Source: Bacillota bacterium (lineage in GTDB: Bacteria > Bacillota > Dethiobacteria > DTU022). From it: a DNA stretch of 64,000 bases. The stretch covers positions 18,267 through 82,266 of the forward strand of contig JAHYJM010000001.1 in NCBI GenBank assembly GCA_019428945.1, written 5' to 3'. The translations under genes were made by a program, and so were the position numbers. Positions 1 to 64,000 of this stretch are shown piece by piece. Positions within the stretch are counted from its first letter, which is position 1; every line of letters starts with the position of its first letter. The notes beneath the pieces are model-generated. The model was not told where the DNA came from and made no database searches. It saw only the letters and a program-made list of their open reading frames with translations.

Positions 1-1
1 A

Positions 2-388
2 GTGGATCTGATTGTAGTGGGAGCCGACAGGATTGCTGCGAATGGAGATACCGCAAATAAAATAGGCACTTATTCACTGGCAGTCCTGGCCAATTATCAT
101 AATATTCCCTTCTACGTGGCAGCCCCTTTATCAACGGTAGATCTAATGATCGATTCCGGTCATGAGATTATTATAGAAGAAAGAAAGGAAATTGAAGTTA
201 CCTCGCTTTACGGCAAGTCCATAGCACCTGAAGGCATCAAGGCGCTAAATTATGCTTTCGATGTAACTCCGGCAGAATTAATTACAGCAATAGTCACTGA
301 AAAAGGTGTTATAAAAAAACCGGATAGAAATAAAATAGCAGCTCAGTTCAGGGAAGGAGGCTTTTCTTTTGAAGAGCATATTGATTAA
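2..388 (+). CDS. mtnA: S-methyl-5-thioribose-1-phosphate isomerase, C-terminal part (truncated by window edge)
   Basis: [26 protein letters not shown] and NYAFDVTP motifs of the eIF2B/MtnA family; next to an MTA/SAH deaminase-like gene. Confidence 0.9.
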
Positions 389-1688
389 AAACACCCTGCT
401 CATAACATTAGACGACAACAGGCCTGATTACTTCAACGGAGATATTTTACTGGATCATGGTCTTATAGCTGAAATCTGCGAAGCTCCGGCATCGGTAGAT
501 CCTCAACGGGCCGATCATATAATCGACGGGAGCCACTTGATTGTTATGCCCGGTTTAATCAACACCCACGGACATGCGGCAATGACACTGTTCAGGAGTT
601 TTGCTGATGACCTGCCGCTGAAAGAGTGGCTGGAAGATAAAATATGGCCGATTGAGGAATACCTAACAGCTGATGATGTATACTGGGGTACAATGCTGGC
701 TATCGCAGAAATGATTAAGGGCGGAACAACTACATTTACTGATATGTATTTCTACATGGAAAAAGTTGCTGAAGCTACTGCAGAAAGCGGCATCAGGGCT
801 GTTTTGTCCAGGGGAATGATCGGCTTTGGAGATTCAGCAGCACAGGGTTTACGCGAAACTGAGCAGTTCATCAATAACTGGCAGGGAAGGGAAGAAGGCC
901 GGATTAATGTATATCTGGGCCCCCATGCCCCATACACATGTCCGCCTGAATATCTGAAAAAAGTAATGGCCCTTGCAGAAAAAACAAGCAGACCGCTTCA
1001 AATTCATCTTTCCGAAACCAAAAGAGAGGTGGAAGAAAGTATCCGTAATTTTGGTAAAAGCCCCGTTGAACTTGTTTATGAGCTGGGTCTCTTTAATTAT
1101 CCCGTTACGGCTGCTCATTGTGTGCACTTAAGTGATCGTGATTTGGAAATATTGGCTGACAGACAAGTCGGCGTTGCCCATAACCCGGGCAGCAATTTAA
1201 AACTGGGCAGTGGAATAGCCCGGGTGACTGATATGCTTGAGAAAGGTATCAGTGTCGGAATCGGCACTGACGGAGCAGCCAGCAATAACAACCTTGATAT
1301 GATTGAAGAAATCCGTCTCGTTGCCCTGCTGGAAAAGGGGATAAAAATGGACCCCACACTGGTGGAGGCAAAAACTGCCCTTAAGATGGCCACATCAATT
1401 GGAGCTTCCGCTTTGAACCTGAAAGAAATCGGCATCCTGAAAGTAGGGTTCAAAGCTGATCTTATCGGTATCAGCCGCAACCATCCCAACCTTATGCCTA
1501 TGCACAACCCGCTCGCCCACATTGTCTATGCAGCAGCAGCAGCAGATGTGGAATATGTAGTTGTCAACGGGAACATCCTCCTCAATAAGGGCGAACTGAC
1601 GGGAATTGATGAAGAAAAGATCATGTATGAAGCTTCAAAACATGCAGAACGGCTTGTTATAGAAAATAAAGGAAAACAGGATGAATAA
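369..1688 (+). CDS. mtaD: Amidohydrolase, 5'-methylthioadenosine/S-adenosylhomocysteine deaminase-like
   Basis: PGLINTHGH metal motif, [28 protein letters not shown]; overlaps mtnA. Confidence 0.8.
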
Positions 1689-2478
1689 TATGGATAACTT
1701 ACATATTCTAATCACTAACGATGATGGGATTCACGCTGATGGCATCCAGTATTTAAGCCAGGTACTGGCTGAAGATAACAGTAATTACAGACTCTCAATT
1801 ATTGCGCCTGATCGTGAAAGAAGCGCCGTGGGTCACGCAATTACCATGCATAAACCGCTAAGGGTCGAACATATAACTTTTATGCATAACCCGGCGCTGT
1901 CAGGTTGGTCGGTAAATGGCACACCCTCTGACTGTGTAAAGCTGGCAGTGGAAGCTATTCTTGATCACAAACCCGACCTGGTTATTTCAGGCATCAACAG
2001 GGGAAGCAATCTCGGCACCGATGTCCTTTATTCCGGTACTGTATCCGCAGCGGTTGAAGGTTTAATCATGGGTATTCCTTCTGTAGCATTATCCTTAACG
2101 GCTGCTGGAAAGAGCGAAAATTACATTTATGCAGCCCGTTTTATCGGCAAGCTGATACCGGTCCTGATCAATAGCTCTATTGAACCTTCTACGTTAATCA
2201 ATGTGAATGTTCCTGCAGATACAGGTTCTATTAAGGGTGTCAGGGTTACATCGCTCGGTTCACGGCGTTATTGCAACACTTTTGAAAAACGTGTCGATCC
2301 GCGGGGTATGTATTATTACTGGATGGCCGGAGAACTTGTAGATGATGATCCTGAAGATGATGACAGCGATACTAAAGCAATCAGGGAAAAGTATATTTCT
2401 GTTACACCAATCCACTTTCAACTTACAAACCGGCAGGTTATGCCCGAATTGAACCGGTTAATTGATTCAATCAGTTAG
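1681..2478 (+). CDS. surE: 5'/3'-nucleotidase SurE
   Basis: ILITNDDGI, GTPSDCV, SGINRGSNLG, YSGTVSAA. Confidence 0.95.
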   Translation: MNNMDNLHILITNDDGIHADGIQYLSQVLAEDNSNYRLSIIAPDRERSAVGHAITMHKPLRVEHITFMHNPALSGWSVNGTPSDCVKLAVEAILDHKPDLVISGINRGSNLGTDVLYSGTVSAAVEGLIMGIPSVALSLTAAGKSENYIYAARFIGKLIPVLINSSIEPSTLINVNVPADTGSIKGVRVTSLGSRRYCNTFEKRVDPRGMYYYWMAGELVDDDPEDDDSDTKAIREKYISVTPIHFQLTNRQVMPELNRLIDSIS

Positions 2479-2519
2479 AAACCATGTTCAAAGAAAACGG
2501 TACAAATAAGGTGGTTTAA

Positions 2520-3941
2520 ATGCCAGTTCTTGAATCGTACGGAAAAAATTGCTACCGGATACCCCGGCAGGGCAATATGAATGCAGATGTTCTTGTTTAT
2601 CTAAACAGGGAACTCTACGAGGATTTCAAAGAAGACCAGCCTATCCAGCAGCTTATAGATGCCGCTACCCTGGAGGGTGTAATCAACCCGGTTATCGGTA
2701 TGCCCGACATTCATACAGGTTTCGGACTGCCAATTGGCGGGGTTATGGCTATGGATGCCCATAAGGGGCTTGTCTCTGCAGGAGCTGTGGGGATGGATAT
2801 AAATTGTGGCGTACGACTCCTGCACACAAATATTGCTGCTACAGATTTACACCTGCCTGAATTAAAAAAACTGATTGATGCAATAGAAAAAAGGGTGCCA
2901 AGTGGAATTGGCCAAAAAAGCAGACATTCTGCAGAAATAAGTAAAAACTTTAATGAAATTCTTATCAAAGGTGTTCCTCATTTAATAGAGATGGGAATCG
3001 GCCGCGATGAAGATCCTGATTCGATTGAAGACGGAGGATCTATGGCCGGTGCCGATTTAAAAGCTATCAGTAAAAAAGCATATGACAGGGGACTTCAGTT
3101 ATCAACAATTGGCGGCGGAAACCATTTTATTGAAATAGGGATGATTGAAAAGATTTATGACCCGGAATCGGCGGCTGCATTCGGCCTGACTGAAGGGAAT
3201 ATTACTGTTCTTATCCATACAGGCAGCAGGGGTTTTGGTCACCAGATCTGCACCGATTATTCTGCAGAAATGAAAAATAAAGCGACGGCTTATAACCTTA
3301 TTGTGCCATCTGCAGGGCTTGCCTCAGTTCCGATAGAATCGAGGGAAGGACAAAATTATCTCGGCGCCATGGTCGCTGCTGTTAATTTTGCTTTTTGCAA
3401 TCGACAATGGATCACAGATGATGTACGCAAAGCTTTTTGCTCGGTCTTTGGCGGGGGGGATGTCGATTACGGACTTAATCTGGTCTATGATGTAGCTCAC
3501 AATACAGCCCGTTTTGAAGAGATAAAAGGTAAGAAAATGCTTATTCACCGCAAAGGTGCAACCAGAGCCTTGCCGGCGGGGCATCCTGATAATCCTGAAA
3601 AATATTTAAAAACGGGGCACCCTGTTTTAATTCCCGGCAGCATGGGATCCGCCTCCTATGTTATAAAGGCTGAACACGGTGTTGAAGCTATCTATAATTC
3701 GGTTAATCACGGGGCTGGAAGGGTTCTCTCGAGAACTTCAGCAAAAAAAGAAATAACAGTAGAAGATCTTAAAGACAGGCTCGGTAAAGTAATTATTTCC
3801 GGCAGGGACTATAAGGCATATCTTGATGAAGCGCCACAGGCCTATAAAAATATTGACCAGGTTGTGGAAACATTTACTGAAATCGGGCTCAGCCGGAAAG
3901 TCGCCAGACTACGCCCCCTTGCAGTTATCAAGGGCGAATAA
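2520..3941 (+). CDS. rtcB: RtcB family RNA ligase
   Basis: MPDIHTGFGLPIGG, GMDINCGVR, GGGNHFIE, HTGSRGFGHQ, HRKGATRA, IPGSMG, NHGAGR, DEAPQAYK. Confidence 0.93.
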   Translation: MPVLESYGKNCYRIPRQGNMNADVLVYLNRELYEDFKEDQPIQQLIDAATLEGVINPVIGMPDIHTGFGLPIGGVMAMDAHKGLVSAGAVGMDINCGVRLLHTNIAATDLHLPELKKLIDAIEKRVPSGIGQKSRHSAEISKNFNEILIKGVPHLIEMGIGRDEDPDSIEDGGSMAGADLKAISKKAYDRGLQLSTIGGGNHFIEIGMIEKIYDPESAAAFGLTEGNITVLIHTGSRGFGHQICTDYSAEMKNKATAYNLIVPSAGLASVPIESREGQNYLGAMVAAVNFAFCNRQWITDDVRKAFCSVFGGGDVDYGLNLVYDVAHNTARFEEIKGKKMLIHRKGATRALPAGHPDNPEKYLKTGHPVLIPGSMGSASYVIKAEHGVEAIYNSVNHGAGRVLSRTSAKKEITVEDLKDRLGKVIISGRDYKAYLDEAPQAYKNIDQVVETFTEIGLSRKVARLRPLAVIKGE

Positions 3942-3972
3942 ATGACTGAATACCTTAAGATGGAGGGATAAT

Positions 3973-4935
3973 ATGATCTACTTAAATGCCGATACTTTAC
4001 TGAATGCTGCCGCACTTGAAGAAATAATGGATGTGATTGAGCAGGCCTATGCGATTGAAACCGAGGGTTCTTTTGTGATGCCGCCCCGCATGCACATCGA
4101 CTATAACAATAATACCCTGCTTTATATGCCTTGTTTTCTCGAAACTATTTTTGGCACAAAAATCTTGTCCCTTTTTCCCGGAAACGCTGCAAAAGGGATT
4201 CCGGTTATAAGCGGACTTGTGCTTTTAAACGACAAAAACAGCGGTCATCCCCTGGCCATTCTCGACGGTGGCAGACTGACCGCGTTAAGAACCGGAGCAG
4301 TCGGTGGAGTCGCTGTCAGGCATACAGCACCACCTGCGGCAAAAAGTGCCGGCCTGGTTGGCTCAGGTGTCCAGGGTTACTATCAGCTTCTTTTTGCATC
4401 GAAGGCCCGCAACCTTGAAACTATATCTGTTTATGATCTTGATCAGGATAAAGTAAAAGGATTTTGCGACCGCTTGCAAAAAGATCTGCCTGAAATTGAA
4501 ATCAGGCCGGCTAAAAAGATTGAAGATTTACTTGATCATTCAGAAATAGTTATTACAGCAACACCTTCAGAAAAACCTGTCTTGCCTGATGATGAAAAAC
4601 TGCTGCAGAATAAGAGTTACATTGGTATCGGTTCTTATAAACCTGAAATGAGGGAGTTTCCGCGCTCCTTATATAAACTGGTAGACAGAGTATTGATCGA
4701 TACTGCCCATGGCCTGGAAGAATCGGGCGACTTGATTACACCCCTGCAGGAAAAGTGGATTGAGCCCGGCCAGATTTTAGAATTCGGTAAATATCTTTCC
4801 GAAGAGGCTAAAACGGAAATTCCCAACGCAACAACACTTTTCAAATCTGTTGGAATGGCTTTATTTGACATAGCAGTTGGTGAGCTGCTCTATTGTAAAG
4901 CGCTGGAGAAAGGTCTGGGGATAAATCTTGATTAA
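3973..4935 (+). CDS. Ornithine cyclodeaminase/mu-crystallin family protein (candidate pyrroline-2-carboxylate reductase)
   Basis: LTALRTGA, GSGVQG Rossmann motif, IGSYKP..RE, FKSVGMALFD. Confidence 0.88.
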   Translation: MIYLNADTLLNAAALEEIMDVIEQAYAIETEGSFVMPPRMHIDYNNNTLLYMPCFLETIFGTKILSLFPGNAAKGIPVISGLVLLNDKNSGHPLAILDGGRLTALRTGAVGGVAVRHTAPPAAKSAGLVGSGVQGYYQLLFASKARNLETISVYDLDQDKVKGFCDRLQKDLPEIEIRPAKKIEDLLDHSEIVITATPSEKPVLPDDEKLLQNKSYIGIGSYKPEMREFPRSLYKLVDRVLIDTAHGLEESGDLITPLQEKWIEPGQILEFGKYLSEEAKTEIPNATTLFKSVGMALFDIAVGELLYCKALEKGLGINLD

Positions 4936-6550
4936 GCGGGAGAAATTAGATATTAATGTAATCCCACCAAGTATTTTTAATGATGTGATCGGCCCGATCA
5001 TGAGAGGCCCCTCAAGCTCTCATACTGCCGCTGCCGTTCGTATTGGCACCATTGTCAGGCAGTTTCTCGGTAATCCCTGCCGGCGTCTGCTGGTAGAATT
5101 TGCGCCGCATGGTTCACTTGCCACTACATATAAAAGTCAGGGTTCAGACATAGGTCTGGTCGGCGGATTGATCGGGATGGAACTTACCGATGACCGCCTG
5201 GTTAATGCCCTGGATATTGCCCGAAATAACGGCATTAAAGTAACCTTTAAAATTACAGATTTTGAGGCTTCACACCCTAATACTTACCGGATTTCTGCAA
5301 CAACTGGAGAAAAAGGCGCTCCTGAATTCAGGTTTTCTTTTATTTCAACCGGGGGAGGAATGATTGAACTTACAAGTATCAACGGTATCCCCATATCTGT
5401 AAGCGGAGGCTATCATGAAGCTATTTTTTTTGTCAACACTTCGCTTGTATCAAATGCCTCCCGGCTGGAAGAAAAAATTATCGGGATGCATCCTGAAATA
5501 GATACCTGCCGGGTATCTTCTTCCGGACAGTCAGCACTGGTTAACATCAAAACAGCGCAGCCCGCCGGCGCAGAAATTATCGATAATATCAGGGGCTTAG
5601 TAAATTACGCTCACCTTGTTCAGCTTGCTCCGGTCTTACCGGTGCATTCCCGCAAAAGTATCAGCGTCCCCTTTAAAAATGCTTCCGAACTGCTCCTTGC
5701 TGCATCAACCGGTAATAAAGAGCTATGGGAACTGGCGCTTTTATACGAATCACAAAGAAGCAATCTGGCGGAGGAACAAATTCTCAGGATGGGCAAAGAA
5801 GTATTGGCAGCAATGAAAGGATCTATTGAAGAAGGCCTCTCCGGAACCGTTTATAGTAACCGAATCCTCGGCCCCCAGGCTGCAAAAGTTCTAAATCACA
5901 ATGGCGCGCTGATCGGGGGAAGCCTTATAAAAAACCTTATAGCATATATCACGGCGGCGATGGAGACGAAAAGTGCTATGGGAGTAATAGTTGCTGCGCC
6001 AACTGCAGGTTCATGCGCAGGTCTGCCCGGAACTTTGTTTGCCGCTGCAGAAGATCTTGGATCTGATGATACCGCTATCCTTAAGGGTCTGCTTGCAGCC
6101 GGCATTACCGGCATTCTAATCATAAATCATAGCACATTTGCTGCTGAAGAATGTGGCTGCCAGGCCGAATGCGGCTCCGGATCGGCTATGACCGCAGCAG
6201 GGCTGGTTCAAATGGCCGGCGGTACTGTAGAAACCGCTCTTTCAGCTGCTTCAATGGCCATGCAAAACATTATCGGCATGATCTGCGATCCTGTCGCAAA
6301 CAGGGTCGAAGTTCCCTGTCTCGGGAAGAATATACTTGCAGGAATGAATGCTGTAGCTTCAGCAAATATGGCTCTTTGCGGATTTGACCAGGTCATACCA
6401 TTTGATGAAACAATTGCAGCATTTGATCAGGCAGGCAGAATGATTCCGGCAGAACTGCGCTGCACCGGGAAAGCCGGTTTATCAGTTACACCGACATCGC
6501 TGCGTATTCATAAAAAGCTAAATCTGCCTGAATATGAAAACGAAGCATAG
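4928..6550 (+). CDS. Fe-S-dependent L-serine dehydratase family, fused beta(+ACT-like)-alpha subunits
   Basis: N-terminal IGPIMRGPSSSHTAAAVRIG and STGGG; C-terminal AAPTAGS, GCQAECG, GMICDPV...VEVPC, LRCTG with three cluster Cys. Confidence 0.85.
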   Translation: MIKREKLDINVIPPSIFNDVIGPIMRGPSSSHTAAAVRIGTIVRQFLGNPCRRLLVEFAPHGSLATTYKSQGSDIGLVGGLIGMELTDDRLVNALDIARNNGIKVTFKITDFEASHPNTYRISATTGEKGAPEFRFSFISTGGGMIELTSINGIPISVSGGYHEAIFFVNTSLVSNASRLEEKIIGMHPEIDTCRVSSSGQSALVNIKTAQPAGAEIIDNIRGLVNYAHLVQLAPVLPVHSRKSISVPFKNASELLLAASTGNKELWELALLYESQRSNLAEEQILRMGKEVLAAMKGSIEEGLSGTVYSNRILGPQAAKVLNHNGALIGGSLIKNLIAYITAAMETKSAMGVIVAAPTAGSCAGLPGTLFAAAEDLGSDDTAILKGLLAAGITGILIINHSTFAAEECGCQAECGSGSAMTAAGLVQMAGGTVETALSAASMAMQNIIGMICDPVANRVEVPCLGKNILAGMNAVASANMALCGFDQVIPFDETIAAFDQAGRMIPAELRCTGKAGLSVTPTSLRIHKKLNLPEYENEA

Positions 6551-6627
6551 TATTTATTATGGTATAATTATTAGCGGATTCCTTTATTAATCAGCCCATG
6601 TAAAATAATTTTTATAATTACACGGAG

Positions 6628-7029
6628 GTGTTTAATTTGAAAATTGTCGGCACAAATGAAAAAGAGTGCACACTATGCGGAGCCTGTGAAACAATTTGCT
6701 CCACTTTCTATTTTAAAGAAGATAACAGGCTGAAGTCTTCCATTCAGGTAGAAGAAGTTGAAGTCAGCCCCGGAGCAGCTATTCATGTCTGCAACCAGTG
6801 CGGCAAATGCATCGAAGTATGCCCGGTGGAAGCTATAACCCGCACTAAAAAAGGTATCGTGATCATTAATAAGAAGACCTGTATAGGCTGCTTTAACTGC
6901 GTTGGCGTCTGTCCGACAAACACAATGTTCTGGCATGAAGATCTTGTCGAACCATTTAAATGTATCGCCTGTGCCCGCTGCACCAAAGAATGCCCGACAG
7001 AGGCAATCTTTATGGAGGAAGTTTCTTAA
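6628..7029 (+). CDS. Polyferredoxin (multiple 4Fe-4S) subunit associated with the aldehyde oxidoreductase
   Basis: CTLCGACETIC, CNQCGKCIEVCP, CIGCFNCVGVCP, CIACARCTKECP. Confidence 0.9.
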   Translation: MFNLKIVGTNEKECTLCGACETICSTFYFKEDNRLKSSIQVEEVEVSPGAAIHVCNQCGKCIEVCPVEAITRTKKGIVIINKKTCIGCFNCVGVCPTNTMFWHEDLVEPFKCIACARCTKECPTEAIFMEEVS

Positions 7030-7031
7030 AA

Positions 7032-7061
7032 GCAGGAAACAGGATTTAGAGAAGTGAATCT
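7032..7061 (+). promoter_or_regulatory. Putative sigma-H-type promoter upstream of the aldehyde oxidoreductase
   Basis: GCAGGAAAC-N12-AGTGAATCT resembles RNAGGAWWW-N11/12-RNNGAATWW. Confidence 0.4.
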
Positions 7062-7149
7062 TTAAGTTGTAATAAATTGGAATACATTTTAAGATGTAAC
7101 CGATCATAAATAAATTAAATAGACCGTTAATATATTTACAGGAGGCTAA

Positions 7150-9312
7150 ATGATGGCTACGAGTATTGAAGATATGCGTAAATCAAGAAAAGTGCTGGCC
7201 GGCTACGATTATGAGCAGGCCGGCGTCGAAAAAGGCTACACGGGAAAAACGCTTTATATAAATATTTCTGATTATACAATTAAACCTAAAGATGTAACCG
7301 AAGAGATGAAAGATATCTTCATCGGCGGTAAAGGTTTTGGACTATGGTACCTCTGGAATGGAATAAAACCTGAAACTAAATGGAATGATCCGGAAAACGA
7401 AATAGTAATATCTTCCGGTCCGATTGGTGGTATCACCCAGTATCCCGGCTCTGGAAAATCACTGGTAGTTACACTTTCGCCTCTGACAAAATCTATAATG
7501 GACAGCAATGTTGGTGGCTTCTTTGGCCCATATCTGAAGTTTTCCGGTTGGGACGCTTTAGAGATTCAGGGAAAATCTGAAAAAGATATTGTAGTCTTCA
7601 TCGATGGAGATAAAGGTCGGGTTACAATTGAAGAAGTAGATATTGACCCGGCGGCAAGCCATCTGGTCAGTGAGCAGCTCACTGAGCTACTGGCAGAAAA
7701 TGAAAAAGATAAAAAGAACATTTCAATTGTTTCTTCCGGCAGTGGGGGCGAAAACACCAATATTGGCATTCTTAATTTTTCATTTTACGATCTGCGCAGA
7801 AAAGCTGCCCGGATGAAACAGGCCGGCAGGGGAGGTATTGGTACGGTATTCAGAGACAAGAAAATAGCCGCACTTGCCGTAAAATTTTCAAGCCTGAGCG
7901 GAAGGAGCAATAACCCTGCTGATCCGGCGAAAGTTGCAAAAACAGGAGTTAAAATTACCCGTGAGATAAATAAATTTGATGCTGAACAGTTCAGAATGCG
8001 CCAGATAGGCACGGCAAACCTGATGACTCCGATGAACGACTACGATTTGCTGCCTGTGCATAATTTTAAATATGGATCTCATCCTGACGCCGTTGGCATC
8101 TCCTCAGATACACTACGCGATCGTTTTACCCAGAATATGCCTGATGGATGCTGGGTAGGCTGTGCGCTCTCCTGCTGTAAAGCCGTTGACAATTTCGAAC
8201 TTAAAACAGGCCCTTATAAAGGCGATAAAGTTCTCGTTGACGGGCCGGAATACGAAAATGCTGCTGGGCTGGGTGCCAACTGCGGTATATTTGACGCCGA
8301 TTATGTTATTGAAGCCAATTTCTACTGTGATACCTACGGTATTGATACCATATCTACGGGCACATTGATTGCATTTGCGATGGAATGCTATGAAAACGGG
8401 ATAATCGATAAAAAGATCACCGGAGGCCTGGAGCTTAATTTCGGGAATGCCGATGCTGCCATGGAACTGATTCACCAAATGGGTCAGGGCAAAGGGTTCG
8501 GTAAGATAGCCGGCCAGGGAGTACGCAGAATGAAGCAGATTTTTGCTGAAGAATATGGCGCCGATCCCGCTTTTCTCCAGGATATCGGGATGGAAAATAA
8601 AGGACTTGAATATTCGCAGTACCAGGCCAAGGAATCGCTGGCACAGCAGGGTGGCTATGCCATGACAAACAAAGGTCCCCAGCACGACGAAGCCTGGCTT
8701 ATATTTATGGATATGGTAAATAATCAGCTGCCAACTTTCGAAAAGAAAGCTGAAGCGCTGCATTATTTCCCCATGTTCAGAACCTGGTTTGGTCTAATGG
8801 GATTGTGCAAACTGCCATGGAACGATATTATACCTGAAGGTAACTCTCAAACAGAAAGTCCGGAAAAAATCCCGGAGCATGTTCAGAATTATATCGATAT
8901 TTTTAATGCAGTTACCGGAAAAAACATTGATCAGGATGAAATGATCAGGCAGTCGGAGCGTGTCTATAATTTTCAGCGAATATTTAATTTACGCCTCGGG
9001 TTCGGAACACGTGAACATGATGCGGCGCCTTACAGGGCACTTGGTCCGGTTACAGAAGAAGAGTATGAATCACGTATTGAAAGATATGATAATCAGCTGA
9101 AAGAGGATGTTGGTATTGATCCTAGCGGGATGAGCATAGCAGAAAAAGTTAAGGCAATGCGTAAATACCGCGAAGGCCGCTATGAAACCCTGATCGATGT
9201 AGTATATGACCGCAGGGGCTGGACCAAAAACGGAGTACCTAAACTTGAAAAAATCAAAGAGCTCGGCATTGATTTTCCGGAAGTCGTTGATGTTGTCAAA
9301 AAGAACCTCTAA
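7150..9312 (+). CDS. Tungsten/molybdopterin aldehyde:ferredoxin oxidoreductase (AOR/WOR family)
   Basis: FIGGKG, SPLT...DSNVGG, QAGRGGIG, GCWVGCALSC cluster motif, DGPEYE, CDTYGIDTIS, GLCKLPW. Confidence 0.92.
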   Translation: MMATSIEDMRKSRKVLAGYDYEQAGVEKGYTGKTLYINISDYTIKPKDVTEEMKDIFIGGKGFGLWYLWNGIKPETKWNDPENEIVISSGPIGGITQYPGSGKSLVVTLSPLTKSIMDSNVGGFFGPYLKFSGWDALEIQGKSEKDIVVFIDGDKGRVTIEEVDIDPAASHLVSEQLTELLAENEKDKKNISIVSSGSGGENTNIGILNFSFYDLRRKAARMKQAGRGGIGTVFRDKKIAALAVKFSSLSGRSNNPADPAKVAKTGVKITREINKFDAEQFRMRQIGTANLMTPMNDYDLLPVHNFKYGSHPDAVGISSDTLRDRFTQNMPDGCWVGCALSCCKAVDNFELKTGPYKGDKVLVDGPEYENAAGLGANCGIFDADYVIEANFYCDTYGIDTISTGTLIAFAMECYENGIIDKKITGGLELNFGNADAAMELIHQMGQGKGFGKIAGQGVRRMKQIFAEEYGADPAFLQDIGMENKGLEYSQYQAKESLAQQGGYAMTNKGPQHDEAWLIFMDMVNNQLPTFEKKAEALHYFPMFRTWFGLMGLCKLPWNDIIPEGNSQTESPEKIPEHVQNYIDIFNAVTGKNIDQDEMIRQSERVYNFQRIFNLRLGFGTREHDAAPYRALGPVTEEEYESRIERYDNQLKEDVGIDPSGMSIAEKVKAMRKYREGRYETLIDVVYDRRGWTKNGVPKLEKIKELGIDFPEVVDVVKKNL

Positions 9313-9377
9313 ACAGCTTCCCTGATTTACTGACAGAGGTTGCATTTCAGATTATAAAAGGCAGGAGCGTTGCTGTT

Positions 9378-9575
9378 GTGATCGAGGTAAACGGTAAAAA
9401 GGTGGAGTGGGAGAAAGATATGACTGTAGAAAAGCTGCTCAAAAAGATGAATTTCACCTTCCCCAAAATAGTTGTAAGGGTAAACGGAAAAGTGATTGAA
9501 AAAAGCGACTGGCAGGATTATCCGATTCCCGACCAATCAGTCGTTCAGGCTCATCATTTAATCGCCGGTGGATAA
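9378..9575 (+). CDS. ThiS/MoaD family sulfur carrier protein
   Basis: 65 aa ubiquitin-like sequence (IEVNG...VRVNG) ending in GG; follows the AOR gene. Confidence 0.88.
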   Translation: MIEVNGKKVEWEKDMTVEKLLKKMNFTFPKIVVRVNGKVIEKSDWQDYPIPDQSVVQAHHLIAGG

Positions 9576-9617
9576 TAATCGGTTCAAAAATTATAAAAGA
9601 AATTTAATAATTACAAC

Positions 9618-9646
9618 AGAGGAGATAAGCAGTTAAAAGAGAATTA
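9618..9646 (+). promoter_or_regulatory. Putative sigma-H-type promoter for the liv-type ABC operon
   Basis: AGAGGAGAT-N11-AGAGAATTA. Confidence 0.45.
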
Positions 9647-9875
9647 TTAAAGTTGTGCCGTTGCCCGATTATTGTGCCTGATTATATTTCCTGTCAGGTA
9701 TTGTGATCAGGCTAAAATGAGTAGAACTCTTTGCTTGTTTGCAATCACAGGTTAATAAGATTCCAGCAGGGGAGGTGAGCAGGGCGGTAATAATCTAAGA
9801 TTAACATTGGCAATAAAGTAGTCAGATTCGTTTCATATCGGTTGAAAGTATATTATTAAGAGGAGGTCATGTTAA

Positions 9876-11048
9876 TTGTTTAAATTTAAAAATGCCTGGA
9901 TTCTGATCTTGGTAATTGCTCTGTTTGCGTTTGGTCTTTTCGGTTGCGGCGACGATACTGCTGCTCCGGTCGATGAAACTCCTGAGGGAGACGCCGAAGG
10001 TGAATTTGAAGGACAGGTTTTATTTGGGATCATGGTTCCGATAACCGGCTCAGAAGCCGCTGATGGCATCGACATGGAAAATGCCGCTCTTCTGGCTGTT
10101 CAGGAAATTAATGCAGCCGGCGGCGTACTCGGCTACGAAATTATAACCAGCACTGGTGATGACGAGTGTGATCCTTCCAAGGCAACTGCTGCTGCCAGCA
10201 AATTAATTTCTGAAGAGGTTGTTGCAGTTGTCGGTGGATACTGTTCAGGAGCTACTCTACCTACACTGGCTCTTTACGGTGATGCAGGCATTCCCTTCGT
10301 TATTGGAGCTGCTAATGCTACTTCTCTAATTGATGAAAACCCGGGCTGGACCTTTATGATCAACAGCACCGGTGACGCACAGGCAGCCAAAGCTGTTGAA
10401 TGGTTTGAAGGCCTTGGCGTAGATACAATCGCCCTGGTTGATGATGGCTCTGCCTTCGCAGTTGATTTGAAAGAACAGACTAAAATGCAGTGGGAAGCTG
10501 CTGGCCACTCTGTTGTAGCTGAAGACAGGGTAGAAACCGGTACTCAGGACTTTTCGGCAGTAGTTACCAGCATTATGTCTGCAAACCCTGATGCTGTTTA
10601 CTGGACAGCATACCAGGGCCTGGGCGCTCTTTTGATCAGGCAGCTTCGTCAGGATGGTTATGAAGGCGTAATCATGGTTGGCGACGGCTCAAGCGCGCAA
10701 GAACTGCTCGACCTTGCCCAGGCTGAAGGAGAAGGCGTATACTGCACCGCTCCTCCGGTAGTTGACTTTTTACCTGCAGCTCAAAGCTTTATTGAGGGCT
10801 ACAACGAAAACTTCCCGAGAGAACCGGGTGCATATGCCGGCCTGATGTATGATGCTACTTACCTGCTGGTTAATGCGATTGAAAGAGCAGGATCTTTTGA
10901 CGGCGAAGCAATCAAAGACGCTCTTGCCGCAACAGACGGTTTTGAAGGTATTACCGGACCGATCGGTTTTACCCCGCAGAATACACTGAACAGAAGCAAC
11001 TTCGTTATTCTGGTCGGTGAAGGCGGAAGATGGCAACTGGCAGAATAA
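9876..11048 (+). CDS. Branched-chain amino acid (HAAT/Liv) ABC transporter substrate-binding lipoprotein
   Basis: Signal peptide with lipobox LFGC; PITG, INAAGGVLG, DDECDP, VVGGYCS, YDATY. Confidence 0.92.
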   Translation: MFKFKNAWILILVIALFAFGLFGCGDDTAAPVDETPEGDAEGEFEGQVLFGIMVPITGSEAADGIDMENAALLAVQEINAAGGVLGYEIITSTGDDECDPSKATAAASKLISEEVVAVVGGYCSGATLPTLALYGDAGIPFVIGAANATSLIDENPGWTFMINSTGDAQAAKAVEWFEGLGVDTIALVDDGSAFAVDLKEQTKMQWEAAGHSVVAEDRVETGTQDFSAVVTSIMSANPDAVYWTAYQGLGALLIRQLRQDGYEGVIMVGDGSSAQELLDLAQAEGEGVYCTAPPVVDFLPAAQSFIEGYNENFPREPGAYAGLMYDATYLLVNAIERAGSFDGEAIKDALAATDGFEGITGPIGFTPQNTLNRSNFVILVGEGGRWQLAE

Positions 11049-11069
11049 AAAAGATAGTATAAAACGGCT

Positions 11070-11097
11070 TGCAGGCCTGGTTAAAGCCAGGCCTGCA
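11070..11097 (+). other. Intra-operonic stem-loop after the binding-protein gene (mRNA stabiliser or partial terminator)
   Basis: TGCAGGCCTGG-ttaaag-CCAGGCCTGCA, no U-tract. Confidence 0.6.
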
Positions 11098-11117
11098 CAT
11101 GCTTGAGAGGTGAACAG

Positions 11118-12032
11118 ATGACTACCTGGGAGATTTTTTTGCAGCAGCTTTTTAATGGTTTGCTTGTCGGTTCTTTTTATGGACTAGTTGCTATCGGTTA
11201 TTCCATGGTCTACGGTATCATTAAGCTGCTGAACTTTGCCCATGCTGATATTTACATGAGCGGAGCTTTTGCCGGACTTATCATACTAGGTTTCTTAAAC
11301 CCCTATATCGGTAACCAGTGGCTCGGCATTATAGTTGCACTTTTATTAAGCATGATTTTAGTCGGATTGCTGGGGGTAGCAATTCAAAGAGTCGCTTACC
11401 GGCCTATGTTAAAAGCGCCGCGGCTATCAATACTCATTACTGCTTTAGCTGTATCAATGATCCTTTACAATACAGTTTTACTAATGACCCAGGGGCAGTA
11501 CAAACCATTTACAACAGGTTTGACTCATGAAAGCTTTTATATTGGGGCCCTGCGTATGACAGAAACGAGGCTGGTTCTGCTTATTGCCGCCCTTGCTCTT
11601 ATGTTGATGCTGCACCTGTTTATTACCAGAACCATGTATGGAAAAGCAATGCGCGCCATTGCACTTGACCGGGATACCTGCCAGTTGATGGGGATAAACG
11701 TATATAAAATTATAGCCATCACTTTTTTCGTCGGTTCTGCACTGGCTGCAGCAGCCGGTATCATGGCTGGCGTTTACTACGGAACGGTTCACTTTTTCAT
11801 GGGCTTTTTAATCGGCCTCAAAGCTTTTACAGCCGCAGTTATCGGGGGCATTGGGATCATACCCGGGGCCATGCTGGGTGGTCTGCTGCTCGGTCTGCTG
11901 GAAGCTTTCGGCACCCAGATACCTTTTATCGGTTCATCGTGGAGAGATGTGTTTACCTTTGTATTCCTGATTCTTTTCCTAATCTTTAAGCCTAACGGCC
12001 TTTTGGGACGTATGGAAAGCGAAAGGATGTAG
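11118..12032 (+). CDS. livH: Liv-type ABC transporter permease LivH
   Basis: QQLFNGL..GSFYGLVAIGYSMVYG..LNFAH, GKAMRA, LKAFTAAVIGGIG; ATG chosen from the GAGGTG RBS. Confidence 0.92.
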   Translation: MTTWEIFLQQLFNGLLVGSFYGLVAIGYSMVYGIIKLLNFAHADIYMSGAFAGLIILGFLNPYIGNQWLGIIVALLLSMILVGLLGVAIQRVAYRPMLKAPRLSILITALAVSMILYNTVLLMTQGQYKPFTTGLTHESFYIGALRMTETRLVLLIAALALMLMLHLFITRTMYGKAMRAIALDRDTCQLMGINVYKIIAITFFVGSALAAAAGIMAGVYYGTVHFFMGFLIGLKAFTAAVIGGIGIIPGAMLGGLLLGLLEAFGTQIPFIGSSWRDVFTFVFLILFLIFKPNGLLGRMESERM

Positions 12033-12036
12033 CGTT

Positions 12037-13038
12037 ATGGCTGAGAAAAAACAAAAAAAGTTCACTAATCCATTTGGCACTGTCGTAGAAAGTCTTTATG
12101 ATCTATTCGATAAGAAGGCTCCGCGTTACCTGCTTATGACCATAATGACAGCTTTCTTAATATATCTGCCGCTTAGTTCCAGCCGTTTTACGCAGGAGAT
12201 TATGACAAACCTGTTTTTTTATGTAGTAGTGTGCCTTGGCCTTAATATTATAGTTGGTTTTGCCGGCTTACTGCATTTGGGGTATGCTGCTTTTTTTGCT
12301 GTCGGAGCTTACACTACAGGAATCCTCAGTTCGGTATACGGGGTGAACTTCTGGCTAACTCTACCCTTCAGTATAATTGCGGCAGTAATTGCAGGTCTGG
12401 CGATCGGGGCTCCTACTCTCAGGTTACGCGGTGATTACCTGGCTATAGTAACACTTGGTTTTGGTGAAATAATCCGACTGACTGTCCGCAACCTGGATAT
12501 AACCGGTGGAGCAATGGGCCTAATCGGCATCCAGCGTCCGGTTTTGTTCGGTATAGTTTTAAACCAGATTACCCATTTTTATTATCTTTTTTTCATACTG
12601 GCTGTTATTGCCATTATTGTTTCTTATCGCCTGCACGATTCAAGGTTGGGAAGGGCATGGGAATATATCAGGGAAGATGAGGATGCTGCCTCGGCTATGG
12701 GCATCAACGTAGTCCAAATCAGGCTATACGCTTTTATTATCGGATCAGCTTTCGGAGCACTCGCCGGTTCTTTGTATGCCGCAAAGATGACAGCTATATC
12801 ACCGGAATCTTTCATGTTTATTCACTCGGTAATGATTCTACTGGCAGTAGTACTCGGCGGAATGGGCAAAATTCCGGGTGTTATCCTAGGTGCAATCATT
12901 GTAACCCTTATTCCCGAATTATCACGTGATATCGGACAATTCAGACTGATCATATTCGCAGTTCTACTATTAATTCTAATGCTTTACAGGCCTCAGGGTA
13001 TTTGGCCTGAAAGACAAGGTATATCAACTAAATTATAA
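12037..13038 (+). CDS. livM: Liv-type ABC transporter permease LivM
   Basis: LGLNIIVGFAGLLHLGYAAFF, RLRGDYLAIVTLGFGEI, IREDEDAA, VVLGGMG. Confidence 0.92.
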   Translation: MAEKKQKKFTNPFGTVVESLYDLFDKKAPRYLLMTIMTAFLIYLPLSSSRFTQEIMTNLFFYVVVCLGLNIIVGFAGLLHLGYAAFFAVGAYTTGILSSVYGVNFWLTLPFSIIAAVIAGLAIGAPTLRLRGDYLAIVTLGFGEIIRLTVRNLDITGGAMGLIGIQRPVLFGIVLNQITHFYYLFFILAVIAIIVSYRLHDSRLGRAWEYIREDEDAASAMGINVVQIRLYAFIIGSAFGALAGSLYAAKMTAISPESFMFIHSVMILLAVVLGGMGKIPGVILGAIIVTLIPELSRDIGQFRLIIFAVLLLILMLYRPQGIWPERQGISTKL

Positions 13039-13050
13039 TGGGGTGTTGCA

Positions 13051-13830
13051 GTGGCGCTACTTGATATTAAAGACCTGACCTTGCGTTTTGGCGGCCTCTG
13101 CGCCGTTAACCAACTTTCACTTGAAATTGAAGAGGGCTCTATCCGCAGTTTAATCGGCCCGAACGGTGCCGGTAAAACCTGTGTTTTTAACTGCCTGACC
13201 GGTTTTTATAAGCCGAGCAGCGGTGATATGGTATTCATGGGTACAAGTATTATGAAGAAAAAACCGCACCTGATCACCCACATGGGGATGGCACGTACTT
13301 TTCAAAATCTGCGGCTTTTTAAACAAATGACTGTAATGGAAAATGTAATGTCCGGAATGCACTGCAGAACCAACGCAGCCTTTGCAGGCGCTGTTTTGCG
13401 GACACAAAGCCAGAAAGCCGAAGAAAAACTTATTCGGGAAATCGCTGAAGAGTGCCTTGATTTCGTCGGTATCCTTGATAAAAAGAATTACATGGCCAAG
13501 AATCTTCCTTATGGCGATCAGCGCCGGGTAGAATGGGCCAGGGCGCTGGCCACACAGCCTAAACTTCTGCTCCTTGATGAACCGGCCGCCGGCCTGAATA
13601 AAGAAGAAAAGGCTCGCCTGATTAACCTAATGCGTAGAATCAGGGATGAAAGAAAAGTAACCATATTCCTGATTGAGCATGACATGGGCCTGGTTATGAA
13701 GGTTTCGGAAAAGATTTTTGTAATCGACTACGGGGTTAAAATTGCTGAAGGAACTTCCAAAGAAGTTAGAGACAATCCAAGGGTAGTAGAAGCATACCTT
13801 GGCAAGGAAGAAACGGAGGATGCCGTATGA
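13051..13830 (+). CDS. livG: Liv-type ABC transporter ATP-binding protein LivG
   Basis: GPNGAGKT, ARTFQN, LPYG, LLLLDEPAAG, IEHDM, VEAYLG. Confidence 0.92.
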   Translation: MALLDIKDLTLRFGGLCAVNQLSLEIEEGSIRSLIGPNGAGKTCVFNCLTGFYKPSSGDMVFMGTSIMKKKPHLITHMGMARTFQNLRLFKQMTVMENVMSGMHCRTNAAFAGAVLRTQSQKAEEKLIREIAEECLDFVGILDKKNYMAKNLPYGDQRRVEWARALATQPKLLLLDEPAAGLNKEEKARLINLMRRIRDERKVTIFLIEHDMGLVMKVSEKIFVIDYGVKIAEGTSKEVRDNPRVVEAYLGKEETEDAV

Positions 13831-14543
13831 GCGAAACAATACTAGCTTTAAAAGATCTTGAAACCAGGTATGGGCAAATTTACGCTCTGCGCGGCATCAA
13901 CTTTGAAGTTAAAAAGGGTGAAATTGTAACTCTGTTGGGTGCTAATGGTGCCGGGAAAAGCACGACCCTTAAAACAATTTCAAGCCTTGTTCCTGCCTCT
14001 GCCGGTAGCGTCAATTTTTTCAACGAAGATATTACTCACCTTGATCCTTATGCAATTGTTGAAAGAGGCCTGATCCATGTACCTGAAGGACGGATGATTT
14101 TTAAGGAATTAACTGTACTCGAAAACCTTGAGCTGGGCTCATTTACTCTTAGGGATAACGTTGAACGGAAAAAAAGAATCGACAGGGTATGCGAACTTTT
14201 TCCTGTATTAAAAGAGAGACATAAGCAGATGGGTGGTTTTCTCTCCGGGGGAGAACAGCAAATGCTTGCTATCGGAAGGGCCCTGATGACGGAACCGAAA
14301 ATACTGATGCTCGATGAACCTTCAATGGGACTAGCTCCGATTATTGTTCAGAACATCATGGATATTATCAAGCAGATCAACAGTGAGGGAACGACTATTT
14401 TATTGGTAGAACAAAATGCCAAAGTTGCCCTCAAGCTCGCTGACAGAGGTTACGTTTTAGAGACCGGAGAAATTGTCATGGAAGGCGATGCAGATGTTCT
14501 CAGCAAAGATGAAAGTATTGTAAAAGCTTACCTTGGCGAATAA
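13827..14543 (+). CDS. livF: Liv-type ABC transporter ATP-binding protein LivF
   Basis: GANGAGKST, HVPEGR, LSGGEQQMLAIGRAL, LDEPSMGLAP, VEQNA. Confidence 0.93.
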   Translation: MSETILALKDLETRYGQIYALRGINFEVKKGEIVTLLGANGAGKSTTLKTISSLVPASAGSVNFFNEDITHLDPYAIVERGLIHVPEGRMIFKELTVLENLELGSFTLRDNVERKKRIDRVCELFPVLKERHKQMGGFLSGGEQQMLAIGRALMTEPKILMLDEPSMGLAPIIVQNIMDIIKQINSEGTTILLVEQNAKVALKLADRGYVLETGEIVMEGDADVLSKDESIVKAYLGE

Positions 14544-15809
14544 ATGACTAATATTAGTTTCAATAAAACCGTTCTTTTAATTTGTATTACAATGATCTGC
14601 CTCTTGCTAAGCCACGGTTCAGCCTGCGCTGAAGATAACCCGGCTTTAGTTTCAGATAATGATGCTCCTGAAAAGACTGTGCTTTACTATTTTTGGGGAT
14701 ATTGTCCTGTTTGCAGTAAACCGGAAGAACATGTCCATCTTTTTGAAGATTACCCAATCACGGTAGAGATTTATGAAGTTTTTCACGACGAAGAAGGTCG
14801 GGCAATTTATGATCAATTCAGTGAAGACCTGGGTATTGAAGTATATGGCTTTCCGACCCTGGTTTTTAAAGATAAATATTGGCTCGGTTTTTCAGAGACA
14901 GTCCAGGTTGAAATTCTAACCGAAATAGAGGCCCACCTCAGTGGTGAAGATAGCGCTGCAGGTCAGATTATACAGATACCATTTTATGGCGAAGTTGATC
15001 TTCAGGCCTCTCCGTTACTTCTGACAACGGCTATCATAGCTACACTGGACGGTTTTAATCCCTGCTCTCTATTTGTTTTAACATTCCTGCTGGCAATAAT
15101 CGTTCATTCGGCATCACGTAAAAGGATTTTCCTGGTTGGTTTAACTTTTTTGGCAGTAACTTCTGCTGTTTACGGCCTTTTCATGCTGGGTGTTCTTAAT
15201 ATTATGCTCTTCGCAAGTCAGCTTTTCTGGATTCGCAACATAGTCTCGGCTGTTGTAATTTTACTGGGACTGGTGGGAATCAAAGATTTTCTGTTTTTCA
15301 AAGAAGGCGTTTCTTTCGTCATTCCCGATTCTTATAAAAAGAAATATTACAGCCAGGTTCGAAATATATTTTACACGAAGTCAGTAATACCGATGATTAT
15401 TGCCACGTCTGTGATGGCACTGGGAATTGCACTAATCGAGTTGCCCTGTACCGCTGGCTTTCCTTTTATCTGGAGCAGTATAGTCAGCACAAAAGATCTA
15501 CCCTTATCACAGTATGCCATCCTGTTTATAATCTATCTCTTTCTCTACCTTTTGATCGAACTAATTATTTTTTTTATTGCCGTCATCAGGATGCGATCAG
15601 TTAAAATGACTGAAGAGAGGGGACGGATACTTAAGCTCATTGCCGGCAGCCTGATGCTTGTATTAGGTTTGGTACTATTCTTCAGACCTGGTTATATGGA
15701 GAATCTTATTGGGATACTAATCACTTTCGGATCAGCTTTCATTTTGATTTTATTAATGTTCCTTTTTAAAAAGATTTTTTTAACTGACGTGGGGAGGCAG
15801 ACCAAATGA
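14544..15809 (+). CDS. Exported glutaredoxin/thioredoxin-like domain fused to a CcdA/DsbD-like membrane domain
   Basis: Signal peptide, CPVC plus GFPT cis-Pro loop; about 7 TM helices with DGFNPCS and ELPCTAG cysteines. Confidence 0.7.
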   Translation: MTNISFNKTVLLICITMICLLLSHGSACAEDNPALVSDNDAPEKTVLYYFWGYCPVCSKPEEHVHLFEDYPITVEIYEVFHDEEGRAIYDQFSEDLGIEVYGFPTLVFKDKYWLGFSETVQVEILTEIEAHLSGEDSAAGQIIQIPFYGEVDLQASPLLLTTAIIATLDGFNPCSLFVLTFLLAIIVHSASRKRIFLVGLTFLAVTSAVYGLFMLGVLNIMLFASQLFWIRNIVSAVVILLGLVGIKDFLFFKEGVSFVIPDSYKKKYYSQVRNIFYTKSVIPMIIATSVMALGIALIELPCTAGFPFIWSSIVSTKDLPLSQYAILFIIYLFLYLLIELIIFFIAVIRMRSVKMTEERGRILKLIAGSLMLVLGLVLFFRPGYMENLIGILITFGSAFILILLMFLFKKIFLTDVGRQTK

Positions 15810-16828
15810 ACTGGAAACCATCGGAAAATTGGATCACTTTAACCGCTATTGATGCTCACACAGGAGGGGAGCCTCTGAGAATATTTGCAGGTGATCATCC
15901 TAAAATACCAGGCGATACAATTCTTGAAAAACGAAAGTATGCCCTGAAAAATATCGACTACCTCAGAACAGCAACACTCTGGGAACCACGTGGACATGCT
16001 GACATGTATGGCTGTATAATTACCGAACCAGTAACTGACGATGGCCATTTTGGTGTTCTTTTTACTCACAATGAAGGTTACAGCAGCATGTGCGGCCATG
16101 GGATTATCGCCGTAACAAAAGTTGTGCTTGAAACAGAATTAATAAATATACCCTTTGATAGCAGGCAGGTAAATATTGACACTCCCGCAGGCAGGGTAAC
16201 CGCCTATCCTTCCTGGAAAGATGGCTCAGTAACCAGTGTCTCTTTTTTGAATGTGCCTTCTTTTATTTACGCTGCGGCTGAAGTTGTTAATGTACCGGGA
16301 TTGGGTAAAATAAATTATGATGTTGCGTTCGGAGGAGCTTTTTACGCATTTGTTGATGCTGAAGAAGCTGGGGTTGAACTGAATCCCGGTGGGTTCAGGA
16401 AGCTGATCGAAAGAGGAACATTGATAAAGAAGGCAATTATGAATGAGAGTGAGATTAAGCATCCCTTTGAAATTGATCTCGGATTCCTTTACGGTGTCAT
16501 TTTTGTAGGTAAATCTGAAAAAGCGTCAAATCACAGCCGTAATGTATGTGTTTTTGCTGATGGTGAAGTCGATCGAAGTCCTACCGGAACCGGAGTAAGC
16601 GCAAGAGCTGCAATTCACTTCAGCAGGGGTGAAATTACTTTAAACGAACCATTTGTGGTTGAAAGTATTCTGGGCACTACTTTTACAGGCGAAGTAGTTG
16701 AAAAAACAACTTTTGGCCACCATGATGCAGTAATACCGAAAATAACAGGCTCAGCTCATATATGCGGCATCAATAAGCTGGTTATAGATCCGGATGATCC
16801 TTTAAAACACGGTTTTATTCTCAGGTAA
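15806..16828 (+). CDS. Proline racemase superfamily enzyme, Cys/Thr type (probable trans-3-hydroxy-L-proline dehydratase)
   Basis: DAHTGGEPLR, EPRGHADMYG, SMCGH, and DRSPTGTG (Thr replaces the second catalytic Cys). Confidence 0.82.
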   Translation: MNWKPSENWITLTAIDAHTGGEPLRIFAGDHPKIPGDTILEKRKYALKNIDYLRTATLWEPRGHADMYGCIITEPVTDDGHFGVLFTHNEGYSSMCGHGIIAVTKVVLETELINIPFDSRQVNIDTPAGRVTAYPSWKDGSVTSVSFLNVPSFIYAAAEVVNVPGLGKINYDVAFGGAFYAFVDAEEAGVELNPGGFRKLIERGTLIKKAIMNESEIKHPFEIDLGFLYGVIFVGKSEKASNHSRNVCVFADGEVDRSPTGTGVSARAAIHFSRGEITLNEPFVVESILGTTFTGEVVEKTTFGHHDAVIPKITGSAHICGINKLVIDPDDPLKHGFILR

Positions 16829-17777
16829 TTTCACTGCCGGACCTGATCGGTATTCCAGTTAACAGGCTGTTCATGAACTCAGCCCGTTCTTTTACATGTT
16901 CCTCTGAGGGCGGCAGCAGGTCACGGCATCTGTAATCTAATCCGAGTAGTCGGTAAGTATCGCTGCCCAGCCGATGGTAAGGTAGCAGCTCGATCTCCTT
17001 GATTTTTTTCAGTTTAGTGCAAAAGCCGAGTGTGGCTGCCAGGTTTGAATCAGTATCATTATAACCGGGTATAAGAGGAATGCGAATAATTTCTCCAAAG
17101 TGGTAACTTGTTTGATCTGCTTTTATCAGGTTGTCAAGTGTAGTTTGGTTGCTCGCTCCCACCCACAGTGTGTGCATCTGGTTGTCCATATGCTTAAGGT
17201 CGGCATAAAGGTGGTCCAGCCAGGGCAGAACCGTGTCCAGGCTGCTGTAAGGTGTATAAAGGCTGCTTTCCAGAGCTGTGTGGATGCCATTTATTTTGCA
17301 TTTTTCAAGAAGAGCGGCACAGAAGTCAGGTTGGCAAAGCGGTTCTCCCCCGCTGAGTGTTATTCCTCCTCCGGAATGGAAGTAGAATATTTCATCCTTG
17401 CTGATTTCTTTCATTAAGTCGTCAACCGTCATAGTAAACCCGTATTTTTTAACCGCATTAGCCTGGCACACTTCAAAACATCGAAAACATCCTACACATT
17501 TATCCCTGTCAGTAATAACACCCAGGCCATCATCAGATAAAGTTATGGCATTTTCGGGGCAGGATTCAATACAGCGGCCGCAGGCTGTGCAAAGTCTCTG
17601 ATCATAGCCTTTCTCAAATTCAAAAGACTGTGACTCAGGCGTAGAACACCAGGGGCAGCTTAGCTGGCAGCCCTTTAAAAATATTACGGTTCTCAAACCC
17701 TGACCATCATGTATTGAAGATCTTTCGATCCTGATAATATTGCCTTTTAAATGTTTTTTCTTCAATGTGTCTTTCAT
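16821..17777 (-). CDS. Glycyl-radical enzyme activating enzyme (radical SAM with ferredoxin insert)
   Basis: HDGQGLRTVIFLKGCQLSCPWC, two CxxCxxCxxxC motifs, SGGEP, LLPYH; ATGA overlap with the upstream GRE. Confidence 0.95.
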   Translation of the reverse strand: MKDTLKKKHLKGNIIRIERSSIHDGQGLRTVIFLKGCQLSCPWCSTPESQSFEFEKGYDQRLCTACGRCIESCPENAITLSDDGLGVITDRDKCVGCFRCFEVCQANAVKKYGFTMTVDDLMKEISKDEIFYFHSGGGITLSGGEPLCQPDFCAALLEKCKINGIHTALESSLYTPYSSLDTVLPWLDHLYADLKHMDNQMHTLWVGASNQTTLDNLIKADQTSYHFGEIIRIPLIPGYNDTDSNLAATLGFCTKLKKIKEIELLPYHRLGSDTYRLLGLDYRCRDLLPPSEEHVKERAEFMNSLLTGIPIRSGSEIT

Positions 17778-20191
17778 CCCGTCGAAATGCCATGTTGTAC
17801 AGTACGACCGATAATTTCATCCTGAACATCTTTTCCAAGCTCTACGAAGTAGGCAGTATAGCCGGCGACACGCACCAGCAAACCTTTATACTTTTCAGGC
17901 TCCCGTTGAGCGTTGATCAGTGTTTCCTGATCAATAACATTGAACTGCACGTGAAAAACACCTAAGCTGCAAAGGCTCTTTAATAGGGCCATTAACTGGG
18001 TTATCCCATTTTCCGTCTTGAGCATTGCAGGCTCAACTTTCATGTTCAACAGGGTTCCCTGGACAAACCTGCCGTGAGGAATATGAGCAACAGATTTGAT
18101 TACAGCACTGGGCCCGTTCAAATCTGTTCCTCCACTCGGACTGACACCATCAGCAAGGGGCTGCCAGGCTTTACGTCCGGATGGCAGGGCACCTACTTCC
18201 AGGCCGAAAGGTGTATTTCCCGATACAGGAAGTATACCCGGGGTCATTTTCCCGAACTTGCTTTCATAACGCTCTATTTCGTCGGCGATGTATGTAAATA
18301 TTTCTCCCGCAATTTCATCAGCATATGGGTCATCGTTACCGTATTTTGGCGCTTCAAGACACAGTTTGCGGATTTCTTCATATCCACAAAAATCATGATC
18401 AAGGGCTTCTATAAGCTGTTCCATCGGCACCAGTTTCTGATCATAAACCAGGTATTTAACAGCTGTAATACTATTGATCAAATCAGCCACCCCGATCAGG
18501 ATAATGCCGTTTCCCACATTATACTTGGCGCCTCCCCATGCATAATCTTTCGCATTTTCTATACAATCCCTGAAAGTGAGAGAAAGAGCGGGCACCGGCC
18601 TGTTAAGGCCAATCTCATCTATTACGTGGCTTCCGGCAATAACTGCCCTGGTTGCGTAAGCAATCTGACTTTTTACAGCCTGGAGAAACTGATCAAATGA
18701 AGTGAATTCTTTTGGTTCTCCGGTTCTCTCAGATATGATCAGGCCGCTCTTTCTGTTGATGCCGTTTAGCAGGGTAAATTCGACCATGCTTCCAAGGTTA
18801 ATGTCGGCAAGAGCGGTGTACTGCCGCATGCGCCCTTCTAAGTTAGTCTCGACACAACCACAGGGGTTCCAGTTATACGCTTCTCTGAGAGGGACGCCCT
18901 TGTTCATTAGCATGGCAATACCTATATCATCATTATGAAAAGCAGGGAATCCCGTCCCCAGTCTGATCAGCTCCACAACCTTGCGAAGAAATGAGTTCGG
19001 GTTTTTAGAGACGCTGTAGCGCACCGAGAGAGAAGGCTGGTATAGCTGTACATCCATTGTAGCCTGCAATATCATGTATGAGAGATCGTTTACGGCGTCT
19101 TTACCAGCCTCATCAACTCCGCCTGCACAGACATTCTGAAACATGGGATAACCTGCGGCAAACTCTGCTGTCTGAGCATCCTGAAAAAGACATGGCTCGC
19201 TGAATTTAATCCAGAGACAGTCGAGAAGTTCCTGAGCCTGTTCCGGAGTTATGCGTCCTGCATCAATATCAGCTTTATAAAATGGCCAGAGATACTGATC
19301 CATTCTGCCCGGGTTGTAACTGGCGGCATTCTGCTCCATGAAGATCATCGTCTGATAAAAATATAGTGATTGCAAGGCTTCGCGGAAAGTGCGGGCCGGC
19401 TTCATCGGGACCCGGCGGCAGACTTCAGCAATTTCAATTAATTCTTTTTTACGCCTGGGGTTATCCTCTGCAGCTGCCAGCTTATCAGCCTCTTCAGCAT
19501 ATCGTTCAGCATTTCTGGCTATGCCGTCAGCGGCAATTAAAAGCGATTTAAGGTAGTAATCTTTTTCGAAATCACCCGGTTTAGTTAGATCCAGTTTTGA
19601 TTTTCTCTCTTTAATGCTGAGAATAATCCCTTCAAGCCCTTCTTTAATCAGCCATTCATAACCGGCAGTTGTTTCGCCCCAGCCACGAACAGCTTTTCGA
19701 TCTATATAGACAACACCGTTATCGCGAAGAACCCTGGTTTCATCGGGAATCTGGGCCAACCATTCCTCATAATTTGAACGTCCTTTCCAGTAAGGACGAA
19801 TTTCTTCTTCAAAAGCAAACCTGTCTTCCGGTTTAAGGTTGAAAGGATCGTATTTCCGGCTGCTTATTGTATCGAGCTCCTTGTCTAATACGGACCAGCA
19901 GGAGTCGGCGCAGAGAATACCTGCCCTGATCTTACTGCCTGAACAACCGACAATAAGCTCTTCATCCCATATCTTAATCGTTTTTTCGCAGCACTGATTC
20001 CTGAAAGCCCTGGCTTTGCGCATTACAAGCGGTTCACCCTCAGCTTCCCTGAAACCCTTTGTCAACAGCCTGGCATTTTCCAGATCCATCTCAGGCTGAG
20101 TATCAAGAACCCGTTGTTTCAGAAAGTGGATGCGTTTCATGTAGGTCGGTTCAACTCGGGCTTCCAGTTTTTTTTGCTTTGTCTGAGGCAT
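17774..20191 (-). CDS. Glycyl radical enzyme of unassigned specificity (eliminase-like)
   Basis: ELIVG, PGRMDQYL, finger loop NPCGCVET, QFNV, Gly loop LVRVAGY. Confidence 0.93.
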   Translation of the reverse strand: MPQTKQKKLEARVEPTYMKRIHFLKQRVLDTQPEMDLENARLLTKGFREAEGEPLVMRKARAFRNQCCEKTIKIWDEELIVGCSGSKIRAGILCADSCWSVLDKELDTISSRKYDPFNLKPEDRFAFEEEIRPYWKGRSNYEEWLAQIPDETRVLRDNGVVYIDRKAVRGWGETTAGYEWLIKEGLEGIILSIKERKSKLDLTKPGDFEKDYYLKSLLIAADGIARNAERYAEEADKLAAAEDNPRRKKELIEIAEVCRRVPMKPARTFREALQSLYFYQTMIFMEQNAASYNPGRMDQYLWPFYKADIDAGRITPEQAQELLDCLWIKFSEPCLFQDAQTAEFAAGYPMFQNVCAGGVDEAGKDAVNDLSYMILQATMDVQLYQPSLSVRYSVSKNPNSFLRKVVELIRLGTGFPAFHNDDIGIAMLMNKGVPLREAYNWNPCGCVETNLEGRMRQYTALADINLGSMVEFTLLNGINRKSGLIISERTGEPKEFTSFDQFLQAVKSQIAYATRAVIAGSHVIDEIGLNRPVPALSLTFRDCIENAKDYAWGGAKYNVGNGIILIGVADLINSITAVKYLVYDQKLVPMEQLIEALDHDFCGYEEIRKLCLEAPKYGNDDPYADEIAGEIFTYIADEIERYESKFGKMTPGILPVSGNTPFGLEVGALPSGRKAWQPLADGVSPSGGTDLNGPSAVIKSVAHIPHGRFVQGTLLNMKVEPAMLKTENGITQLMALLKSLCSLGVFHVQFNVIDQETLINAQREPEKYKGLLVRVAGYTAYFVELGKDVQDEIIGRTVQHGISTG

Positions 20192-20318
20192 TAAAATCCC
20201 TCCAGGTCTTTTTATACTATTTTATAATTATAGCATACCTTATTTGTTCAGTATATTGTTGATACTAACATCTCGTCCGAACTTCTGATATAATATTTAA
20301 TGTCAATGAAAGTGAGAA

Positions 20319-21239
20319 ATGATGAACAAGGGAATAATTTTTAACATTCAAAGGTTTTCACTGCACGACGGCCCGGGGATTAGAACAACTATATTTTTTA
20401 AAGGCTGCCCATTAAGCTGCCCTTGGTGCCAGAACCCGGAGGGGATGAGGCCTGAAAAAGATCTTTTCAGACATTCAGCCCGCTGTATCGCATGCCGGTT
20501 TTGCGTAGAGCATTGTCCGGAAAAAGCCGTTGAACTTACTGAAAATGGTCCGGTAATTAATCGTGACTTATGTTCACTATGCCTGATCTGTGCAGAAAAT
20601 TGTCCTGTTGAAGCATTTGAAAAAGCGGGCAGGGAAATCACTGTAGGCGAGCTTGTAAATGAAATCATAAAAGATAGAATTATATTTGAAGAATCGGGAG
20701 GAGGAGCAACATTTTCCGGCGGTGAACCGCTTATGCAAAGTGGGTTTTTGATCAGTGTATTAAAAGCATTAAAAAACGAAGGGATCCACACAGCTATTGA
20801 AACATCCGGTTATGCTTCCTGGGAGAGCTTTAGGGATACGCTTCCATATACAGATCTATATTTATTTGATTTAAAAATTGTTGATCCGGGAAAGTGCAAA
20901 GAATTTCTGGGCGTAAATATAGAACCGATACTTGAGAATCTGAATAAACTAGCTAAAAATAATGCTGATATATTAGTGCGTATTCCAGTAATTCCCTCGG
21001 TAAATGATGATTTAAGAAATTTGAACCTGGTGGTGAAAACTTTGAACAGCGCCGGAATTGATTCTCTCGAGCTGATCCCATACCATAAACTCGGTTCGGC
21101 AAAATACTCAAACCTTGATCTTAATTACAGCATGCATAATATTGAACCGCCCGGCCCCGATCAATTGGATCGAATCACAAAACTGCTTGAAGCATCTGGT
21201 ATTATTATACATAGCGAGGTAGAACGCGAAAATGATTAA
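20319..21239 (+). CDS. Glycyl-radical enzyme activating enzyme (HypD activase)
   Basis: HDGPGIRTTIFFKGCPLSCPWC, ferredoxin insert, FSGGEP, ETSG; overlaps hypD. Confidence 0.93.
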   Translation: MMNKGIIFNIQRFSLHDGPGIRTTIFFKGCPLSCPWCQNPEGMRPEKDLFRHSARCIACRFCVEHCPEKAVELTENGPVINRDLCSLCLICAENCPVEAFEKAGREITVGELVNEIIKDRIIFEESGGGATFSGGEPLMQSGFLISVLKALKNEGIHTAIETSGYASWESFRDTLPYTDLYLFDLKIVDPGKCKEFLGVNIEPILENLNKLAKNNADILVRIPVIPSVNDDLRNLNLVVKTLNSAGIDSLELIPYHKLGSAKYSNLDLNYSMHNIEPPGPDQLDRITKLLEASGIIIHSEVEREND

Positions 21240-23613
21240 ACAAAACCGTGGTATGAACGACAGAGTACAAAAATTACGGGAAATAAGTGAGACAACAAGA
21301 CCGTCAATTTCAATCGAGCGAGCTTTACTGGTTACTGAGGCATATAAAAACCATGCCGGCAAGGTGAGTATCCCTGTGCTCAGAGCTCTTGTTTTTAAGC
21401 ATTTGATGGAGAATAAAACTATCCATATTGAGAATGGAGAACTGATCGTAGGCGAACGCGGAACGGGACCACAGGTCACACCGACCTATCCTGAGCTTTG
21501 CTGTCACACGCTTGATGATCTATCGGTTATTTCAGAAAGAGAAAAAATTTCATTTGAAGTTAACGAGCATGTCCGAAATACCCAGGAACATGAAATCATC
21601 CCTTACTGGCATGGTCGTTCCATGCGGGAAAATATATTTAAACAGATGAGCAAGGATTGGCACAACTGTTACGAAGCCGGTATTTTTACAGAGTTTATGG
21701 AGCAGCGTGCCCCTGGCCACACTGTGGCAGGAGATAAAATATACAACACAGGTATGCTTGATTTAAAAGCTCAGATTACCAGTAAACTTAATTCACCTGG
21801 TTTAAAAGATAATCCTGATCAAGAAGCTAAACGAGAACAGCTTAAAGCAATGGATATATGCGCCGACGCTTTAATCACCTTTGCAAAACGGCATGCTCAA
21901 AAAGCAAGGGAAATAGCCAAAACAGAAATTTTACCGGAAAGAAGAGCGGAGCTGCTAAAAGTCGCGTCTGTTTGTGAAAGAGTTCCGGCCAATGCTCCAT
22001 GCGATATGTGGGAAGCTCTTCAATATTACTGGTTCGTTCACCTCGGTGTTATAACCGAGCTCAATACCTGGGATGCTTTCTGTCCCGGCAGGCTTGATCA
22101 ACACCTCCGGCCATTTTACGAGAAAGATATTGAAAAGGGAAACCTCAACCGCGAGAAGGCAAAAGAACTTCTTGAATGTTTCTGGATTAAGTTCAATAAT
22201 CAACCAGCCCCGCCCAAAGTCGGAATAACCCTGAAAGAAAGTGGAACATACACCGATTTTTCGAACATCAACCTCGGTGGTGTAAAGCCTGACGGTAAAG
22301 ACGGTGTAAACGATATAACCTACCTGCTGCTTGAAGTAATTGATGAAATGCGCCTGCTTCAGCCAAGTACTAATATACAGCTCAGCAAGAAAAATCCTGA
22401 TCTCTTTATCAGGAAAGCCGGCGAAATTATCCGTAAAGGCTGGGGACAACCTTCAGTTTTTAATGTTGAAGCTGTAATCCAGGAGCTTCTGATCCAGGGT
22501 AAATCACTGGTTGATGCCAGGAATGGAGGAACAAGCGGGTGTGTTGAAACTGGTGCATTCGGAAAGGAAAGCTATATCCTGACTGGTTATTTCAACCTGA
22601 CTAAAGTATTGGAAATAACCCTGAATAATGGCTTCGATCCTTTAACGGGTAAACAGCTTGGACCGGATACCGGTAACCCACGTGACTTTAACAGCTTTGA
22701 AGAGTTGCTGAAAGCTTTTGAAACGCAGCTAAAACATTTTCTGGATATAAAAATAACAGGAAACCAGGTGATTGAAAAACTCTATGCTGATAACATGCCA
22801 GCGCCATTTCTTTCACTAATCATCGATGACTGTCTTGAGAATGCCAAAGATTACAATGCCGGTGGTTCGCGCTATAATACAAACTACATTCAGGGTGTAG
22901 GCATAGGCTCAATCACTGACAGTTTGGCATCGATCAAAAAACATATATACGACGATCAAAAATACAGCTGGGATCGGTTATTATCTGCCCTCAATACTAA
23001 TTTTTCAGGTCTTGAAGCAATGAGACAGTATATAATTCACAAAACACCGCACTACGGCAACGATGACGACTATCCCGATGATATTATGCAAAAAGTTTTC
23101 AGTATGTTTCACCATCTGGTTGACGGACGTAAAACTTTCCGCGGCGGCACGTACAGGATCAACATGCTGCCAACAACATGCCACGTTTATTTCGGATCAA
23201 TAATCGGCGCAACTCCCGATGGACGTTTAGCAGGGATACCATTATCGGAAGGTATATCACCCGTGCAGGGTACTGACATAAGCGGACCGACAGCGGTAAT
23301 TAAATCAGCTGCTAAGATGGACCACCTGCTGACAGGCGGAACTCTGCTAAACCTGAAATTTTCACCCATAGCGCTGGCAGGAGATAAAGGTCTTGATAAC
23401 CTGGTCCATCTTGTCAGGTCATATTTCAGGATGGACGGTCATCATATACAGTTTAATGTTGTTGACGCCGATACACTTAAAAAGGCCCAGGCCAACCCTG
23501 AGCTTCACCGTGGTTTGATCGTGAGGGTGGCCGGTTACAGCGACTATTTCAACAACCTCAGCGAACAGCTTCAAAACGAGATAATTACCCGCACTGCACA
23601 CGAAGCCCTTTGA
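21232..23613 (+). CDS. hypD: trans-4-hydroxy-L-proline dehydratase (glycyl radical enzyme)
   Basis: HypD-like segments as recalled from the C. difficile enzyme: TYPELCCH, FMEQRAPGHT, FNNQPAPPKVGITLKES.TYTDF, TSGCVETG; also MLPTTCH and RVAGYS. Confidence 0.9.
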   Translation: MIKQNRGMNDRVQKLREISETTRPSISIERALLVTEAYKNHAGKVSIPVLRALVFKHLMENKTIHIENGELIVGERGTGPQVTPTYPELCCHTLDDLSVISEREKISFEVNEHVRNTQEHEIIPYWHGRSMRENIFKQMSKDWHNCYEAGIFTEFMEQRAPGHTVAGDKIYNTGMLDLKAQITSKLNSPGLKDNPDQEAKREQLKAMDICADALITFAKRHAQKAREIAKTEILPERRAELLKVASVCERVPANAPCDMWEALQYYWFVHLGVITELNTWDAFCPGRLDQHLRPFYEKDIEKGNLNREKAKELLECFWIKFNNQPAPPKVGITLKESGTYTDFSNINLGGVKPDGKDGVNDITYLLLEVIDEMRLLQPSTNIQLSKKNPDLFIRKAGEIIRKGWGQPSVFNVEAVIQELLIQGKSLVDARNGGTSGCVETGAFGKESYILTGYFNLTKVLEITLNNGFDPLTGKQLGPDTGNPRDFNSFEELLKAFETQLKHFLDIKITGNQVIEKLYADNMPAPFLSLIIDDCLENAKDYNAGGSRYNTNYIQGVGIGSITDSLASIKKHIYDDQKYSWDRLLSALNTNFSGLEAMRQYIIHKTPHYGNDDDYPDDIMQKVFSMFHHLVDGRKTFRGGTYRINMLPTTCHVYFGSIIGATPDGRLAGIPLSEGISPVQGTDISGPTAVIKSAAKMDHLLTGGTLLNLKFSPIALAGDKGLDNLVHLVRSYFRMDGHHIQFNVVDADTLKKAQANPELHRGLIVRVAGYSDYFNNLSEQLQNEIITRTAHEAL

Positions 23614-23633
23614 GATAATTCTCCGGGCAAGCG

Positions 23634-23662
23634 TTGACATGAACGGGTAAATCGAATACAAT
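23634..23662 (+). promoter_or_regulatory. Sigma-A promoter of tRNA-Trp
   Basis: TTGACA-17 bp-TACAAT. Confidence 0.8.
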
Positions 23663-23673
23663 AATTTTGGCAA

Positions 23674-23749
23674 AGGGGAGTAGCTCAACTGGCAGAGCAG
23701 CGGTCTCCAAAACCGCAGGCTGCGGGTTCAAGTCCTGTCTCCCCTGCCA
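23674..23749 (+). tRNA. tRNA-Trp (CCA)
   Basis: Acceptor AGGGGAG/CTCCCCT, anticodon arm GCGGT-CTCCAAA-ACCGC, GGTTCAAGTCC T-arm, encoded CCA. Confidence 0.96.
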
Positions 23750-23758
23750 TTGATAACA

Positions 23759-23794
23759 GACAAGATGCTGCATTTAAGTTGCAGCATCTTGTTT
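23759..23794 (+). terminator. Intrinsic terminator after tRNA-Trp
   Basis: ACAAGATGCTGCA-tttaagt-TGCAGCATCTTGT followed by a short T run. Confidence 0.75.
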
Positions 23795-23825
23795 AAATGT
23801 GGTTTTTTGGGAAGGAGTTTATTTA

Positions 23826-23915
23826 ATGCCCGCGCAGGAGCTGATGAATGAACTCGAAAGTATGGCTCCACTGGAGATTACAATTCTCGAAATCACCGAT
23901 CTCTTGATCCCGTGA
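23826..23915 (+). CDS. Putative 29-aa peptide MPAQELMNELESMAPLEITILEITDLLIP
   Basis: AAGGAG RBS about 8 nt upstream; stop codon sits in hairpin ATCCCGTG-attaac-TACGGGAT followed by ATTTTT; below the ORF-track cutoff. Confidence 0.4.
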   Translation: MPAQELMNELESMAPLEITILEITDLLIP

Positions 23916-23996
23916 TTAACTACGGGATATTTTTATGCCCCTGCCTGTAACGTTTTAAATTGAATAGGGTTAATCACTATGAAAGAGGTGTTATAT

Positions 23997-25187
23997 ATGC
24001 AGTCTACAAAAGAAGTGTTGCAGCTGAATGAAAAGTTCGGAGCAAGGAATTACCTTCCTCTGCCCGTTGTTCTTTCCAGTGGAGAAGGCGTTTGGGTTAC
24101 AGATCCGGAAGGGAATCGCTACATGGATATGCTCAGTGCATATTCGGCTATGAATTTTGGCCATTGCCATCCTAAAATTATAGATGCATTAAAAAAGCAG
24201 GCTGATAAAATAACCCTCACATCACGAGCTTTTCATAACGATCAGCTTGGTGAATTCTGCCGGAGGCTGGCCGAATTAACGGGCAAAGAGATGGTCCTGC
24301 CCATGAATACGGGAGCCGAAGCAGTTGAAACGGCTATTAAAGCAGTACGCCGCTGGGCATACAGAGTAAAAAATGTGCCCGAAGATAAAGCTGAAATAAT
24401 TGCGTGCAGCGGTAATTTTCATGGACGAACAGTAACAATTGTCTCATTCAGTTCTGACGAAGCTTATAAATCAGGGTTTGGCCCTTATACACCGGGGTTC
24501 AGAATTATTGAATACGGCAGCATTGACGCGCTTAAAGCAGCGATCAATAAGAATACAGCCGCTTTGCTAATCGAACCGATTCAGGGCGAAGGGGGAATAA
24601 TCATTCCCCCCGCAGGCTACTTAAATGAAGCCTATAAACTCTGTAAAGAAAATAATATTATTTTTATGGCTGATGAAATACAAACCGGTTTCGGCCGTAC
24701 CGGCACAATGTTTGCCTGTGACCGGGAAAATGTGGCTCCTGATCTTTACATCCTTGGCAAAGCGCTTGGTGGCGGAGTCCTGCCTATCTCTGCTGTTACA
24801 GCTTCAGAAGAGGTCCTGGGCGTTTTTGAACCGGGCTCACATGGCTCTACATTTGGCGGAAATCCCCTTGCCTGCGCTGTATCGCTTACCGCCCTGGATG
24901 TGCTTGAAGAGGAAAAACTTGTTGAAAATTCAGAGGGTCTGGGTATTTATTTCGTAAAAAGGCTCCGGGAAATTCAACATCCGGTTATTGCTGAAATCAG
25001 GGGCAGGGGGCTTATGGTTGGCGTTGAGTTAAAGGAAAAAGCCCGTCCGTATTGTGAAAAACTAATGAAAAAAGGCATATTGGCCAAAGAAACACACGAG
25101 AATGTTATAAGGTTTGCGCCACCGCTGGTTATAACAAAAAAAGAACTGGACTGGGCAATTGATATAGTAGACCAGGTTTTCAGTTAG
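23997..25187 (+). CDS. rocD: Ornithine--oxo-acid aminotransferase
   Basis: [67 protein letters not shown]; ATG after GAGGTG. Confidence 0.93.
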
Positions 25188-25214
25188 AAGAATAAAATAA
25201 AAATATAAAAAGTA

Positions 25215-25243
25215 TTGACAAATCAAATTACTTGATCAATAAT
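25215..25243 (+). promoter_or_regulatory. Sigma-A promoter of the intergenic RNA
   Basis: TTGACA-17 bp-AATAAT; predicted +1 about 25250. Confidence 0.65.
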
Positions 25244-25249
25244 ACCCTT

Positions 25250-25540
25250 ACCAGGTTCCGAGAGACTGGATAGCAAACTGGATCTGGTTTGCAGGGAAAA
25301 GCCGGAATGGAAAAAGGGTTAACCGGATTCCAAAGAAGGGTCCCTAAAATAACCAGATCGCTGAAAGAGCCGGATAATGAAAGGTCGCCAGGCCGGGAAT
25401 TACCGGAAATCGCAGCACGGATAATAGTAACTTCCTGGAGGTTGAGTGAATGCCATCCAAAGGTGGTGGTGGAAGCTCAGCTGTAGATGGGCAAGCGAAG
25501 AAGATCCGACAGTGAGTTAAAAGGCCTGTTGGGACCTGGT
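25250..25540 (+). ncRNA. Unidentified ~290-nt structured RNA
   Basis: 12-bp terminal helix ACCAGGTTCCGA/TTGGGACCTGGT starting at the predicted +1 and followed by Ts; several internal helices; GC-richer than its AT-rich flanks. Confidence 0.65.
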
Positions 25541-25644
25541 TTTAATTTGTACAATGTTTGCTTATGAGATTCTAACCGCTTGTATTTCTTTTACACAAAT
25601 AATAACATCTACATAAATAACTAACATTACTATTCTTCGTTTCG

Positions 25645-25674
25645 TTGACACTTCTGAATAAACTCTGGTATAAT
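25645..25674 (+). promoter_or_regulatory. Sigma-A promoter of the NuoEF-like operon
   Basis: TTGACA-18 bp-TATAAT with extended -10 TG. Confidence 0.75.
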
Positions 25675-25771
25675 TTTTATTGTGATAAATGTTCTTAGTT
25701 AACCTATAACTTAAGATTTAATAAAATATGTCTAGCTTTAATACAAAACTAAATAAACCAAAGGACGGGTA

Positions 25772-28144
25772 ATGAGCAACCAATTAAATCTATTCGACAC
25801 CATCATTGAACGTCACAATAGCAAAGCCTCCGGATTAATTATGATTCTGCAGGATATCCAGACTGAATTTGGTTACCTTCCGCCGGAGGCTGTATCAAGA
25901 ATATCCGAAACACTTCATATTCCGCAGTCACAGGTTTATTCAGTAGCAACATTTTATAAATCCTTTTCTTTAAAACCGCAGGGTAAGCATAAAATAGATA
26001 TTTGCGAAGGCACCGCCTGCCATATCAGGGGTGCTTCTGTTTTAATGAGCCAGGTATCTGAAGAATTAAGTATAAAGCCCGGTGAAACCACCGCAGATGG
26101 TGAATTAACATTAAACTCTGTTCACTGTGTGGGAGCCTGCGCAATGGCCCCTGTAGTTGTAATTGACGGTGCCTACCATGGCAGCGTTACCTCTTCGCAG
26201 TTGTCAAAAGAGCTTAAGAGTTGCTGTTCTTCAGAAATTAAAAAGAAAGATGCTAAACCACCGGCAGAAACAATAGTTGGGCTGGGTGAAAAAATAGCAT
26301 CTCCTGAACAACTCGATAGAATAAGAAACCGGATCGCCAGTGAAAAACCGCTAAACGAAGCAAAGATTCTGGTTTGCGCCGGAACCGGCTGCCTGGCCAA
26401 AGGTAGTCTTGCAGTTGCTGAAGCGATCAGCCGGGAATTAAGATCTTCAGCCCTCGACCTACCGGTTAATCTTGGCTTAAAAAGAGTAGGCTGCCAGGGC
26501 TTTTGTGAAAAGGGACCCCTTGTAATTATTTCACCACAGAAAATTTTCTATAACAATGTCCGTCCGGAAGATGCCGAAGTAATAATCAGGGAAACAATAA
26601 TCGGTAAAAAGGCAGTGGAGAGACTGCTTTATCATGATCCTGAGACTGAAAAGAGCATGGAGGTTTATGAAGAGATACCGTTTTTCGCCGGACAGGAGCG
26701 AATAGCCCTTAGAAATGTTGGTACTATCGATCCGCTCGACATTAAAGATTATATCGCACAGGGCGGTTTCAGTGCTCTAATAAAAGCACTTTATAAAATG
26801 AATCCCGGGCAGGTTATCAGCGAAATTGAAAGTTCCGGTTTGCGTGGAAGAGGAGGAGGAGGCTTTCCCACCGGAAGAAAATGGCGCACAAGCGCTTCTG
26901 TTCCGTCTGATATCCGTTATGTAATCTGTAATGGTGACGAGGGAGACCCCGGCGCTTTTATGGATCGCAGTATCATGGAAGGCGATCCATACTCAGTTCT
27001 TGAAGGCATCATAATCTGTGCATATGCGATAGGCGCTTCTGAAGGTTTTATCTATGTCAGGGAAGAATATCCGCGCGCTTTAAAACACCTCCAGGCTGCA
27101 ATCGACCAGAGCAGGAAAGCCGGGATCCTCGGCAGTGATATTTGTGGCACCGGTTTTTCATTTGATATCACTATTAACCGGGGTACGGGCGCTTTTATCT
27201 GCGGCGAGTCAACAGCGCTAATGCAATCAATTGAAGGTAAGGTCGGAGAGCCACGGGCAAAATATATCAGATCCGCCGAACGGGGTCTTTATGATAAACC
27301 TACTGTTTTAAACAACGTTGAAACTTTTACTAATATACCTGAAATTATTCGCAAAGGTGCCAAATGGTACTCCTCGACCGGAACAAGCACCAGTCCCGGC
27401 ACCAAAGTCTTTTCAGTCGTGGGCAAAGTGAAGAACACAGGACTGGTAGAGGTTCCAATGGGAATAACTATGCGTAAAATCATCTATGATATATGTGGTG
27501 GGATCCTTGACAACAAATCATTTAAAGCTGTCCAAACCGGCGGCCCTTCAGGTGGCTGTCTGCCGGCAAGCAAGCTTGACATACCGGTAGATTTTGACAC
27601 ACTTACACTTGAAGGATCGATGATGGGTTCCGGCGGCATGATAGTAATGGACGAAGAAACCTGTATGGTTGATGTTGCCCGCTACTTTACAGATTTTCTT
27701 TCCCAGGAATCATGTGGGAAATGTGCTGCCTGCAGGCTCGGCCTGGCCAACCTTCACGACATTCTGGACAATATTTGCCGCGGTAAAGGTAGAGCAGGGG
27801 ATATAGAAAGAATAGAAAAGCTGCTTGAACTGCTTGAACAGGGCTCTTTGTGCGGTCTTGGCAAATCTGCGCCCAACCCTGTTCGCAGTACACTTAAACA
27901 CTTTAAAGAAGAGTACCTGGCTCACATTAATGAAAAGAGATGCCCTGCCGGAGTCTGCCGGGATTTAATCAGTTTTCATATAACCGACGACTGTACCGGA
28001 TGCCGGCGATGTGCCAGGGTTTGTCCGCAAAAAGCGATAAGCGGCAATAAAAAGGAGCTTCATATTATTGATCAGGATCTCTGCAACCGCTGCGGCCTAT
28101 GCCGTGTTACCTGCAACTTTGATGCCGTTATTGTTGAAAGTTGA
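25772..28144 (+). CDS. Fused NuoE/HydC - NuoF/HydB (BfuC-BfuB-like) FMN/Fe-S NAD(P)H-binding subunit
   Basis: ATFY..F, CEGTAC...CVGAC (2Fe-2S); CAGTGC...CQGFC; GLRGRGGGGFPTG; NGDEGDPGAFMDR; GGPSGGC; ESCGKCAACR; HINEKRCPAGVC; two C-terminal 4Fe-4S motifs. Confidence 0.92.
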   Translation: MSNQLNLFDTIIERHNSKASGLIMILQDIQTEFGYLPPEAVSRISETLHIPQSQVYSVATFYKSFSLKPQGKHKIDICEGTACHIRGASVLMSQVSEELSIKPGETTADGELTLNSVHCVGACAMAPVVVIDGAYHGSVTSSQLSKELKSCCSSEIKKKDAKPPAETIVGLGEKIASPEQLDRIRNRIASEKPLNEAKILVCAGTGCLAKGSLAVAEAISRELRSSALDLPVNLGLKRVGCQGFCEKGPLVIISPQKIFYNNVRPEDAEVIIRETIIGKKAVERLLYHDPETEKSMEVYEEIPFFAGQERIALRNVGTIDPLDIKDYIAQGGFSALIKALYKMNPGQVISEIESSGLRGRGGGGFPTGRKWRTSASVPSDIRYVICNGDEGDPGAFMDRSIMEGDPYSVLEGIIICAYAIGASEGFIYVREEYPRALKHLQAAIDQSRKAGILGSDICGTGFSFDITINRGTGAFICGESTALMQSIEGKVGEPRAKYIRSAERGLYDKPTVLNNVETFTNIPEIIRKGAKWYSSTGTSTSPGTKVFSVVGKVKNTGLVEVPMGITMRKIIYDICGGILDNKSFKAVQTGGPSGGCLPASKLDIPVDFDTLTLEGSMMGSGGMIVMDEETCMVDVARYFTDFLSQESCGKCAACRLGLANLHDILDNICRGKGRAGDIERIEKLLELLEQGSLCGLGKSAPNPVRSTLKHFKEEYLAHINEKRCPAGVCRDLISFHITDDCTGCRRCARVCPQKAISGNKKELHIIDQDLCNRCGLCRVTCNFDAVIVES

Positions 28145-31100
28145 AAGAAACAGGTGAAAATATATCTATGTCAAACAAAGTATTAATTACAATCGATGGC
28201 CGTAAAGTAGAAACAGAAAACAGAACCATGCTCCTGAGTATTTTACGGGACATGGGTTTTAACCTACCAACCTTGTGCCATCATCCTTCACTCACTCCAT
28301 CCGGGGCTTGCCGACTCTGTGTTGTAGAGGTAACCAAAGATAGTTGGAAAGGCGCTTCAAAGATTGTAACTTCATGTCTCTATCCGGCGGAAGAAGGTTT
28401 AATCGTAAAAACGAGATCTGAGGAAGTTCTGAAAACCCGCCGTACTCTGCTGGAGCTATATATGGCCCAGTGCCCCGGTTCAGAAGAGATCAGGGCTATG
28501 GCCCGCCTTGAAGGTATAGATACAACCTCTTTTACAGTTGGTGAAGCTGATAACAAGTGTGTGTTGTGCGGTCTTTGCACCAGGGTTTGTCAGGATTGTG
28601 GTCCGGGAGCAATTTCAACCCTTTTTCGCGGAAATGACAAATTGGTCGCACCTAACCCTGAGGGAGTTGGCGATGACTGTACCGGCTGCCGCGCTTGTGC
28701 TTATATCTGCCCGACCGGAGCGATACCGATTGAACAGTCTAATCAGACTATGAAAATCTGGAACCGCGAATTTGAAGTGCCGATTTGCGAGGTTAAAAGC
28801 GACCTGTGCCGCGGCTGTGGGATATGCGAAGAAGTATGCCCATTCTCGGTACCAAGAGCTTCTATACAGATTGGGTCTGAAACTGTTTCGTTTATATCCC
28901 CTACAGCCTGCCTGGGATGCGGTATCTGTGCCGGGGCCTGTCCCACCGGTGCAATAAGTCAGAAAAAAACAGAAGAACTTACAGATCTTGAAAATAATTT
29001 GTTTAATAGAAACCTGCAGGGTAAAAATATTGTTTTTGCCTGCTCCCGCTCACCCTTCCCGGCTGACAACAGCGAATTAATCAGGGTCAGTTGCATTGGA
29101 AGTGTTGATATCACAACTATTTTATCCTGCCTCGCCCGGGGCGCTGACAAAGTGGCCCTGATGTGCAGGGACAGACTGACATGTCCCTATAAAGATGGCG
29201 GAGATCTTGGTGAAAACCGGGTTAAAACAATTCAGGATATCCTAGGCTACTTAGATTTAGATCCTAATATTACATCCTTATTGACCCCTGAACCAGGTCC
29301 GGACGGCCCTCAAAATACCTGGGGCGAATATAAACTTTATAAGGGTTTAAAACCGCAAACAGCAATTTATACCACTGATACCATTGAAAAAACCGGGTTG
29401 GATCAAGCTCTTGCATTAATTGACTGGTTCAAACTGCAGCCTGAAATTAAAACGGTTCTGCCACCTGAGCTGGCCTCTCTTTTCGAACCTGAAACTGCAG
29501 AAAATTATGATCTTTTATATCTCGGAAATCTTTCCGAGCTTCATCTGTTATTTAAAGATCTTACAGATGAATCGCCTGTAATTCCTATTATAGAATCGGC
29601 TCTCAGCTTTCTTAAAGAGAAAAATATACCAGTAAAACCGGTATGCAGTATAAAAGAAATTGAAGAATCCGGTTCCGGCAGAGTGATAACTTTTTCAACT
29701 CCACCTAAAGCGCTCCTTGATTCAAAATATGAAATAGTCACTCTGAATCAACTTGCCGGCGGTAATGCTTTAAATCAGCCCGGATTTACTTTTGCCTTAA
29801 ATGATACTGAGCGTAAAGAGCTGATTGGTGCCTTATCACAGGAAAACAGGGCTAAATCATGTTCATCGGCAGATGAGTACCTTCAGTACGCCCTTTTGAT
29901 GCGAAGCGGCGCCTGGCTGAAAACGCTTTCTCCAAAACCGGTTTTTTTTAAACCCGAATATACAATTTCTAAAGGACCTGAGATAAAGAAATTACCAGAT
30001 CTATACCGGATAAAAGATCACCCCATCTTACCACCTCTTAGCAAAGCTGACATATCTTTTACTTTTAATGAACAGCAAGTTATGGCCCGTAAAAATGAAG
30101 TCATCACCTCTGCTTTGTATGCTTCCGGAATTCACGTTTTCGGACATCACCAAAGTGATGGAGGCGCTCAGGGCATCTATTGCGTAAATGGTCAGTGTTC
30201 CCAATGTATGGTCATTGCCGACGGCAAACCGGTCAAGGGCTGCATGACTCCGGTCAGGGAAGGTATGGTCGTAAAGAGTGTAGATGGACTGCCTGTTTTA
30301 TCAGATTTACCCCCATCTGAAATCGTGATACCGGACACAGCAGAAATCGACACAGATGTGCTGATTATTGGTGGTGGTCCTGCCGGAATAAGCGCAGCGA
30401 TTGAACTTGGCACAGTTGGGATAGATACATTAATTATAGATGACAAGCAGGAACTGGGAGGAAAACTGAGCCTTCAGACCCATAATTTTTTCGGATCTGT
30501 GGCTGACTGTTATGCCGGTTCAAGAGGTATGCACATCGGTAAAATTCTAGTTGGTAATCTGAATAAACTGCCTACGGTCAAAATCTGGCTGAACTCGACG
30601 GTAATTGGAGTATTCAGTGACGGCAAGTTTGGGGTATCATGCAATGGGGTTTATCGCCTGGTTAGTGCGAAAAATGCTCTCTTTTCAACCGGGGCAAGAG
30701 AAAAAAGCCTGGCTTTCCCCGGGGCTGACTTACCTGGAGTTTATGGAGCCGGAGCATTTCAGACACTTGTAAATCGCGATCTAATCCGCTGCGCTGAAAG
30801 ACTGTTTATTATTGGCGGCGGGAATGTGGGCTTAATTGGCGCCTATCATGCCCTGCAGGCAGGAATTGATGTTGTAGGCCTTGTTGAAGCGTTGCCGCAC
30901 TGCGGCGGTTACAAGGTTCATGAAGATAAAATCAGGCGCTTTGGAGTGCCGGTATGGACCTCGCATACTGTTCTGCGCATTGAGGGAGAAGAGAAGGTCG
31001 AAAGAGTGATCACCGCTGCCCTGGATGATAATTTCAAACCAGTCCCCGGTACCGAAAGGTCTTTTGAAGTCGACACTGTCTTGATTGCAGTAGGCTTAAG

Positions 31101-32073
31101 CCCGGTTAACGAACTTCTTGAAAAAGCTAAGGAATACGGAATCGAAGCTTACGCAGCCGGTGATGCCAATGAAATTGCTGAAGCCTCTGCCGCAATCTTT
31201 TCAGGTAAAATCATCGGGCGCAGGATTGCGCAGGCTATGGGCGTAGACCTGCCGGTTCCGAGCGACTGGGAAGCATTCGGCGAAACCTTAAAACACCATG
31301 CCGGCGACAGCGACCCATTTATTCCAGAGGAAAGAAAAGATACCGTTTATCCTTTGATCCGCTGCATGCAGGAAATTCCCTGCAATCCATGCACCGAGGC
31401 CTGCCCGAAAAACTGCATCACCATGAATGATTCAATCCTCTCACTGCCGGAATTTGGCGGGGAGTGTATCGGCTGCGGCCGCTGTGTCCTTGCCTGCCCC
31501 GGTTTGGCTATAAATCTTGTCATTGACGATTATGATCCTGAAATGAAAAAAGCGCTTCTGATTATGCCCTTTGAATTTGTCAATGATCTGATCCCTATCG
31601 GGCAGGAGGTTACCACCACCGATATGGAAGGGAATATTGTCGGCAGGGGCAGGGTGATAGCTTATAAAGATCGTAAGGCTCAGAACAGCAGGCGTCTGCT
31701 TATGCTTGAGGTACCTTACGAAGAGAGACTAGAGGTAGCCGGGTTCCGGGTAAGGGAAATTGATCCGGGACAACCGCTTGAAGCGCCTCTTACTGATGCG
31801 GAGGATCCGATTGTGTGCCGCTGTGAAAGAGTCAGGAAGAGTGAAATTGTCAGGGCGATAAAAGATGGAGTGCGTGATTTGAACCAGTTAAAAGCACTCT
31901 TACGAACCGGGTTGGGTGGCTGTAACGGAAAAACCTGCACCGATTTGATTCTGCGCATTTACAGGGAAGAAGGCATCCCTTTAACTGAGCTGACCATGCC
32001 TACTCACAGGCCGCTTGTCGCTGAGGTTCACCTGGGTGATTTTATTGCCAAAGATAGAGGAGGAATGAAATAA
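28141..32073 (+). CDS. Multidomain fusion: NuoG/HydA-type Fe-S N-terminus, ferredoxin, MvhD-like, then sarcosine-oxidase/proline-dehydrogenase alpha-like (2Fe-2S, FAD/NAD oxidoreductase, 4Fe-4S, BFD 2Fe-2S)
   Basis: PTLCHH..GACRLC..TSC; CVLCGLC..VC; CTGCRAC..CP; two more CxxCxxCxxxCP; IRVSCIG..GADKV; YCVNGQCSQC..GC; IIGGGPAG; TGARE; IIGGGNVG; CRCERV..GCNGKTC; alternative ATG at 28168. Confidence 0.88.
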   Translation: MKETGENISMSNKVLITIDGRKVETENRTMLLSILRDMGFNLPTLCHHPSLTPSGACRLCVVEVTKDSWKGASKIVTSCLYPAEEGLIVKTRSEEVLKTRRTLLELYMAQCPGSEEIRAMARLEGIDTTSFTVGEADNKCVLCGLCTRVCQDCGPGAISTLFRGNDKLVAPNPEGVGDDCTGCRACAYICPTGAIPIEQSNQTMKIWNREFEVPICEVKSDLCRGCGICEEVCPFSVPRASIQIGSETVSFISPTACLGCGICAGACPTGAISQKKTEELTDLENNLFNRNLQGKNIVFACSRSPFPADNSELIRVSCIGSVDITTILSCLARGADKVALMCRDRLTCPYKDGGDLGENRVKTIQDILGYLDLDPNITSLLTPEPGPDGPQNTWGEYKLYKGLKPQTAIYTTDTIEKTGLDQALALIDWFKLQPEIKTVLPPELASLFEPETAENYDLLYLGNLSELHLLFKDLTDESPVIPIIESALSFLKEKNIPVKPVCSIKEIEESGSGRVITFSTPPKALLDSKYEIVTLNQLAGGNALNQPGFTFALNDTERKELIGALSQENRAKSCSSADEYLQYALLMRSGAWLKTLSPKPVFFKPEYTISKGPEIKKLPDLYRIKDHPILPPLSKADISFTFNEQQVMARKNEVITSALYASGIHVFGHHQSDGGAQGIYCVNGQCSQCMVIADGKPVKGCMTPVREGMVVKSVDGLPVLSDLPPSEIVIPDTAEIDTDVLIIGGGPAGISAAIELGTVGIDTLIIDDKQELGGKLSLQTHNFFGSVADCYAGSRGMHIGKILVGNLNKLPTVKIWLNSTVIGVFSDGKFGVSCNGVYRLVSAKNALFSTGAREKSLAFPGADLPGVYGAGAFQTLVNRDLIRCAERLFIIGGGNVGLIGAYHALQAGIDVVGLVEALPHCGGYKVHEDKIRRFGVPVWTSHTVLRIEGEEKVERVITAALDDNFKPVPGTERSFEVDTVLIAVGLSPVNELLEKAKEYGIEAYAAGDANEIAEASAAIFSGKIIGRRIAQAMGVDLPVPSDWEAFGETLKHHAGDSDPFIPEERKDTVYPLIRCMQEIPCNPCTEACPKNCITMNDSILSLPEFGGECIGCGRCVLACPGLAINLVIDDYDPEMKKALLIMPFEFVNDLIPIGQEVTTTDMEGNIVGRGRVIAYKDRKAQNSRRLLMLEVPYEERLEVAGFRVREIDPGQPLEAPLTDAEDPIVCRCERVRKSEIVRAIKDGVRDLNQLKALLRTGLGGCNGKTCTDLILRIYREEGIPLTELTMPTHRPLVAEVHLGDFIAKDRGGMK

Positions 32074-33245
32074 TGCCGACGGACAATATTTACGATGTTA
32101 TAGTTATCGGCTGCGGCAGTGTTGGCAATCCGACCGCCTATCATCTGGCAAAAGCAGGTTTAAAAGTACTTGTTATAGACAGGCGATCAGCAGCAGGACA
32201 GGGTGAAAATAAAACTGCAATCGGCGGAGTAAGAGCGACTCACTCAGATCCAGGCAAGATCAGTATTGGTCTTGAAAGCATCAGGATCTTTTCGACCTGG
32301 AAAGATATTTACGGTTTTGATATTGAATGGAAACCGGGTGGTTACTGTTTTCCTGTCTACGATGATATTGTCGAAGCCACACTAAAAAGCCTTCTACCAG
32401 CCCAGAAAGGATACGGTCTAAATATTAACTGGGTCGGTCCCGATGAAATTAAAGAAATTATCCCCGGCATTAACCCCGATGGCTTGCGGGGTGGGACCTA
32501 CTCACCCGATGATGGCCAGGTATCATCTATTCTGGCTCCGATTGCCTTTCAGCGTGAAGCTGAAAAATGCGGCGCCGTTTACCACTTTAACGAAAGAGTT
32601 ACCGGTTATTTACTTGATCGTGACAGGGTAACAGGAGTTAAAACTGATAGGGACACGTACTCATCATGCTGGGTGGTAATTGCTGCCGGTTCTGACGCGG
32701 CTGAGCATGGACCGATGCTCGGTATAGATATACCGGTCACACCAGATTCACATGAGGCAGGTATCTCCGCACCGATAGAGCATTTCCTTGCCCCACTCAT
32801 TGTTGATCTGCGCCCCGGACCAGAAGGGAAAACGACAAACTTTTATTTCGGCCAGAATAAAGAAGGACAGATTATCTTTTGCTACACGCCAAAAGATCTC
32901 TTTATCGGAACAAACCGTGAATCACGATCTGAATTTTTACCCGTTCTGGCCAGCAGGATGGTTGCTCTGATTCCCAAGTTTAAAAATCTTTTAATCCGCC
33001 GGATCTGGAGAGGCTGTTACCCCATGACGCCAGACGGCGTCCCAATCATCGATTATGCCCGGGAGCTGGAAGGCCTTATCCTTGCGGTCGGCATGTGCGG
33101 CCAGGGTCTGATGCTCGGCCCTGGAGTCGGCAGAAATATTGCATCCATGATCACCAGCAGCAGCCCCTGCATTTCTGATCAAGCACAGGCCTGTTTCCGC
33201 TGCGATCGTGATATCTATAAATCGGACACAGAAGCCCTCAAGTGA
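32073..33245 (+). CDS. DAO-family FAD oxidoreductase (sarcosine oxidase beta / L-proline dehydrogenase beta-like)
   Basis: VIVIGCGSVG, YPMTPDGVPII, GMCGQGLMLGPGVG; start overlaps the preceding stop. Confidence 0.85.
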   Translation: MPTDNIYDVIVIGCGSVGNPTAYHLAKAGLKVLVIDRRSAAGQGENKTAIGGVRATHSDPGKISIGLESIRIFSTWKDIYGFDIEWKPGGYCFPVYDDIVEATLKSLLPAQKGYGLNINWVGPDEIKEIIPGINPDGLRGGTYSPDDGQVSSILAPIAFQREAEKCGAVYHFNERVTGYLLDRDRVTGVKTDRDTYSSCWVVIAAGSDAAEHGPMLGIDIPVTPDSHEAGISAPIEHFLAPLIVDLRPGPEGKTTNFYFGQNKEGQIIFCYTPKDLFIGTNRESRSEFLPVLASRMVALIPKFKNLLIRRIWRGCYPMTPDGVPIIDYARELEGLILAVGMCGQGLMLGPGVGRNIASMITSSSPCISDQAQACFRCDRDIYKSDTEALK

Positions 33246-33390
33246 AAACAGTCTATTGCCCACAAGAAATACTTTCCATATCATTTTCAGTTTTTAAATA
33301 TTAATAGGCTGACTATCTTTTTTTGTCATGCATTGACCCTGTATGTAGATCACTTCAGAGCAATTTCTCTGCATTTATATATTCCCTGTA

Positions 33391-33419
33391 TTGCACAAAG
33401 CCCTCAATTTCGGTAGAAT
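33391..33419 (+). promoter_or_regulatory. Sigma-A promoter of proC
   Basis: TTGCAC-17 bp-TAGAAT. Confidence 0.6.
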
Positions 33420-33454
33420 ACATGCTAAGACTTTAATTCAGGGGAGTATGAGCG

Positions 33455-34267
33455 ATGAAAAATGATAACATTGGTATTATCGGCTGCGGCGCAATGGGTT
33501 CAGCGCTGGCAAAAGGTATGGTAAAAGCAGGTGGCATTAAACCGGCTTCTATTTTCCTTTATGATCTGGACAAAGGAAGAATGACAGAACTCGCAAATGA
33601 ATTGAAAGCGACACCGGCTGAAAAACCGGCAGATTTTATTCCTTTCTGCCGTCACATTTTTATCGCTGTTAAGCCTCAGGATACGGAAGGATTATTGTAC
33701 GCTATAAAACCTTACGTCCAGTCTGATCAAATTTATGTATCGATAGCAGCAGGAATTACAATTAGTTTTATCGAAAGTTGTCTTTCATCCGGTACTAAGG
33801 TCATTCGATTAATGCCGAACACTCCCTGCCTGATCGGTGAAGGCACAATAGCGCTGAGCACCGGTGACGCTGTTACGGATGATGAAAGGCGAGAAGTTGA
33901 ATGCCTGCTTAAATCACTTGGCCTGACGATGAGGCTTCCTGAAAAGCTAATGGATGCTGCAACAGGCCTCAGTGGTACAGGACCTGCCTATGTCTATCTC
34001 TTTATAGAAACTATGATTGATGCCGGTGTTTCTGTTGGTATAAGACGTGATGTCGCTACAAAAATGGTAGTACAGAATGTGATCGGCGCCGCAAAAATGC
34101 TGGAGACAAATGCGCAGCATCCTGCGGAACTTCGTAATATAGTCACATCTCCGGCAGGAACTACAAGTTCAGCTCTGCTTGTTCTTGAAGAATCTGGTTT
34201 CCGCAGCTGTCTGATTAAAGCAGTGAGGGAAGCAACCAGGCGTTCAGAAGAACTACGGCTGGGTTAA
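33455..34267 (+). CDS. proC: Pyrroline-5-carboxylate reductase
   Basis: IGCGAMG, AVKPQ, SIAAG, RLMPNTP, GLSGTGPAY, VTSPAGTT. Confidence 0.95.
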   Translation: MKNDNIGIIGCGAMGSALAKGMVKAGGIKPASIFLYDLDKGRMTELANELKATPAEKPADFIPFCRHIFIAVKPQDTEGLLYAIKPYVQSDQIYVSIAAGITISFIESCLSSGTKVIRLMPNTPCLIGEGTIALSTGDAVTDDERREVECLLKSLGLTMRLPEKLMDAATGLSGTGPAYVYLFIETMIDAGVSVGIRRDVATKMVVQNVIGAAKMLETNAQHPAELRNIVTSPAGTTSSALLVLEESGFRSCLIKAVREATRRSEELRLG

Positions 34268-34312
34268 ATTATTTACATCTATGATACACTGCGGAACAAA
34301 GGAGGTGCTTTT

Positions 34313-35494
34313 ATGAAAAGATTTCAGGAAGGGCTTGATAATAAAGTCCCCATGCTTGTTGATACTACTTTAAGAGATGGAGAACAGACTGCAGGTGTAG
34401 TATTTTCCAACAGGGAGAAATTAAGAATAGCAAAAATGCTTGACAACCTTGGCGTACATCAGATAGAAGCAGGAATACCGGTAATGGGCGGCGATGAAAA
34501 AGAGGTTATCAAAGAGATCGTCTCCTATAAACTGCAGGCCAGCATTATGGCGTGGAACCGGGCAAACATAGAAGATATAAAGCACTCCCTGGATTGCAAC
34601 GTTGATGCCGTGGCAATATCTATTTCTACCTCGGACATTCATATCGCCCATAAATTAAGGACTTCCCGCGAGTGGGTTCTTAAAAATATGGTAAAAGCTG
34701 TAGAGTTCGCCAGTAAACACAATCTTTATATATCTGTAAATGCAGAGGATGCATCACGAAGCGATCTCGATTTTCTGGTTGAGTTTGCAAAACAAGCCCA
34801 GGCGGCAGGAGCAAACCGCCTCCGTTTTTGTGATACGATTGGCGTTCTCGAACCCTTTAAAACTTATGAAGTAATCAGCTCATTGATCGATAAGACGGGA
34901 ATGGATATAGAGATGCATACTCACAACGATTTTGGCATGGCTACCGCTAACGCTCTTGCCGGCTTGAAAGCAGGCGCCAGCTTCATCGGCGTTACAGTTA
35001 ACGGTCTTGGTGAAAGAGCCGGTAACGCTGCCCTTGAAGAAGTGGCAATGGCTTTAAAACATCTTTTCGGAGTTAACCTTGGAGTTAATACCCGTGATTT
35101 CAGAAACCTCTGTGAATATGTAGCCCGGGCATCAGGCAGGCAGCTATATCCTTCCAAACCTATTGTGGGCACAAATACATTTGCTCATGAGTCAGGCATT
35201 CACGCTGACGGCGTGTTAAAACACCCGGCAACATACGAAGTATACAGCCCCGAAGAGGTAGGCCTTGAAAGGCAGATCGTGATCGGAAAACATTCCGGAT
35301 CAAGCGCAATTAAGATGAAGTTTGTTGAATACGGCATTGATTTGTCCGATGAAGAGGCTGCAGATTTACTGTCAGCTGTCCGCAGTGTCACTGTTGATAT
35401 GAAGCGAACACTCTTCGACAAAGAGCTGATGTATATTTATGAAGATTACCTATATGAGAAAAAACTTGTTCCTTCCCTCGATAAGAGTGAATAA
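34313..35494 (+). CDS. nifV: Homocitrate synthase-like DRE-TIM metallolyase (NifV/LeuA family)
   Basis: DTTLRDGEQ, EAGIP, AEDASR, FCDT.G, HTHNDFG, GLGERAGN, HESGIH, GKHSG; no LeuA regulatory domain. Confidence 0.7.
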   Translation: MKRFQEGLDNKVPMLVDTTLRDGEQTAGVVFSNREKLRIAKMLDNLGVHQIEAGIPVMGGDEKEVIKEIVSYKLQASIMAWNRANIEDIKHSLDCNVDAVAISISTSDIHIAHKLRTSREWVLKNMVKAVEFASKHNLYISVNAEDASRSDLDFLVEFAKQAQAAGANRLRFCDTIGVLEPFKTYEVISSLIDKTGMDIEMHTHNDFGMATANALAGLKAGASFIGVTVNGLGERAGNAALEEVAMALKHLFGVNLGVNTRDFRNLCEYVARASGRQLYPSKPIVGTNTFAHESGIHADGVLKHPATYEVYSPEEVGLERQIVIGKHSGSSAIKMKFVEYGIDLSDEEAADLLSAVRSVTVDMKRTLFDKELMYIYEDYLYEKKLVPSLDKSE

Positions 35495-35513
35495 GGAACT
35501 TTAAATTATCATT

Positions 35514-35550
35514 AATAACCCGCTTTTTATCATAACGGGTTATTCTTTTA
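35514..35550 (+). terminator. Intrinsic terminator
   Basis: AATAACCCG...CGGGTTATT followed by CTTTT. Confidence 0.55.
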
Positions 35551-35627
35551 ACTTTTTTATGATTCACGTATAATAAAAGATAAGTTTAAATCATCTTTTA
35601 TTTGAGTTACATGAAAAGGACACCGAG

Positions 35628-36581
35628 ATGAAAAGCGATTTATATTGCCTGGTTGATATTGGCGGAACAAAAATCCTGATGCTTTTGATCGATGAAAATG
35701 GACGGGTTCTGTTTCGCGGTAAGAGAAGCACTCCAAAACCAACTCCCCCTGAATCTTTGATCGATACAGTAAAGACGATGCTGATTGATGCCAAAAGAGA
35801 AACAGGGAGCGCTGCTGATATAAAGCCATTGGGTCTGGGTATTTGTATTGCCGGCTTCATAGAATCAGAACAGGGAATCATTTATCAATCTCCAAATCTT
35901 GATTGGGTGAAACCTGTCCATTTTAGAAGTATGCTTGAATCGAACTTCTCCTGCCCGGTAATTATAGAAAATGATGCTAATGCCGCAGTGTTGGGAGAAG
36001 TGTACTATGGTGCAGCAAAAGGGCATGATAATGTCATCTACGTAACCATTAGCACCGGAATTGGCGGAGGCCTTTTTCTGAACGGCAGAATTTACCGCGG
36101 CAGCACTGGATTTGCAGGTGAAATCGGTCATATCAAACCCTTTGGGACAGGCAGAGTTTGCAAGTGTGGTGGTGACAACTGCCTGGAAATTTGGGCAGCG
36201 GGCAGTGCAATAGCGATGGCCGCTAAAACGTTGTGGGATGAAAATGATCCCGGTATAGGCCCGATCTCAACGGAGTGGGTTTTTGAACAGGCAGACCAGG
36301 GTAATGAAATTGCTCTCTCAATTATAAATGATGCCGCCCTGAAAACCGGCAGGGGTCTGGCAAACCTGGTTACCCTTCTTAACCCTTCTTGTATTGTGGT
36401 AGGAGGTGGAGTGGCAGCCGGAAGGCCGGATTACATGGAAAAGGTGAAAATACATATTTACAGCGAAGCGATCCCTCCATCTGTCAATATCACTAAAGTT
36501 GAACTGGTAGCTGCTGATCTGGAACCGGAAGCGGGAATCTGGGGGATATATGCTCTTTTAACCGGCCGGGCGGTGAGATAA
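35628..36581 (+). CDS. ROK family kinase (glucokinase-like)
   Basis: VDIGGTK, ENDANAA..GE, STGIGGG, AGEIGH, CKCGGDNCLE; no HTH. Confidence 0.9.
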   Translation: MKSDLYCLVDIGGTKILMLLIDENGRVLFRGKRSTPKPTPPESLIDTVKTMLIDAKRETGSAADIKPLGLGICIAGFIESEQGIIYQSPNLDWVKPVHFRSMLESNFSCPVIIENDANAAVLGEVYYGAAKGHDNVIYVTISTGIGGGLFLNGRIYRGSTGFAGEIGHIKPFGTGRVCKCGGDNCLEIWAAGSAIAMAAKTLWDENDPGIGPISTEWVFEQADQGNEIALSIINDAALKTGRGLANLVTLLNPSCIVVGGGVAAGRPDYMEKVKIHIYSEAIPPSVNITKVELVAADLEPEAGIWGIYALLTGRAVR

Positions 36582-36583
36582 AC

Positions 36584-37309
36584 TTGGAAAATGTAGAGCC
36601 CTTTGAATCAATTTTCGAGCTGACAGAAATGCTCATTGCCAAATACGGTGTTGTCGGTATTGCAGCAGCAATGTTTGCAGAAAGCGCCGGCGTACCATTT
36701 GCTTCAGCTATACTTCTTTTGACTTCAGGGACTTTGATCTTAAGAGGCACTGTATCCTTCTGGTCAATTTTTATTGCTTCCACAGTAGGAATCACCCTGG
36801 GGAGCATTTTTAGCTATTTCCTCGGGATGTTGGGCAGTATAGTGGGCAGAAAATTTAAATCAAATTATTATAGTCAAAACAATTATAGTAAACCCACAAA
36901 AGATGAATTCAAACAAACGCCTTCCAAGATAAAATACTTGTGGAAAAGATATGGTAACTTTTCAATCTTTATGGCGCAGTTGTGGGGAGTTACCCGCACT
37001 TTCATATCTTTTCCCGCAGGTGCGATGCAGATGAATTTTTATCTTTTTATAGCTTACACATTTCTGGGGGGTTCCATCTTCAGTCTTGCTGCAATTGGTC
37101 TTAGTATCGTTCTTACCGGAACGATGGGTGCAACGATCAAATTTCTCAGGACACTGGCCGGATTCTCGCCGTGGCTGTTAGCCATACCGGCCCTGATCGT
37201 TATAGCAATTATATATAACGTTTGTTACCAGCGTAAATTCAAACGAAAACCAGGCTTCATTAGTATTTTTAATCGATTTTGGAAGCGTATCAAAGGCAGG
37301 GACCGTTGA
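36584..37309 (+). CDS. DedA family membrane protein
   Basis: FAESAGVPF, LGS..SY..G, RTFISFPAG. Confidence 0.8.
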   Translation: MENVEPFESIFELTEMLIAKYGVVGIAAAMFAESAGVPFASAILLLTSGTLILRGTVSFWSIFIASTVGITLGSIFSYFLGMLGSIVGRKFKSNYYSQNNYSKPTKDEFKQTPSKIKYLWKRYGNFSIFMAQLWGVTRTFISFPAGAMQMNFYLFIAYTFLGGSIFSLAAIGLSIVLTGTMGATIKFLRTLAGFSPWLLAIPALIVIAIIYNVCYQRKFKRKPGFISIFNRFWKRIKGRDR

Positions 37310-37376
37310 TATATAATAGAAATAGTTTAGAAAAACGATTGCTTCTGATATTTTCTGAAAGGAATGATACCTATAG

Positions 37377-37607
37377 ATGGGAAAAGCCCGCTTCAACTTA
37401 AAAGTATATAATGAGAGGTGTAAAGACTGCGGTATCTGCTTTGAATTTTGCCCCAAGGATAATCTAAAACCCGGACCTGACGGCAGCCCGGTATTTATAG
37501 AACCCGATAATTGCACCGGCTGTAAATTATGCGAGTATTTATGTCCCGATTTTGCAATACAGGTTCAAAAAATCGATCAAAATGCCGGTAAAGAAAAGGA
37601 AGAATAA
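37377..37607 (+). CDS. 2x[4Fe-4S] ferredoxin (2-oxoacid oxidoreductase delta-like)
   Basis: CKDCGICFEFCP and CTGCKLCEYLCPDFAI. Confidence 0.85.
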   Translation: MGKARFNLKVYNERCKDCGICFEFCPKDNLKPGPDGSPVFIEPDNCTGCKLCEYLCPDFAIQVQKIDQNAGKEKEE

Positions 37608-37626
37608 GTTTTAGGAGTGTTTTTTA

Positions 37627-38994
37627 TTGAAACCCGAGCAATCTGCTAATTCTTACGCAATTGGTGAAGGCAAAAAATATCTGTTGATCACCTTTGGGTG
37701 TCAAATGAACGAACATGATTCTGAAGTAATCTGCTCAGTCCTCGAAAGCCTTGGCTATTCAGCTGTCCTTACTGCAGAAGAAGCCGATCTGATTATAATC
37801 AACACCTGTGCTGTCAGACAGAAACCAGAAGATAAAGTAACATCTCTGTTAGGTAAATATTATGCTCTTAAACAGGAAAACAAAGAACTGATCATTGCCG
37901 TTGGTGGCTGCATGACGCAGCAGGAAGAAGCTGCCCGTTATATCAGGGATCGCTTTCACCATGTAAATATTGTATTCGGCACTCATGCGCTGCCAAGACT
38001 ACCGCTTCTGTTAGAAGCAGCAATTAATTACAAGGGAACAATTATCGACATAGATGAAGACTACACCGGAAGAGAAGAACTTACCGCAGCCCACAGCAGT
38101 ACATTTAAGGCCTGGCTTCCCGTAATCTACGGCTGCAACAACTTCTGTTCATATTGTGTTGTTCCCCATGTACGCGGCCGGGAACGCAGCAGACACGGAG
38201 AAGACATTCTTAAGGAAGCAAAATCACTTGCGGCGCGGGGCTACCTTGAACTAACCCTGCTTGGCCAGAATGTAAACTCATACGGTCAGGATTTAGCCGG
38301 TGATTATACTTTTGCCGGTCTCCTTCGAGATATGAATTATGTAGAGGGACTCAAAAGAATCCGCTTCATGACATCGCATCCAAAAGATCTGTCGCCTGAA
38401 TTAATCGAGGCTGTTCGCAGCGGAGATAGCATCTGTGAGCACTTTCATCTCCCCGTTCAGTCAGGCAGCAACCGAATCCTGAAAAATATGAACCGCGGCT
38501 ACAGTCGTGAGCATTATATAAAGCTTGTAAATATGATCAAGGATTCAATTCCCGGCGTTTCTATTACTTCAGATATCATAGTGGGCTTTCCCGGCGAAAG
38601 TGAAGAGGATTTTCAGGCTACCCTGGATCTCCTGAAAACAGTAAGGTTCGACAATGCTTTTTCATTTATTTACTCTCCGCGAAAAAATACCACTGCCGCA
38701 GCTATGAGGGAACAGCTCAGCCACGGCGAAAAAGAAGAAAGACTGCAGCGTTTAAATGAAGTTCAGCACGCAATCAGCAGCGAGCTGAATCTGCAGTTGG
38801 AAGGCAGCACTGTTGAAGTTCTTGTTGAGGGCCCCAGTAAGAATAATATTGATATGCAAACCGGAAGAACCAGAACTAACAAGCTTGTACACTTTCCGGG
38901 ATCTTCTGATTTAACTGGAAAATTAGTCAATATCAATATCAGTGAAGCAAAAACCTGGAATCTGGCAGGAGTGCTTGAAGGAGAGAATAGTTGA
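37627..38994 (+). CDS. miaB: tRNA methylthiotransferase MiaB
   Basis: TFGCQMNEHDSE, NTCAVR, GCNNFCSYCVVP, RFMTSHP, TRAM domain. Confidence 0.95.
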   Translation: MKPEQSANSYAIGEGKKYLLITFGCQMNEHDSEVICSVLESLGYSAVLTAEEADLIIINTCAVRQKPEDKVTSLLGKYYALKQENKELIIAVGGCMTQQEEAARYIRDRFHHVNIVFGTHALPRLPLLLEAAINYKGTIIDIDEDYTGREELTAAHSSTFKAWLPVIYGCNNFCSYCVVPHVRGRERSRHGEDILKEAKSLAARGYLELTLLGQNVNSYGQDLAGDYTFAGLLRDMNYVEGLKRIRFMTSHPKDLSPELIEAVRSGDSICEHFHLPVQSGSNRILKNMNRGYSREHYIKLVNMIKDSIPGVSITSDIIVGFPGESEEDFQATLDLLKTVRFDNAFSFIYSPRKNTTAAAMREQLSHGEKEERLQRLNEVQHAISSELNLQLEGSTVEVLVEGPSKNNIDMQTGRTRTNKLVHFPGSSDLTGKLVNINISEAKTWNLAGVLEGENS

Positions 38995-41624
38995 ACCGGA
39001 CCAGCCCAATGATGGAGCAGTACAAAAAAATTAAAGAACAGCATCCTGATAAGCTGTTAATGTTTCAGGTGGGCGATTTTTATGAACTCTTTTTCGGCGA
39101 TGCCGAACTTGGTGCAAGAGAAATGGAAATTGCTCTGACCTCAAGAGGCATCGATAATGAAAATCCGATTCCATTGGCAGGCGTGCCGATCCATGCAGCT
39201 GACACATACTTAAATAAGCTTTTGGCCAAGGGTTTTAAAGTTGTTATATGTGACCAGGTAGAGAACTCTTCACAGGCAACAGGTTTAGTTCGTCGCGAAA
39301 TCACCAGGATTCTAACTCCGGGAACTATTACAGATCCGGAAATGCTGGATGAGGGACGCAATAATTATTTAATGGTAATTCTTCGCTCACAGGAAGAAAA
39401 ATATGGTTTAGCTGCGCTTGATATATCCACAGGTGATTTCAGGGTTACCGAATTTAAGGGAGACGATTCATATGATTTAATCCTTGATGAAATCAGGCGT
39501 CTTCAACCTTCAGAAATACTTTGCAGTTCCAGTGATCTTGAAAAATCTTTACGGACTACTTTAAACGCATTTAACAGCGCCCTGATCGAAACCCTGCCGG
39601 TTATACCCGATATTAAAGAGACAGAAGAACTGATTAAAAAACATTGGAATAACAATATTTGGGAAGCACTATCGCTGGACAGTTATCCCCTGGCCGCTTC
39701 TGCCGGCGCTGCCGCGCTAATTTATCTTGAACTTCTTCAGCAGCTTCCGCCGGCAGTCAATCATTTTCACAATATCGAACTTTATTTCAGCAAGAAAAAT
39801 ATGATCATTGACAGCATAACCAACCGTAACCTCGAACTGACTCAATCACTGCGAACCGGAGGCAGACAGGGCAGCCTGCTTGGACTTTCAGATCGCTGCA
39901 TGACTGGAATGGGCAGAAGACTGCTTAAACGCTGGATCGACCAGCCTCTACTTGACAAAAGCCAGATTGAAGAAAGATTTGATGCAGTTGAAGAACTTGT
40001 CGGAAAACCTATTCCGAGAAAAAATTTGCGCAAAAAACTTGATGATATTTTTGATCTGGAAAGATTTTGCAGCAGATTAACCTATCAACGTATTAACGCC
40101 AGGGACCTCGTTGCCTTAAAAAACACAATCAGGCTGATCCGGCCCCTGAAAGATATACTCTCGGAACTTAATGCCCCTAAACTGAAAAATATAAATGTCA
40201 ATCTTCCGCCATTTGAAGATTTGGCCTTAAAAATTGAATCAGCGCTGGTTAGCGATCCACCGATGACAATTAAAGAAGGCGGCTTGTTCAGAGAGGGTTA
40301 TCATGAAGAGGTAGACCGGTTGAACAAATTGTCAAGTGACAGTGGGAACCTGCTTTTGGAATATGAACAAAATGAACGCAGACGCACAGGTATAAAAACT
40401 CTGAAGGTAGGCTACAACCGCAATTTTGGTTACTTCATGGAAATTACCAAAACAAACCTGAATTATGTACCACCGGACTATAACCGCAAGCAAACACTGG
40501 TTAATGCTGAACGCTTTACAACAGAATATCTGCAGCAGATGGAAGAGCAGGTTACCGGAGCCAGGGACAAACTAGCCCAACTGGAATATAAACTATTTGA
40601 GGAGTTAAGGAATCATGTTTTATCATTTGCCGAAGATTTGCTTGACGCCGCATACCAGGTAGCTCTCCTTGACGTAATCCAGGGTTTAGCCGAAACAGCA
40701 GAAAACCATCACTACTGTCGCCCGGAATTTTCAGAAAACCGTGAAATGATCATAAAACAGGCCCGCCACCCTGTTGTAGAGCAGCTTGCCTGTGAAAGAT
40801 TCGTTCCCAATGATCTGATTATGAATAATCGCCATTTTCTTCTCTTAATTACCGGACCAAATATGGCAGGAAAAAGCACTTACATTCGCAGCGCCGCCCT
40901 GATTGCAATCATGGCTCAAATCGGTTCTTTCGTTCCGGCTGAATCAGCCTTAATGCCGCTTTTCGACAGGGTGTTTGCCCGGGTGGGCGCAAGTGACGAT
41001 CTAAGCAGTGGCCACAGCACTTTCATGGTTGAAATGCAGGAAACCGCGGTAATCCTAAAAGAAGCCACAATCGACAGCCTTGTAATCCTTGATGAAATAG
41101 GCAGGGGAACAAGCACATATGATGGTATGAGCATTGCCCGCGGGGTTATTGAATATATTTGTAATAAAGTAAAAGCAAAAACCCTTTTTTCAACCCATTA
41201 TCATGAACTGACCAGACTGGAAGGCGAGCTGTCCGGAGTCAGAAATTATACCATGGCAGTAAAAGAAAAGGGCAAAGAGGTAATTTTTCTGAGGCAGATA
41301 GTCCCCGGCAAAGCTGATAAAAGTTACGGGATTAATGTCGCCCGCCTGGCCGGAGTCCCGCCGGAAGTGCTCTTCAGGGCAGAAGCATATCTCTTTGAAC
41401 TTGAGCTGGCTGCATCCACAGCTGCCGAACAACAGTTAAGTTTACTTCCTATGGTTTCAGAGCCCCTCAGTGATCACAGATTTGAACTCGAACTAATCGA
41501 GCAAATCAGGGAGATCGATCTGAACAGGCTGACACCGTTGGAGGCAATGCAAAAACTATTTGAGCTGCAAAACAGGCTGCTTGCTGATGATAATAAGTTG
41601 GATATTGATAAAGAAGGGAAATAA
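38991..41624 (+). CDS. mutS: DNA mismatch repair protein MutS
   Basis: SPMMEQY, GDFYELF, TGPNMAGKSTY, STFMVEM, LDEIGRGTST, SYGINVARLAG. Confidence 0.97.
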   Translation: MNRTSPMMEQYKKIKEQHPDKLLMFQVGDFYELFFGDAELGAREMEIALTSRGIDNENPIPLAGVPIHAADTYLNKLLAKGFKVVICDQVENSSQATGLVRREITRILTPGTITDPEMLDEGRNNYLMVILRSQEEKYGLAALDISTGDFRVTEFKGDDSYDLILDEIRRLQPSEILCSSSDLEKSLRTTLNAFNSALIETLPVIPDIKETEELIKKHWNNNIWEALSLDSYPLAASAGAAALIYLELLQQLPPAVNHFHNIELYFSKKNMIIDSITNRNLELTQSLRTGGRQGSLLGLSDRCMTGMGRRLLKRWIDQPLLDKSQIEERFDAVEELVGKPIPRKNLRKKLDDIFDLERFCSRLTYQRINARDLVALKNTIRLIRPLKDILSELNAPKLKNINVNLPPFEDLALKIESALVSDPPMTIKEGGLFREGYHEEVDRLNKLSSDSGNLLLEYEQNERRRTGIKTLKVGYNRNFGYFMEITKTNLNYVPPDYNRKQTLVNAERFTTEYLQQMEEQVTGARDKLAQLEYKLFEELRNHVLSFAEDLLDAAYQVALLDVIQGLAETAENHHYCRPEFSENREMIIKQARHPVVEQLACERFVPNDLIMNNRHFLLLITGPNMAGKSTYIRSAALIAIMAQIGSFVPAESALMPLFDRVFARVGASDDLSSGHSTFMVEMQETAVILKEATIDSLVILDEIGRGTSTYDGMSIARGVIEYICNKVKAKTLFSTHYHELTRLEGELSGVRNYTMAVKEKGKEVIFLRQIVPGKADKSYGINVARLAGVPPEVLFRAEAYLFELELAASTAAEQQLSLLPMVSEPLSDHRFELELIEQIREIDLNRLTPLEAMQKLFELQNRLLADDNKLDIDKEGK

Positions 41625-41629
41625 TTCTC

Positions 41630-43420
41630 TTGGTAAAAATCAAAATTCTCGATAAAGATACGGCTGAACAGATTGCCGCCGGTGAAGTAATTGAAAACCC
41701 CTCCTCGGTAGTTAAGGAACTTGTTGAAAACGCCCTTGATGCCGGCTCAACGAGAATAGAGGTTGTCCTCGACGAGGGTGGTAAAAAGTTGATAACAGTT
41801 ACAGATAACGGTCATGGAATGGCACCTGCGGATCTCGCCCTTGCTTTTCAACGTTTTGCCACCAGTAAATTAAACAGCTTTGACGATCTCAGCAGGCTGA
41901 AAAGTCTTGGATTCAGGGGAGAAGCGCTGCCAAGTATAGCGGCGGTATCGAGAATTAAAGTTACTGCGAGAGCAGAAAATTCTATTTCAGCCTCAGCAAT
42001 AAGCCTTTCCGGTGGTAAAATAACGGAACAAATTGAAACCGGAGCCCCTTACGGCACCAGGGTGGAGGTATCTGACCTTTTCTATAATACACCAGGGCGC
42101 TTAAAATTTCTTCGCGCGGCTATGTTTGAGACATCAAGGATCAGTACGTTGCTGACAGAAATTGCTCTCGCTAATCCCGGTGTATCATTTGATCTGAAAA
42201 GCAAAGGGAGAACTCTTTTCCGCTCAGCCGGTGACGGAAACCTACTACATACCATCGGTTCTGTATATGGAAATGAAACAGCCGGGGAAATGCAGGAATT
42301 AAACCGAGTTGATAAAGAATCAGGTGCTTCTGTATCAGGTTACACCTCTGCTCCTCACACGACCAGATCATCAAGAAAATGGATTACAATCGTAGTTAAC
42401 GGACGCCTGATAAAAAATGCTATGCTTGTCAATGCAATTGAAAGAGCCTATGGGGATCTTCTGCCTGTAAGGCGCCACCCCATAACAATTTTGCATATTA
42501 ATCTGCCTCCCCACACAATTGATGTAAATGTTCATCCGGCAAAAACTGAAATCAGATTTGAGCACCCCGAAACAGCTAAAAACCTGGTTTACAAGGCAGT
42601 AAAAAACACCTTACAGAGTTCTTCAAATCTCCCTTCATGGCCGGAAAGCATTTCTGAATCAGGTTTTAAAAGCGCTGATCAGTTGGATCAGTTAAATATG
42701 ATCAGGGAAAGCAGTTTTTCCGGTATCCCCTTCAAATACGAATTGTTTTTGAAAAAGAACCGGGGAAGCGCGGAAGATATAGATTATCAACCTGAACCGG
42801 AGAGAGACTGCCCTGAAAGACTGAATGAAGCAGGCTCCTGCCGTTTAATCGGACAATACCTGAACAGTTACCTTGTTGTACAAAGGGATGATAACCTTCT
42901 GTTGATAGATCAACACGCTGCTCATGAAAGAGTAATTTATCACCGCCTGTCCACAGAGGATAATATAAAAGGCAAAACCGGTAGTTCACAGCTAACCATA
43001 CCTCTGACAATTGAACTGCCACCAAAGTGGCGCCAAAAAGCTTTGGATATTTTGCCTGATCTGAAAAATTTCGGCTTTGAAATAGAACCGCTTGGAGAAG
43101 ACAGCTATGTTGTAAGAGCTGTGCCTTTTATGCTAAAAAGCAACCCGGGCAGCTCAGAAATATACGATATGCTGGAAAAACTTTTCGAAACAGAAGAAAT
43201 AGATGAAGTTACAACAAAAGATATTGTAAGCAAAACTGTCGCCTGCCACCGTTCTGTTAAAGCAAAACAAAAACTGGCCTGGGAAGAAATGCTGGAACTG
43301 CTCAAAAACTGGGAGAAAACCCCTAATGCGCAGTATTGTCCACATGGAAGGCCTACCGTGATCAGTTTCGATCGCTCAAGGCTGGAAAAAGGCTTTCACC
43401 GCGGAGGTGAGCCGATTTGA
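41630..43420 (+). CDS. mutL: DNA mismatch repair endonuclease MutL
   Basis: IAAGEVIE, KELVENALDAG, LGFRGEAL, DVNVHPAK, DQHAAHER, CPHGRP. Confidence 0.97.
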   Translation: MVKIKILDKDTAEQIAAGEVIENPSSVVKELVENALDAGSTRIEVVLDEGGKKLITVTDNGHGMAPADLALAFQRFATSKLNSFDDLSRLKSLGFRGEALPSIAAVSRIKVTARAENSISASAISLSGGKITEQIETGAPYGTRVEVSDLFYNTPGRLKFLRAAMFETSRISTLLTEIALANPGVSFDLKSKGRTLFRSAGDGNLLHTIGSVYGNETAGEMQELNRVDKESGASVSGYTSAPHTTRSSRKWITIVVNGRLIKNAMLVNAIERAYGDLLPVRRHPITILHINLPPHTIDVNVHPAKTEIRFEHPETAKNLVYKAVKNTLQSSSNLPSWPESISESGFKSADQLDQLNMIRESSFSGIPFKYELFLKKNRGSAEDIDYQPEPERDCPERLNEAGSCRLIGQYLNSYLVVQRDDNLLLIDQHAAHERVIYHRLSTEDNIKGKTGSSQLTIPLTIELPPKWRQKALDILPDLKNFGFEIEPLGEDSYVVRAVPFMLKSNPGSSEIYDMLEKLFETEEIDEVTTKDIVSKTVACHRSVKAKQKLAWEEMLELLKNWEKTPNAQYCPHGRPTVISFDRSRLEKGFHRGGEPI

Positions 43421-44412
43421 TCCATACCGTTAAATCTATAAGCTCAATCCCCCTGGTAATTCTGGCAGGACCAACTGCCATCGGGAAATCAACCCTGGCA
43501 ATGAAGCTTGCAAAAAAACTTTACACAGATATTATTAGCGCTGATTCAGCTCAGGTTTACCGCGATCTTAATATAGGCACAGCCAAACCATCTGTAAAAG
43601 AACAGAAAGAGATAAAACATCACCTGCTTGATCTTATCAACCCTGATCAACAGTTCAGCGCTGCCGATTTTCAAAAAGCAGCAGGAGAAACGATACATAA
43701 TTTGTGGAACTCAGGCAAGCTGCCTCTGATGGTGGGAGGCACAGGTTTATACATCCGGGCAGTTACTGACTGCTATGCATTCGGTAAAAAGAGATCGTCG
43801 GCAGCATTAAGAGATTCACTGAATAAAGAAGCCGATCTGGTAGGTCTTGATCAGATCTATATAAAACTGAAAGAAGTTGATCCCGATGCAGCACTTAAAA
43901 TCCACCCAAACGACAGACGCAGGATTATCAGAGCTCTTGAAGTTTATAATCTTGAAGGGCGGCCTATTTCAAAGCAGGCAGCAGAAACAGAACCGGATAC
44001 ATCGCCATACGATTGTTATTTTTACTGCCTTACAATGGAGAGAGAAAAACTTTATAAACGCATAGAAAACCGGGTTGATACGATGATCGAGAAGGGTTTC
44101 CTCGACGAAGTTAAAACACTCAGACAGGATGGCTACAGCTGCGATACACCAGGGATGCAAATACTCGGCTATCGCCAGCTATGTAACTATCTTCAGGGAA
44201 ACGCAAGCTGGGATGAGACTGTCAGCGAAATTAAAAAAGAAACCAGAAATCTTGCCAAGAGGCAGCTCACATGGTTTCGCCGTCTTAAAAATATTAAATG
44301 GATAGAAATCAGCGGTGAAAAAGATTTTGAAAAGGAATTAAATGCTGCTTTAGAAATTATTTACGCTGAAGTGAAGGAACTTATACCATCACAGGCGAAT
44401 AATACTTTCTAA
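43417..44412 (+). CDS. miaA: tRNA dimethylallyltransferase
   Basis: GPTAIGKS, ISADS.QVY, IGTAKP, VGGTGLY, AKRQLTWF. Confidence 0.96.
   Translation: MIHTVKSISSIPLVILAGPTAIGKSTLAMKLAKKLYTDIISADSAQVYRDLNIGTAKPSVKEQKEIKHHLLDLINPDQQFSAADFQKAAGETIHNLWNSGKLPLMVGGTGLYIRAVTDCYAFGKKRSSAALRDSLNKEADLVGLDQIYIKLKEVDPDAALKIHPNDRRRIIRALEVYNLEGRPISKQAAETEPDTSPYDCYFYCLTMEREKLYKRIENRVDTMIEKGFLDEVKTLRQDGYSCDTPGMQILGYRQLCNYLQGNASWDETVSEIKKETRNLAKRQLTWFRRLKNIKWIEISGEKDFEKELNAALEIIYAEVKELIPSQANNTF
44373..44402 (+). promoter_or_regulatory. Putative sigma-H promoter of hfq (inside the miaA 3' end)
   Basis: GAAGGAACT-N12-GGCGAATAA. Confidence 0.5.
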
Positions 44413-44440
44413 AGCAACAGAAATGAAGGGAGCCAGATAG

Positions 44441-44713
44441 ATGAAAGGCATGATCAATTTACAGGATACTTTTCTTAACCAGGCTCGCAAAGAAAATATG
44501 TTAACCACAGTTTTCCTGATAAACGGCTATCAGATAAAAGGTGTTGTCCGCAGTTTTGATAATTTTACTATACTTCTTGAAGTGGAAGGTAAACAACAGT
44601 TGGTTTACAAACATGCTGTTTCGACGATCATTCCCATGCGCAATATCAACCTGAGAACATCTGACAACGATGATTCCGGCGATGATGAGGAATCCCCGGA
44701 AGAATCGCTTTAG
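44441..44713 (+). CDS. hfq: RNA chaperone Hfq
   Basis: [25 protein letters not shown]; miaA-hfq-hflX synteny. Confidence 0.97.
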
Positions 44714-44737
44714 AACTATCCCATATTTCCTGAATAG

Positions 44738-44764
44738 AGACACTTAAGCAGAAGTGTCTTTTTT
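44738..44764 (+). terminator. Intrinsic terminator after hfq
   Basis: AGACACTT-aagcag-AAGTGTCT-TTTTT. Confidence 0.75.
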
Positions 44765-44821
44765 CTTATTACTTACTGATATAAACTTTTCAATAAAGAT
44801 ATGTAACGGAGATTAATTATT

Positions 44822-46093
44822 ATGGAGGATAACCTGATCAATAAGGAAAATGAAAAAGCAATCCTTGTCGGGCTCGATCTCGGAGCAGTGGGAGATGATT
44901 TTGAGCGGTCGTTGGAAGAACTCGCCCTGCTCGCTGATACAGCAGGCGCCGACGTTGTCGACCGCGTGGTTCAAAACCGTAACAGCCCTGACAAGACATA
45001 CTACATCGGCAAGGGTAAGGTGGAAGAGTTGGCTGCATCAATTAAAATGCGTGACGCCGACCTCGTTATTTTTAATGACGAGCTTTCACCATCACAGATT
45101 CGCAACCTGGACAGGATGATTGAAGCAAAGGTCATAGACAGGACAGCGCTTATATTAGATATTTTTGCCAGACGAGCTCTGTCAAAAGAGGGAAAGCACC
45201 AGGTAGAACTGGCCCAACTCCATTACCTGCTGCCACGCCTGATTGGTCTTGGCAATCAACTTTCCCGTCTCGGCGGAGGTATCGGCACCAGGGGGCCGGG
45301 AGAAACCCAGCTTGAAGTCGATAGAAGGGTTATCCGCAAAAGAATTAGCGATCTGAAAAAGGAAATTTTGCTGCTGCGCAAACACCGCAGCCTGCACCGT
45401 CAAAGGCGAAAGCGCAACCAGTGCCATGTAATATCACTTGTCGGCTATACAAACGCGGGGAAATCAACCCTTTTAAACGCTCTTACTGGTGCAGACCTTT
45501 ACACAGAAGATAAACTTTTTGCAACACTGGATCCCACAGTACGTCGCGGTTCTTTAAACGGGGGACAGGTAGCTTTATTTACAGATACCGTCGGTTTTAT
45601 TGAAAAGCTTCCCAAACAGCTTGTAACAGCATTTCAGGCCACTCTGGAAGAGATTGCCGCTGCCGATATACTGCTGCATGTGGTCGATATTAGTCACAAA
45701 GACCATTTGAGGCAGATAAGAGTTGTGCGTGAACATCTCAGTAAAATTGATCCTGATTACTATATGAGGGAGATTCTTGTTTTCAATAAAGTTGACAGGG
45801 TAGAAGAGGGCGCGGACACACTTTACCTGGCCAGAGAGTTTCCAAGTTCAGTATTTATTTCTGCTTTAGAAAATAAAGGGCTGGAAGAGCTGAAGGAACA
45901 GATTATCACTTTCATCCGCGAGCAGCGCTCTGCTATTCATATTTATCTACCTTATAGTGAGGGAAAGTTGTTATCACAACTGCAGGAGCAGGGAGATATA
46001 GCAAGCATTGAGTATAAACCTGATTACCTTGAAATTAAAGCTGCTGTAAATGCCGACCTGGCGCGAAAGTTCGATAATTATATCAAACCTTAA
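44822..46093 (+). CDS. hflX: GTPase HflX
   Basis: [42 protein letters not shown]. Confidence 0.96.
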
Positions 46094-46157
46094 TTCAAGG
46101 CTGTCTCAAAGAATAAATTTGTGATCAGTATCTTCAGATCAAGAGGTGATAATAACA

Positions 46158-46188
46158 AAACCTGTCATACTTTAATCCTGACAGGTTT
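46158..46188. terminator. Probable bidirectional terminator between convergent hflX and lexA
   Basis: AAACCTGTCA...TGACAGGTTT. Confidence 0.65.
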
Positions 46189-46229
46189 CAATTATTTTAA
46201 TAGAGATAAGGGCTTCTGATAATTATAAC

Positions 46230-46841
46230 TTACTGGATTTTACGGAACAGGCCGATTACCTTACCTAAAATATCAACACTGCTTGTAATTATGGGCTCGT
46301 AGGCATCATTTTCCGGCTGCAGCCGATAACTGCCGCCATCCCGGTAAAATCGCTTTACCGTAGCTTCATCTTCAAGCAAAACAGCTACAATTTCACCGTC
46401 ATCAGCGGTATTCTGCTGCCTGATATAAACATAATCGCCATCATTGATTCCTGCGTTAATCATGCTCATTCCGGAAATCTGCAATACAAAACAATCTTCC
46501 TCAGATGCCAGATGGTCCGGTATGGGAAAATAACCTTCAAGGTTCTCCTCAGCAAGAACAGGAGATCCGGCAGTAATTCTGCCAATCATGGGAGCAAATG
46601 AACACTTCATTTCAGGATTGCCTTCAGGATCTCTTAACAGCTTGATTGCCCTCGGTTTTGTAGCCATCCTGGAGATATAACCTTTACTTTCAAGTATGTC
46701 GAGATATCCATGAACTGTGGCTGTAGAACTTATGCCGAGAGCTTTGCCGATTTCACGGACAGATGGCGGATAATTACAACGTGCTACTTCCTGTTCAATG
46801 AATTTCAGGACTCGTTTTTGTTTTTCCGTCAGCTGCTCCAA
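46230..46841 (-). CDS. lexA: SOS repressor LexA
   Basis: YPPSVREI, STATVH, GRITAGSP (Ala-Gly cleavage site), GMSM Ser, TVKRF Lys. Confidence 0.96.
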   Translation of the reverse strand: MEQLTEKQKRVLKFIEQEVARCNYPPSVREIGKALGISSTATVHGYLDILESKGYISRMATKPRAIKLLRDPEGNPEMKCSFAPMIGRITAGSPVLAEENLEGYFPIPDHLASEEDCFVLQISGMSMINAGINDGDYVYIRQQNTADDGEIVAVLLEDEATVKRFYRDGGSYRLQPENDAYEPIITSSVDILGKVIGLFRKIQ

Positions 46842-46898
46842 AAAATCACCCTCTTAAAGCTGTTTATTGCTGATTATAACATATCTTAATCCTGCCAA

Positions 46899-46912
46899 CA
46901 AACTTTTGTTTG
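46899..46912. promoter_or_regulatory. Putative LexA operator overlapping the lexA -35 region
   Basis: Palindrome CAAAC-N4-GTTTG, a variant of the Gram-positive GAAC-N4-GTTC box; minus-strand TGnTATAAT at 46873-46881. Confidence 0.55.
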
Positions 46913-46924
46913 CTTTTTTACAGT

Positions 46925-48472
46925 TTACTGGTAACCATTTAGCTTCAGAAGTTTGTTTAATCCATTCAGGTAAGCCTTTACACTGGCTTCAATAATATCA
47001 GTGCTTGTTCCCCTGCCGGTGATGGTCCTGTCCTGGTAGGACATCTGAACCTGAACCTCACCAAGAGCATCGCGCCCCTGTGTCACAGCATTAATCCGAT
47101 AATTTTCCAGGCCGATGCTCAACCCGGTTATCTTGTTAATTGCATTGTAGGCAGCATCGATCGGACCACTGCCGATAGCTACCTCTTCAACAATGCTGTC
47201 GTCGTCTTTCCTGAGCCGAATGACAGCCGCCGGTATGCTTTTACTGCCGCTGATCGTCTGCATGTAGTCAAGCTTGTACCTCGGCTCTGTAAATGAGAGG
47301 TGATCGAGAACCAGGGCTTCAAGGTCTTCAGGGTAAACCTCTTTCTTTTTATCTGCCAGATTCACAAAGTGTTCATATATCTTTTCAAGTTGTTCACTAT
47401 CCAGCGAAAAACCGAGCTTCTTAAGTTGATCAAGAACTGCATGCCGGCCGGAACGTGCAGTGAGGCACATCTGGGCCGCTTTCCCGCCAATAAGTTCAGC
47501 ATCAATAATTTCATATGTTTCCTTGTTCTTCAAAATACCATCCTGATGAATACCCGAAGAGTGAGCGAAGGCGTTCAGGCCGACAACTGCCTTATTCGAA
47601 GGTATTGAAATCCTCGTAAGCTTGCTGACAAGCCTGCTAGTTCTGTAAATCTCCGGAAAATTAAGATCAGTATAGTAGGGAAAATGATTTCCACGGATTC
47701 GCAGGGCTACTGCAATTTCTTCAAGCGCAGCATTACCGGCTCTTTCACCGATACCATTAATGTTACACTCAATCTGCCTGGCGCCATGCTTAACCGCCTC
47801 GAGGGAGTTCGCAACAGCAAGACCGAGGTCATTATGGCAGTGCACACTTAGAATAACCTTATCAATCCCTGCTACATTCTCACGCAACCTTTTGATCATA
47901 GCCCCAAATTCTTCAGGTACTGCATAACCAACAGTATCGGGTATATTAATTACAGTCGCTCCGGCCTTGATAACCGCTTCTAAAAGCTCAAAAAGATATT
48001 CATCCCTTGCTCTTGTTGCATCTTCCGGTGAATACTCTACATCACTGCAGTATTTTTTTGCATACTTAACCGCTTCAACTCCCTGTTCAAGAAGAAGAGC
48101 CGGATCTTTTTTCAGTTTATGCTCCATATGGATATCAGAAGCGCCAAGAAACACATGCAGCCTGGGTCGTTTTGCCTCCTTGACGGCTTCCCAGGCAGCA
48201 TCAATATCGCCCTGAACAGCCCTGGCAAGCGCACAGATAACCGGACCATCTATCTGTCTTGATATCGCCTGAACCGCCTTTTTTTCACCGGGTGACGATA
48301 TGGGAAAACCGGCTTCAATTACATCTACGTTAAGCCGCGCCAACTGCCTGGCCACTTCTATTTTTTCTTCGTAATTTAATCTTGCCCCCGGTGTTTGTTC
48401 ACCATCTCGCAAAGTACTGTCAAATAAAAATATTTTTTCTGCCTTTTCTGGTTGAATAAACTTATCGGTCAT
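46925..48472 (-). CDS. leuA: 2-isopropylmalate synthase
   Basis: DSTLRDGEQ, HCHNDLG, GIGERAGN, HSSGIHQDG, C-terminal regulatory domain (GSGPIDA, STDIIEAS); Leu T-box upstream. Confidence 0.94.
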   Translation of the reverse strand: MTDKFIQPEKAEKIFLFDSTLRDGEQTPGARLNYEEKIEVARQLARLNVDVIEAGFPISSPGEKKAVQAISRQIDGPVICALARAVQGDIDAAWEAVKEAKRPRLHVFLGASDIHMEHKLKKDPALLLEQGVEAVKYAKKYCSDVEYSPEDATRARDEYLFELLEAVIKAGATVINIPDTVGYAVPEEFGAMIKRLRENVAGIDKVILSVHCHNDLGLAVANSLEAVKHGARQIECNINGIGERAGNAALEEIAVALRIRGNHFPYYTDLNFPEIYRTSRLVSKLTRISIPSNKAVVGLNAFAHSSGIHQDGILKNKETYEIIDAELIGGKAAQMCLTARSGRHAVLDQLKKLGFSLDSEQLEKIYEHFVNLADKKKEVYPEDLEALVLDHLSFTEPRYKLDYMQTISGSKSIPAAVIRLRKDDDSIVEEVAIGSGPIDAAYNAINKITGLSIGLENYRINAVTQGRDALGEVQVQMSYQDRTITGRGTSTDIIEASVKAYLNGLNKLLKLNGYQ

Positions 48473-48527
48473 TTTTAAAACCTCCAATTTAAATAGTTCG
48501 TATTAAATCTGGAGTGGGGGAGAGCCA

Positions 48528-48790
48528 AATAAAAAAACTTTCGTACAAGAGACGAAAGTTAATTTCCGTGGTACCACTCTTCTTGGCGGCATAACTTCTA
48601 CCACCCACTCTTTAAGATAACGGAAGTCTCCGGCCAGGCCTAATTTCGCTCATTGAGAACTGATTTCGGTTGGCGGCTTACGGAGGAGTTCATTGACATC
48701 TTAATTACCGCTTTTCACTCTGCAGCGGCTCTCTGCTAATTAACCTGTCGATTACTGGTTCCGATCATTGCCTTTATTTTATTGACTTGA
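48528..48790 (-). promoter_or_regulatory. Leu T-box riboswitch controlling leuA
   Basis: Minus strand: promoter TTGACA-17-TAATCT (48824-48796); stem I with AGAGA; specifier GAA-CTC (Leu, 48688-48686); T-box GAGTGGTACCACGG; terminator AACTTTCGT/ACGAAAGTT plus T-tract. Confidence 0.92.
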
Positions 48791-48963
48791 ATGATAGATT
48801 ACCTAATTTTTTTTACTTTGTCAAGCTGATTATTTTACGGAACTGAATAAGATACCGAAAATGCTTGACAAGATTATAATAATCATTCAGAATATAGATA
48901 TATTTCAATAACATATTTTATATTCCGTTTATTTATATTTCGGTATTATATAAGGTGATGTGG

Positions 48964-50007
48964 ATGTCTGTTGTCAAAAGGATCCCCGAGCCGCTTAACA
49001 ACTACGAACAGTTAGCCCTTCTCAAGCAGCCCAACCCAAGGGCACCTACCGGGCTGAGAAACCTCTGTATTATCAGCCTAATGCTTAAAACAGGAATGCG
49101 TGTCAGCGAAATCATCAATTTGCAGGTAAATGATATTGACTGGGATAAATGTAAAATCCACATTCGGGAAAGCGGTGCTGCCCGTAAACGAACATTATGG
49201 CTGGATCGAGCTGAAATTATGCTTCTTAAAAGCTGGCAAAGTATAAACCCTGCAAAGGGGCCTATTTTTTTTACAACGCTCGACGGTTCCATGTTAAAAG
49301 ATCGGTATATCCGGGAAATGGTTAAGCGTCTGGCCCGTAAAGCAGGAATTGCAAAAGACGTTTATCCTCACTTGCTTAGGTATACATTTGCAGTTGACTT
49401 CATACGTGAAACCAGGGATATAAAACTGCTGCAGGATGCTCTCGGACACAGGGAAATCTCGGCTACGCAAATATATACCAGGCTTCTGTTTGACAGTAAA
49501 GATATTCCTGATATTACCAGTGAAACTGCAACCAGAAGTGGTATGCCGGCATCTGATGAAGATCAGAAGCAAATTAACTTTAATGAATTCCATGATGATA
49601 AAAAGATCCCAAATCAGGATACAATCCGGGGTGTAATTTCTAAGAACGTCGATAAGAGTCACTCGGAAAAAAGGGCAATTTTAACCGGTGAAGCTAAGGA
49701 AAACATTGCTGTAGAAGAAAGGCTTCCTATGAACAACAGCAACGGGTATACCTATGGTATTAACCGGCCGGACAAAACGCAGCAGAAGCCGTCTGAGAGG
49801 CTTCACGATAGAATGGAAGGCAAACAGACAGACGAAGCTTTGAAACCAACTATAGCAGTAGTGTCTGAAGAAACAACTGATGATCGAAAAAAAATCCCGG
49901 CAATCAAATGCAGTAATTGCAGTTTTATTCTGCATTACCAGGGCGACTGTCCACAGTGCGGTGCATCATTTAACGAAATAATGAGGCATTGGGGGAAAAT
50001 TATATGA
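48964..50007 (+). CDS. Tyrosine recombinase catalytic domain, low-complexity linker and C-terminal zinc ribbon
   Basis: TGMRVSE, HLLRYT, LGH, TQIYT; no N-terminal core-binding domain; C-terminal CSNC-x9-CPQC. Confidence 0.85.
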   Translation: MSVVKRIPEPLNNYEQLALLKQPNPRAPTGLRNLCIISLMLKTGMRVSEIINLQVNDIDWDKCKIHIRESGAARKRTLWLDRAEIMLLKSWQSINPAKGPIFFTTLDGSMLKDRYIREMVKRLARKAGIAKDVYPHLLRYTFAVDFIRETRDIKLLQDALGHREISATQIYTRLLFDSKDIPDITSETATRSGMPASDEDQKQINFNEFHDDKKIPNQDTIRGVISKNVDKSHSEKRAILTGEAKENIAVEERLPMNNSNGYTYGINRPDKTQQKPSERLHDRMEGKQTDEALKPTIAVVSEETTDDRKKIPAIKCSNCSFILHYQGDCPQCGASFNEIMRHWGKII

Positions 50008-50044
50008 GGGAGGTGTGCGTCGCCTGTAATTTCACCTTCCTTTT
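50007..50044 (+). terminator. Possible terminator after the recombinase
   Basis: AGGGAGGTG...CACCTTCCT followed by TTT. Confidence 0.45.
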
Positions 50045-50056
50045 AATCCTGATTTA

Positions 50057-50084
50057 ACTTCCGATAATACATCTTATGTTAACT
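50057..50084. other. Chromosome dimer resolution (dif) site
   Basis: ACTTCCGATAA-TACATC-TTATGTTAACT, 11-6-11 layout; close to B. subtilis dif ACTTCCTAGAA-TATATA-TTATGTAAACT; gene orientation flips nearby. Confidence 0.85.
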
Positions 50085-50276
50085 AGCTGGTTTTTTTATT
50101 CTTTTTTCCAGGGTATTTCAGTTAAACCTCCCTCCATGTTTTAACTTTTAAGCCACTCTGCTATAATATCAGTTAAAGGTTCAGCAGTTGCGTAATTATT
50201 ACTTTTACACTTGAAGTACAATTAAAGTAGATTTAATTTAACAATACAGCCTGTATAACTCATTCAACGTGAAAGT

Positions 50277-50311
50277 AGTGGGACAAATGGACCTGTCCCC
50301 TTTGTCCCACT
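50277..50311. repeat. REP-like palindrome
   Basis: AGTGGGACAAA-tggacctgtcccc-TTTGTCCCACT, 11-bp perfect arms. Confidence 0.5.
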
Positions 50312-50341
50312 GGTTATTTCGGAGGATATCTAATCAATATA

Positions 50342-51268
50342 ATGAAGAATACTAACAGAACGAAACTAACCTACCTTCTCTCTTATCTGCTTATACTGTT
50401 CATTGCCCTGATGCTGATCGCCTGCTCAGAGTCGGTATTTCAAAATGAAATTGGATTAGATGATCAGATTATTGATTCTGACGGAAATGATCCAAACCAG
50501 CCTGAAATTGAAGAATCCGGCCATAATAACAGATCAACCGGTGAAAATGGCTCAGCTGAACCTGAACCTGTACGAGACCTCCCAGTTATTGGTATTTACA
50601 GCGGGGCAGGCAGTTGGGATGTAAATGTAGAAGCATTTAAAAGATTTTTCGATCATTATGGCTACCAGTGGGCCGAATTTGACGAAAATGATGCCATAGA
50701 TATGGATCTCACGGCGAATTTCGATTTACTCTGGTTTCCAGGCGGCTTTGCTGCTGAATATAAGAATTATATTTCAAGCCATGATAATATTCGCGATTTC
50801 ATAGAAAATGGCGGGATGTTTGCCGGTAGCTGTGCAGGAGCTTATTACGCCTCTGACATTCTGCGCTGGCTCAATGAAGATCACGAATACCCCCTGAAAC
50901 TCTTCGAAGGTAAGGCAGCAGGCCCACTGACCGGACAAATAGCCTGGGGAGAAGTTGCAAATTTTATTCTTCTTGATAATATCCCTGCTAATGCAGATTT
51001 TGAACCTCAATTACCGGTTTACTATTTTGACGGCCCTTATTTTTCCCCATATAATGATCAAACTATAACTGTTCTTGCCCGTTATGAAGTAAATAATGAA
51101 CCTGCTGTAATTGCCGGGCGTTTTGGCGAAGGTTCATATCTCCTATTCGGCCCCCACCCTGAACTGGGCGGCTACAGTTCATCATCACCGGATTTTAACT
51201 TAGATGGCGGAGAGGGCGCGCAGTGGCCCTGGCTTAATTCAGTTCTGACCTGGTTTTACATGTGGTAG
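50342..51268 (+). CDS. Lipoprotein with a class I glutamine amidotransferase-like (BPL-N) domain
   Basis: Lipobox LIAC; LWFPGG, GSCAGAYYA nucleophile elbow, GPHPE. Confidence 0.75.
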   Translation: MKNTNRTKLTYLLSYLLILFIALMLIACSESVFQNEIGLDDQIIDSDGNDPNQPEIEESGHNNRSTGENGSAEPEPVRDLPVIGIYSGAGSWDVNVEAFKRFFDHYGYQWAEFDENDAIDMDLTANFDLLWFPGGFAAEYKNYISSHDNIRDFIENGGMFAGSCAGAYYASDILRWLNEDHEYPLKLFEGKAAGPLTGQIAWGEVANFILLDNIPANADFEPQLPVYYFDGPYFSPYNDQTITVLARYEVNNEPAVIAGRFGEGSYLLFGPHPELGGYSSSSPDFNLDGGEGAQWPWLNSVLTWFYMW

Positions 51269-51336
51269 ATAATTAAACCTGATATGATATAATTGAGCCA
51301 GTGATAAATCCATTATCGGGGATGGTGGTTTTTTTT

Positions 51337-52653
51337 ATGCGTCGCATCTACTTTATCGGTATATTTTTAATTCTGGTTATAATATCTTTCTTTATCGGCA
51401 CCAGGGCGGGAGAAATTTTTTCACCTGATGCCCTGATAAATAGCGGTTCTGAAACAGAAAGCGTTTCTGAGCCTGACCAGGAGCCTGAACCTGAAGCTGA
51501 AGAGCCGGAAGCTGATCTTCGAACAGTAAATTTAATTGCCGTGGGCAATATATTCCCCCATGTTCCAAATATCGAACAGGCCCATCTGGGTGATGGCCGT
51601 TATGATTTCAGCCCTACATTTGAGATTATTGCGCCGATTCTGCAAAAGGCGGATCTGGCTGTTGCCGACCTGGAGACATCCCAGGCGGGCCCTGATATTA
51701 CTTTCTGGGGTTACAGCGGTTATACCGGATACCCTCTTTTTAATTCGCCACAGGAGCTTTCAGTTGCCCTCAGAGATGCCGGTATTAGCCTGATGACTCT
51801 CGGGAATAACCATGCGCTTGATCGCGGTTACGAAGGCCTGCTTGCCAGTCTCGATCATATCCGCAGCCTCGGTATTAAAACCTTTGGCGCTTATAAAAGC
51901 CAGGATGAACGCGACAAACCATTAATTATAGAATCTGATGGTATAAAAATTGCTTTTATCGGTTATACATTTAGCACAAACGGTATATCAATACCTGAAG
52001 GACATGAATATTGCATAAATTTTGCTCCCGGTTTCAGCGATATAGCCCCTGTAATTGAAGACATTAATACTGCAAAACAGGCTGGAGCTGATTTAATTGC
52101 GGTTTTCCCTCACTGGGGTGAAAATGAGTATGCCCAGGAACCTTATCCTCAGTACTACCGGGAAGTAGCAGCAGAATTGGCTGCAGCAGGAGCAGATTTA
52201 ATAATTGGCGGTCATCCGAAGTATGTGCAACCGATAGAATGGTTTTTTAATCATAAACCAGACGGCACAGAAAGAGCCACGCTGGCTATCTATTCGCAGG
52301 GAACATTTCTCTCAAACCAACACTACCCTGCAAATATATCGCCACTGGTTGAATACCACCTGCTGCTGGATCTCGATTTAAGCAAAAATATGGATACCGG
52401 TGAAGCCTGGATCAGCCGGGCAGATTATGAAATCACCTGGATTCACAGGGAATGGCGGCACAGAATACTGCCTCTCTCAGAAGTTTTCAACGGATTGCCT
52501 CAGGATTACAACTTGAGTGAATCAAAGGTCGAAGATCTTAAAGCTATGTATCAGCGCAACATTGAGGCCGCAGAGGCATACGGTCATGCAGAAGGCAAAC
52601 TTAAAGCCCTTACGATATCTGATCAGCTTTTTGAAAAAGCTTATAGTGAATAA
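51337..52653 (+). CDS. CapA family (PGA_cap) metallophosphoesterase-like membrane-anchored protein
   Basis: N-terminal TM; DLET, GYPLFNSP, GNNHALDRG, PHWG.E, IIGGHP, YSQGTFLS. Confidence 0.85.
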   Translation: MRRIYFIGIFLILVIISFFIGTRAGEIFSPDALINSGSETESVSEPDQEPEPEAEEPEADLRTVNLIAVGNIFPHVPNIEQAHLGDGRYDFSPTFEIIAPILQKADLAVADLETSQAGPDITFWGYSGYTGYPLFNSPQELSVALRDAGISLMTLGNNHALDRGYEGLLASLDHIRSLGIKTFGAYKSQDERDKPLIIESDGIKIAFIGYTFSTNGISIPEGHEYCINFAPGFSDIAPVIEDINTAKQAGADLIAVFPHWGENEYAQEPYPQYYREVAAELAAAGADLIIGGHPKYVQPIEWFFNHKPDGTERATLAIYSQGTFLSNQHYPANISPLVEYHLLLDLDLSKNMDTGEAWISRADYEITWIHREWRHRILPLSEVFNGLPQDYNLSESKVEDLKAMYQRNIEAAEAYGHAEGKLKALTISDQLFEKAYSE

Positions 52654-52678
52654 TATTTTAAACTGGGGGTAATATTCA

Positions 52679-53896
52679 TTGAAAATAGGTGTATTTACCG
52701 ATAGTTTCAGACCTTACACAAGCGGTGTGGTCAGATCTATTGAACTATTCTCACGTGAATTTACAGCACATGGCCATGAGGTTTATATTTTCGGGCCCGA
52801 TTACCCACTTCTCCACCCTCCGAAAGAAGAAGGAGTATTCCGCTTTATATCACTTCCCGCCCCAACTATGCCGGAATTCTCCCTGCCCATCCCCATCTCC
52901 GTTCAGCTGGGGCCTACTATCAAACGGATTGGGCTTGAAATTATTCATGTCCACTCCCCTTTCCTGCTTGGAAGCCTGGGAGCCAGGGCAGCAAGACGTC
53001 ACAGACTTCCCCTGATATTTACTTTTCACACACTCTATGATCAATATGTCCATTACTTTCCCTTTGCTGAGGAAGCATCCCGACAGGTGGTTCAGGCTAT
53101 TGGCCGTGATTTCTGTAATCGATGCAACATGGTTGTTGCTCCCTCTCAGCTTGTTGTAAATTACCTGAGAAGAATTGGGGTTAAAGCACCCATAGAAAAT
53201 ATTCCTACCGGTGTCGATCTTGAGGAATTCAGGAACCTTGATAAAAATTGGCTAAGGGATAATTACGGTATTAAGGATAAAGAAAAGGTCCTTCTATTTG
53301 TGGGCAGACTTGGCAAAGAAAAGAATGTGACTTTCTTGCTTAAGTCTTTTGAGATGATCTTAAACAGACATCCCGACACAAAGCTGGTCATGGTCGGAGC
53401 GGGGCCACAGGATAAATACCTTGAGAAAATGTGTAAAGAAGCAGGTATCAGGGATAAGGTGATATTTACAGGTGTACTGCCCCGTAATTTGATCGTTCAC
53501 TGCTACGCAAGTTCAGACCTTTTTGTGTTTCCTTCAGTTACTGAAACGCAGGGACTTGTTATAGGTGAAGCAAAGGCAACCGGACTGCCTGTAGTAGCTG
53601 TGAGAGCTTTCGGTCCGGCAGAGATGGTTAAACATGGTGAAGACGGGCTATTAACCGACCCATCCCTCCCCGCTTTTACAAACGCCATCCTCGAACTACT
53701 TGAAGACAGCAAAATGCACAAAATGATGAGCAGACAGGCTTTGAAAAATGTTCGTGAAATATCCTCGGTCAAATGTGCCGATAAAATGCTCTCTATTTAC
53801 AAAAAGTTGATTGAAGAAAATGCTGCAGCGCCCCGTAAGCGAAAACCTTACAAAATAAGTGTTTTTAAGCAGCGAAGCAAAAAAATATACAATTAA
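52679..53896 (+). CDS. Glycosyltransferase family 4 (diacylglycerol glucosyltransferase-like)
   Basis: FTDSF.P..SGV, IIHVHSPF, TFHTLY, FVGRLGKEKN, PSVTETQGLV. Confidence 0.88.
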   Translation: MKIGVFTDSFRPYTSGVVRSIELFSREFTAHGHEVYIFGPDYPLLHPPKEEGVFRFISLPAPTMPEFSLPIPISVQLGPTIKRIGLEIIHVHSPFLLGSLGARAARRHRLPLIFTFHTLYDQYVHYFPFAEEASRQVVQAIGRDFCNRCNMVVAPSQLVVNYLRRIGVKAPIENIPTGVDLEEFRNLDKNWLRDNYGIKDKEKVLLFVGRLGKEKNVTFLLKSFEMILNRHPDTKLVMVGAGPQDKYLEKMCKEAGIRDKVIFTGVLPRNLIVHCYASSDLFVFPSVTETQGLVIGEAKATGLPVVAVRAFGPAEMVKHGEDGLLTDPSLPAFTNAILELLEDSKMHKMMSRQALKNVREISSVKCADKMLSIYKKLIEENAAAPRKRKPYKISVFKQRSKKIYN

Positions 53897-53961
53897 CCAA
53901 AAGATCAATGCGATCCAAAATTTATTTTTATATTGTTAACCGATAGTAAAATGTTAAGATC

Positions 53962-54069
53962 TTACTTATGATCTTTTTCTTTGTTCTTTTTGTCGTAGCC
54001 GCTTTTAACAAAAAAGACAAGTAAAAAAAATACGCCGATCAGAATTATCCCTGTTATCAATTGCTGCAT
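53962..54069 (-). CDS. Putative 35-aa single-pass membrane protein MQQLITGIILIGVFFLLVFFVKSGYDKKNKEKDHK
   Basis: AAGGGAGTGG RBS; hydrophobic segment then basic tail; below the ORF-track cutoff. Confidence 0.55.
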   Translation of the reverse strand: MQQLITGIILIGVFFLLVFFVKSGYDKKNKEKDHK

Positions 54070-54093
54070 GTAATTTCCACTCCCTTAGGTTTA

Positions 54094-54120
54094 GAGCCCT
54101 CTGTTGAGAACAGAGAGCTC
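54094..54120 (-). terminator. Hairpin downstream of tRNA-Gln
   Basis: GAGCCCTCTGTT-gag-AACAGAGAGCTC. Confidence 0.5.
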
Positions 54121-54129
54121 ATATTATCA

Positions 54130-54203
54130 TGGCTGCGGGACTAGGGATCGAACCTAGGCTTGATGATCCAGAGTCATCCGTGCTACCGCTACACCATCCC
54201 GCA
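54130..54203 (-). tRNA. tRNA-Gln (CTG)
   Basis: Minus strand TGCGGGA...TCCCGCAGCCA, anticodon arm GATGA-CTCTGGA-TCATC, GGTTCGATCCC; promoter TTGCTT-17-TATAAT. Confidence 0.96.
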
Positions 54204-54288
54204 TCACCTAATACATTATACAAAAAGTGTTTATTCTAAGCAACCTTACTTCTTTTAAGCAGCGCCCGCTGAATCCGGTTTGGATATT

Positions 54289-55731
54289 TTATAATTCCTC
54301 AATATACTTTGCTGCTCTTTTAAGTCTCTCAACTGTTTTTTCACGGCCGAGCAGCTCCATAATTTCGAAAAGGCCCGGACCGCCCATGCGCCCTGTGATT
54401 GCCAGGCGTGTCGGTTGGATCAGACGCCCTGCTGATATTTCAAGATTTTCGCAGATAACATTAAATTTTTCTTCAGCCTCTGCTCTGCTGAATGTATTCA
54501 TCAAATCCAATTCTCCGGCGGCATGAAGAAGCAGCTCTCTTACCCCTTCTTTCATGAAGGCTTTTTTTACACCTTTTTCCTCATATACAAATTGATCTTC
54601 ATAAAAATATTCTGAAGCATCAGCTAGCTCTACAAGTGTTTTTGCCCGCTCCCGGACTGTTTTGATTACATTTTTGTAATATAGAAATTCATCTCCGGCA
54701 GGCCTGTTCTGAAACAACTCTTTCCGGATAAAAAAAGGCAGGGCAGATTCTGCAAGTTTTTCAAGATCGTATTCCCGGATATAATGGCTGTTCATCCAGG
54801 TTAACTTTACAGTATCATATATCGCAGCAGTTTTATTAACTTTTTGCAGAGAAAATACGCTAACTGACTCATCTATCCCAAAGATTTCTTTGTCTCCACC
54901 AGGAGACCATCCCAACAGGGTCATGTAGTTAATCAGCGCTTCAGGCAGAAAACCTTCATCGCGGAATTCTTCTACTGAGGTAGCCCCATGTCTTTTACTC
55001 AACTTACTGCGATCAGGTGCAAGGATCATCGGGACATGAGCAAAGATCGGCATCTCGTAACCCATAGCCAGAGCGCATAACTGCTGACGAGGCGTATTGG
55101 ACAGATGCTCTTCAGCCCTGATAATGTGTGTTATATTTAACTGCAGGTCATCGACAACACTGGCAAAATTATAAGTAGGCAGTCCGTTTGATTTAATTAT
55201 AATGAAATCATCGAGATCAGAGTTCTCAAAACTTACCTCCCCCCTAATCTCATCTTTAACAACGGTTGCTCCACTGTCTGGAACCTTCAACCTGATTACC
55301 GCTTTACGGCCTTCGCTTCGCAACTTATCTTCCGTTTCCGCACTCAGGTTTCTGCAGGTTCCGGGATATAAATATGCTTTATTTTCAGTGCGGGCAGCTT
55401 CCCTGCCTGCGGCAAGTTCGTCAACCGTGCAGTAACAGCGATAAGCCCTGCCTTCATTGAGCAGTCTTTCAGCTTCCCTGTTATACTCAGCCATCCTTTT
55501 AGACTGAAAATAAGGGCCTTCATCCCATTCAAGACCCAGCCACTTCATTGAAGCCATTAATTTATTGATATAATCTTCTTTGGATCGTTCTAAATCTGTA
55601 TCATCAATACGCAGAACAAAAGTACCGCCGACCCTGCGGACAAACAGATAATTGAAAAGCGCCGTCCTGGCTCCACCGATGTGCAGTTCTCCGGTCGGGC
55701 TTGGTGCAAATCGAACTCTTACATCTGACAC
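54289..55731 (-). CDS. gltX: Glutamate--tRNA ligase
   Basis: VRFAPSPTG.LHIGG, YRCYC, KLSKRHG. Confidence 0.96.
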   Translation of the reverse strand: MSDVRVRFAPSPTGELHIGGARTALFNYLFVRRVGGTFVLRIDDTDLERSKEDYINKLMASMKWLGLEWDEGPYFQSKRMAEYNREAERLLNEGRAYRCYCTVDELAAGREAARTENKAYLYPGTCRNLSAETEDKLRSEGRKAVIRLKVPDSGATVVKDEIRGEVSFENSDLDDFIIIKSNGLPTYNFASVVDDLQLNITHIIRAEEHLSNTPRQQLCALAMGYEMPIFAHVPMILAPDRSKLSKRHGATSVEEFRDEGFLPEALINYMTLLGWSPGGDKEIFGIDESVSVFSLQKVNKTAAIYDTVKLTWMNSHYIREYDLEKLAESALPFFIRKELFQNRPAGDEFLYYKNVIKTVRERAKTLVELADASEYFYEDQFVYEEKGVKKAFMKEGVRELLLHAAGELDLMNTFSRAEAEEKFNVICENLEISAGRLIQPTRLAITGRMGGPGLFEIMELLGREKTVERLKRAAKYIEEL

Positions 55732-55760
55732 TTAAACACCCCGTTAATAAAATATAAATT

Positions 55761-56891
55761 TTAATTTAAAATTGAAAGCAGTATACCCGCTGCAACAGCT
55801 GAGCCAATAACTCCTGCCACATTGGGGCCCATTGCATGCATCAGCAGGTAATTATTCGGATTTTCTTCTTTGCCAACTGTCTGCGATACCCTTGCGGCCA
55901 TCGGTACAGCTGAAACACCGGCAGAACCGATTAGCGGATTAATCTTCCCTTTTGAGATAACATACAATAACTTACCCATTAGTACACCTGCAGCAGTGCC
56001 AAAAGCAAAAGCGGTCAGCCCGAGCAGGATAATTTTGATTGTATCAGGGGTAAGGAAATAAGCTGCCGTCGCTTTAGCGCCAACTGTTAACCCGAGGAAT
56101 ATAACGACAATGTTGTTCAGTTCATTCTGAGCCCCTTTGCTCAGCCGTTCAGTAACACCACTTTCTCTTAAAAGGTTTCCGAACATCAGCATTCCGAGAA
56201 GTGGAAGCGCAGCTGGTAATAAGAGGCCTGTCAGGATTATAACTGCAACCGGGAAGATAATCTTTTCAATTTTCGATACCGGCCTCAGCTGCTCCATTAC
56301 AACGACCCGTTCTTTTTTGCTGGTTAAGAGGCGCATGATTGGAGGCTGAATAATCGGGACCAGCGCCATATATGAATATGCAGCAATGGCAATTGATCCT
56401 AACAGTTCCGGCGCCAGTTGATTGGCTAAAAATATAGCTGTTGGTCCGTCGGCGCCGCCGATAATACCTATAGCGCCTGACTGCTGGGCTGAAAAACCAA
56501 GAAAAAATGCACCTATGAAAGTTAAAAATATACCAAACTGCGCGGCTGCTCCGAGAAGCAGGGTTACGGGGTTGGCAATTAATGGACCGAAATCAGTCAT
56601 TGCCCCTACCCCGAGAAAGATTAAGGGTGGATATATTCCTAATTCAAGACCCTTTGAAAGGTAGTAAAACAAGCCTCCAAGCTCCTGGCCGACTTCAGGC
56701 TGCATCAGAGTACCAAGCGGCAGGTTAACCAGAAGTATTCCAAAACTAATCGGCACCAGTAACAGCGGCTCATATTTTTTGGCGATACCAAGATAGAGCA
56801 AAATACATGCTATCAAAATCATGATAGCTTCGTTTAATTGCATATTTACAAAACCAGTACCTTCTAAAAACTCATATAGAAGGTCTAACAT
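55761..56891 (-). CDS. Na+-translocating decarboxylase beta subunit (OadB/MmdB/GcdB family)
   Basis: [56 protein letters not shown]. Confidence 0.94.
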
Positions 56892-56934
56892 TGCGGATCA
56901 ACCCCTTTCATAATCTGCGTAGATGCTCTCTTTG

Positions 56935-57339
56935 TTAGTTCAGGACGATTAAGGGGTCACCGCTGTTTACGGTATCGCCTTTTTTAACCAGAACCTGGCC
57001 GACTGAACCGGCTTGAGGCGCAGTAAGCTCGTTTTCCATTTTCATTGCTTCTAAAACAAGCAGTACATCGCCTTCATTAACACTGTCGCCAACTGCCACT
57101 TTTACTTCCAAAACTGAGCCTGGCATAGGCGCATTTATACTTGCGCTGCCGCCGCTTGCCGCTGCAGATTTATTAGTATTCTCCTGTGGCGGTGAAGCTT
57201 TAGCCGGCGCAGAATTCGTCGCAGGAACAGCTGCCGGAGCTGCAGGTGTGTTTGTAACAACTGGTTGACTATCCGGGGCTTCTTCTTCAACCTGGACTGA
57301 GTATGTTTGGCCATCTACAGTGACTTTAAATGTTTTCAT
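56935..57339 (-). CDS. Biotin carboxyl carrier subunit of a Na+-decarboxylase
   Basis: Ala/Pro linker, APMPG, EAMKMENE. Confidence 0.93.
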   Translation of the reverse strand: MKTFKVTVDGQTYSVQVEEEAPDSQPVVTNTPAAPAAVPATNSAPAKASPPQENTNKSAAASGGSASINAPMPGSVLEVKVAVGDSVNEGDVLLVLEAMKMENELTAPQAGSVGQVLVKKGDTVNSGDPLIVLN

Positions 57340-57721
57340 GATGTTTTTTCCTCCTAATAGTTTCTAGTTCCATTCTGTTTTGCAGCAGAACTCTTCTTCC
57401 TGTTATTTGCCAATTGTCACCGGTCCTGCTTTCACTTGGTTTGACATTAAAACTTATTCTACCAGCCGACGCAAGCAGATTGTTACCCTGCATGTATTGA
57501 TAAACGGCGGCAATAATAGCAGCTGTAATCCTTTTATTATCGAAATCTTTGTTTACGGGAGCAGCTTCTGTAGTTGCCGCACCAGTCACATTTTTCCCCT
57601 TTTTTTCTCTTGTAAAAATCAAGTTAAATAAATGAAGTAAACCATACAATAATAAGAGCGTAAACATTACAACAGCAAATCCGATCACCATTACCTGTAT
57701 TGCAAATTCGATTTTTTCCAT
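57326..57721 (-). CDS. OadG/MmdD-like membrane anchor subunit
   Basis: N-terminal TM (VIGFAVVMFTL), AAIIAAV, W...GR; ATG after GGAGGAG. Confidence 0.8.
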   Translation of the reverse strand: MEKIEFAIQVMVIGFAVVMFTLLLLYGLLHLFNLIFTREKKGKNVTGAATTEAAPVNKDFDNKRITAAIIAAVYQYMQGNNLLASAGRISFNVKPSESRTGDNWQITGRRVLLQNRMELETIRRKKHHENI

Positions 57722-57848
57722 ACAGCAGTTCACTCCTCCAAGAGTTACATATAGATGATTGTAGCATTTTACAGGTGGCATGAAAAGAGCAGTATGCTCT
57801 GTAAGGTCAAATATATACTATTTAAATTCATTGTCAGCAAGGTTAATT

Positions 57849-58673
57849 TCAAGTAATACCCGCACATTCTTTCAATCTGTTCAAATAGTATTTTTCAACT
57901 GCAAATTTACCTGAATATGAAGATGGAGTTAATTCTCCACCATGATAATCAGAGCCACCAGTGATGACCAAACCCATATTCTCTGCGGCCTGCCTGTAAA
58001 TTCTAACCAGATTAGGGCTGTGATCAGGATGAAATACTTCTATACCCTTCAGTCCTAAAACTACCAATTTCTTCAGAGAGTATTTCCCATCTACGCCGGG
58101 ATGAGCCAGTACCGGTACTGCGCCGGAATTTTTAAGCAAATTCAAAACATCTTCAACCTGCACATAATTCCTGGGCACATAAGCAGGTTTATCTCTGCCC
58201 AGGTACACAGAAAATGCCTCATCAAGTGAGTGCACATATTTTTTTTTAAGCAGCAACCTGGCAAGGTGCAATCTGCCGGGAGCGGCGCTTCCGCTTTCAA
58301 GCAGGATATCTTCCATTTTTATTTTGAAGCCTAACTTATGCAGAGCTTCGAGCATTTTATTCATTCTTACATGTCTTTCGCTTTTCATGTCATTTAGTGC
58401 TGCATTTAAATCATTTTTATTGAGCGGGTAGTATCCAAGGATATGAACTTCCCTGCCTTCGATCTCTGTGCTGATTTCAACGCCGGGTACAAATTCTATA
58501 TTATAATTTTTTGCTGCCGCTGCCGCTTTCGCAAGCCCGTCCAGAGTATCATGATCAGTTAAAGCGAAGGCTGCAAGACCTGCTTCTGCAGCTCTGAGAG
58601 ACAGTTCATTTGGGCTGAGCAGTCCGTCTGAGGCATTACTATGCATGTGCAAATCAACTTTTTCTACATTCAT
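57849..58673 (-). CDS. PHP domain phosphoesterase
   Basis: DLHMHSNASDG, ALTDHD, GVEIS, HILGY, LAHP, TGGSDYH. Confidence 0.9.
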   Translation of the reverse strand: MNVEKVDLHMHSNASDGLLSPNELSLRAAEAGLAAFALTDHDTLDGLAKAAAAAKNYNIEFVPGVEISTEIEGREVHILGYYPLNKNDLNAALNDMKSERHVRMNKMLEALHKLGFKIKMEDILLESGSAAPGRLHLARLLLKKKYVHSLDEAFSVYLGRDKPAYVPRNYVQVEDVLNLLKNSGAVPVLAHPGVDGKYSLKKLVVLGLKGIEVFHPDHSPNLVRIYRQAAENMGLVITGGSDYHGGELTPSSYSGKFAVEKYYLNRLKECAGIT

Positions 58674-58813
58674 AGGGTAAAATCCTCCACTTTCAGGTGA
58701 ATCAAAGATAAAACTTATACTCTGGTTGATATCCCCTGAAATAAAAAAAAGACCCTCTGCAGACTAATTTGAGAGGGCGCTTTTAGCATCCTAATGGTGT
58801 CTGTCTGAGCTGT

Positions 58814-59074
58814 TTAGCGAGGTTCAATGATCAACTTTATTGCTGTTCTTTCCTCACCATCAATTTCAATGTCGGTAAATGCAGGGATACAGATTAAATC
58901 TATTCCTCCCGGCGCAACAAACCCTCTTGCAATCGCAACCGCTTTTACAGCCTGATTCAAGGCTCCCGCTCCGATTGTCTGGATTTCTGCTCCACCCTTT
59001 TCCCTGAGCACCCCCGCCAGGGCGCCTGCTACTGAATTTGGATTCGACTTTGCTGAGACCTTTAATATATCCAT
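58814..59074 (-). CDS. spoVS: Stage V sporulation protein S
   Basis: MDILKVSAKSNPNSVAGALAG, IGAGALNQAVKAVAIARGF; AAGGAGG RBS. Confidence 0.96.
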   Translation of the reverse strand: MDILKVSAKSNPNSVAGALAGVLREKGGAEIQTIGAGALNQAVKAVAIARGFVAPGGIDLICIPAFTDIEIDGEERTAIKLIIEPR

Positions 59075-59106
59075 TATTAGATGCCTCCTTTGCGGATTTA
59101 AATACA

Positions 59107-59135
59107 TTATTCTGCTTAATCCACAAAAGTCCTGC
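59107..59135 (-). promoter_or_regulatory. Sigma-H promoter of spoVS
   Basis: Minus strand GCAGGACTT-N11-GCAGAATAA; spoVS is sigma-H dependent in B. subtilis. Confidence 0.7.
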
Positions 59136-59166
59136 CAGAATTATATGAATTATTCGATATTCATTT

Positions 59167-59952
59167 TTAGTTTATAATAAATATTCTTTCTATTGATAGG
59201 GCTTCTCCTCTTATTTCATTAACGGTAATAACTACTGCATTAAATAGTGATTTTCCTCCGCTGATATGGAGCCGATTTGGCAGCCCTGTGGTAAAACGTT
59301 CCAGTGGACCGTCTATATCAACACCCAGGATCGAATTATATAATCCAGTCATGCCCACATCAGTTATATAAGCCGTATTGCCGGGTAGTAATCTTTCATC
59401 CGCTGTCTGAACATGGCTGTGTGTTCCTATAACTGCGCTTACTCTTCCATTAAGATGCCAACCCATGGCCTGTTTTTCTGAAGTTGCTTCTGCATGAAAA
59501 TCAATAATTATTACTTCAGCCTCTTCGTTTACTTTTTTTATTTCCCTGTCTGCAGCTTTGAAAGGACAGTCTACAGGTTTCATAAATACCCTGCCGATTA
59601 GGTTAATTACCGCCACTTTAGTATTGCTTTTTCCTGCTTCATAGATTACTGAGCCATTACCGGGGGTTGTTTCTTCAGGGTAATTAGCCGGTCGGAGCAG
59701 GCATGGCTCATTATCAATAAATTCAAATATATCTTTTTGATCCCAGGTATGGTTTCCACCGGTTACAATATCCACACCTGATAAACGCAGTTCACGGAAT
59801 ATCTCTTCCGTTATCCCCGCGCCGCCTGCAGCATTTTCCCCATTAGCAATGATTACATCGGGATTATATTTTTTTTTCAACTCCGGAAGGTTGCGGCCGA
59901 GTGAATCGCGGCCTGTTTTACCAACGATGTCACCGATTAAAAGAACTTTCAT
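59167..59952 (-). CDS. ymdB: YmdB-like metallophosphoesterase
   Basis: GDIVG, NGENAAGG, GGNHTWD, DFHAEATSEK, GTHSHVQT, TDVGMTG; rny-ymdB-spoVS synteny. Confidence 0.92.
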   Translation of the reverse strand: MKVLLIGDIVGKTGRDSLGRNLPELKKKYNPDVIIANGENAAGGAGITEEIFRELRLSGVDIVTGGNHTWDQKDIFEFIDNEPCLLRPANYPEETTPGNGSVIYEAGKSNTKVAVINLIGRVFMKPVDCPFKAADREIKKVNEEAEVIIIDFHAEATSEKQAMGWHLNGRVSAVIGTHSHVQTADERLLPGNTAYITDVGMTGLYNSILGVDIDGPLERFTTGLPNRLHISGGKSLFNAVVITVNEIRGEALSIERIFIIN

Positions 59953-60066
59953 CTGAATTTCTCCATGTTTCACTGTTTATTTACAGGGAAAGTGCCCTTT
60001 AAGGGGCACTCTCTGATTGTATTTAATCTTCAGGGTTTATTCATGTAAGTTTATTTTGTTGTTTGC

Positions 60067-61602
60067 CTACTTGGCATAATCTACCGCCCTGGTTTCCCGG
60101 ATCACTGTAACTTTGATCTGACCGGGATACTCAAGTTCACTTTCTATTTTCTTGACTATATCTCTGGCAACCTGAATCGAAGCATAATCATCAATTCGGT
60201 CCGGTTTTACCATGATCCTTATTTCACGACCGGCATGAATAGCATAAGCTTTTTCCACACCTTCAAAAGAGTCGGCAATATTCTCGAGATTCTCTAACCT
60301 CTTTATATATGATTCCAGGGTTTCCCGCCTGGCGCCAGGACGAACAGCTGATATAGCATCGGCAGATTGAATCAGGACAGCTTCAAGAGTATTGAAGTCA
60401 ACATCACCATGATGCGCTGCGATCGCGTTTATAATACCCGGTGATTCCTTGTATTTCCTGGCGATATCAGCGCCTATGACGACATGGGAGCCTTCAGTTT
60501 CATGATCGATTGCCTTACCGATGTCATGTAAAAGACCGGCCCTCTTGGCAAAGGTTACATCGAGTCCGAGCTCTGCAGCCATTATACCGGCCAGGTGAGC
60601 CACCTCGATTGAGTGTTGGAGTACGTTTTGTCCGTAGCTGGTGCGGTAACGCAGCTTGCCAAGCAGGGTAACCAGTTCCGGATGAAGACCGTGAACTCTT
60701 GCCTCAAAAGTAGCACGTTCACCTTCTTCTTTGATTTGATTCTCGACCTCTTTACGGGTTTTTTCTACGATCTCTTCTATTCTGGCCGGATGAATTCTGC
60801 CATCACTGACCAGCTTTTCCAGCGCCAATCTGGCAACTTCACGCCTGATCGGATCAAAACCTGAAATGATAACTGCTTCGGGAGTATCGTCGATAATAAG
60901 ATCAATACCGGTTAAAGTTTCGAGAGCTCTGATATTACGCCCTTCCCTTCCGATAATTCTCCCTTTCATTTCATCATTGGGTAGGTTAACAACAGAAACA
61001 GTTGTCTCGGAGACATGATCTGCCGCACATCGCTGTATCGCCAGGGTGACAATCTCACGGGCTTTTTTATCCCCATCAGCCTTGGCCTGACTTTCTATAT
61101 CCTTAACCATTACAAGCATTTCATGTTCAATTTCTTCACGTACACGCTGAAGGAGAAGATCTTTTGCTTCATCTGTGCTCATCCCGGAGACATGTTCAAG
61201 TTCAGCCAGCTGTTGCTGATGGAGCTCTTCAAGCTTATCCCTGAACTTTTTGTTCTCTTCCTCTTTGTCTCTGAGTTCTTCTTCCTTGCGTTCCACATTA
61301 TTGATTTTGCGGTCAAGACCTTCTTCTTTTTGGACCAGTCGTCGTTCCAGCCGCTGCAGTTCAGCACGCCTTTCTTTGCTTTCCTTCTCCAGCTCTGTTC
61401 TTAATTTATGGACCTCTTCTTTTGCTTCAAGTTGTTTTTCTCTTTTTAGAGAATTAGCTTCATGGGTAGCTTCTTCCAAAATCTTTTTTGCTGCCAACTC
61501 TGCAGAAGATATTTTAGCTTCTGCTATCATCTTACGAATAAAATACCCGCCCCCAAAACCTGCAGCCAGGGCGGCTATAACCATAAGTAGACTTTCAAGC
61601 AT
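60067..61602 (-). CDS. rny: Ribonuclease Y
   Basis: N-terminal TM, coiled coil, KH ([12 protein letters not shown]), HD (GLLHDIGK), RTSYGQN. Confidence 0.97.
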
Positions 61603-61651
61603 ATTTTTCACCTCCGTAACCATGATTTAAGTAACATTGATTAGTGCAAAA

Positions 61652-61827
61652 TAAAAACATAAGCTGTGTCCAGGACACAGCTTAAAAGAGAAAGGTCAGG
61701 AAAAGGTTACACTTATCCCTTTACCATAAAGATTATATAAAATTTTAATCTATCCGCAGTGCCCTCAGACACCAGGCTTTCTCTTATCGGTTATGAACTG
61801 AACATATAATCACACATACACGATTCC
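61652..61827 (-). ncRNA. Structured, terminated leader or sRNA upstream of rny
   Basis: Promoter TTGACA-17-TAAAAT (61862-61834); multibranch fold; terminator TAAGCTGTGTC-ctg-GACACAGCTTA-TGTTTTT. Confidence 0.5.
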
Positions 61828-61873
61828 TTTATAATTTTAGCCCTTTAACTAGATTATGTCAAGAAAAGAATCT

Positions 61874-62344
61874 TCAATCAGAAAGTTTGTAATCTCTGAT
61901 CGCTTCGATGATTAAGCTGTCCTGATAGCCTCTTCTTTTAAGAAATCCAACCTGTCTCGATATCCATTTTTCATCGATCTTTCCCTCTGCCGGATATCTT
62001 CTTTCAAGCATATTTTTGATGATCGATAAGTCATCTTCGTTACAAAAACTATCAGCTATTTTTTCATCAATAACTTCTCTGTCAATTCCTTTTAAGCCCA
62101 GTTCATGGCGGACCCTGTTGCGGCCATAGCCTCTTGGTTTACGATAAGTGATATAGTCTTCGGCAAATCTTGAATCATCTATGTAACCGTATTCAATCAT
62201 CTCTGAAACTACCTGACTAATAAGGTCAGGAGCATAATCTTTTCGTAGAAGGTACTCTTTTAGCTCTTTGAGGGTTCTCGCCCTGTATGTGAGATAACGC
62301 AGCGCCCTGCTTCTGGCTTTTTTCAGGTTATTAGAATCATCCAC
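61874..62344 (-). CDS. recX: Regulatory protein RecX
   Basis: ALRYLTYRART..EL, YIDD..FA, ELGLKGI, FLKRRGY; directly after recA. Confidence 0.9.
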   Translation of the reverse strand: MDDSNNLKKARSRALRYLTYRARTLKELKEYLLRKDYAPDLISQVVSEMIEYGYIDDSRFAEDYITYRKPRGYGRNRVRHELGLKGIDREVIDEKIADSFCNEDDLSIIKNMLERRYPAEGKIDEKWISRQVGFLKRRGYQDSLIIEAIRDYKLSD

Positions 62345-62366
62345 TGCATTTCAACTCCATCAACTG

Positions 62367-63431
62367 CTACTGCTTAGCCTCATCTTTAACTGCTTTTTCA
62401 GCAGGAGCTTTTTCTTCTTTGTCTGCTATTACAGGTGTAGAAAGAGGCAGGCCTGCCAGCTTTCTTACTTTTTGATCAATTTCATCCCTGATTTCAGGAT
62501 TATCTTTAAGAAAAGCTCTCACATTTTCGCGACCCTGACCCAATCTTTCCTCTCCGTATGAAAACCATGCCCCGCTCTTGTTGATAACGTTATGTTCCAG
62601 ACCAAGATCTATAAGTGAACCTTCAGCAGAAATTCCAGTTCCGTAGATAATATCGAATTCGGCGATTTTAAAGGGTGGAGCAACTTTATTTTTTACTACT
62701 TTAACCCTGGTTCGGTTACCTATGACCTGATCGGAGCCTGCTTTAAGTGATTCGATTCTCCTCACGTCCATGCGTACTGATGAATAAAATTTAAGCGCTC
62801 TGCCGCCGGGAGTAACCTCTGGATTACCGAACATTACCCCTACTTTTTCCCTGATCTGATTGATAAAAATTGCACAGGTCCTGGATTTACTGATTACTCC
62901 TGACAGCTTGCGAAGAGCCTGAGACATCAGCCTTGCCTGCAGGCCGACATGGGCGTCACCCATTTCTCCTTCTATTTCAGCGCGTGGCACTAGAGCCGCT
63001 ACCGAGTCAATTACAAGGACATCAATTGCCCCGCTTCGAACAAGCGCTTCCGCTATTTCCAGAGCCTGCTCACCTGTATCAGGTTGTGATACCAGTAATT
63101 CATCTAGATTTACCCCCAGATTTGTCGCATACTGAGGATCAAGCGCATGTTCAGCATCGATAAATGCTGCATAGCCCCCTCTTTTTTGTGCTTCGGCAAT
63201 GATATGAAGAGCAACAGTGGTTTTACCTGATGATTCAGGCCCAAAAACCTCAACAACTCTTCCCCGTGGTACGCCGCCAATTCCAAGCGCTGCATCAAGA
63301 GCAAGGCTGCCGGTTGGAATTACTGCCACTTCATAGTTGACATCCTGGCCCAATTTCATTACCGAGCCCTTGCCGAACTGTTTTTCAATCTGTAATAGTG
63401 CTGCTTCCAGTGCTTTTTCTTTTTCCAACAA
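62367..63431 (-). CDS. recA: Recombinase RecA
   Basis: [45 protein letters not shown]. Confidence 0.98.
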
Positions 63432-63512
63432 GACTTACCTCCTTAACCGGTTTCTTACCGGTTTACTTCTTTTTAATAGTTTATGATTCCTGCCTTCCTG
63501 AACCAGGTAAAT

Positions 63513-63998
63513 TTAATTATCAAACCTTTTCCAGTGTACTGATCTGTATTGCGCTCCCTGCCTTGTCAGTATGCTTTCGAAAAGAGTAACCCCCTCAATT
63601 AATGCCGGTGAAGTAATAAATGTATCTGTTGCATCAAGCATATCTTTGATAACTTTTTCATCGATAGGCTGCCTGATTCTACCTAATGTTAAATGGGGAT
63701 GATAGCTGCGTTTTTCCGGTTTAATGCCTATGCCAGCCAGATCTGAATCAAGCTTATCAGCAAGATCTGTACTTATACTGTAACCTTTTTTCACTGCAAC
63801 CCAGATTACTCTTGCCCTGGCAGTGGAGGGGAATACTCCACTGCCAGAAATATCCAGTTCAAAGGGTTTAAATGATCGCGCCGCTTTATCGATCACATTT
63901 TTGATTAAATCAATATTAGAATCGTCTGTTTCACCGATGAACTTCAGAGTAAGGTGCAGCCCGTCGGCTTTAACCCAGCGAACACCACTTAACTGATG
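63513..63998 (-). CDS. thpR: RNA 2',3'-cyclic phosphodiesterase (2H family), N-terminus outside the window
   Basis: Frame stays open to the window edge: RWVKADGLHLTLKFIG and YHPHLTLGR (two HxT motifs). Confidence 0.88.
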   Translation of the reverse strand, partial: HQLSGVRWVKADGLHLTLKFIGETDDSNIDLIKNVIDKAARSFKPFELDISGSGVFPSTARARVIWVAVKKGYSISTDLADKLDSDLAGIGIKPEKRSYHPHLTLGRIRQPIDEKVIKDMLDATDTFITSPALIEGVTLFESILTRQGAQYRSVHWKRFDN

Positions 63999-64000
63999 TT

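Follow-up and report, generated by a model that had tools for sequence, protein, structure and literature searches.

A glycyl radical enzyme encoded head-to-head with HypD belongs to the HpyG family and probably dehydrates an N-methyl-4-hydroxyproline

What is the function of a second glycyl radical enzyme (GRE) that is encoded head-to-head with a hydroxyproline dehydratase? The question is raised by a 64,000-nucleotide stretch of DNA from a Bacillota bacterium (contig JAHYJM010000001.1; hereafter the window), in which a GRE of 805 residues (17774-20191, minus strand) and its activating radical SAM enzyme (16821-17777, minus strand, 318 residues) diverge from a HypD pair across a 127-bp AT-rich region (20192-20318). 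An earlier, sequence-only reading had described this arrangement of two complete pairs, and both open reading frames, their domains and the gap were confirmed here. The GRE stop and the activase start overlap by 4 bases. The intergenic region presumably holds the promoters of both divergent pairs, and pattern matching alone gives promoter-like consensus matches at 20265-20294 on the plus strand (10/12) and 20318-20290 on the minus strand (9/12). Beyond it lie a HypD-type activase (20319-21239, plus strand, 306 residues), whose best NCBIfam model is NF043069 (350.8 bits, below the cut-off of 425) and which scores 334.6 bits with TIGR02494, and trans-4-hydroxy-L-proline dehydratase HypD (21232-23613, plus strand, 793 residues). 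The latter scores 1340.6 bits with NF043068 (cut-off 1100) and keeps 13 of the 13 substrate and catalytic residues listed for HypD (eLife 2020), and by these sequence measures it is a true HypD.

On its other side the activase converges, as had been noted, on a proline-racemase-family gene with which it shares 8 bases (15806-16828, plus strand, 340 residues; Pfam Pro_racemase, 349.7 bits) and whose catalytic positions are Cys96 and Thr260. Its best NCBIfam model is that for trans-3-hydroxy-L-proline dehydratase (NF045511, 376.8 bits, below the cut-off of 540), and among PDB sequences it scores 445.7 bits with 6R76 and 299.5 bits with 7QPO, entitled 'Trans-3-hydroxy-L-proline dehydratase'; the protein is probably such a dehydratase. 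Four related loci have a different type of trans-3-hydroxy-L-proline dehydratase in this slot, the one that was scanned (L049) giving 627.7 bits with NF047722 (cut-off 550). Further upstream, a Liv-type amino-acid ABC transporter comprising a binding protein, two permeases and two ATPases (9876-14543, plus strand) is a candidate importer of the substrates of this island. Between transporter and racemase-family gene stands a polytopic membrane protein of 421 residues with an N-terminal CPVC motif (14544-15809, plus strand), which gave no match in Pfam and NCBIfam searches and is conserved in seven related loci. The single PF14748 match of the genome is a pyrroline-5-carboxylate (P5C) reductase, ProC (33455-34267, plus strand; TIGR00112, 272.5 bits, cut-off 196.75), ∼13 kb from the GRE and a candidate reducer of both P5C and N-methyl-P5C.

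The GRE matches the PFL-like (PF02901, 666.6 bits) and Gly_radical (PF01228, 105.6 bits) Pfam families. Its glycyl radical site is Gly777, within RVAGY (774-778) and hence an RVxG motif, and its Cys loop, NPCGCVET, occupies residues 442-449, with Cys446-Val447-Glu448 forming a Cys-x-Glu motif of the kind that a 2026 GRE review describes for GRE 1,2-eliminases. The two other segments quoted in the sequence-only reading are likewise present, AEFAAGYPMFQN at 342-353 and GILPVSGNTPFG at 652-663. The activase combines radical SAM and ferredoxin-like domains, scores 310.9 bits with the GRE activase model TIGR02494 (cut-off 174.35) and carries a CX3CX2C motif (Cys37, Cys41 and Cys44) and two ferredoxin-like CX2CX2CX3C motifs; the substrate-specific NCBIfam activase models all fell below their cut-offs. 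A barrel, a glycyl radical domain, a catalytic cysteine and an adjacent activase thus place the protein in the GRE superfamily, and the Cys-x-Glu motif on its Cys loop predicts a 1,2-eliminase.

Which eliminase it might be is not answered by NCBIfam, where the description of the enzyme as unassigned holds: only the generic model TIGR01774 passes, and the best substrate-specific model, that for the choline trimethylamine-lyase CutC (TIGR04394), gives 709 bits (cut-off 1050); the HypD model NF043068 gives 630.3 bits (cut-off 1100). The earlier judgement that the protein is neither HypD, PFL nor CutC was correct. Against PDB sequences, the description fails. The GRE scores 1247.8 bits with 8ID1 (over residues 16-798) and 946.4 bits with 8IOF, and at most 658 bits with all others, CutCs included. 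Superposition of the GRE model on 8ID1 in Foldseek gave 67% identity over the full length (TM scores 0.95/0.98, rmsd 1.4), and the identities were 52% for 8IOF, 38-39% for CutC, 35% for HypD and 30% for HplG. HpyG, an N-methyl-hydroxyproline dehydratase, was reportedly described, with a crystal structure, in 2024. According to the review, 8ID1 is HpyG, with the catalytic pair Cys435 and Glu437, and 8IOF is HpzG; Cys446 and Glu448 of the window GRE align to this pair. The NPCGCVET loop, which had been taken as distinctive, is common to HpyG and HpzG and is therefore a family signature that carries no novelty. By sequence and by fold, HpyG and HpzG are the closest characterized relatives of the GRE, well apart from other GREs.

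We compared 15 pocket positions, made up of 12 homologous to HypD substrate residues together with 459, 461 and 464. At these positions, chosen by homology to HypD, the GRE is identical to HpyG in 12 cases; the exceptions are Ala345, Leu461 and Ile464, where HpyG has Ser, Tyr and Tyr. Residues shared with HpyG include Arg165, Arg169, Glu173, Ala290, Met350, Phe351, Asp463 and Val656. Outside this set, HpyG has Asp-Ala at 564-565 and Met at 694, as opposed to Ile564-Leu565 and Pro694 in the GRE. Active-site positions that discriminate HpyG from HpzG side with HpyG at 165, 167, 171, 174, 176, 178, 290 and 294, and so do 349, 351-353, 463, 660, 662, 664 and 665. HpzG (FS41) shares the fold, the Cys loop and aliphatic residues at 461 and 464 with the GRE but departs from it in the majority of active-site segments, with Lys165, Tyr171, Ser290, Leu294, Asn349, Thr351-Val-Gln, Glu463, Val660 and Ile662. 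Clustering at high identity with a characterized GRE, with its substrate-binding residues conserved, had been named as what would speak against an unassigned enzyme, and this is largely what we found: the identity to HpyG is high, the catalytic Cys and Glu are kept, and the pocket agrees at 12 of the 15 positions compared.

A tree of GRE sequences, from which PDB sequences were left out, contains a 65-row clade and, within it, a 56-row group that unites the window GRE with an HpyG-like gut clade. Several database relatives of the GRE carry the label 'choline trimethylamine-lyase' in one source. All four members of the 65-row clade that were tested scored higher with 8ID1 (1038-1492 bits) than with 8IOF (862-946 bits), the Lactonifactor orthologue reaching 1491.9 bits with 8ID1, which places HpzG outside the clade; on sequence, the window GRE falls together with HpyG and apart from HpzG. 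Membership in the HpyG family and C-O elimination chemistry are thus well supported. That the GRE and its activase form a 1,2-eliminase pair that dehydrates an N-methyl-4-hydroxyproline is the reading we favor, with a probability of roughly 60%.

The company of HypD raises the alternative that the enzyme dehydrates a non-methylated isomer, such as cis-4-hydroxy-L- or -D-proline, and complements HypD (trans-4-L) and the 3-hydroxyproline dehydratase in an island for collagen-derived hydroxyprolines. Linkage to HypD occurs in two arrangements (divergent in Syntrophomonadaceae-type loci, tandem in Desulfosporosinus), linkage to 3-hydroxyproline dehydratases involves two unrelated types, and a Liv-type amino-acid transporter stands nearby in place of a betaine transporter. 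The pocket, however, makes this quite unlikely. The GRE resembles HypD (6VXC/6VXE and the window copy) in being a GRE 1,2-eliminase with a hydroxyproline ring as substrate and retains the Cys-x-Glu motif and equivalents of Arg156 and Phe340, but it is only 35-36% identical to it; where HypD has His160, Asp278, Lys326, Ser334, Asp339, Tyr450 and Thr645, the GRE has Glu, Ala, Gln, Ala, Met, Asp and Val, an Arg stands in place of Phe152, and Trp277 lies opposite a gap. The enzyme is therefore not itself a HypD, six of six residues (His160, Asp278, Ser334, Asp339, Tyr450 and Thr645) having changed and the model score lying below its cut-off. More to the point, Ala290 replaces the HypD Asp that serves secondary-amine deprotonation, Glu173 replaces His160 and Met350 replaces Asp339, and at all three positions the N-methyl-specific HpyG agrees with the GRE. 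A C-N lyase, opening the ring as HplG does or releasing an amine as CutC does, for instance from hydroxyproline betaine, is very improbable indeed. CutC does provide the best substrate-specific model, and a bulkier nitrogen might conceivably fit beside the aliphatic side chains at 461 and 464, but what the GRE has in common with CutC and HplG is the GRE fold: the CutC score lies far under the cut-off with 38-39% identity to solved CutC structures, and C-O elimination is the reaction of both nearest characterized relatives (67 and 52% identity). The relation to HplG proposed in the sequence-only reading likewise finds no support: HplG (PDB 7VUA) scores 385 bits at 30% identity, ranking behind 26 other PDB sequences, and the window's sole racemase-family gene is of the Cys/Thr type, at variance with an HplG-like context. 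That reading had correctly reported microcompartment genes as absent; no shell gene was matched among the window proteins scanned, and a PF00936 search of the whole genome (98% complete) found nothing.

A more serious question is which stereoisomer is used. Substrate stereochemistry is all that sets HpyG apart from HpzG, to which the GRE is still 52% identical, so that 67% identity to HpyG fixes no isomer. It is possible, if on balance doubtful, that the clade of the window GRE, 42 rows from environmental anaerobes, is a separate isofunctional group with the same chemistry and a preference for another N-methyl-4-hydroxyproline, be it cis-D (as HpzG), the natural trans-L or trans-D. Position 345, which aligns with the HypD carboxylate ligand Ser334 (the S334A mutant is inactive), is Ala in 42/42 rows of this clade and Ser in all 14 gut rows; likewise, Leu461 and Ile464 are found throughout the 42 rows, as opposed to Tyr and Tyr/Phe, respectively, in 13 of the 14 gut rows, and the D-specific HpzG has Ile at both positions. 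Further differences between the clades are Ile-Leu versus Asp-Ala at 564/565 and Pro versus Met at 694. The neighborhoods differ as well: MttB lies within 8 kb in 6/14 gut-clade rows but in 0/42 window-clade rows. P5C-reductase-like genes lie within that distance in 7/14 and 5/42, respectively. Within the window clade, the GRE is linked to HypD in 10 of 42 rows and to a racemase-family dehydratase in 12, and Liv genes lie within 8 kb in 16, in three different arrangements. The window GRE shares with HpyG an adjoining dedicated activase and, farther out in the locus, a P5C reductase; unlike HpyG-like genes it has no adjoining MttB methyltransferase or MFS transporter, its surroundings do not reproduce the HpyG-like set of MttB, P5C reductase, regulator and MFS transporter, and it is instead head-to-head with HypD and flanked by the 3-hydroxyproline dehydratase and the Liv transporter. 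In one Synergistaceae assembly an ancestral-type copy (L042) occurs alongside one of the gut type (L063), a hint that the types are non-redundant, and elsewhere in the genome of the window a Cys/Cys epimerase-type racemase-family gene is grouped with a betaine ABC transporter and MttB on one contig. Against a different isomer, the GRE sides with HpyG at most positions separating HpyG from HpzG, and the window-clade states at 345, 461, 564, 565 and 694, being also found in Synergistota and basal clades, are probably ancestral, so that the changes in the HpyG lineage may be neutral. Because three pocket-region positions and the neighborhood differ from the HpyG clade, the narrower claim, that the cis-L isomer is preferred, is put forward only tentatively.

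For the favored HpyG-type reaction, family precedent suggests that the activase, through its Cys37/Cys41/Cys44 cluster, would generate a radical on Gly777 that is passed to Cys446, whose thiyl radical would abstract a hydrogen at substrate C5. Glu448 would hold the 4-hydroxyl, which would depart as water, and return of the hydrogen to C4 would give N-methyl-pyrroline-5-carboxylate. Ala290 stands where HypD has Asp278, the proposed deprotonator of the ring nitrogen, and this replacement is in keeping with a tertiary amine as substrate, for which N-H deprotonation is unnecessary. The substrate may derive from hydroxyproline betaines demethylated by the many MttB-type methyltransferases of the genome, which has 24 matches to this family, or may enter directly through the neighboring Liv-type transporter. 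Reduction of the product would then fall to the P5C reductase of the island, and P5C-reductase-like genes adjoin the GRE in both subclades.

The earlier proposal of an eliminase whose substrate is an imino acid related to hydroxyproline was correct, and N-methyl derivatives were already on its list of compounds to screen; the suggested new chemistry is unlikely. Given its close relationship to HpyG, the GRE is best regarded as a further, new member of an enzyme family already described.

The glycyl radical enzyme (GRE) at 17774-20191 on the minus strand is an 805-residue ORF with PFL-like and glycyl-radical domains. It shares 4 bases with its own activase (16821-17777, minus strand, 318 residues), which has radical SAM and ferredoxin-like domains, scores above the threshold of the general GRE-activase model TIGR02494, and carries a CX3CX2C motif (Cys37, Cys41 and Cys44) besides two CX2CX2CX3C motifs. 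Only 127 bp lie between the start of the GRE and that of a HypD-type activase on the opposite strand (20319-21239), which is followed by a true HypD (21232-23613) that reaches 1340.6 bits on NF043068 (cut-off of 1100) and has 13 of 13 substrate-binding or catalytic residues named for HypD in the eLife 2020 study. At the other end, a proline-racemase-family gene (15806-16828), whose two catalytic positions are occupied by Cys96 and Thr260, shares 8 bases of its 3' end with the end of the GRE activase. The ORFs, domains and overlaps bear out the sequence-only reading, which had described a GRE and activase facing a HypD pair and abutting a racemase-family gene, and the three peptide motifs it quoted were located at GRE residues 442-449, 342-353 and 652-663. 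Its remark that microcompartment genes are absent also held, with no shell gene among the window proteins scanned or in the 98%-complete genome; a microcompartment-associated GRE is rejected on the same ground. The GRE and HypD are the only PFL-like-class GREs in this genome. Around the GRE locus Rfam found no regulatory RNA, and the matches from scanning for promoters and terminators were consistent without being specific. A tRNA gene (23674-23746) immediately follows hypD.

The NCBIfam models, which include none for the HpyG/HpzG family, leave the GRE without a specific assignment: only the generic TIGR01774 passes, with the CutC (choline TMA-lyase) model at 709 against a cut-off of 1050 and the HypD model at 630 against 1100. 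Compared with all PDB sequences, the GRE matches 8ID1 at 1247.8 bits (residues 16-798) and 8IOF at 946.4 bits, both far above the best CutC (658 bits), HypD (491 bits) and HplG, the t4D-hydroxyproline C-N lyase (385 bits). According to a 2026 GRE review (PMC13450708), 8ID1 is HpyG and 8IOF is HpzG; both eliminate C-O, use Cys435 and Glu437 as catalytic residues, and are attributed there to Jiang et al., ACS Catal 2024. This review was the only relevant item among the literature searched on the two enzymes and their structures and on hydroxyproline betaine in connection with MttB or glycyl radicals; the PDB title of 8ID1 also gives the enzyme name and Intestinibacter bartlettii. An AlphaFold model built from a 29-row alignment (pLDDT 85.5, pTM 0.88) and searched with Foldseek gave the same ranking, with HpyG at 67% identity (TM 0.95/0.98, rmsd 1.4) and HpzG at 52%, followed by CutC (38-39%), propanediol and glycerol dehydratases (35-36%), HypD (35%) and HplG (30%). 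Cys446 and Glu448 of the GRE align with Cys435 and Glu437 of HpyG, and the NPCGCVET loop is the same in the GRE, HpyG and HpzG, so that this seemingly unusual loop is a mark of the family. The GRE and its activase thus add a member to the known HpyG/HpzG family of N-methyl-4-hydroxyproline dehydratases. The earlier proposal of an eliminase for a hydroxyproline derivative, distinct from HypD and CutC, pointed in the right direction, with HpyG/HpzG closest and both the HypD and CutC cut-offs missed. Its suggestions of new chemistry and of a link to HplG find no support, given membership of a known family and an identity to HplG of 30%, which also removes an HplG-like enzyme from consideration; CutC is rejected on its model score and 38-39% identity.

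To compare the binding pockets, we used an alignment of 79 GREs to find the counterparts, in the GRE, of the HypD residues named in the eLife 2020 study. Trp277 of HypD falls in an alignment gap, leaving 12 homologous positions including the conserved Cys446 and Glu448. At the others, Phe152, Arg156, His160, Asp278, Lys326, Ser334, Asp339, Phe340, Tyr450 and Thr645 of HypD correspond to Arg165, Arg169, Glu173, Ala290, Gln337, Ala345, Met350, Phe351, Asp463 and Val656 of the GRE, respectively. These replacements are nearly invariant across all 65 HpyG-like rows of the alignment, which rules out a second HypD, and a HypD paralogue is excluded as well by the missed NF043068 cut-off. HpyG and the GRE agree at 11 of the 12 positions, the exception being 345, which is Ser in HpyG. 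In the stretches that distinguish HpyG from HpzG (segments 165-178, 290-294 and 349-353, position 463, and segment 660-665), the GRE sides with HpyG. Asp278 is described in the eLife 2020 study as the proposed base for the ring N-H; loss of its equivalent would suit a tertiary N-methyl amine, for which deprotonation would be unneeded.

Scanning species-representative genomes produced 100 relatives, and the best 80 of the 100 loci were kept. ORF calling and clustering yielded 90 GRE-family proteins, of which the 79 of at least 740 residues were used for a FastTree phylogeny and 11 shorter ones were excluded. The tree contains 11 HypD rows, 3 of another Synergistota GRE type and 65 HpyG-like rows, the last forming a single clade on a long branch with support of 100. 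It divides into 3 rows of basal Desulfobacteraceae, 6 of Synergistota, 14 that make up a gut group, and a further group of 42 rows that holds the window GRE together with Syntrophomonadaceae-like MAGs, Desulfosporosinus, Formimonas and Desulfofustis; the nearest row to the window GRE, from locus L002, is 86% identical. A search with one short motif each found neither the exact 8ID1 nor the exact 8IOF protein in the 80 loci or 124 collected proteins, and the two were placed relative to the tree by comparing scores rather than as rows. Against 8ID1, the Lactonifactor row from the gut group reaches 1491.9 bits, the window GRE 1247.8, a Clostridium CAG:413 row 1215.9 and a Desulfotignum row 1038, and the same four score 862-946 bits to 8IOF. 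All four score higher to 8ID1, which places HpyG in the gut group and HpzG outside the 65-row clade. A survey of 401 genomes of the phylum, scored for two candidates per genome and so uninformative on subtype co-occurrence, found a relative at 73% identity or more in only 6 others; the 6 same-family genomes in it had no match at E <= 1e-150. Three Synergistota loci (L040:7606-9978, L043:731-3103 and L045:7414-9948) have a second GRE with its own activase directly upstream of the HpyG-like gene. This second GRE is 34-37% identical to the two of the window, and His and Phe take the places of HypD Asp278 and Ser334, respectively.

The surrounding genes form a hydroxyproline island, with an aldehyde:ferredoxin oxidoreductase, a Liv transporter, a 421-residue membrane protein and the racemase-family gene on one strand and the GRE and activase on the opposite strand; beyond lie the HypD activase, HypD, ornithine aminotransferase and a NuoEF-like gene. 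The same arrangement is seen in Syntrophomonadaceae-like loci (e.g. L002, L012, L032 and L049). The oxidoreductase gene (7150-9312), upstream of the Liv transporter, is syntenic in L002, L032 and L049 at 86-93% identity. The polytopic membrane protein (14544-15809) carries a signal-like segment at its N terminus as well as a CPVC motif, gave no Pfam or NCBIfam match, and is conserved in 7 related loci, flanked there by the racemase-family gene and livF. The racemase-family gene itself probably encodes a trans-3-hydroxy-L-proline dehydratase, as judged from its Cys/Thr catalytic pair, its best NCBIfam model (NF045511, below cut-off), and its matches to 7QPO, named as that enzyme (299.5 bits), and to 6R76 (445.7 bits), which was deposited as 'Proline racemase' and which we take to be the Thermococcus litoralis dehydratase. 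In four related loci the slot after the GRE activase is filled instead by a Ser/Thr-type protein on the strand of the GRE, 30% identical to the convergent Cys/Thr type of the window (L023:8584-9612, L024:8252-9280, L032:6889-7917 and L049:13389-14426). The L049 protein, the only one of the four scanned, scores 627.7 bits on NF047722, the other t3LHyp dehydratase model (cut-off of 550). The exchange looks like a non-orthologous replacement, and finding two unrelated versions of one activity in the same slot supports the dehydratase function.

Past hypD and ornithine aminotransferase, three genes (25772-33245) precede proC. They encode a 790-residue NuoE/NuoF fusion, syntenic in 6 related loci; a 1310-residue iron-sulfur flavoprotein, syntenic in L049, with HoxU-like 2Fe-2S, several 4Fe-4S, FlpD, Pyr_redox_2/SoxA-like and BFD-like 2Fe-2S parts; and a 390-residue DAO-family (SoxB-like) oxidoreductase. 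Together they could form an NAD/ferredoxin-linked proline or N-methyl-amino-acid dehydrogenase complex. The only P5C reductase of the genome is at 33455-34267, and an OCD/mu-crystallin gene (3973-4935) matches pyrroline-2-carboxylate reductase models below their cut-offs. Farther along are a T-box leader (48545-48777) upstream of a LeuA-like gene (46925-48487), and a phage-type integrase gene (48955-50007). Elsewhere in the 2.36-Mb genome, 24 MttB-family matches lie on 18 other contigs (e.g. G000:C67:4608-6023), 7 of them with an in-frame TAG, which suggests pyrrolysine-type members beside non-Pyl betaine-type ones. On contig C101 (locus L094), a cluster at 6997-17026 comprises a sigma-54 activator, octopine-dehydrogenase-like, MttB and PanB-like genes, an OpuA-type betaine ABC transporter and a Cys/Cys proline-racemase-family gene whose product scores best on the proline racemase model (364 bits, below cut-off). 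This cluster is a candidate unit for demethylation and epimerisation of proline or hydroxyproline betaine, and with the 24 MttB matches it makes it plausible that betaine demethylation would supply N-methylated imino acids.

Given this family placement, we consider it somewhat probable (about 0.6) that the window GRE acts on the same substrate as HpyG. Only 14 of the 805 positions separate its group from the gut group, but several are strikingly consistent. Position 345 is Ala in 42/42 rows of the window's group and Ser in 14/14 of the gut group; its HypD counterpart is Ser334, which according to the eLife 2020 study is a ligand of the carboxylate and leaves the enzyme inactive when changed to alanine. 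Positions 461 and 464, on either side of Asp463 (the HypD Tyr450 equivalent), are Leu and Ile in all 42, whereas 13/14 gut rows have Tyr at 461 and Tyr or Phe at 464; HpzG has Ile at both. In HpyG numbering, positions 345, 461 and 464 are Ser334, Tyr450 and Tyr453. The groups differ likewise at 564 (Ile 42/42; Asp 14/14), 565 (Leu 41/42; Ala 13/14) and 694 (Pro 41/42; Met 13/14). The window-group states at 345, 461, 564 and 694 are common to the Synergistota and basal groups, and that at 565 to the basal group only, indicating that the gut HpyG lineage is the derived one.

The genomic context differs too. Within 8 kb of the GRE, in counts that are lower bounds because many loci are short contigs, an MttB methyltransferase occurs in 6/14 gut and 0/42 window-group rows and a P5C-reductase-like gene in 7/14 and 5/42, whereas HypD (0/14 and 10/42), a racemase-family gene (0/14 and 12/42) and a Liv-type transporter (3/14 and 16/42) are more frequent in the window's group. 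In one Synergistaceae assembly an ancestral-type copy (L042) coexists with a gut-type one (L063). With these differences, homology does not settle the isomer preference of the window GRE, and a preference for another N-methyl isomer is the less likely reading. More broadly, the 42 of 65 HpyG-like rows in the window's clade might tentatively represent a third specificity in the family, e.g. for the natural trans-4-hydroxy-N-methyl-L-proline or a D isomer. Retention of Ala345, Leu461 and Ile464, and ties to HypD and 3-hydroxyproline dehydratases rather than MttB, favor this idea, which if true would give these anaerobes a three-enzyme island for several hydroxyproline species. We give little weight to a substrate other than an N-methyl-4-hydroxyproline isomer, and activity on the HpyG substrate remains our preferred reading.

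The scientific weight of these findings is modest. The differences Ser345Ala, Tyr461Leu and Tyr464Ile are consistent and give an inexpensive handle on the basis of stereo-preference in the HpyG/HpzG family. Seven relatives at 78-81% identity (P0010, P0017, P0018, P0034, P0052, P0053 and P0068) are named 'choline trimethylamine-lyase' by one public source, a name at odds with the closest characterized members of the family, and with such labels and the lack of an NCBIfam model, surveys of trimethylamine-producing genes could miscount these enzymes. The HpyG family, first described from gut Clostridia, is here widespread among environmental anaerobes, where its genes often share a hydroxyproline island with those for HypD and for a 3-hydroxyproline dehydratase.

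Follow-up and report, generated by a model that had tools for sequence, protein, structure and literature searches.

The DNA analysed here, a window of 64,000 nt to which all positions without a contig label refer, is part of contig JAHYJM010000001.1 of a Bacillota bacterium (GCA_019428945.1). Its genome, labelled G000 in this work, comprises 2.36 Mb in 170 contigs and is 98% complete; the contig carrying the RNA copy studied is C18. Between a class-III aminotransferase gene (rocD-like, 23979-25187, Pfam PF00202) and a gene for a NuoE/NuoF fusion (25772-28144) lies a gap that holds the RNA and its promoter (Table 1). The downstream operon (25772-34267) encodes the NuoE/NuoF fusion (790 aa), a 1310-aa multi-cluster Fe-S/flavin fusion, a DAO flavoenzyme (390 aa) and proC. 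Further upstream, at 20319-23613, genes for a radical-SAM activase (306 aa) and, after it, a glycyl-radical enzyme of 793 aa (PFL-like plus Gly_radical) directly precede a tRNA, rocD and the RNA. Given the proline genes nearby, we presume that this glycyl-radical enzyme could be of the hydroxyproline-dehydratase type.

Table 1. Mapped features of the window; helix numbers follow the consensus model of 33 orthologues.
Feature	Position	Strand	Remarks
tRNA gene	23674-23746	+	Rfam 15
A/T-rich tract, UP-element-like, 5′ of the -35 box	25190..25214	+	read from the sequence; equivalent tract in 61 family members
Sigma-A-type promoter: -35 TTGACA 25215-25220, 17-nt spacer, -10 AATAAT 25238-25243	25215..25243	+	11/12 consensus positions
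RNA, rocD-locus paralogue (C18)	25250..25540	+	291 nt; fold, orthologues, covariation, strand-fixing G-U pairs
P1 5′ strand, near-invariant ACCAGGTTCCGAGAGACT	25250..25267	+	helix 1: 16 pairs, 98.3% paired
P2 and P2b 5′ strands, pairing with 25510-25519 and closing the three-arm junction	25271..25280	+	helices 2 and 3; 6/7 pairs changed on both sides
Arm A, long interrupted hairpin: GATCTGGTT/AACCAGATC, AGGGA/TCCCT, TGGAA/TTCCA, GG/CC	25281..25359	+	helices 4-8
Arm B: GCTG/CAGC, CCGG../..CCGG, GGTC/GGCC; conserved junction strands GAAAG, GGGAA	25360..25416	+	helices 9-11
Arm C: CGGA/TCCG, ACTT/AAGC, CTG/TGG, then hairpin 25440-25482	25418..25508	+	helices 12-16
P1 3′ strand GGCCTGTTGGGACCTGGT	25523..25540	+	consensus model, 33 orthologues
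U-rich tail TTTAATTT, then GTAC	25541..25552	+	likely termination tract
Promoter of the downstream operon, separate from the RNA (boundary marker)	25645..25674	+	12/12 consensus, with TG extension
T-box leader	48545-48777	-	Rfam 15, 124.5 bits
tRNA gene	54133-54203	-	Rfam 15

A first-pass annotation, made from the letters alone, had proposed a promoter whose +1 falls on a helix pairing both ends of the RNA, and this arrangement is borne out. A25250 lies 6 nt beyond the end of the -10 box and opens a terminal helix whose bases end at T25540; 25250-25261 pairs with 25529-25540 over 12 bp, and the helix (P1) reaches 16 pairs, 25250-25267 with 25523-25540, given two one-base bulges. The layout is shared by the family: among 61 distinct full-length members gathered from all loci (one partial hit was dropped), a TTGACA-like -35 box begins 34-36 nt ahead of the first P1 base in every case, and the A/T-rich tract that precedes it may act as an UP element. 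On the 3′ side, at least five T are found among the 8 nt directly after P1 in 58/61 members, and GTAC occurs no more than 14 nt beyond P1 in 34/61, mostly at offset 8 (28/61; 25549-25552 in the window). The pattern around GTAC, a G, 8 nt and then a U-G step, resembles what we take to be the consensus pause signal. At some of the hpt loci described below, bases of the GTAC region overlap the hpt stop codon on the opposite strand. We infer that the U-rich tract 3′ of P1 is a terminator. A simple terminator scan detected no terminator at the 3′ end of the RNA, a blank that arises because the P1 stem is long-range; the sequence suggests an intrinsic terminator with P1 itself as its stem. From these signals, the predicted transcription unit comprises the promoter, the RNA closed by P1, and the U-tract.

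The promoter spacer of the rocD copy (25220-25243) is conserved across genera in 30-odd orthologous loci; it is of the AAATCAAATTACTTGATCAATAAT type, with a partly palindromic TTGA..TCAA, and the spacers of other paralogues do not show this conservation. Such a spacer may be an operator for a copy-specific regulator. A search for a second site within the window found none, and no link to a regulon emerged.

The next operon is separately promoted, as the first-pass annotation had also claimed: its consensus promoter starts 105 nt past the end of the RNA, which is therefore not that operon's leader. A small protein gene was considered and rejected. There is no conserved reading frame in the RNA family, where the longest ORFs measure 18-80 aa and their starts are scattered, and a 65-aa ORF opened by TTG in the window copy (25289-25486) is not kept in relatives.

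Folding energy singles out one strand. The plus strand of 25245-25545 has a minimum free energy of -111.4 kcal/mol, compared with -85.5 ± 5.4 in 100 dinucleotide shuffles (z = -4.84, 0/100 as good), whereas the reverse complement reaches only z = -1.44, with 7/100 shuffles as good. Together with its own promoter, this upholds the earlier view of a stand-alone structured gene. We aligned 33 sequences of the rocD type, four outliers having been moved to a second alignment, and derived with RNAalifold a consensus structure of 85 pairs in 16 helices, in which standard pairs make up 90.3% of cells and double-sided changes affect 54 pairs (210 cells). On each of five measures, 0/500 shuffles of this alignment came up to this structure. 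When the 3′ partners were shifted by 1-3 columns, 25-49% of cells remained paired and 22-32 pairs were changed on both sides, a comparison in which the structure is favoured, having been derived from the same alignment. Double changes are numerous within single helices, e.g., 8/9 pairs at the base of arm A. Other pairs never vary: G-U pairs such as those at columns 11/294 and 18/287 are present in 33/33 sequences, and since these fit the plus strand only, they fix the strand.

In the consensus model, the RNA is composed of three covarying arms that radiate from a junction within the 16-pair terminal helix. Several of the helices first proposed from the window sequence are part of it, namely, the base of arm A and AGGGA/TCCCT, which had been offered as an alternative pairing, and GGTTGAG/CTCAGCT enclosing GCCATCC/GGTGGTG, all of which covary in the 33 orthologues. 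Three others, GGATCT/AGATCC, GTTTGC/GCAAGC and CCGGGAATTAC/GTAACTTCCTGG, had to be given up: they are complementary in the window sequence, yet they are only 56-69% paired across orthologues, with 11 double-changed pairs versus 11.7 in shuffles. The arms differ in detail. For helix 5 of arm A, the consensus alignment is one step off register in the window row, and the register was taken from the single-sequence fold. Arm B carries an additional hairpin in other paralogues. The hairpin of arm C (25440-25482) is highly conserved, its helices 15 and 16 being 97-99% paired; the GA-rich internal loop between them, of the type GGAAG opposite CGGAA, is present and conserved and may be the kink-turn-like loop proposed there. 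The RNA is rich in purines (62-67%), with conserved unpaired GAAAG, GGGAA and GGAAG strands. A scan beyond the nested model found no pseudoknot and no further covarying stacks.

P1 behaves differently from the arms. Nine of its 16 pairs are invariant across the 33 orthologues, whereas most arm pairs vary. Compensatory changes do occur in it: double-sided changes are found at columns 1/304, 6/299 and 8/297 among rocD-type copies, C-G is replaced by U-A at 3/346 and G-C by A-U at 15/334 in other paralogues, and position 6 changes from G-C to A-U in more distant families. Considering the promoter, the ends and the fold, we are highly confident that 25250-25540 (+) is, as its sequence indicates, an independently promoted gene for a complex-folded non-coding RNA of an undescribed family.

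This family is represented more than once in the genome. An nhmmer profile of rocD-type copies, searched against G000, recovered the window copy (262 bits) along with two further members, namely C36:16158-16471 (-), which scores 91 bits, and C124:467-781 (-), with 31 bits; the fourth match (E 1.5) is at noise level. Identity among the three copies is 58-66%, and each has a TTGACA/-10 promoter ahead of it and a U-rich tail after it. By single DNA queries, the C36 copy was found in 19/41 genomes and the C124 copy in 15/41, and one relative (G006) holds four copies on four contigs. The second alignment, made of 28 sequences of other paralogue types including the four outliers, gave the same three-arm design, with 89 pairs, 88.8% paired, 50 pairs changed on both sides and 0/500 shuffles as good. 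Members range from 280 to 410 nt. In the closed 3.6-Mb genome of one relative (G143), the intact member, located on the reverse strand (L145, 2946-3355), measures 410 nt and has a duplicated arm C; two 5′-truncated copies (L144:3230-3401 and 4735-4917), which lack the 5′ strand of P1 and arm A, are located inside a 1.5-kb direct repeat. Because of this duplicated arm and these truncated copies, the family arms can be said to tolerate modular insertion. Apparent tandem copies in another relative (G083:C139) were rejected, as the two ends are parted by a run of N.

Inverted termini of 12 bp, one to four copies per genome and the truncated pair within a direct repeat would also be features of a MITE-like mobile element, whose terminal inverted repeats would be P1 and whose copies would have spread by transposition. 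We regard this as extremely improbable. Copies in one genome are too unlike one another (58-66%) and each type keeps its locus from genus to genus; compensatory changes and G-U pairs are specific to one strand; the conserved promoter lies outside the repeat; and no flanking duplication is visible in the flanks of the 61 family members.

The family extends through a class of bacteria. With BLAST against 40 relatives, 15 genomes yielded full-length homologues (70-86% identity) and others gave partial matches, amounting to 20/41 genomes with G000 included. An exact two-motif pattern scan over 185,579 species, with one genome per species, returned 36 loci, 35 of which were confirmed by profile; the remaining one, in Porticoccus, was not confirmed and is a chance match. 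All 35 confirmed loci are in metagenome-assembled genomes labelled Syntrophomonadaceae or Bacillota, apart from one Desulfovibrio and one Limnocylindrales label. Within the class (149 species genomes), BLAST located the RNA in 50/149. A partial covariance model of 124 positions of the 3′ part, built on 59 sequences after two of the 61, outliers that aligned poorly, had been set aside, raised this to 67/149; its RNAalifold structure is poor, with 15 pairs, so that it acts mostly as a sequence profile. By family (f1 to f8 in our numbering), its matches are distributed as follows: f1 46/72, f7 5/5, f8 4/6, f3 7/33, f6 2/23, f5 2/7, f2 0/1 and f4 0/1. There are 27 genomes with one match, 16 with two, 19 with three and 5 with four, figures that are not strict copy numbers, as a few matches are weak or partial. 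Some well-assembled f1 genera have no match (e.g., 0/3, 0/5), and in the remaining genomes of the class the family is either dispensable or too diverged for detection. The carriers are a group of uncultured alkaline-lake bacteria, from a class of haloalkaliphilic anaerobes.

Genomic context, counted from our own ORF calls and BLAST clusters, differs among copies. The rocD-type copy is located 3′ of rocD in 24/33 loci and, in 28/33, upstream of a same-strand gene, which is of the NuoEF type in 17 loci and proC in 11. Copies of the second type are flanked by a divergent F-type ATPase beta/epsilon operon (11 loci) and by a convergent cytidylate-kinase-like gene with hpt (10 loci). Convergence with the hpt pair is also seen for the four outliers, which come from other families, and for three f7 and f8 members. 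Altogether, 13 loci of families f1, f5, f7 and f8 show the hpt-locus copy and hpt in convergent orientation, with gaps of 2 to 65 nt to the hpt 3′ end in the loci read. Since the hpt locus is common to these four families and the rocD copy is found in f1 only, the former is probably the ancestral site of the family and the latter probably a later duplicate. The operon divergent from the hpt-locus paralogue (L080, which is the C36 locus of G000, as well as L070-L077 and L091) encodes, in this order, F-type ATPase beta, epsilon and a small membrane protein, a gene order that we take to be typical of Na+-translocating N-ATPases. Third and fourth copies occupy varied sites; that of G000 (C124) sits between an aldo-keto reductase gene and a MazF-like gene. 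The latter, a PemK/MazF-like toxin ORF (L081:2-301), is convergent to the RNA, and a PIN-like ORF is found near the hpt locus; we suggest no functional link for either.

The position of the window copy invites a cis-acting interpretation, i.e., a giant riboswitch-like domain in which P1 is a conditional terminator and, when unformed, allows read-through into the proline/ornithine operon or, at the other locus, antisense transcription into hpt. The U-tract directly after the 3′ strand of P1 would suit such a sensor, as would the 28/33 rocD-type loci with Bfu-type dehydrogenase genes or proC downstream on the same strand and the short distance between the hpt-locus copy and the hpt 3′ end. We consider it quite improbable, however. 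The downstream operon has a consensus promoter of its own, and several other genomes likewise have TTGACA boxes 3′ of the RNA. No neighbouring gene is shared by all copies, and those on C36 and C124 are followed by convergent genes and have no downstream gene on their own strand, which speaks against the family acting as a leader or riboswitch; three paralogues with one common core and no common gene context are unlike a ligand-specific leader. A length of 290 nt also far exceeds that of typical riboswitch aptamers. For the family as a whole, a cis-acting 5′ leader was therefore rejected: the 12/12 promoter stands between the RNA and the next gene, and the C36, C124 and 13 hpt-locus copies face convergent genes. 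Some read-through effect of the window copy on the proline/ornithine operon is possible. The link to proline/ornithine genes that position suggests holds for one late duplicate and not for the whole family, and we infer, in line with the first-pass annotation, that the RNA acts in trans.

The sequence matches no known RNA. Rfam 15 (4227 models, gathering thresholds), run over the whole window, reported only a T-box and two tRNAs and nothing on the RNA. A permissive scan of 25150-25800 (E up to 10) gave four chance-level matches, with E 1.4 to 8.3 and all far under gathering scores, and the same kind of scan over ten loci with other paralogues gave no match on the RNAs. Bacterial SRP RNA (RF01854, RF00169), RNase P RNA (RF00010, RF00011), 6S RNA (RF00013) and tmRNA (RF00023) were each rejected for want of a model match in 25150-25800 at E up to 10. 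The canonical genes are located elsewhere in G000: a large SRP RNA at C105:14949-15213 (214 bits; the small-SRP model matches the same place), a type A RNase P RNA at C128:1172-1546 (311 bits; the type B model gives 75 bits there, under its cut-off), a 6S RNA on C166 (97 bits) and a tmRNA at C123:4168-4522 (186 bits). The earlier suggestions of echoes of SRP helix 8 and RNase P, and of a divergent 6S- or SRP-like housekeeping RNA, thus find no support. A divergent form of any of the four would share size and closed ends with the RNA, and these two features are the whole of the likeness; we give this explanation practically no credence. The alternative put forward at the same time, a new class, is the one that agrees with the Rfam results.

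Other candidates were rejected as well. OLE RNA (RF01071) has no model match on the RNA and is a separate gene at C154:21787-22363 (-), with 468.8 bits, so two large orphan RNAs co-exist in G000. The strings GGUUCCG and CCGAGAG of the RNA resemble, we presume, conserved strings of the guanidine-I (ykkC) riboswitch; RF00442 is absent from the matches at E up to 10, and this candidate was discarded. The raiA motif RNA (RF03072) gave no match at E up to 10, either to the RNA or to the ten loci with other paralogues; a genome-wide raiA search of G000 and 40 relatives gave no match, and control genomes gave none either. Our literature search found no paper on the RNA, and the main text of PMC11109978, supplements apart, holds no relevant mention.

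Among known systems, the raiA motif RNA comes near in kind: it, too, is a stand-alone orphan ncRNA with a complex fold, found in Bacillota and a few hundred nt long, with its own promoter and terminator, and its biochemical role is not known. It is single-copy and about 210 nt, whereas the new family has 1-4 paralogues of 280-410 nt. OLE is likewise a large structured ncRNA of anaerobic extremophilic Bacillota and co-occurs with the new RNA in G000, but it is about 600 nt and single-copy, and there is no similarity in sequence or model. With 6S RNA, the new RNA shares the character of a stable RNA with a strong promoter and paired ends, and with possible paralogues (two in Bacillus); it differs in being a three-arm junction and not a rod with a central bubble. 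The smtA motif, also named "Soda Lake RNA", a large orphan with strong covariation from soda-lake bacteria, is a high-ranking candidate in the main text of PMC11109978 (Narunsky et al. 2024), where it is described as longer than 350 nt, exclusive to Thioalkalivibrio (Gammaproteobacteria) and located upstream of smtA. Its consensus is published only as a figure there, and published host lineage (another phylum) and size are what set it apart from the new RNA. No Thioalkalivibrio record came up in our exact-pattern scan over 185,579 species genomes.

Y RNAs with their partner Ro60/Rsr provide another likeness, as the new RNA also ends in a conserved stem followed by a U tail, has a variable interior and occurs as several paralogues per genome; the terminal stem GGUUCCGA/UUGGGACC presumably bears a loose resemblance to the Ro-binding stem. 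Such an RNA could serve as a protein sponge, either as a bacterial Y RNA bound by Ro (Rsr) or as a CsrB/Rsm-like decoy for CsrA, the latter in view of 13 GGA triplets in the window copy. Yet neither partner turned up in G000 at 98% completeness: searches for the TROVE domain (PF05731) and the CsrA domain (PF02599) found none, with Deinococcus and Bacteroides controls positive for the former and control genomes positive for the latter. The GGA count is barely higher than the ~9 expected from composition, and the triplets are largely inside covarying helices. The RNA is also three times longer than bacterial Y RNAs, and Rfam gave no tRNA-like or Y-type match. A sponge of this kind is very improbable and, for G000, largely refuted.

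The lack of a protein candidate in those same searches would be expected if the RNA worked on its own, either as a large ribozyme or as an assembly of RNA alone, of the "ornate RNA" type, in which the purine-rich junction strands and P1 would form a protein-free catalytic or self-assembling core. The complex multi-armed fold and the many conserved unpaired purines fit this idea, and large bacterial orphan RNAs (OLE, ROOL, GOLLD) reportedly assemble into homo-oligomers (PMC12286853). At ~290 nt, however, the new RNA is far smaller than these three. The nested model accounts for all covarying stacks found, with no pseudoknot or long-range stack outside it, and having several diverged paralogues in one genome is commoner for regulatory or particle RNAs than for ribozymes. 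We therefore hold a ribozyme or RNA-only assembly to be unlikely.

We favour instead a stable, abundant, trans-acting RNA in which P1 would serve both recognition and termination and the arms would confer specificity, a statement to which, taken as a whole and from the sequence evidence at hand, we assign a probability of roughly 45%. Transcription would start at A25250 and end in the U-rich tract just past P1. P1 would be the stem of the intrinsic terminator and, at the same time, a seal guarding both ends, leaving a stable and abundant product; we consider this reasonable because the family resembles stable RNAs in its closed ends and in strong promoters that are preceded by A/T-rich tracts. 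The RNA would then act in trans and not on the adjoining gene, with the near-invariant P1 as the platform that a partner, most probably a protein, recognises, and with variable arms giving each paralogue its own specificity. Its mode would be like that of Y, 6S or other particle RNAs, without membership in those families. The argument for recognition comes from the fact that P1 is kept nearly letter for letter across paralogues that are 58-66% alike, even where pairing would permit change, which points to sequence-specific recognition, most simply by a protein. The invariance of P1 could instead come from tertiary contacts, a processing site or a constraint at the DNA level.

A more specific proposal is that the RNA is the subunit of a new RNP, or a catalytic or assembling RNA, specific to the class, with P1 as docking site and the arms of each paralogue selecting targets. 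We find this possible, although doubtful. If true, this would give bacteria an equivalent of particle RNAs with multiple paralogues, such as Y or 7SK-like regulators. To our knowledge, every solved bacterial RNA whose complex fold combines numerous covarying helices with invariant nucleotides has turned out to be a ribozyme, a riboswitch or an RNP core, and we know of few orphan RNAs of such size.

The family lends itself to further study. Up to four diverged paralogues per genome amount to built-in comparative data, the predicted transcript ends are sharply defined, and the invariant P1 points to a specific interaction. One member is present in a closed, single-contig genome of the class, whose organism may be culturable. 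Newly described here are the paralogues, the probably ancestral hpt locus and the class-wide distribution, which together weaken the link of this RNA to proline genes.

Follow-up and report, generated by a model that had tools for sequence, protein, structure and literature searches.

The operon described here is a compact unit of three open reading frames, all on the forward strand of the 64,000-nucleotide stretch that was analysed (hereafter the window; Table 1), and translation yields the same three genes, at the same coordinates, as a preliminary description of this DNA. That description also considered the genes translationally coupled behind one strong promoter, which stands in part. The promoter-like site matches at 12 of 12 positions, its TG-TATAAT element is unchanged in all eight aligned relatives, and genes 2 and 3 share a single base (TAATG at 32073). 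The start of gene 2 is probably ATG 28168, with an AGGTGA ribosome-binding site, rather than TTG at 28141; the ATG is common to most homologues, and the database protein (P0004) is 1301 amino acids long. Genes 1 and 2 are therefore probably separated by 23 nucleotides, with no overlap.

Table 1. Features of the window discussed in the text; residue numbers are those of the encoded proteins.
Feature	Position	Strand	Basis or remarks
AOR-family (tungsten-type) aldehyde:ferredoxin oxidoreductase, 720 aa; possible functional partner	7150-9312	+	AFOR_N, AFOR_C
Second GRE and its activase	16821-20191	-	HpyG-like; PDB matches
HypD activase and HypD, trans-4-hydroxy-L-proline dehydratase (Hyp to P5C)	20319-23613	+	NF043068, TIGR02494
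rocD, ornithine--oxo-acid transaminase (ornithine to glutamate semialdehyde/P5C)	23979-25187	+	NF003145, 688.7 vs 656
Structured ncRNA, ~315 nt	25242-25556	+	Between rocD and operon promoter; conserved; U-run after closing stem
Sigma-70-type promoter-like site	25645-25674	+	TTGACA-18-TATAAT with TG extension
Gene 1, BfuC-BfuB fusion, 790 aa	25772-28144	+
Gene 1, residues 1-150: BfuC/NuoE/HydC-type thioredoxin-like [2Fe-2S] (C1 cluster)	25772-26221	+	PF01257, NF005722
Gene 1, residues 192-790: BfuB/HydB-type subunit	26345-28144	+	Pfam; PDB residue-level alignments
Gene 2, multidomain Fe-S/flavoprotein	28168(28141)-32073	+
Gene 2, residues 10-218: BfuA/HydA/NuoG-type N-terminal relay ([2Fe-2S] and [4Fe-4S] clusters)	28168-28794	+	PDB matches
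Gene 2, residues 219-280: further 2x[4Fe-4S] ferredoxin domain, HdrA C-terminus-like	28795-28980	+	Fer4 families
Gene 2, residues 290-420: MvhD-fold domain	29008-29400	+	PF02662, 41.5 vs 22.3
Gene 2, residues 421-622: ~200-aa alpha/beta domain, no family assigned	29401-30006	+	AF2 model, confident
Gene 2, residues 623-1310: PDH-alpha/SoxA-N-like flavoprotein	30007-32073	+	Pfam; PDB 2gag_A, 1y56_A
Gene 3, DAO-family FAD beta subunit; presumed catalytic amine/imino-acid dehydrogenase	32073-33245	+	PF01266, 185.2 bits, residues 8-358
proC, P5C reductase	33455-34267	+	TIGR00112, 272.5 vs 196.75

By residue-level alignment, gene 1 is a fusion of BfuC and BfuB and carries every cofactor ligand by which bifurcating HydB/NfnB proteins are defined. 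The NuoE-type 2Fe-2S family PF01257 covers residues 9–149 (202.9 bits), and the NuoE model NF005722 scores 163.2 against a cut-off of 141. The BfuB part contains an N-terminal [2Fe-2S], the FMN/NADH site, the B1 [4Fe-4S], the His/Cys B2 site and a C-terminal 2x[4Fe-4S] (PF01512 at 352–523, PF10589 at 634–718, Fer4 at 737–785). Gene 1 aligns over its full length with bifurcating HydB, NfnB and Wor-Bfu B subunits (E 1e-198 to 1e-223), including 9mqx_B (2e-221), 8a6t_B (1e-220) and 7t2r_B (3e-212), and is 51–54% identical across phyla over the whole gene. Every Bfu-defining ligand tested is present, among them all five of the B2 site (C631, C669, H718, C724 and C729, corresponding to C438, C476, H525, C531 and C536 of A. 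mobile HydB). The His of this site is reported in the available part of PMC9304861 to occur in 1550 of 1558 BfuB sequences and to be missing from non-bifurcating homologues. The motifs GDPGAFMDR, GGPSG and HINEKRCPAGVC, from which a NuoE/HydC–HydB fusion with bifurcating features had initially been proposed, were all found.

Gene 2 begins with a relay whose best PDB match is the BfuA of the solved Wor-Bfu complex (9mqx_A, 6e-39, residues 13–218); 8a6t_A and 9n5u_A match residues 10–110, and Pfam places Fer2 at 16–69, together with 4Fe-4S domains. The HdrA chains 5odc_A and 7bkb_A match residues 210–280, and the HdrA2 model NF040770 covers 210–376. Within the following MvhD-fold domain (MvhD/FlpD at 309–377 in Pfam), four Cys are conserved (C301, C318, C342, C348), and the domain is a probable [2Fe-2S] connector; its AF2 model (pLDDT 83, pTM 0.81) matches 5odc_D in Foldseek (E 4.6e-5, probability 1.00, TMt 0.59). 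The next domain, residues 421–622, has no Pfam, NCBIfam or Atlas match, and Foldseek returned no PDB fold for it at E <= 0.001 beyond the MvhD part. Some unfused forms of 868–988 amino acids (P0098, P0100, P0101, P0105) carry it together with the alpha half. The alpha half itself comprises Fer2_4 [2Fe-2S] (636–714), Pyr_redox_2 (739–998) with the FAD motif GGGPAG and the NAD-type motif GGGNVG...E916, a second ferredoxin-like part (1082–1124) with eight conserved Cys at 1075–1119 for 2x[4Fe-4S], and BFD [2Fe-2S] (1224–1273), these motifs being invariant columns across 22 homologues. The Pfam/NCBIfam scan found neither an H-cluster nor a molybdopterin domain, and Pfam no counterpart of the folate-binding, GCV_T-type domain of SoxA. 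The initial account of gene 2 thus holds for the HydA/NuoG relay and the 2Fe-2S, FAD, ferredoxin and BFD domains, but had missed the MvhD/FlpD and ~200-aa domains. Homologues are often named 'sarcosine oxidase subunit alpha' in the database, yet genes 2 and 3 reach no NCBIfam equivalog cut-off and lie far below those of soxA and soxB (113.8 vs 1164; 91.1 vs 529).

Gene 3 was correctly recognised as the beta-type flavoprotein matching gene 2. Its best solved match is 1y56_B, the beta subunit of the P. horikoshii L-proline dehydrogenase (3e-45, 158.2 bits; SoxB, 3e-23). The same genome (G000) holds an unfused PDH-like cluster (C120) whose beta subunit is much closer to 1y56_B (1e-77, 264.7 bits), so that the characterised enzyme's closest relative is not gene 3; the two may differ in substrate. 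In the beta tree, forms linked to P5C dehydrogenase are sister to Bfu-linked forms, in a clade set off from the paralogues (SH-aLRT 99%), and the Bfu-linked form falls within one subclade.

The operon lies in an imino-acid island spanning ~4 to 34 kb of the window. Its reported position between rocD and proC, near hypD, is secure, as all three exceed curated cut-offs (HypD, NF043068 1340.6 vs 1100; its activase, TIGR02494 334.6 vs 174.35). The second GRE matches 8id1_A (1247.8 bits) ahead of 8iof_A (946) and HypD 6vxc_A (490), and is a putative HpyG-like N-methyl-hydroxyproline dehydratase (enzyme names as in the available part of PMC13450708); N-methylated imino acids are therefore candidate substrates. 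A proline-racemase/3-Hyp-dehydratase-family gene and a P2C-reductase/OCD-family gene also belong to the island. The 720-aa AOR (PDB 1aor_A, 4e-62) is 73% and 60% identical to operon-adjacent AORs of loci L029 and L088 but at most 29% identical to other AORs of the genome, forming a distinct subfamily that recurs near proline genes; both DAO-type clusters of the genome are associated with AOR genes. No aldehyde dehydrogenase of family PF00171, P5C dehydrogenase included, was found in the genome, and this AOR subfamily may stand in for the latter. No proline reductase was seen there either, the sole PF09338 locus resembling grdE/grdA/grdB in ORF sizes and in-frame TGA codons.

Thermoplasmatota and no fewer than six bacterial phyla contain the alpha–beta pair, and the fusion is widely conserved as well. 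I surveyed the neighbourhoods of 80 loci from the genome collection, 70 of them distant from the window's own family; at 73 of the 80 the beta gene directly follows the alpha gene. P5C dehydrogenase adjoins the pair at 8 loci (7 of the distant ones), in Bacillota, Lentisphaerota, Bdellovibrionota, Spirochaetota and Thermoplasmatota; four of these eight calls were tested, all exceeding the TIGR01236/TIGR01237 cut-offs, and the other four come from BLAST clustering only. Its presence beside the pair in distant loci is therefore an independent pointer to conversion of proline to P5C. With the queries used, none of P5C dehydrogenase, rocD, hypD and proC was found at 62 of the 70 distant loci, where rocD and hypD are absent throughout and proC occurs once. 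The link of homologues to rocD, hypD and proC, on which the preliminary description had placed weight, is thus limited to the window's family, and there it sits in a general synteny that includes miaB and a ROK kinase. No GRE is linked to the pair at any of these 70 loci. The close relative L023 has the order rocD–P5C dehydrogenase–ncRNA–gene 1–gene 2–gene 3–proC.

Genes 1–3 most likely encode a reversible proline:NAD+/ferredoxin oxidoreductase, a variant of the Bfu family, and I put at about even the chance that they form one soluble multi-flavin, multi-Fe-S complex coupling the L-proline/P5C pair to NAD(H) and ferredoxin. The proline/P5C potential is about -123 mV, above that of NAD, and proline oxidation by NAD+ alone is strongly endergonic. 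In the proposed path, the beta subunit (FAD) would dehydrogenate L-proline to P5C, and the electrons would travel from the BFD [2Fe-2S] along the alpha half's flavin and Fe-S centres, then by way of the MvhD-type [2Fe-2S] and gene 2's BfuA relay, to the B1–FMN–C1 site of gene 1. They would merge there with low-potential electrons from reduced ferredoxin, entering via the C-terminal [4Fe-4S] pair, and reduce NAD+, giving overall Pro + Fd(red, 2 e-) + 2 NAD+ -> P5C + Fd(ox) + 2 NADH, which is expected to be reversible, with oxidation slightly favoured as the physiological direction. In known Bfu enzymes the third substrate, at about -400 mV, falls between NAD and ferredoxin (PMC9304861, section 5). 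It counts against the proposal that proline/P5C lies above NAD, so that the roles of the three branches would have to differ from those in such enzymes.

In favour of proline are the 1y56_B match, the adjacency of P5C dehydrogenase, the sister position of the forms linked to it in the beta tree, the island, an ornithine-cyclodeaminase-family gene upstream (with a GntR regulator) in L088 and L093, and the absence of PutA-type Pro_dh (PF01619) from the window's genome. Counted against this reading are the lack of an equivalog for genes 2 and 3 and the 62 distant loci where the queries found none of the four proline-related genes, and against oxidation to P5C, the genome's lack of P5C dehydrogenase. 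The invariant NAD-type Rossmann motif of the alpha half also speaks against the proposed path, as a simple wire would not need it. Of the original interpretation, the union of a Bfu module with an alpha–beta module of PDH/Sox type is upheld by domains, ligands and 1y56_B, while proline as substrate is weakened by the C120 paralogue and the HpyG-like GRE.

That the same complex works the other way round, as a P5C (or N-methyl-P5C) reductase that bifurcates electrons according to 2 NADH + Fd(ox) + imine -> 2 NAD+ + Fd(red) + proline (or N-methylproline), seems rather unlikely; hydroxyproline-derived imines would then be an energy-conserving electron sink. HypD, the HpyG-like GRE and RocD supply P5C-type imines beside the operon and ProC marks imine reduction as a local theme, a setting that fits reduction as well as oxidation. 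The lack of PF00171 proteins and of a proline reductase, with the grd-like PF09338 locus, agrees with this role, and NADH as mid-potential donor to a higher-potential imine and lower-potential ferredoxin would be classical bifurcation. However, P5C dehydrogenase adjacency in the sister clade and in L023 points to oxidation, ProC would be redundant, the DAO family is known for dehydrogenases that work oxidatively, and the operon-linked AOR subfamily would be left without obvious role.

It is similarly doubtful that the beta subunit acts on another secondary amine, leaving L-proline to the C120 cluster. Candidates are N-methyl-L-proline or N-methylglutamate, whose oxidative demethylation would yield formaldehyde, and also D-proline, an isomer of hydroxyproline, pipecolate, sarcosine or an opine. 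Demethylation of N-methyl amino acids is known from relatives of sarcosine oxidase, and the AORs at both DAO-type clusters could oxidise an aldehyde such as formaldehyde; the closeness of the C120 paralogue to the characterised enzyme, the racemase- and OCD-family genes and the N-methyl-hydroxyproline catabolism indicated by the HpyG-like GRE (PMC13450708, available part) point the same way. P5C as the product is nevertheless argued for by the eight P5C dehydrogenase loci, gene 2 has no SoxA-like folate-binding domain, and the GREs do not follow the pair outside the window's family. That the NuoEF-like module is a mere NAD(H) diaphorase, or the enzyme purely ferredoxin-linked, with vestigial extra clusters, appears very unlikely. 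P5C reduction by NADH needs no ferredoxin thermodynamically, the alpha half has an NAD-type motif of its own, and HydB has non-bifurcating relatives (PMC9304861, section 5); yet gene 1 keeps all the clusters and ligands that separate bifurcating from non-bifurcating homologues and is well conserved across phyla, and the energetics of NAD+-only proline oxidation oppose it.

A literature search turned up no account of an enzyme like this, in line with the initial statement that no characterised enzyme of this architecture was known; the design may explain proline oxidation in strict anaerobes without quinones. The archaeal dye-linked L-proline dehydrogenases exist as PDH1 alpha4beta4 (P. horikoshii, PDB 1Y56) and PDH2-type alpha-beta-gamma-delta forms, and I know of no physiological acceptor for them. 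Their DAO-family beta and Pyr_redox_2 alpha subunits are both homologous, and they have small Fe-S/BFD parts, here fused into gene 2, but they lack the NuoEF/Bfu module, the MvhD domain and the BfuA relay. The aerobic PutA/PutB plus PutC (RocA) pathway shares the proposed chemistry, from Pro via P5C to Glu, whereas PutA/PutB have an unrelated fold and PutA is quinone-linked. SoxABGD, the heterotetrameric sarcosine oxidase, is homologous in the N-terminal part of alpha and in beta (2gag_A/B, 1vrq_A/B); its folate-binding C-terminal half is missing here and, unlike in SoxABGD, oxygen is an unlikely acceptor in this anaerobe. With the BfuABC family (HydABC, NiFe-HydABCSL, NfnABC, Wor-Bfu, Fdh-Bfu; closest solved chains 9mqx_A/B, 8a6t_A/B, 7t2r_B, 9n5u_A/B), the operon shares the full BfuC/BfuB cofactor set and the BfuA relay, but BfuC and BfuB are fused, BfuA is joined via MvhD and the unassigned domain to a flavoprotein that resembles PDH-alpha and has a DAO-family partner, and the proposed third substrate lies above NAD. 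The main text of the Bfu survey PMC9304861 names no type with an amine or imino-acid dehydrogenase, and the words proline, sarcosine and DAO do not occur in it. FngABC, as described in the available part of PMC13689815, pairs a DAO-type G3P dehydrogenase, for an above-NAD substrate, with a Pyr_redox_2 NAD-binding partner, and confurcates to NAD+ with an obligatory input from reduced ferredoxin through Fe-S centres, a precedent with the same logic as the present proposal; at the level of domain families, FngB resembles the alpha half. It has no Bfu module, its BFD domain lies on the DAO subunit rather than at the end of gene 2, and FngC is a DUF1667 protein, a family without Pfam match in gene 2.

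Directly 5' of the operon promoter lies a structured ncRNA gene that the preliminary description had not mentioned and that has no match in Rfam. It has its own promoter-like site at 25215-25243, its model R1 scores 327.5 bits at G000:C18:43508-43822, and compensatory changes occur in 28 of the 72 predicted pairs.

An ORF search and the resulting translations recovered the three genes of the operon as the preliminary description had given them. Gene 1 is a BfuC-BfuB fusion, gene 2 combines a BfuA relay, an MvhD domain, a further domain and the alpha half of a flavoprotein dehydrogenase, and gene 3 is the corresponding beta subunit. The strong promoter proposed upstream of gene 1 is represented by a perfect extended −10 promoter-like site, whose −10 element is unchanged in an alignment of eight relatives. 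Translational coupling had been proposed for all three genes. Genes 2 and 3 share a single base (TAATG), preceded by a GAGGAGG site, whereas genes 1 and 2 probably do not overlap. Gene 2 most probably starts at the ATG at 28168, behind AGGTGA and 23 nt past the end of gene 1. A start at the TTG at 28141 is less likely, since P0004, the database version of the protein, and the majority of homologues begin at the Met encoded by that ATG. The end of gene 3 is 210 nt from proC.

The Bfu/HydABC-type features claimed for gene 1 are all present. Residues 1–150 form a NuoE/HydC-type [2Fe-2S] domain (PF01257, 202.9 bits, residues 9–149), equivalent to BfuC with its C1 [2Fe-2S] cluster. Residues ∼192–790 align over their full length to B subunits from bifurcating enzymes of known structure (E 1e-198 to 1e-223), among them T. 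kivui HydB (8a6t_B), Wor-Bfu (9mqx_B) and A. mobile NiFe-HydB (7t2r_B), and further A. woodii HydB (7q4v_B) and NfnB (9n5u_B). This region contains the N-terminal B5 [2Fe-2S] domain of BfuB (ferredoxin model NF041612, residues 207–286), the BfuB core with its NuoF-like FMN/NADH site and B1 [4Fe-4S] cluster (PF01512, 156.9 bits; PF10589, 101.1 bits), and the C-terminal 2×[4Fe-4S] pair, B3 and B4 (Fer4 families, residues 737–785); the ESCGKC..C and SLCGLG motifs align as well. The His/Cys B2 site is also kept, with C631, C669, H718, C724 and C729 corresponding to C438, C476, H525, C531 and C536 of 7t2r_B. According to PMC9304861, only 8 of 1558 BfuB sequences do without the B2-site His, which non-bifurcating homologues lack, and PMC11829005 reinterprets the B2 site as Zn in current structures and defines the bifurcation site as B1-FMN-C1. 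Every one of these elements is found in gene 1. The genome carrying the window (G000) possesses five other NuoF-type genes, which argues that the gene 1 copy is dedicated to the operon.

The N-terminus of the gene 2 product is a BfuA-type [2Fe-2S] and [4Fe-4S] relay, its best solved match being the 247-aa BfuA of Wor-Bfu (9mqx_A against residues 13–218, 6e-39). An additional 2×[4Fe-4S] segment follows, and then an MvhD domain (PF02662, 41.5 against a cut-off of 22.3), in which C301, C318 and C348 are invariant in the homologue alignment and C342 is present in 90% or more of the sequences. I modelled residues 290–640 with AlphaFold from 18 homologues (pLDDT 83, pTM 0.81), and the first ∼130 residues of the model match the MvhD chains 5odc_D, 8rvu_F and 7bkb_F in Foldseek, with a probability of 1.00. 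Residues 421–622 form a confidently predicted alpha/beta domain of ∼200 aa, which is conserved along with the alpha half; no relative was found in Pfam, NCBIfam or, with Foldseek, the PDB, and a search of residues 385–625 against the protein Atlas gave no usable match. From residue 623, the protein is a PDH-alpha/SoxA-N-like flavoprotein with a Fer2_4 cluster, FAD and NAD-type Rossmann motifs, an eight-Cys 2×[4Fe-4S] segment and a BFD cluster, the motifs and cluster ligands being invariant in 22 homologues. About 100 full-length cluster representatives of gene 2 (52–77% identity) occur in a set of 5.8 billion proteins, all of them unnamed or generically named.

Gene 3 encodes a DAO-family flavoprotein whose best solved relative is the P. 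horikoshii PDH1 beta subunit (1y56_B, 3e-45), followed by SoxB (3e-23), and which reaches no NCBIfam equivalog cut-off. Genes 3 and 2 together present the pairing of a DAO-family FAD beta subunit with a Pyr_redox_2 alpha subunit, as in archaeal-type PDH. Gene 3 is nevertheless not an orthologue of the characterised archaeal L-proline dehydrogenase: in a beta-subunit tree of 60 rows it falls in a separate clade of 56 rows, split from the paralogues with 99% support. G000 itself carries an unfused PDH2-like cluster (L102, G000:C120:1-5838), encoding a 367-aa alpha subunit, a ferredoxin, a BFD/SO_alpha_A3 protein, a 390-aa beta subunit, a polyferredoxin and a 627-aa protein of the aldehyde:ferredoxin oxidoreductase (AOR) family. 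The beta subunit of this cluster scores 264.7 bits (1e-77) against 1y56_B, compared with 158.2 bits for gene 3, and shares just 33% identity with gene 3; since it is far closer to 1y56_B, gene 3 represents a separate lineage and is more distantly related to the characterised enzyme than this paralogue is. Within the tree, the Bfu-linked beta subunits form a single 17-row subclade (98% support), and the neighbouring subclade includes six of the seven rows linked to P5C dehydrogenase. The alpha-beta pair does not belong to the heterotetrameric sarcosine oxidases either: gene 2 scores 113.8 against the soxA cut-off of 1164, covering residues 733–996 only, gene 3 scores 91.1 against the soxB cut-off of 529.45, and gene 2 has no GCV_T-type Pfam match that would correspond to the folate-binding C-terminal half of SoxA. 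In the Fng family, as outlined in PMC13689815, FngA carries DAO and BFD on one chain, FngB is a Pyr_redox_2 protein and FngC a DUF1667 protein. Compared by this family description only, the operon encodes DAO, Pyr_redox_2 and BFD domains, but BFD is on gene 2 instead of the DAO chain, and no DUF1667 match was found here.

Features of the imino-acid island (∼4 to 34 kb of the window, from profile and structure-sequence searches) and of the remainder of the window
Feature	Position	Strand	Remarks
OCD/P2C-reductase-family gene	3973-4935
720-aa AOR	7150-9312	+
Liv-type ABC transporter	9876-14543
421-aa protein	within 14544-16828	+	after ABC transporter; no Pfam or NCBIfam match
Proline-racemase/3-hydroxyproline-dehydratase-family gene	15806-16828	+
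GRE and activase	16821-20191	-	best solved match HpyG (8id1_A, 1247.8 bits); divergent from hypD
HypD activase, then HypD			follow the GRE and activase
tRNA gene	23674-23746	+	flanked by hypD and rocD; preceded by a promoter-like site of its own
rocD			follows the tRNA gene
Structured RNA (ncRNA)	25242-25556	+	∼315 nt
Promoter-like site	25645-25674		extended −10
Gene 1	25772-28144	+
Gene 2	28168-32073	+	∼200-aa domain at 29401-30006
Gene 3	32073-33245	+
proC			follows gene 3
NifV-type homocitrate-synthase-like gene	34313-35494	+	directly after proC; TIGR02660, 521.9 against 462.9; most conserved family neighbour (86–93% identity)
T-box leader	48545-48777	-	124.5 bits
Second tRNA gene	54133-54203	-

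No PF00171 aldehyde dehydrogenase was found in the 98%-complete G000, which therefore has neither a P5C dehydrogenase nor ProA. The genome also lacks a ProB above cut-off, a PutA-type Pro_dh and an [FeFe]-hydrogenase domain. Ten of its genes score above the AOR cut-off. Since the related locus L023 has a P5C dehydrogenase between rocD and gene 1, the 580-bp gap at this place in the window was considered as a possible remnant of such a gene, but tblastn found no trace of one. No proline-reductase-like locus was seen in G000. Its single PF09338 locus (L103, G000:C59:28000-40000), with ORFs of 428, 473 and 151 aa, the last two with one in-frame TGA each, looks like a glycine-reductase operon (grdE, grdB(Sec) and grdA(Sec)).

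Orthologues of gene 3 (73–91% identity) are present in 12 of 41 related genomes, all in the family of the window. There, eight loci extend past the 5' side of gene 1, and rocD precedes it in seven of them, but because the whole region is syntenic, including miaB and a ROK kinase, this order is not independent evidence. I then surveyed 80 loci from a species-genome collection, 10 close and 70 distant. The beta gene follows the alpha gene in 73 of these, contig ends accounting for five of the seven misses. A gene 1 homologue accompanies the pair in nine close and 13 distant loci, the latter labelled Planctomycetota, Myxococcota and unclassified MAGs, and a fused or extended gene 2 lies at a contig end in a Bacteroidales (L057) and a Fibrobacteraceae (L032) locus. 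The linkage to rocD, hypD and proC on which the preliminary description relied does not extend beyond the family: among the 70 distant loci, rocD and hypD are found in none and proC in one. A P5C dehydrogenase does however immediately adjoin the alpha-beta pair in 8 of the 80 loci (one close, seven distant), the four profile-tested ones all scoring above curated cut-offs, and this adjacency may be taken as indirect support for oxidation of L-proline to P5C. An OCD-family gene and a GntR regulator precede the pair in two loci. The other immediate neighbours of distant pairs, which include a sulfatase, citrate synthase, Trp/Tyr permease, 2-oxoacid:ferredoxin oxidoreductase, EF-G and C25 peptidase, revealed no further proline link.

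Gene 1 is not the only partner of the alpha-beta pair. A GltD/NfnB-like-ferredoxin-MvhD protein is encoded upstream of the alpha gene in 12 loci (L044, L045, L048, L049, L052, L058, L061, L062, L066, L086, L087 and L092), and an HdrD/GlpC-like protein is the partner in three. With several partner types, the dehydrogenase appears, from gene content, to have been connected to different redox modules. The GltD/NfnB-like (NAD(P)H flavoprotein)-ferredoxin-MvhD proteins are 630–1320 aa long and some have a BfuA-like N-terminus; BfuB/BfuC and an HdrD/GlpC-like protein are found near some of them, and in three archaeal loci an ORF of 1400–1800 aa precedes the GltD/NfnB-like protein.

The proline/P5C couple has a potential near −123 mV, and proline oxidation alone can reduce neither NAD+ nor ferredoxin. 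The known proline dehydrogenases pass their electrons to quinones or artificial dyes. The best-supported reading of the operon is that its product would be a reversible proline:NAD+/ferredoxin oxidoreductase. A precedent is FngABC, for which PMC13689815 reports that NAD+ (−320 mV) is reduced by G3P (−190 mV) together with reduced ferredoxin (about −450 mV). The same energetic arithmetic holds for proline too. Two points are unexplained under this reading, namely that proline, as third substrate, would sit above NAD in potential, unlike that of any Bfu type covered in section 5 of PMC9304861, and that the alpha half of gene 2 retains an NAD-type motif. As to direction, the adjacency of P5C dehydrogenase, including in the close relative L023, speaks for oxidation; ProC and the neighbouring genes whose products form imines speak for reduction.

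The AOR of the window belongs to a distinct 720-aa subfamily. It shares 73% identity with the AOR found immediately upstream of gene 1 in L029 and 60% with the one that comes straight after an alpha-beta-beta' set in L088 (Desulfatiglandales), whereas its identity to any other AOR in G000 does not exceed 29%. Eleven of the 12 gene-3-bearing genomes have the subfamily, as do three of the 29 that lack gene 3; the related genomes among these are not independent. In one of the latter, G012, the AOR, the ncRNA, a 44-aa gene 1 fragment, a 38-aa gene 3 fragment and proC mark a deleted operon (L104, G012:C13:20000-32000, positions 4719–9275), from which the entire GRE/rocD region is gone as well. A specific tie to the gene-3-type pair was not borne out in metagenomes, where 0 of 80 loci of the subfamily have a gene-3-type alpha or beta; what supports it accordingly comes from L029, L088, G012 and the family of the window. 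More broadly, the subfamily is repeatedly found near proline or P5C genes, in ∼20 of the 80 metagenome loci, 10 of them a single syntenic block with Pro_dh 7–8 kb away. The others include a C120-type PDH pair upstream of the AOR (three loci), an adjoining P5CDH (two), a repeat of the window's synteny (two), HypD upstream (one), and a PutA-type Pro_dh divergent from polyFd, AOR, OCD-like and racemase-like genes (one). The subfamily is a candidate glutamate-semialdehyde:ferredoxin oxidoreductase, interconverting the semialdehyde and glutamate.

Taken as a whole, these elements could compose a quinone- and O2-independent pathway from proline to glutamate, in which the Bfu-linked dehydrogenase and the AOR are energetically matched, although I consider this complete scheme rather unlikely. 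For the dehydrogenase, reduced ferredoxin would be an obligatory co-substrate of proline oxidation, and 2 NADH would be formed. The tungsten-type AOR subfamily, dedicated to this step, would stand in for P5C dehydrogenase, converting glutamate semialdehyde to glutamate, and would regenerate exactly the reduced ferredoxin used in proline oxidation. The net reaction would be Pro + 2 NAD+ + 2 H2O -> Glu + 2 NADH.

The modules of the operon are known, their combination is not, and the operon is a variant of the Bfu family. In agreement with the preliminary description, which knew of no characterised enzyme with this architecture, the literature searched contained no published dehydrogenase of the proline or sarcosine type that is coupled to Bfu, NuoF or ferredoxin. 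The main texts of PMC9304861 and PMC13689815 describe no such enzyme, though their supplementary tables could list the gene cluster among uncharacterised clades, and PMC6037941 names sarcosine oxidase in figure legends only. The BfuB phylogeny of PMC9304861 has 57 clades, 18 of them uncharacterised. The operon bears on the route of proline oxidation in quinone-free strict anaerobes, and on possible energy conservation in these organisms by reduction of hydroxyproline-derived imines. Collagen-derived proline and hydroxyproline are plentiful in sediments, digesters and guts. It provides a defined enzyme for expression and assay, and is present in many uncultured lineages. If the reading as a proline:NAD+/ferredoxin oxidoreductase is true, it would extend the Bfu family to amine and imino-acid substrates, connect its mechanism with that of the recently described confurcating dehydrogenases of the Fng type, and hint at the physiological acceptor logic of the long-known archaeal proline dehydrogenases.

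The region upstream of gene 1 encodes a conserved structured RNA, with its own promoter-like site and a U-run. Its closing stem pairs CCAGGUUCC (5') with GGRACCUGG (3'), with one fully compensated change in G004, and compensatory changes are found in 28 of the 72 predicted pairs overall. Rfam at gathering threshold recovered only the T-box and the two tRNAs in the whole window, and a permissive search of 25180–25780 gave 0 matches, placing the RNA outside described families. No copy turned up in L026, L029 or L030. G000 has further copies at C36:16141-16479(-) and C124:449-790(-), and model R1 identified one to four copies each in 45 of the family's 73 genomes. In the scheme of a complete proline-to-glutamate pathway, the RNA may be part of the operon's control. 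The copy with the highest score lies just upstream of gene 1, even where rocD is missing (L021) or a P5CDH intervenes (L023).
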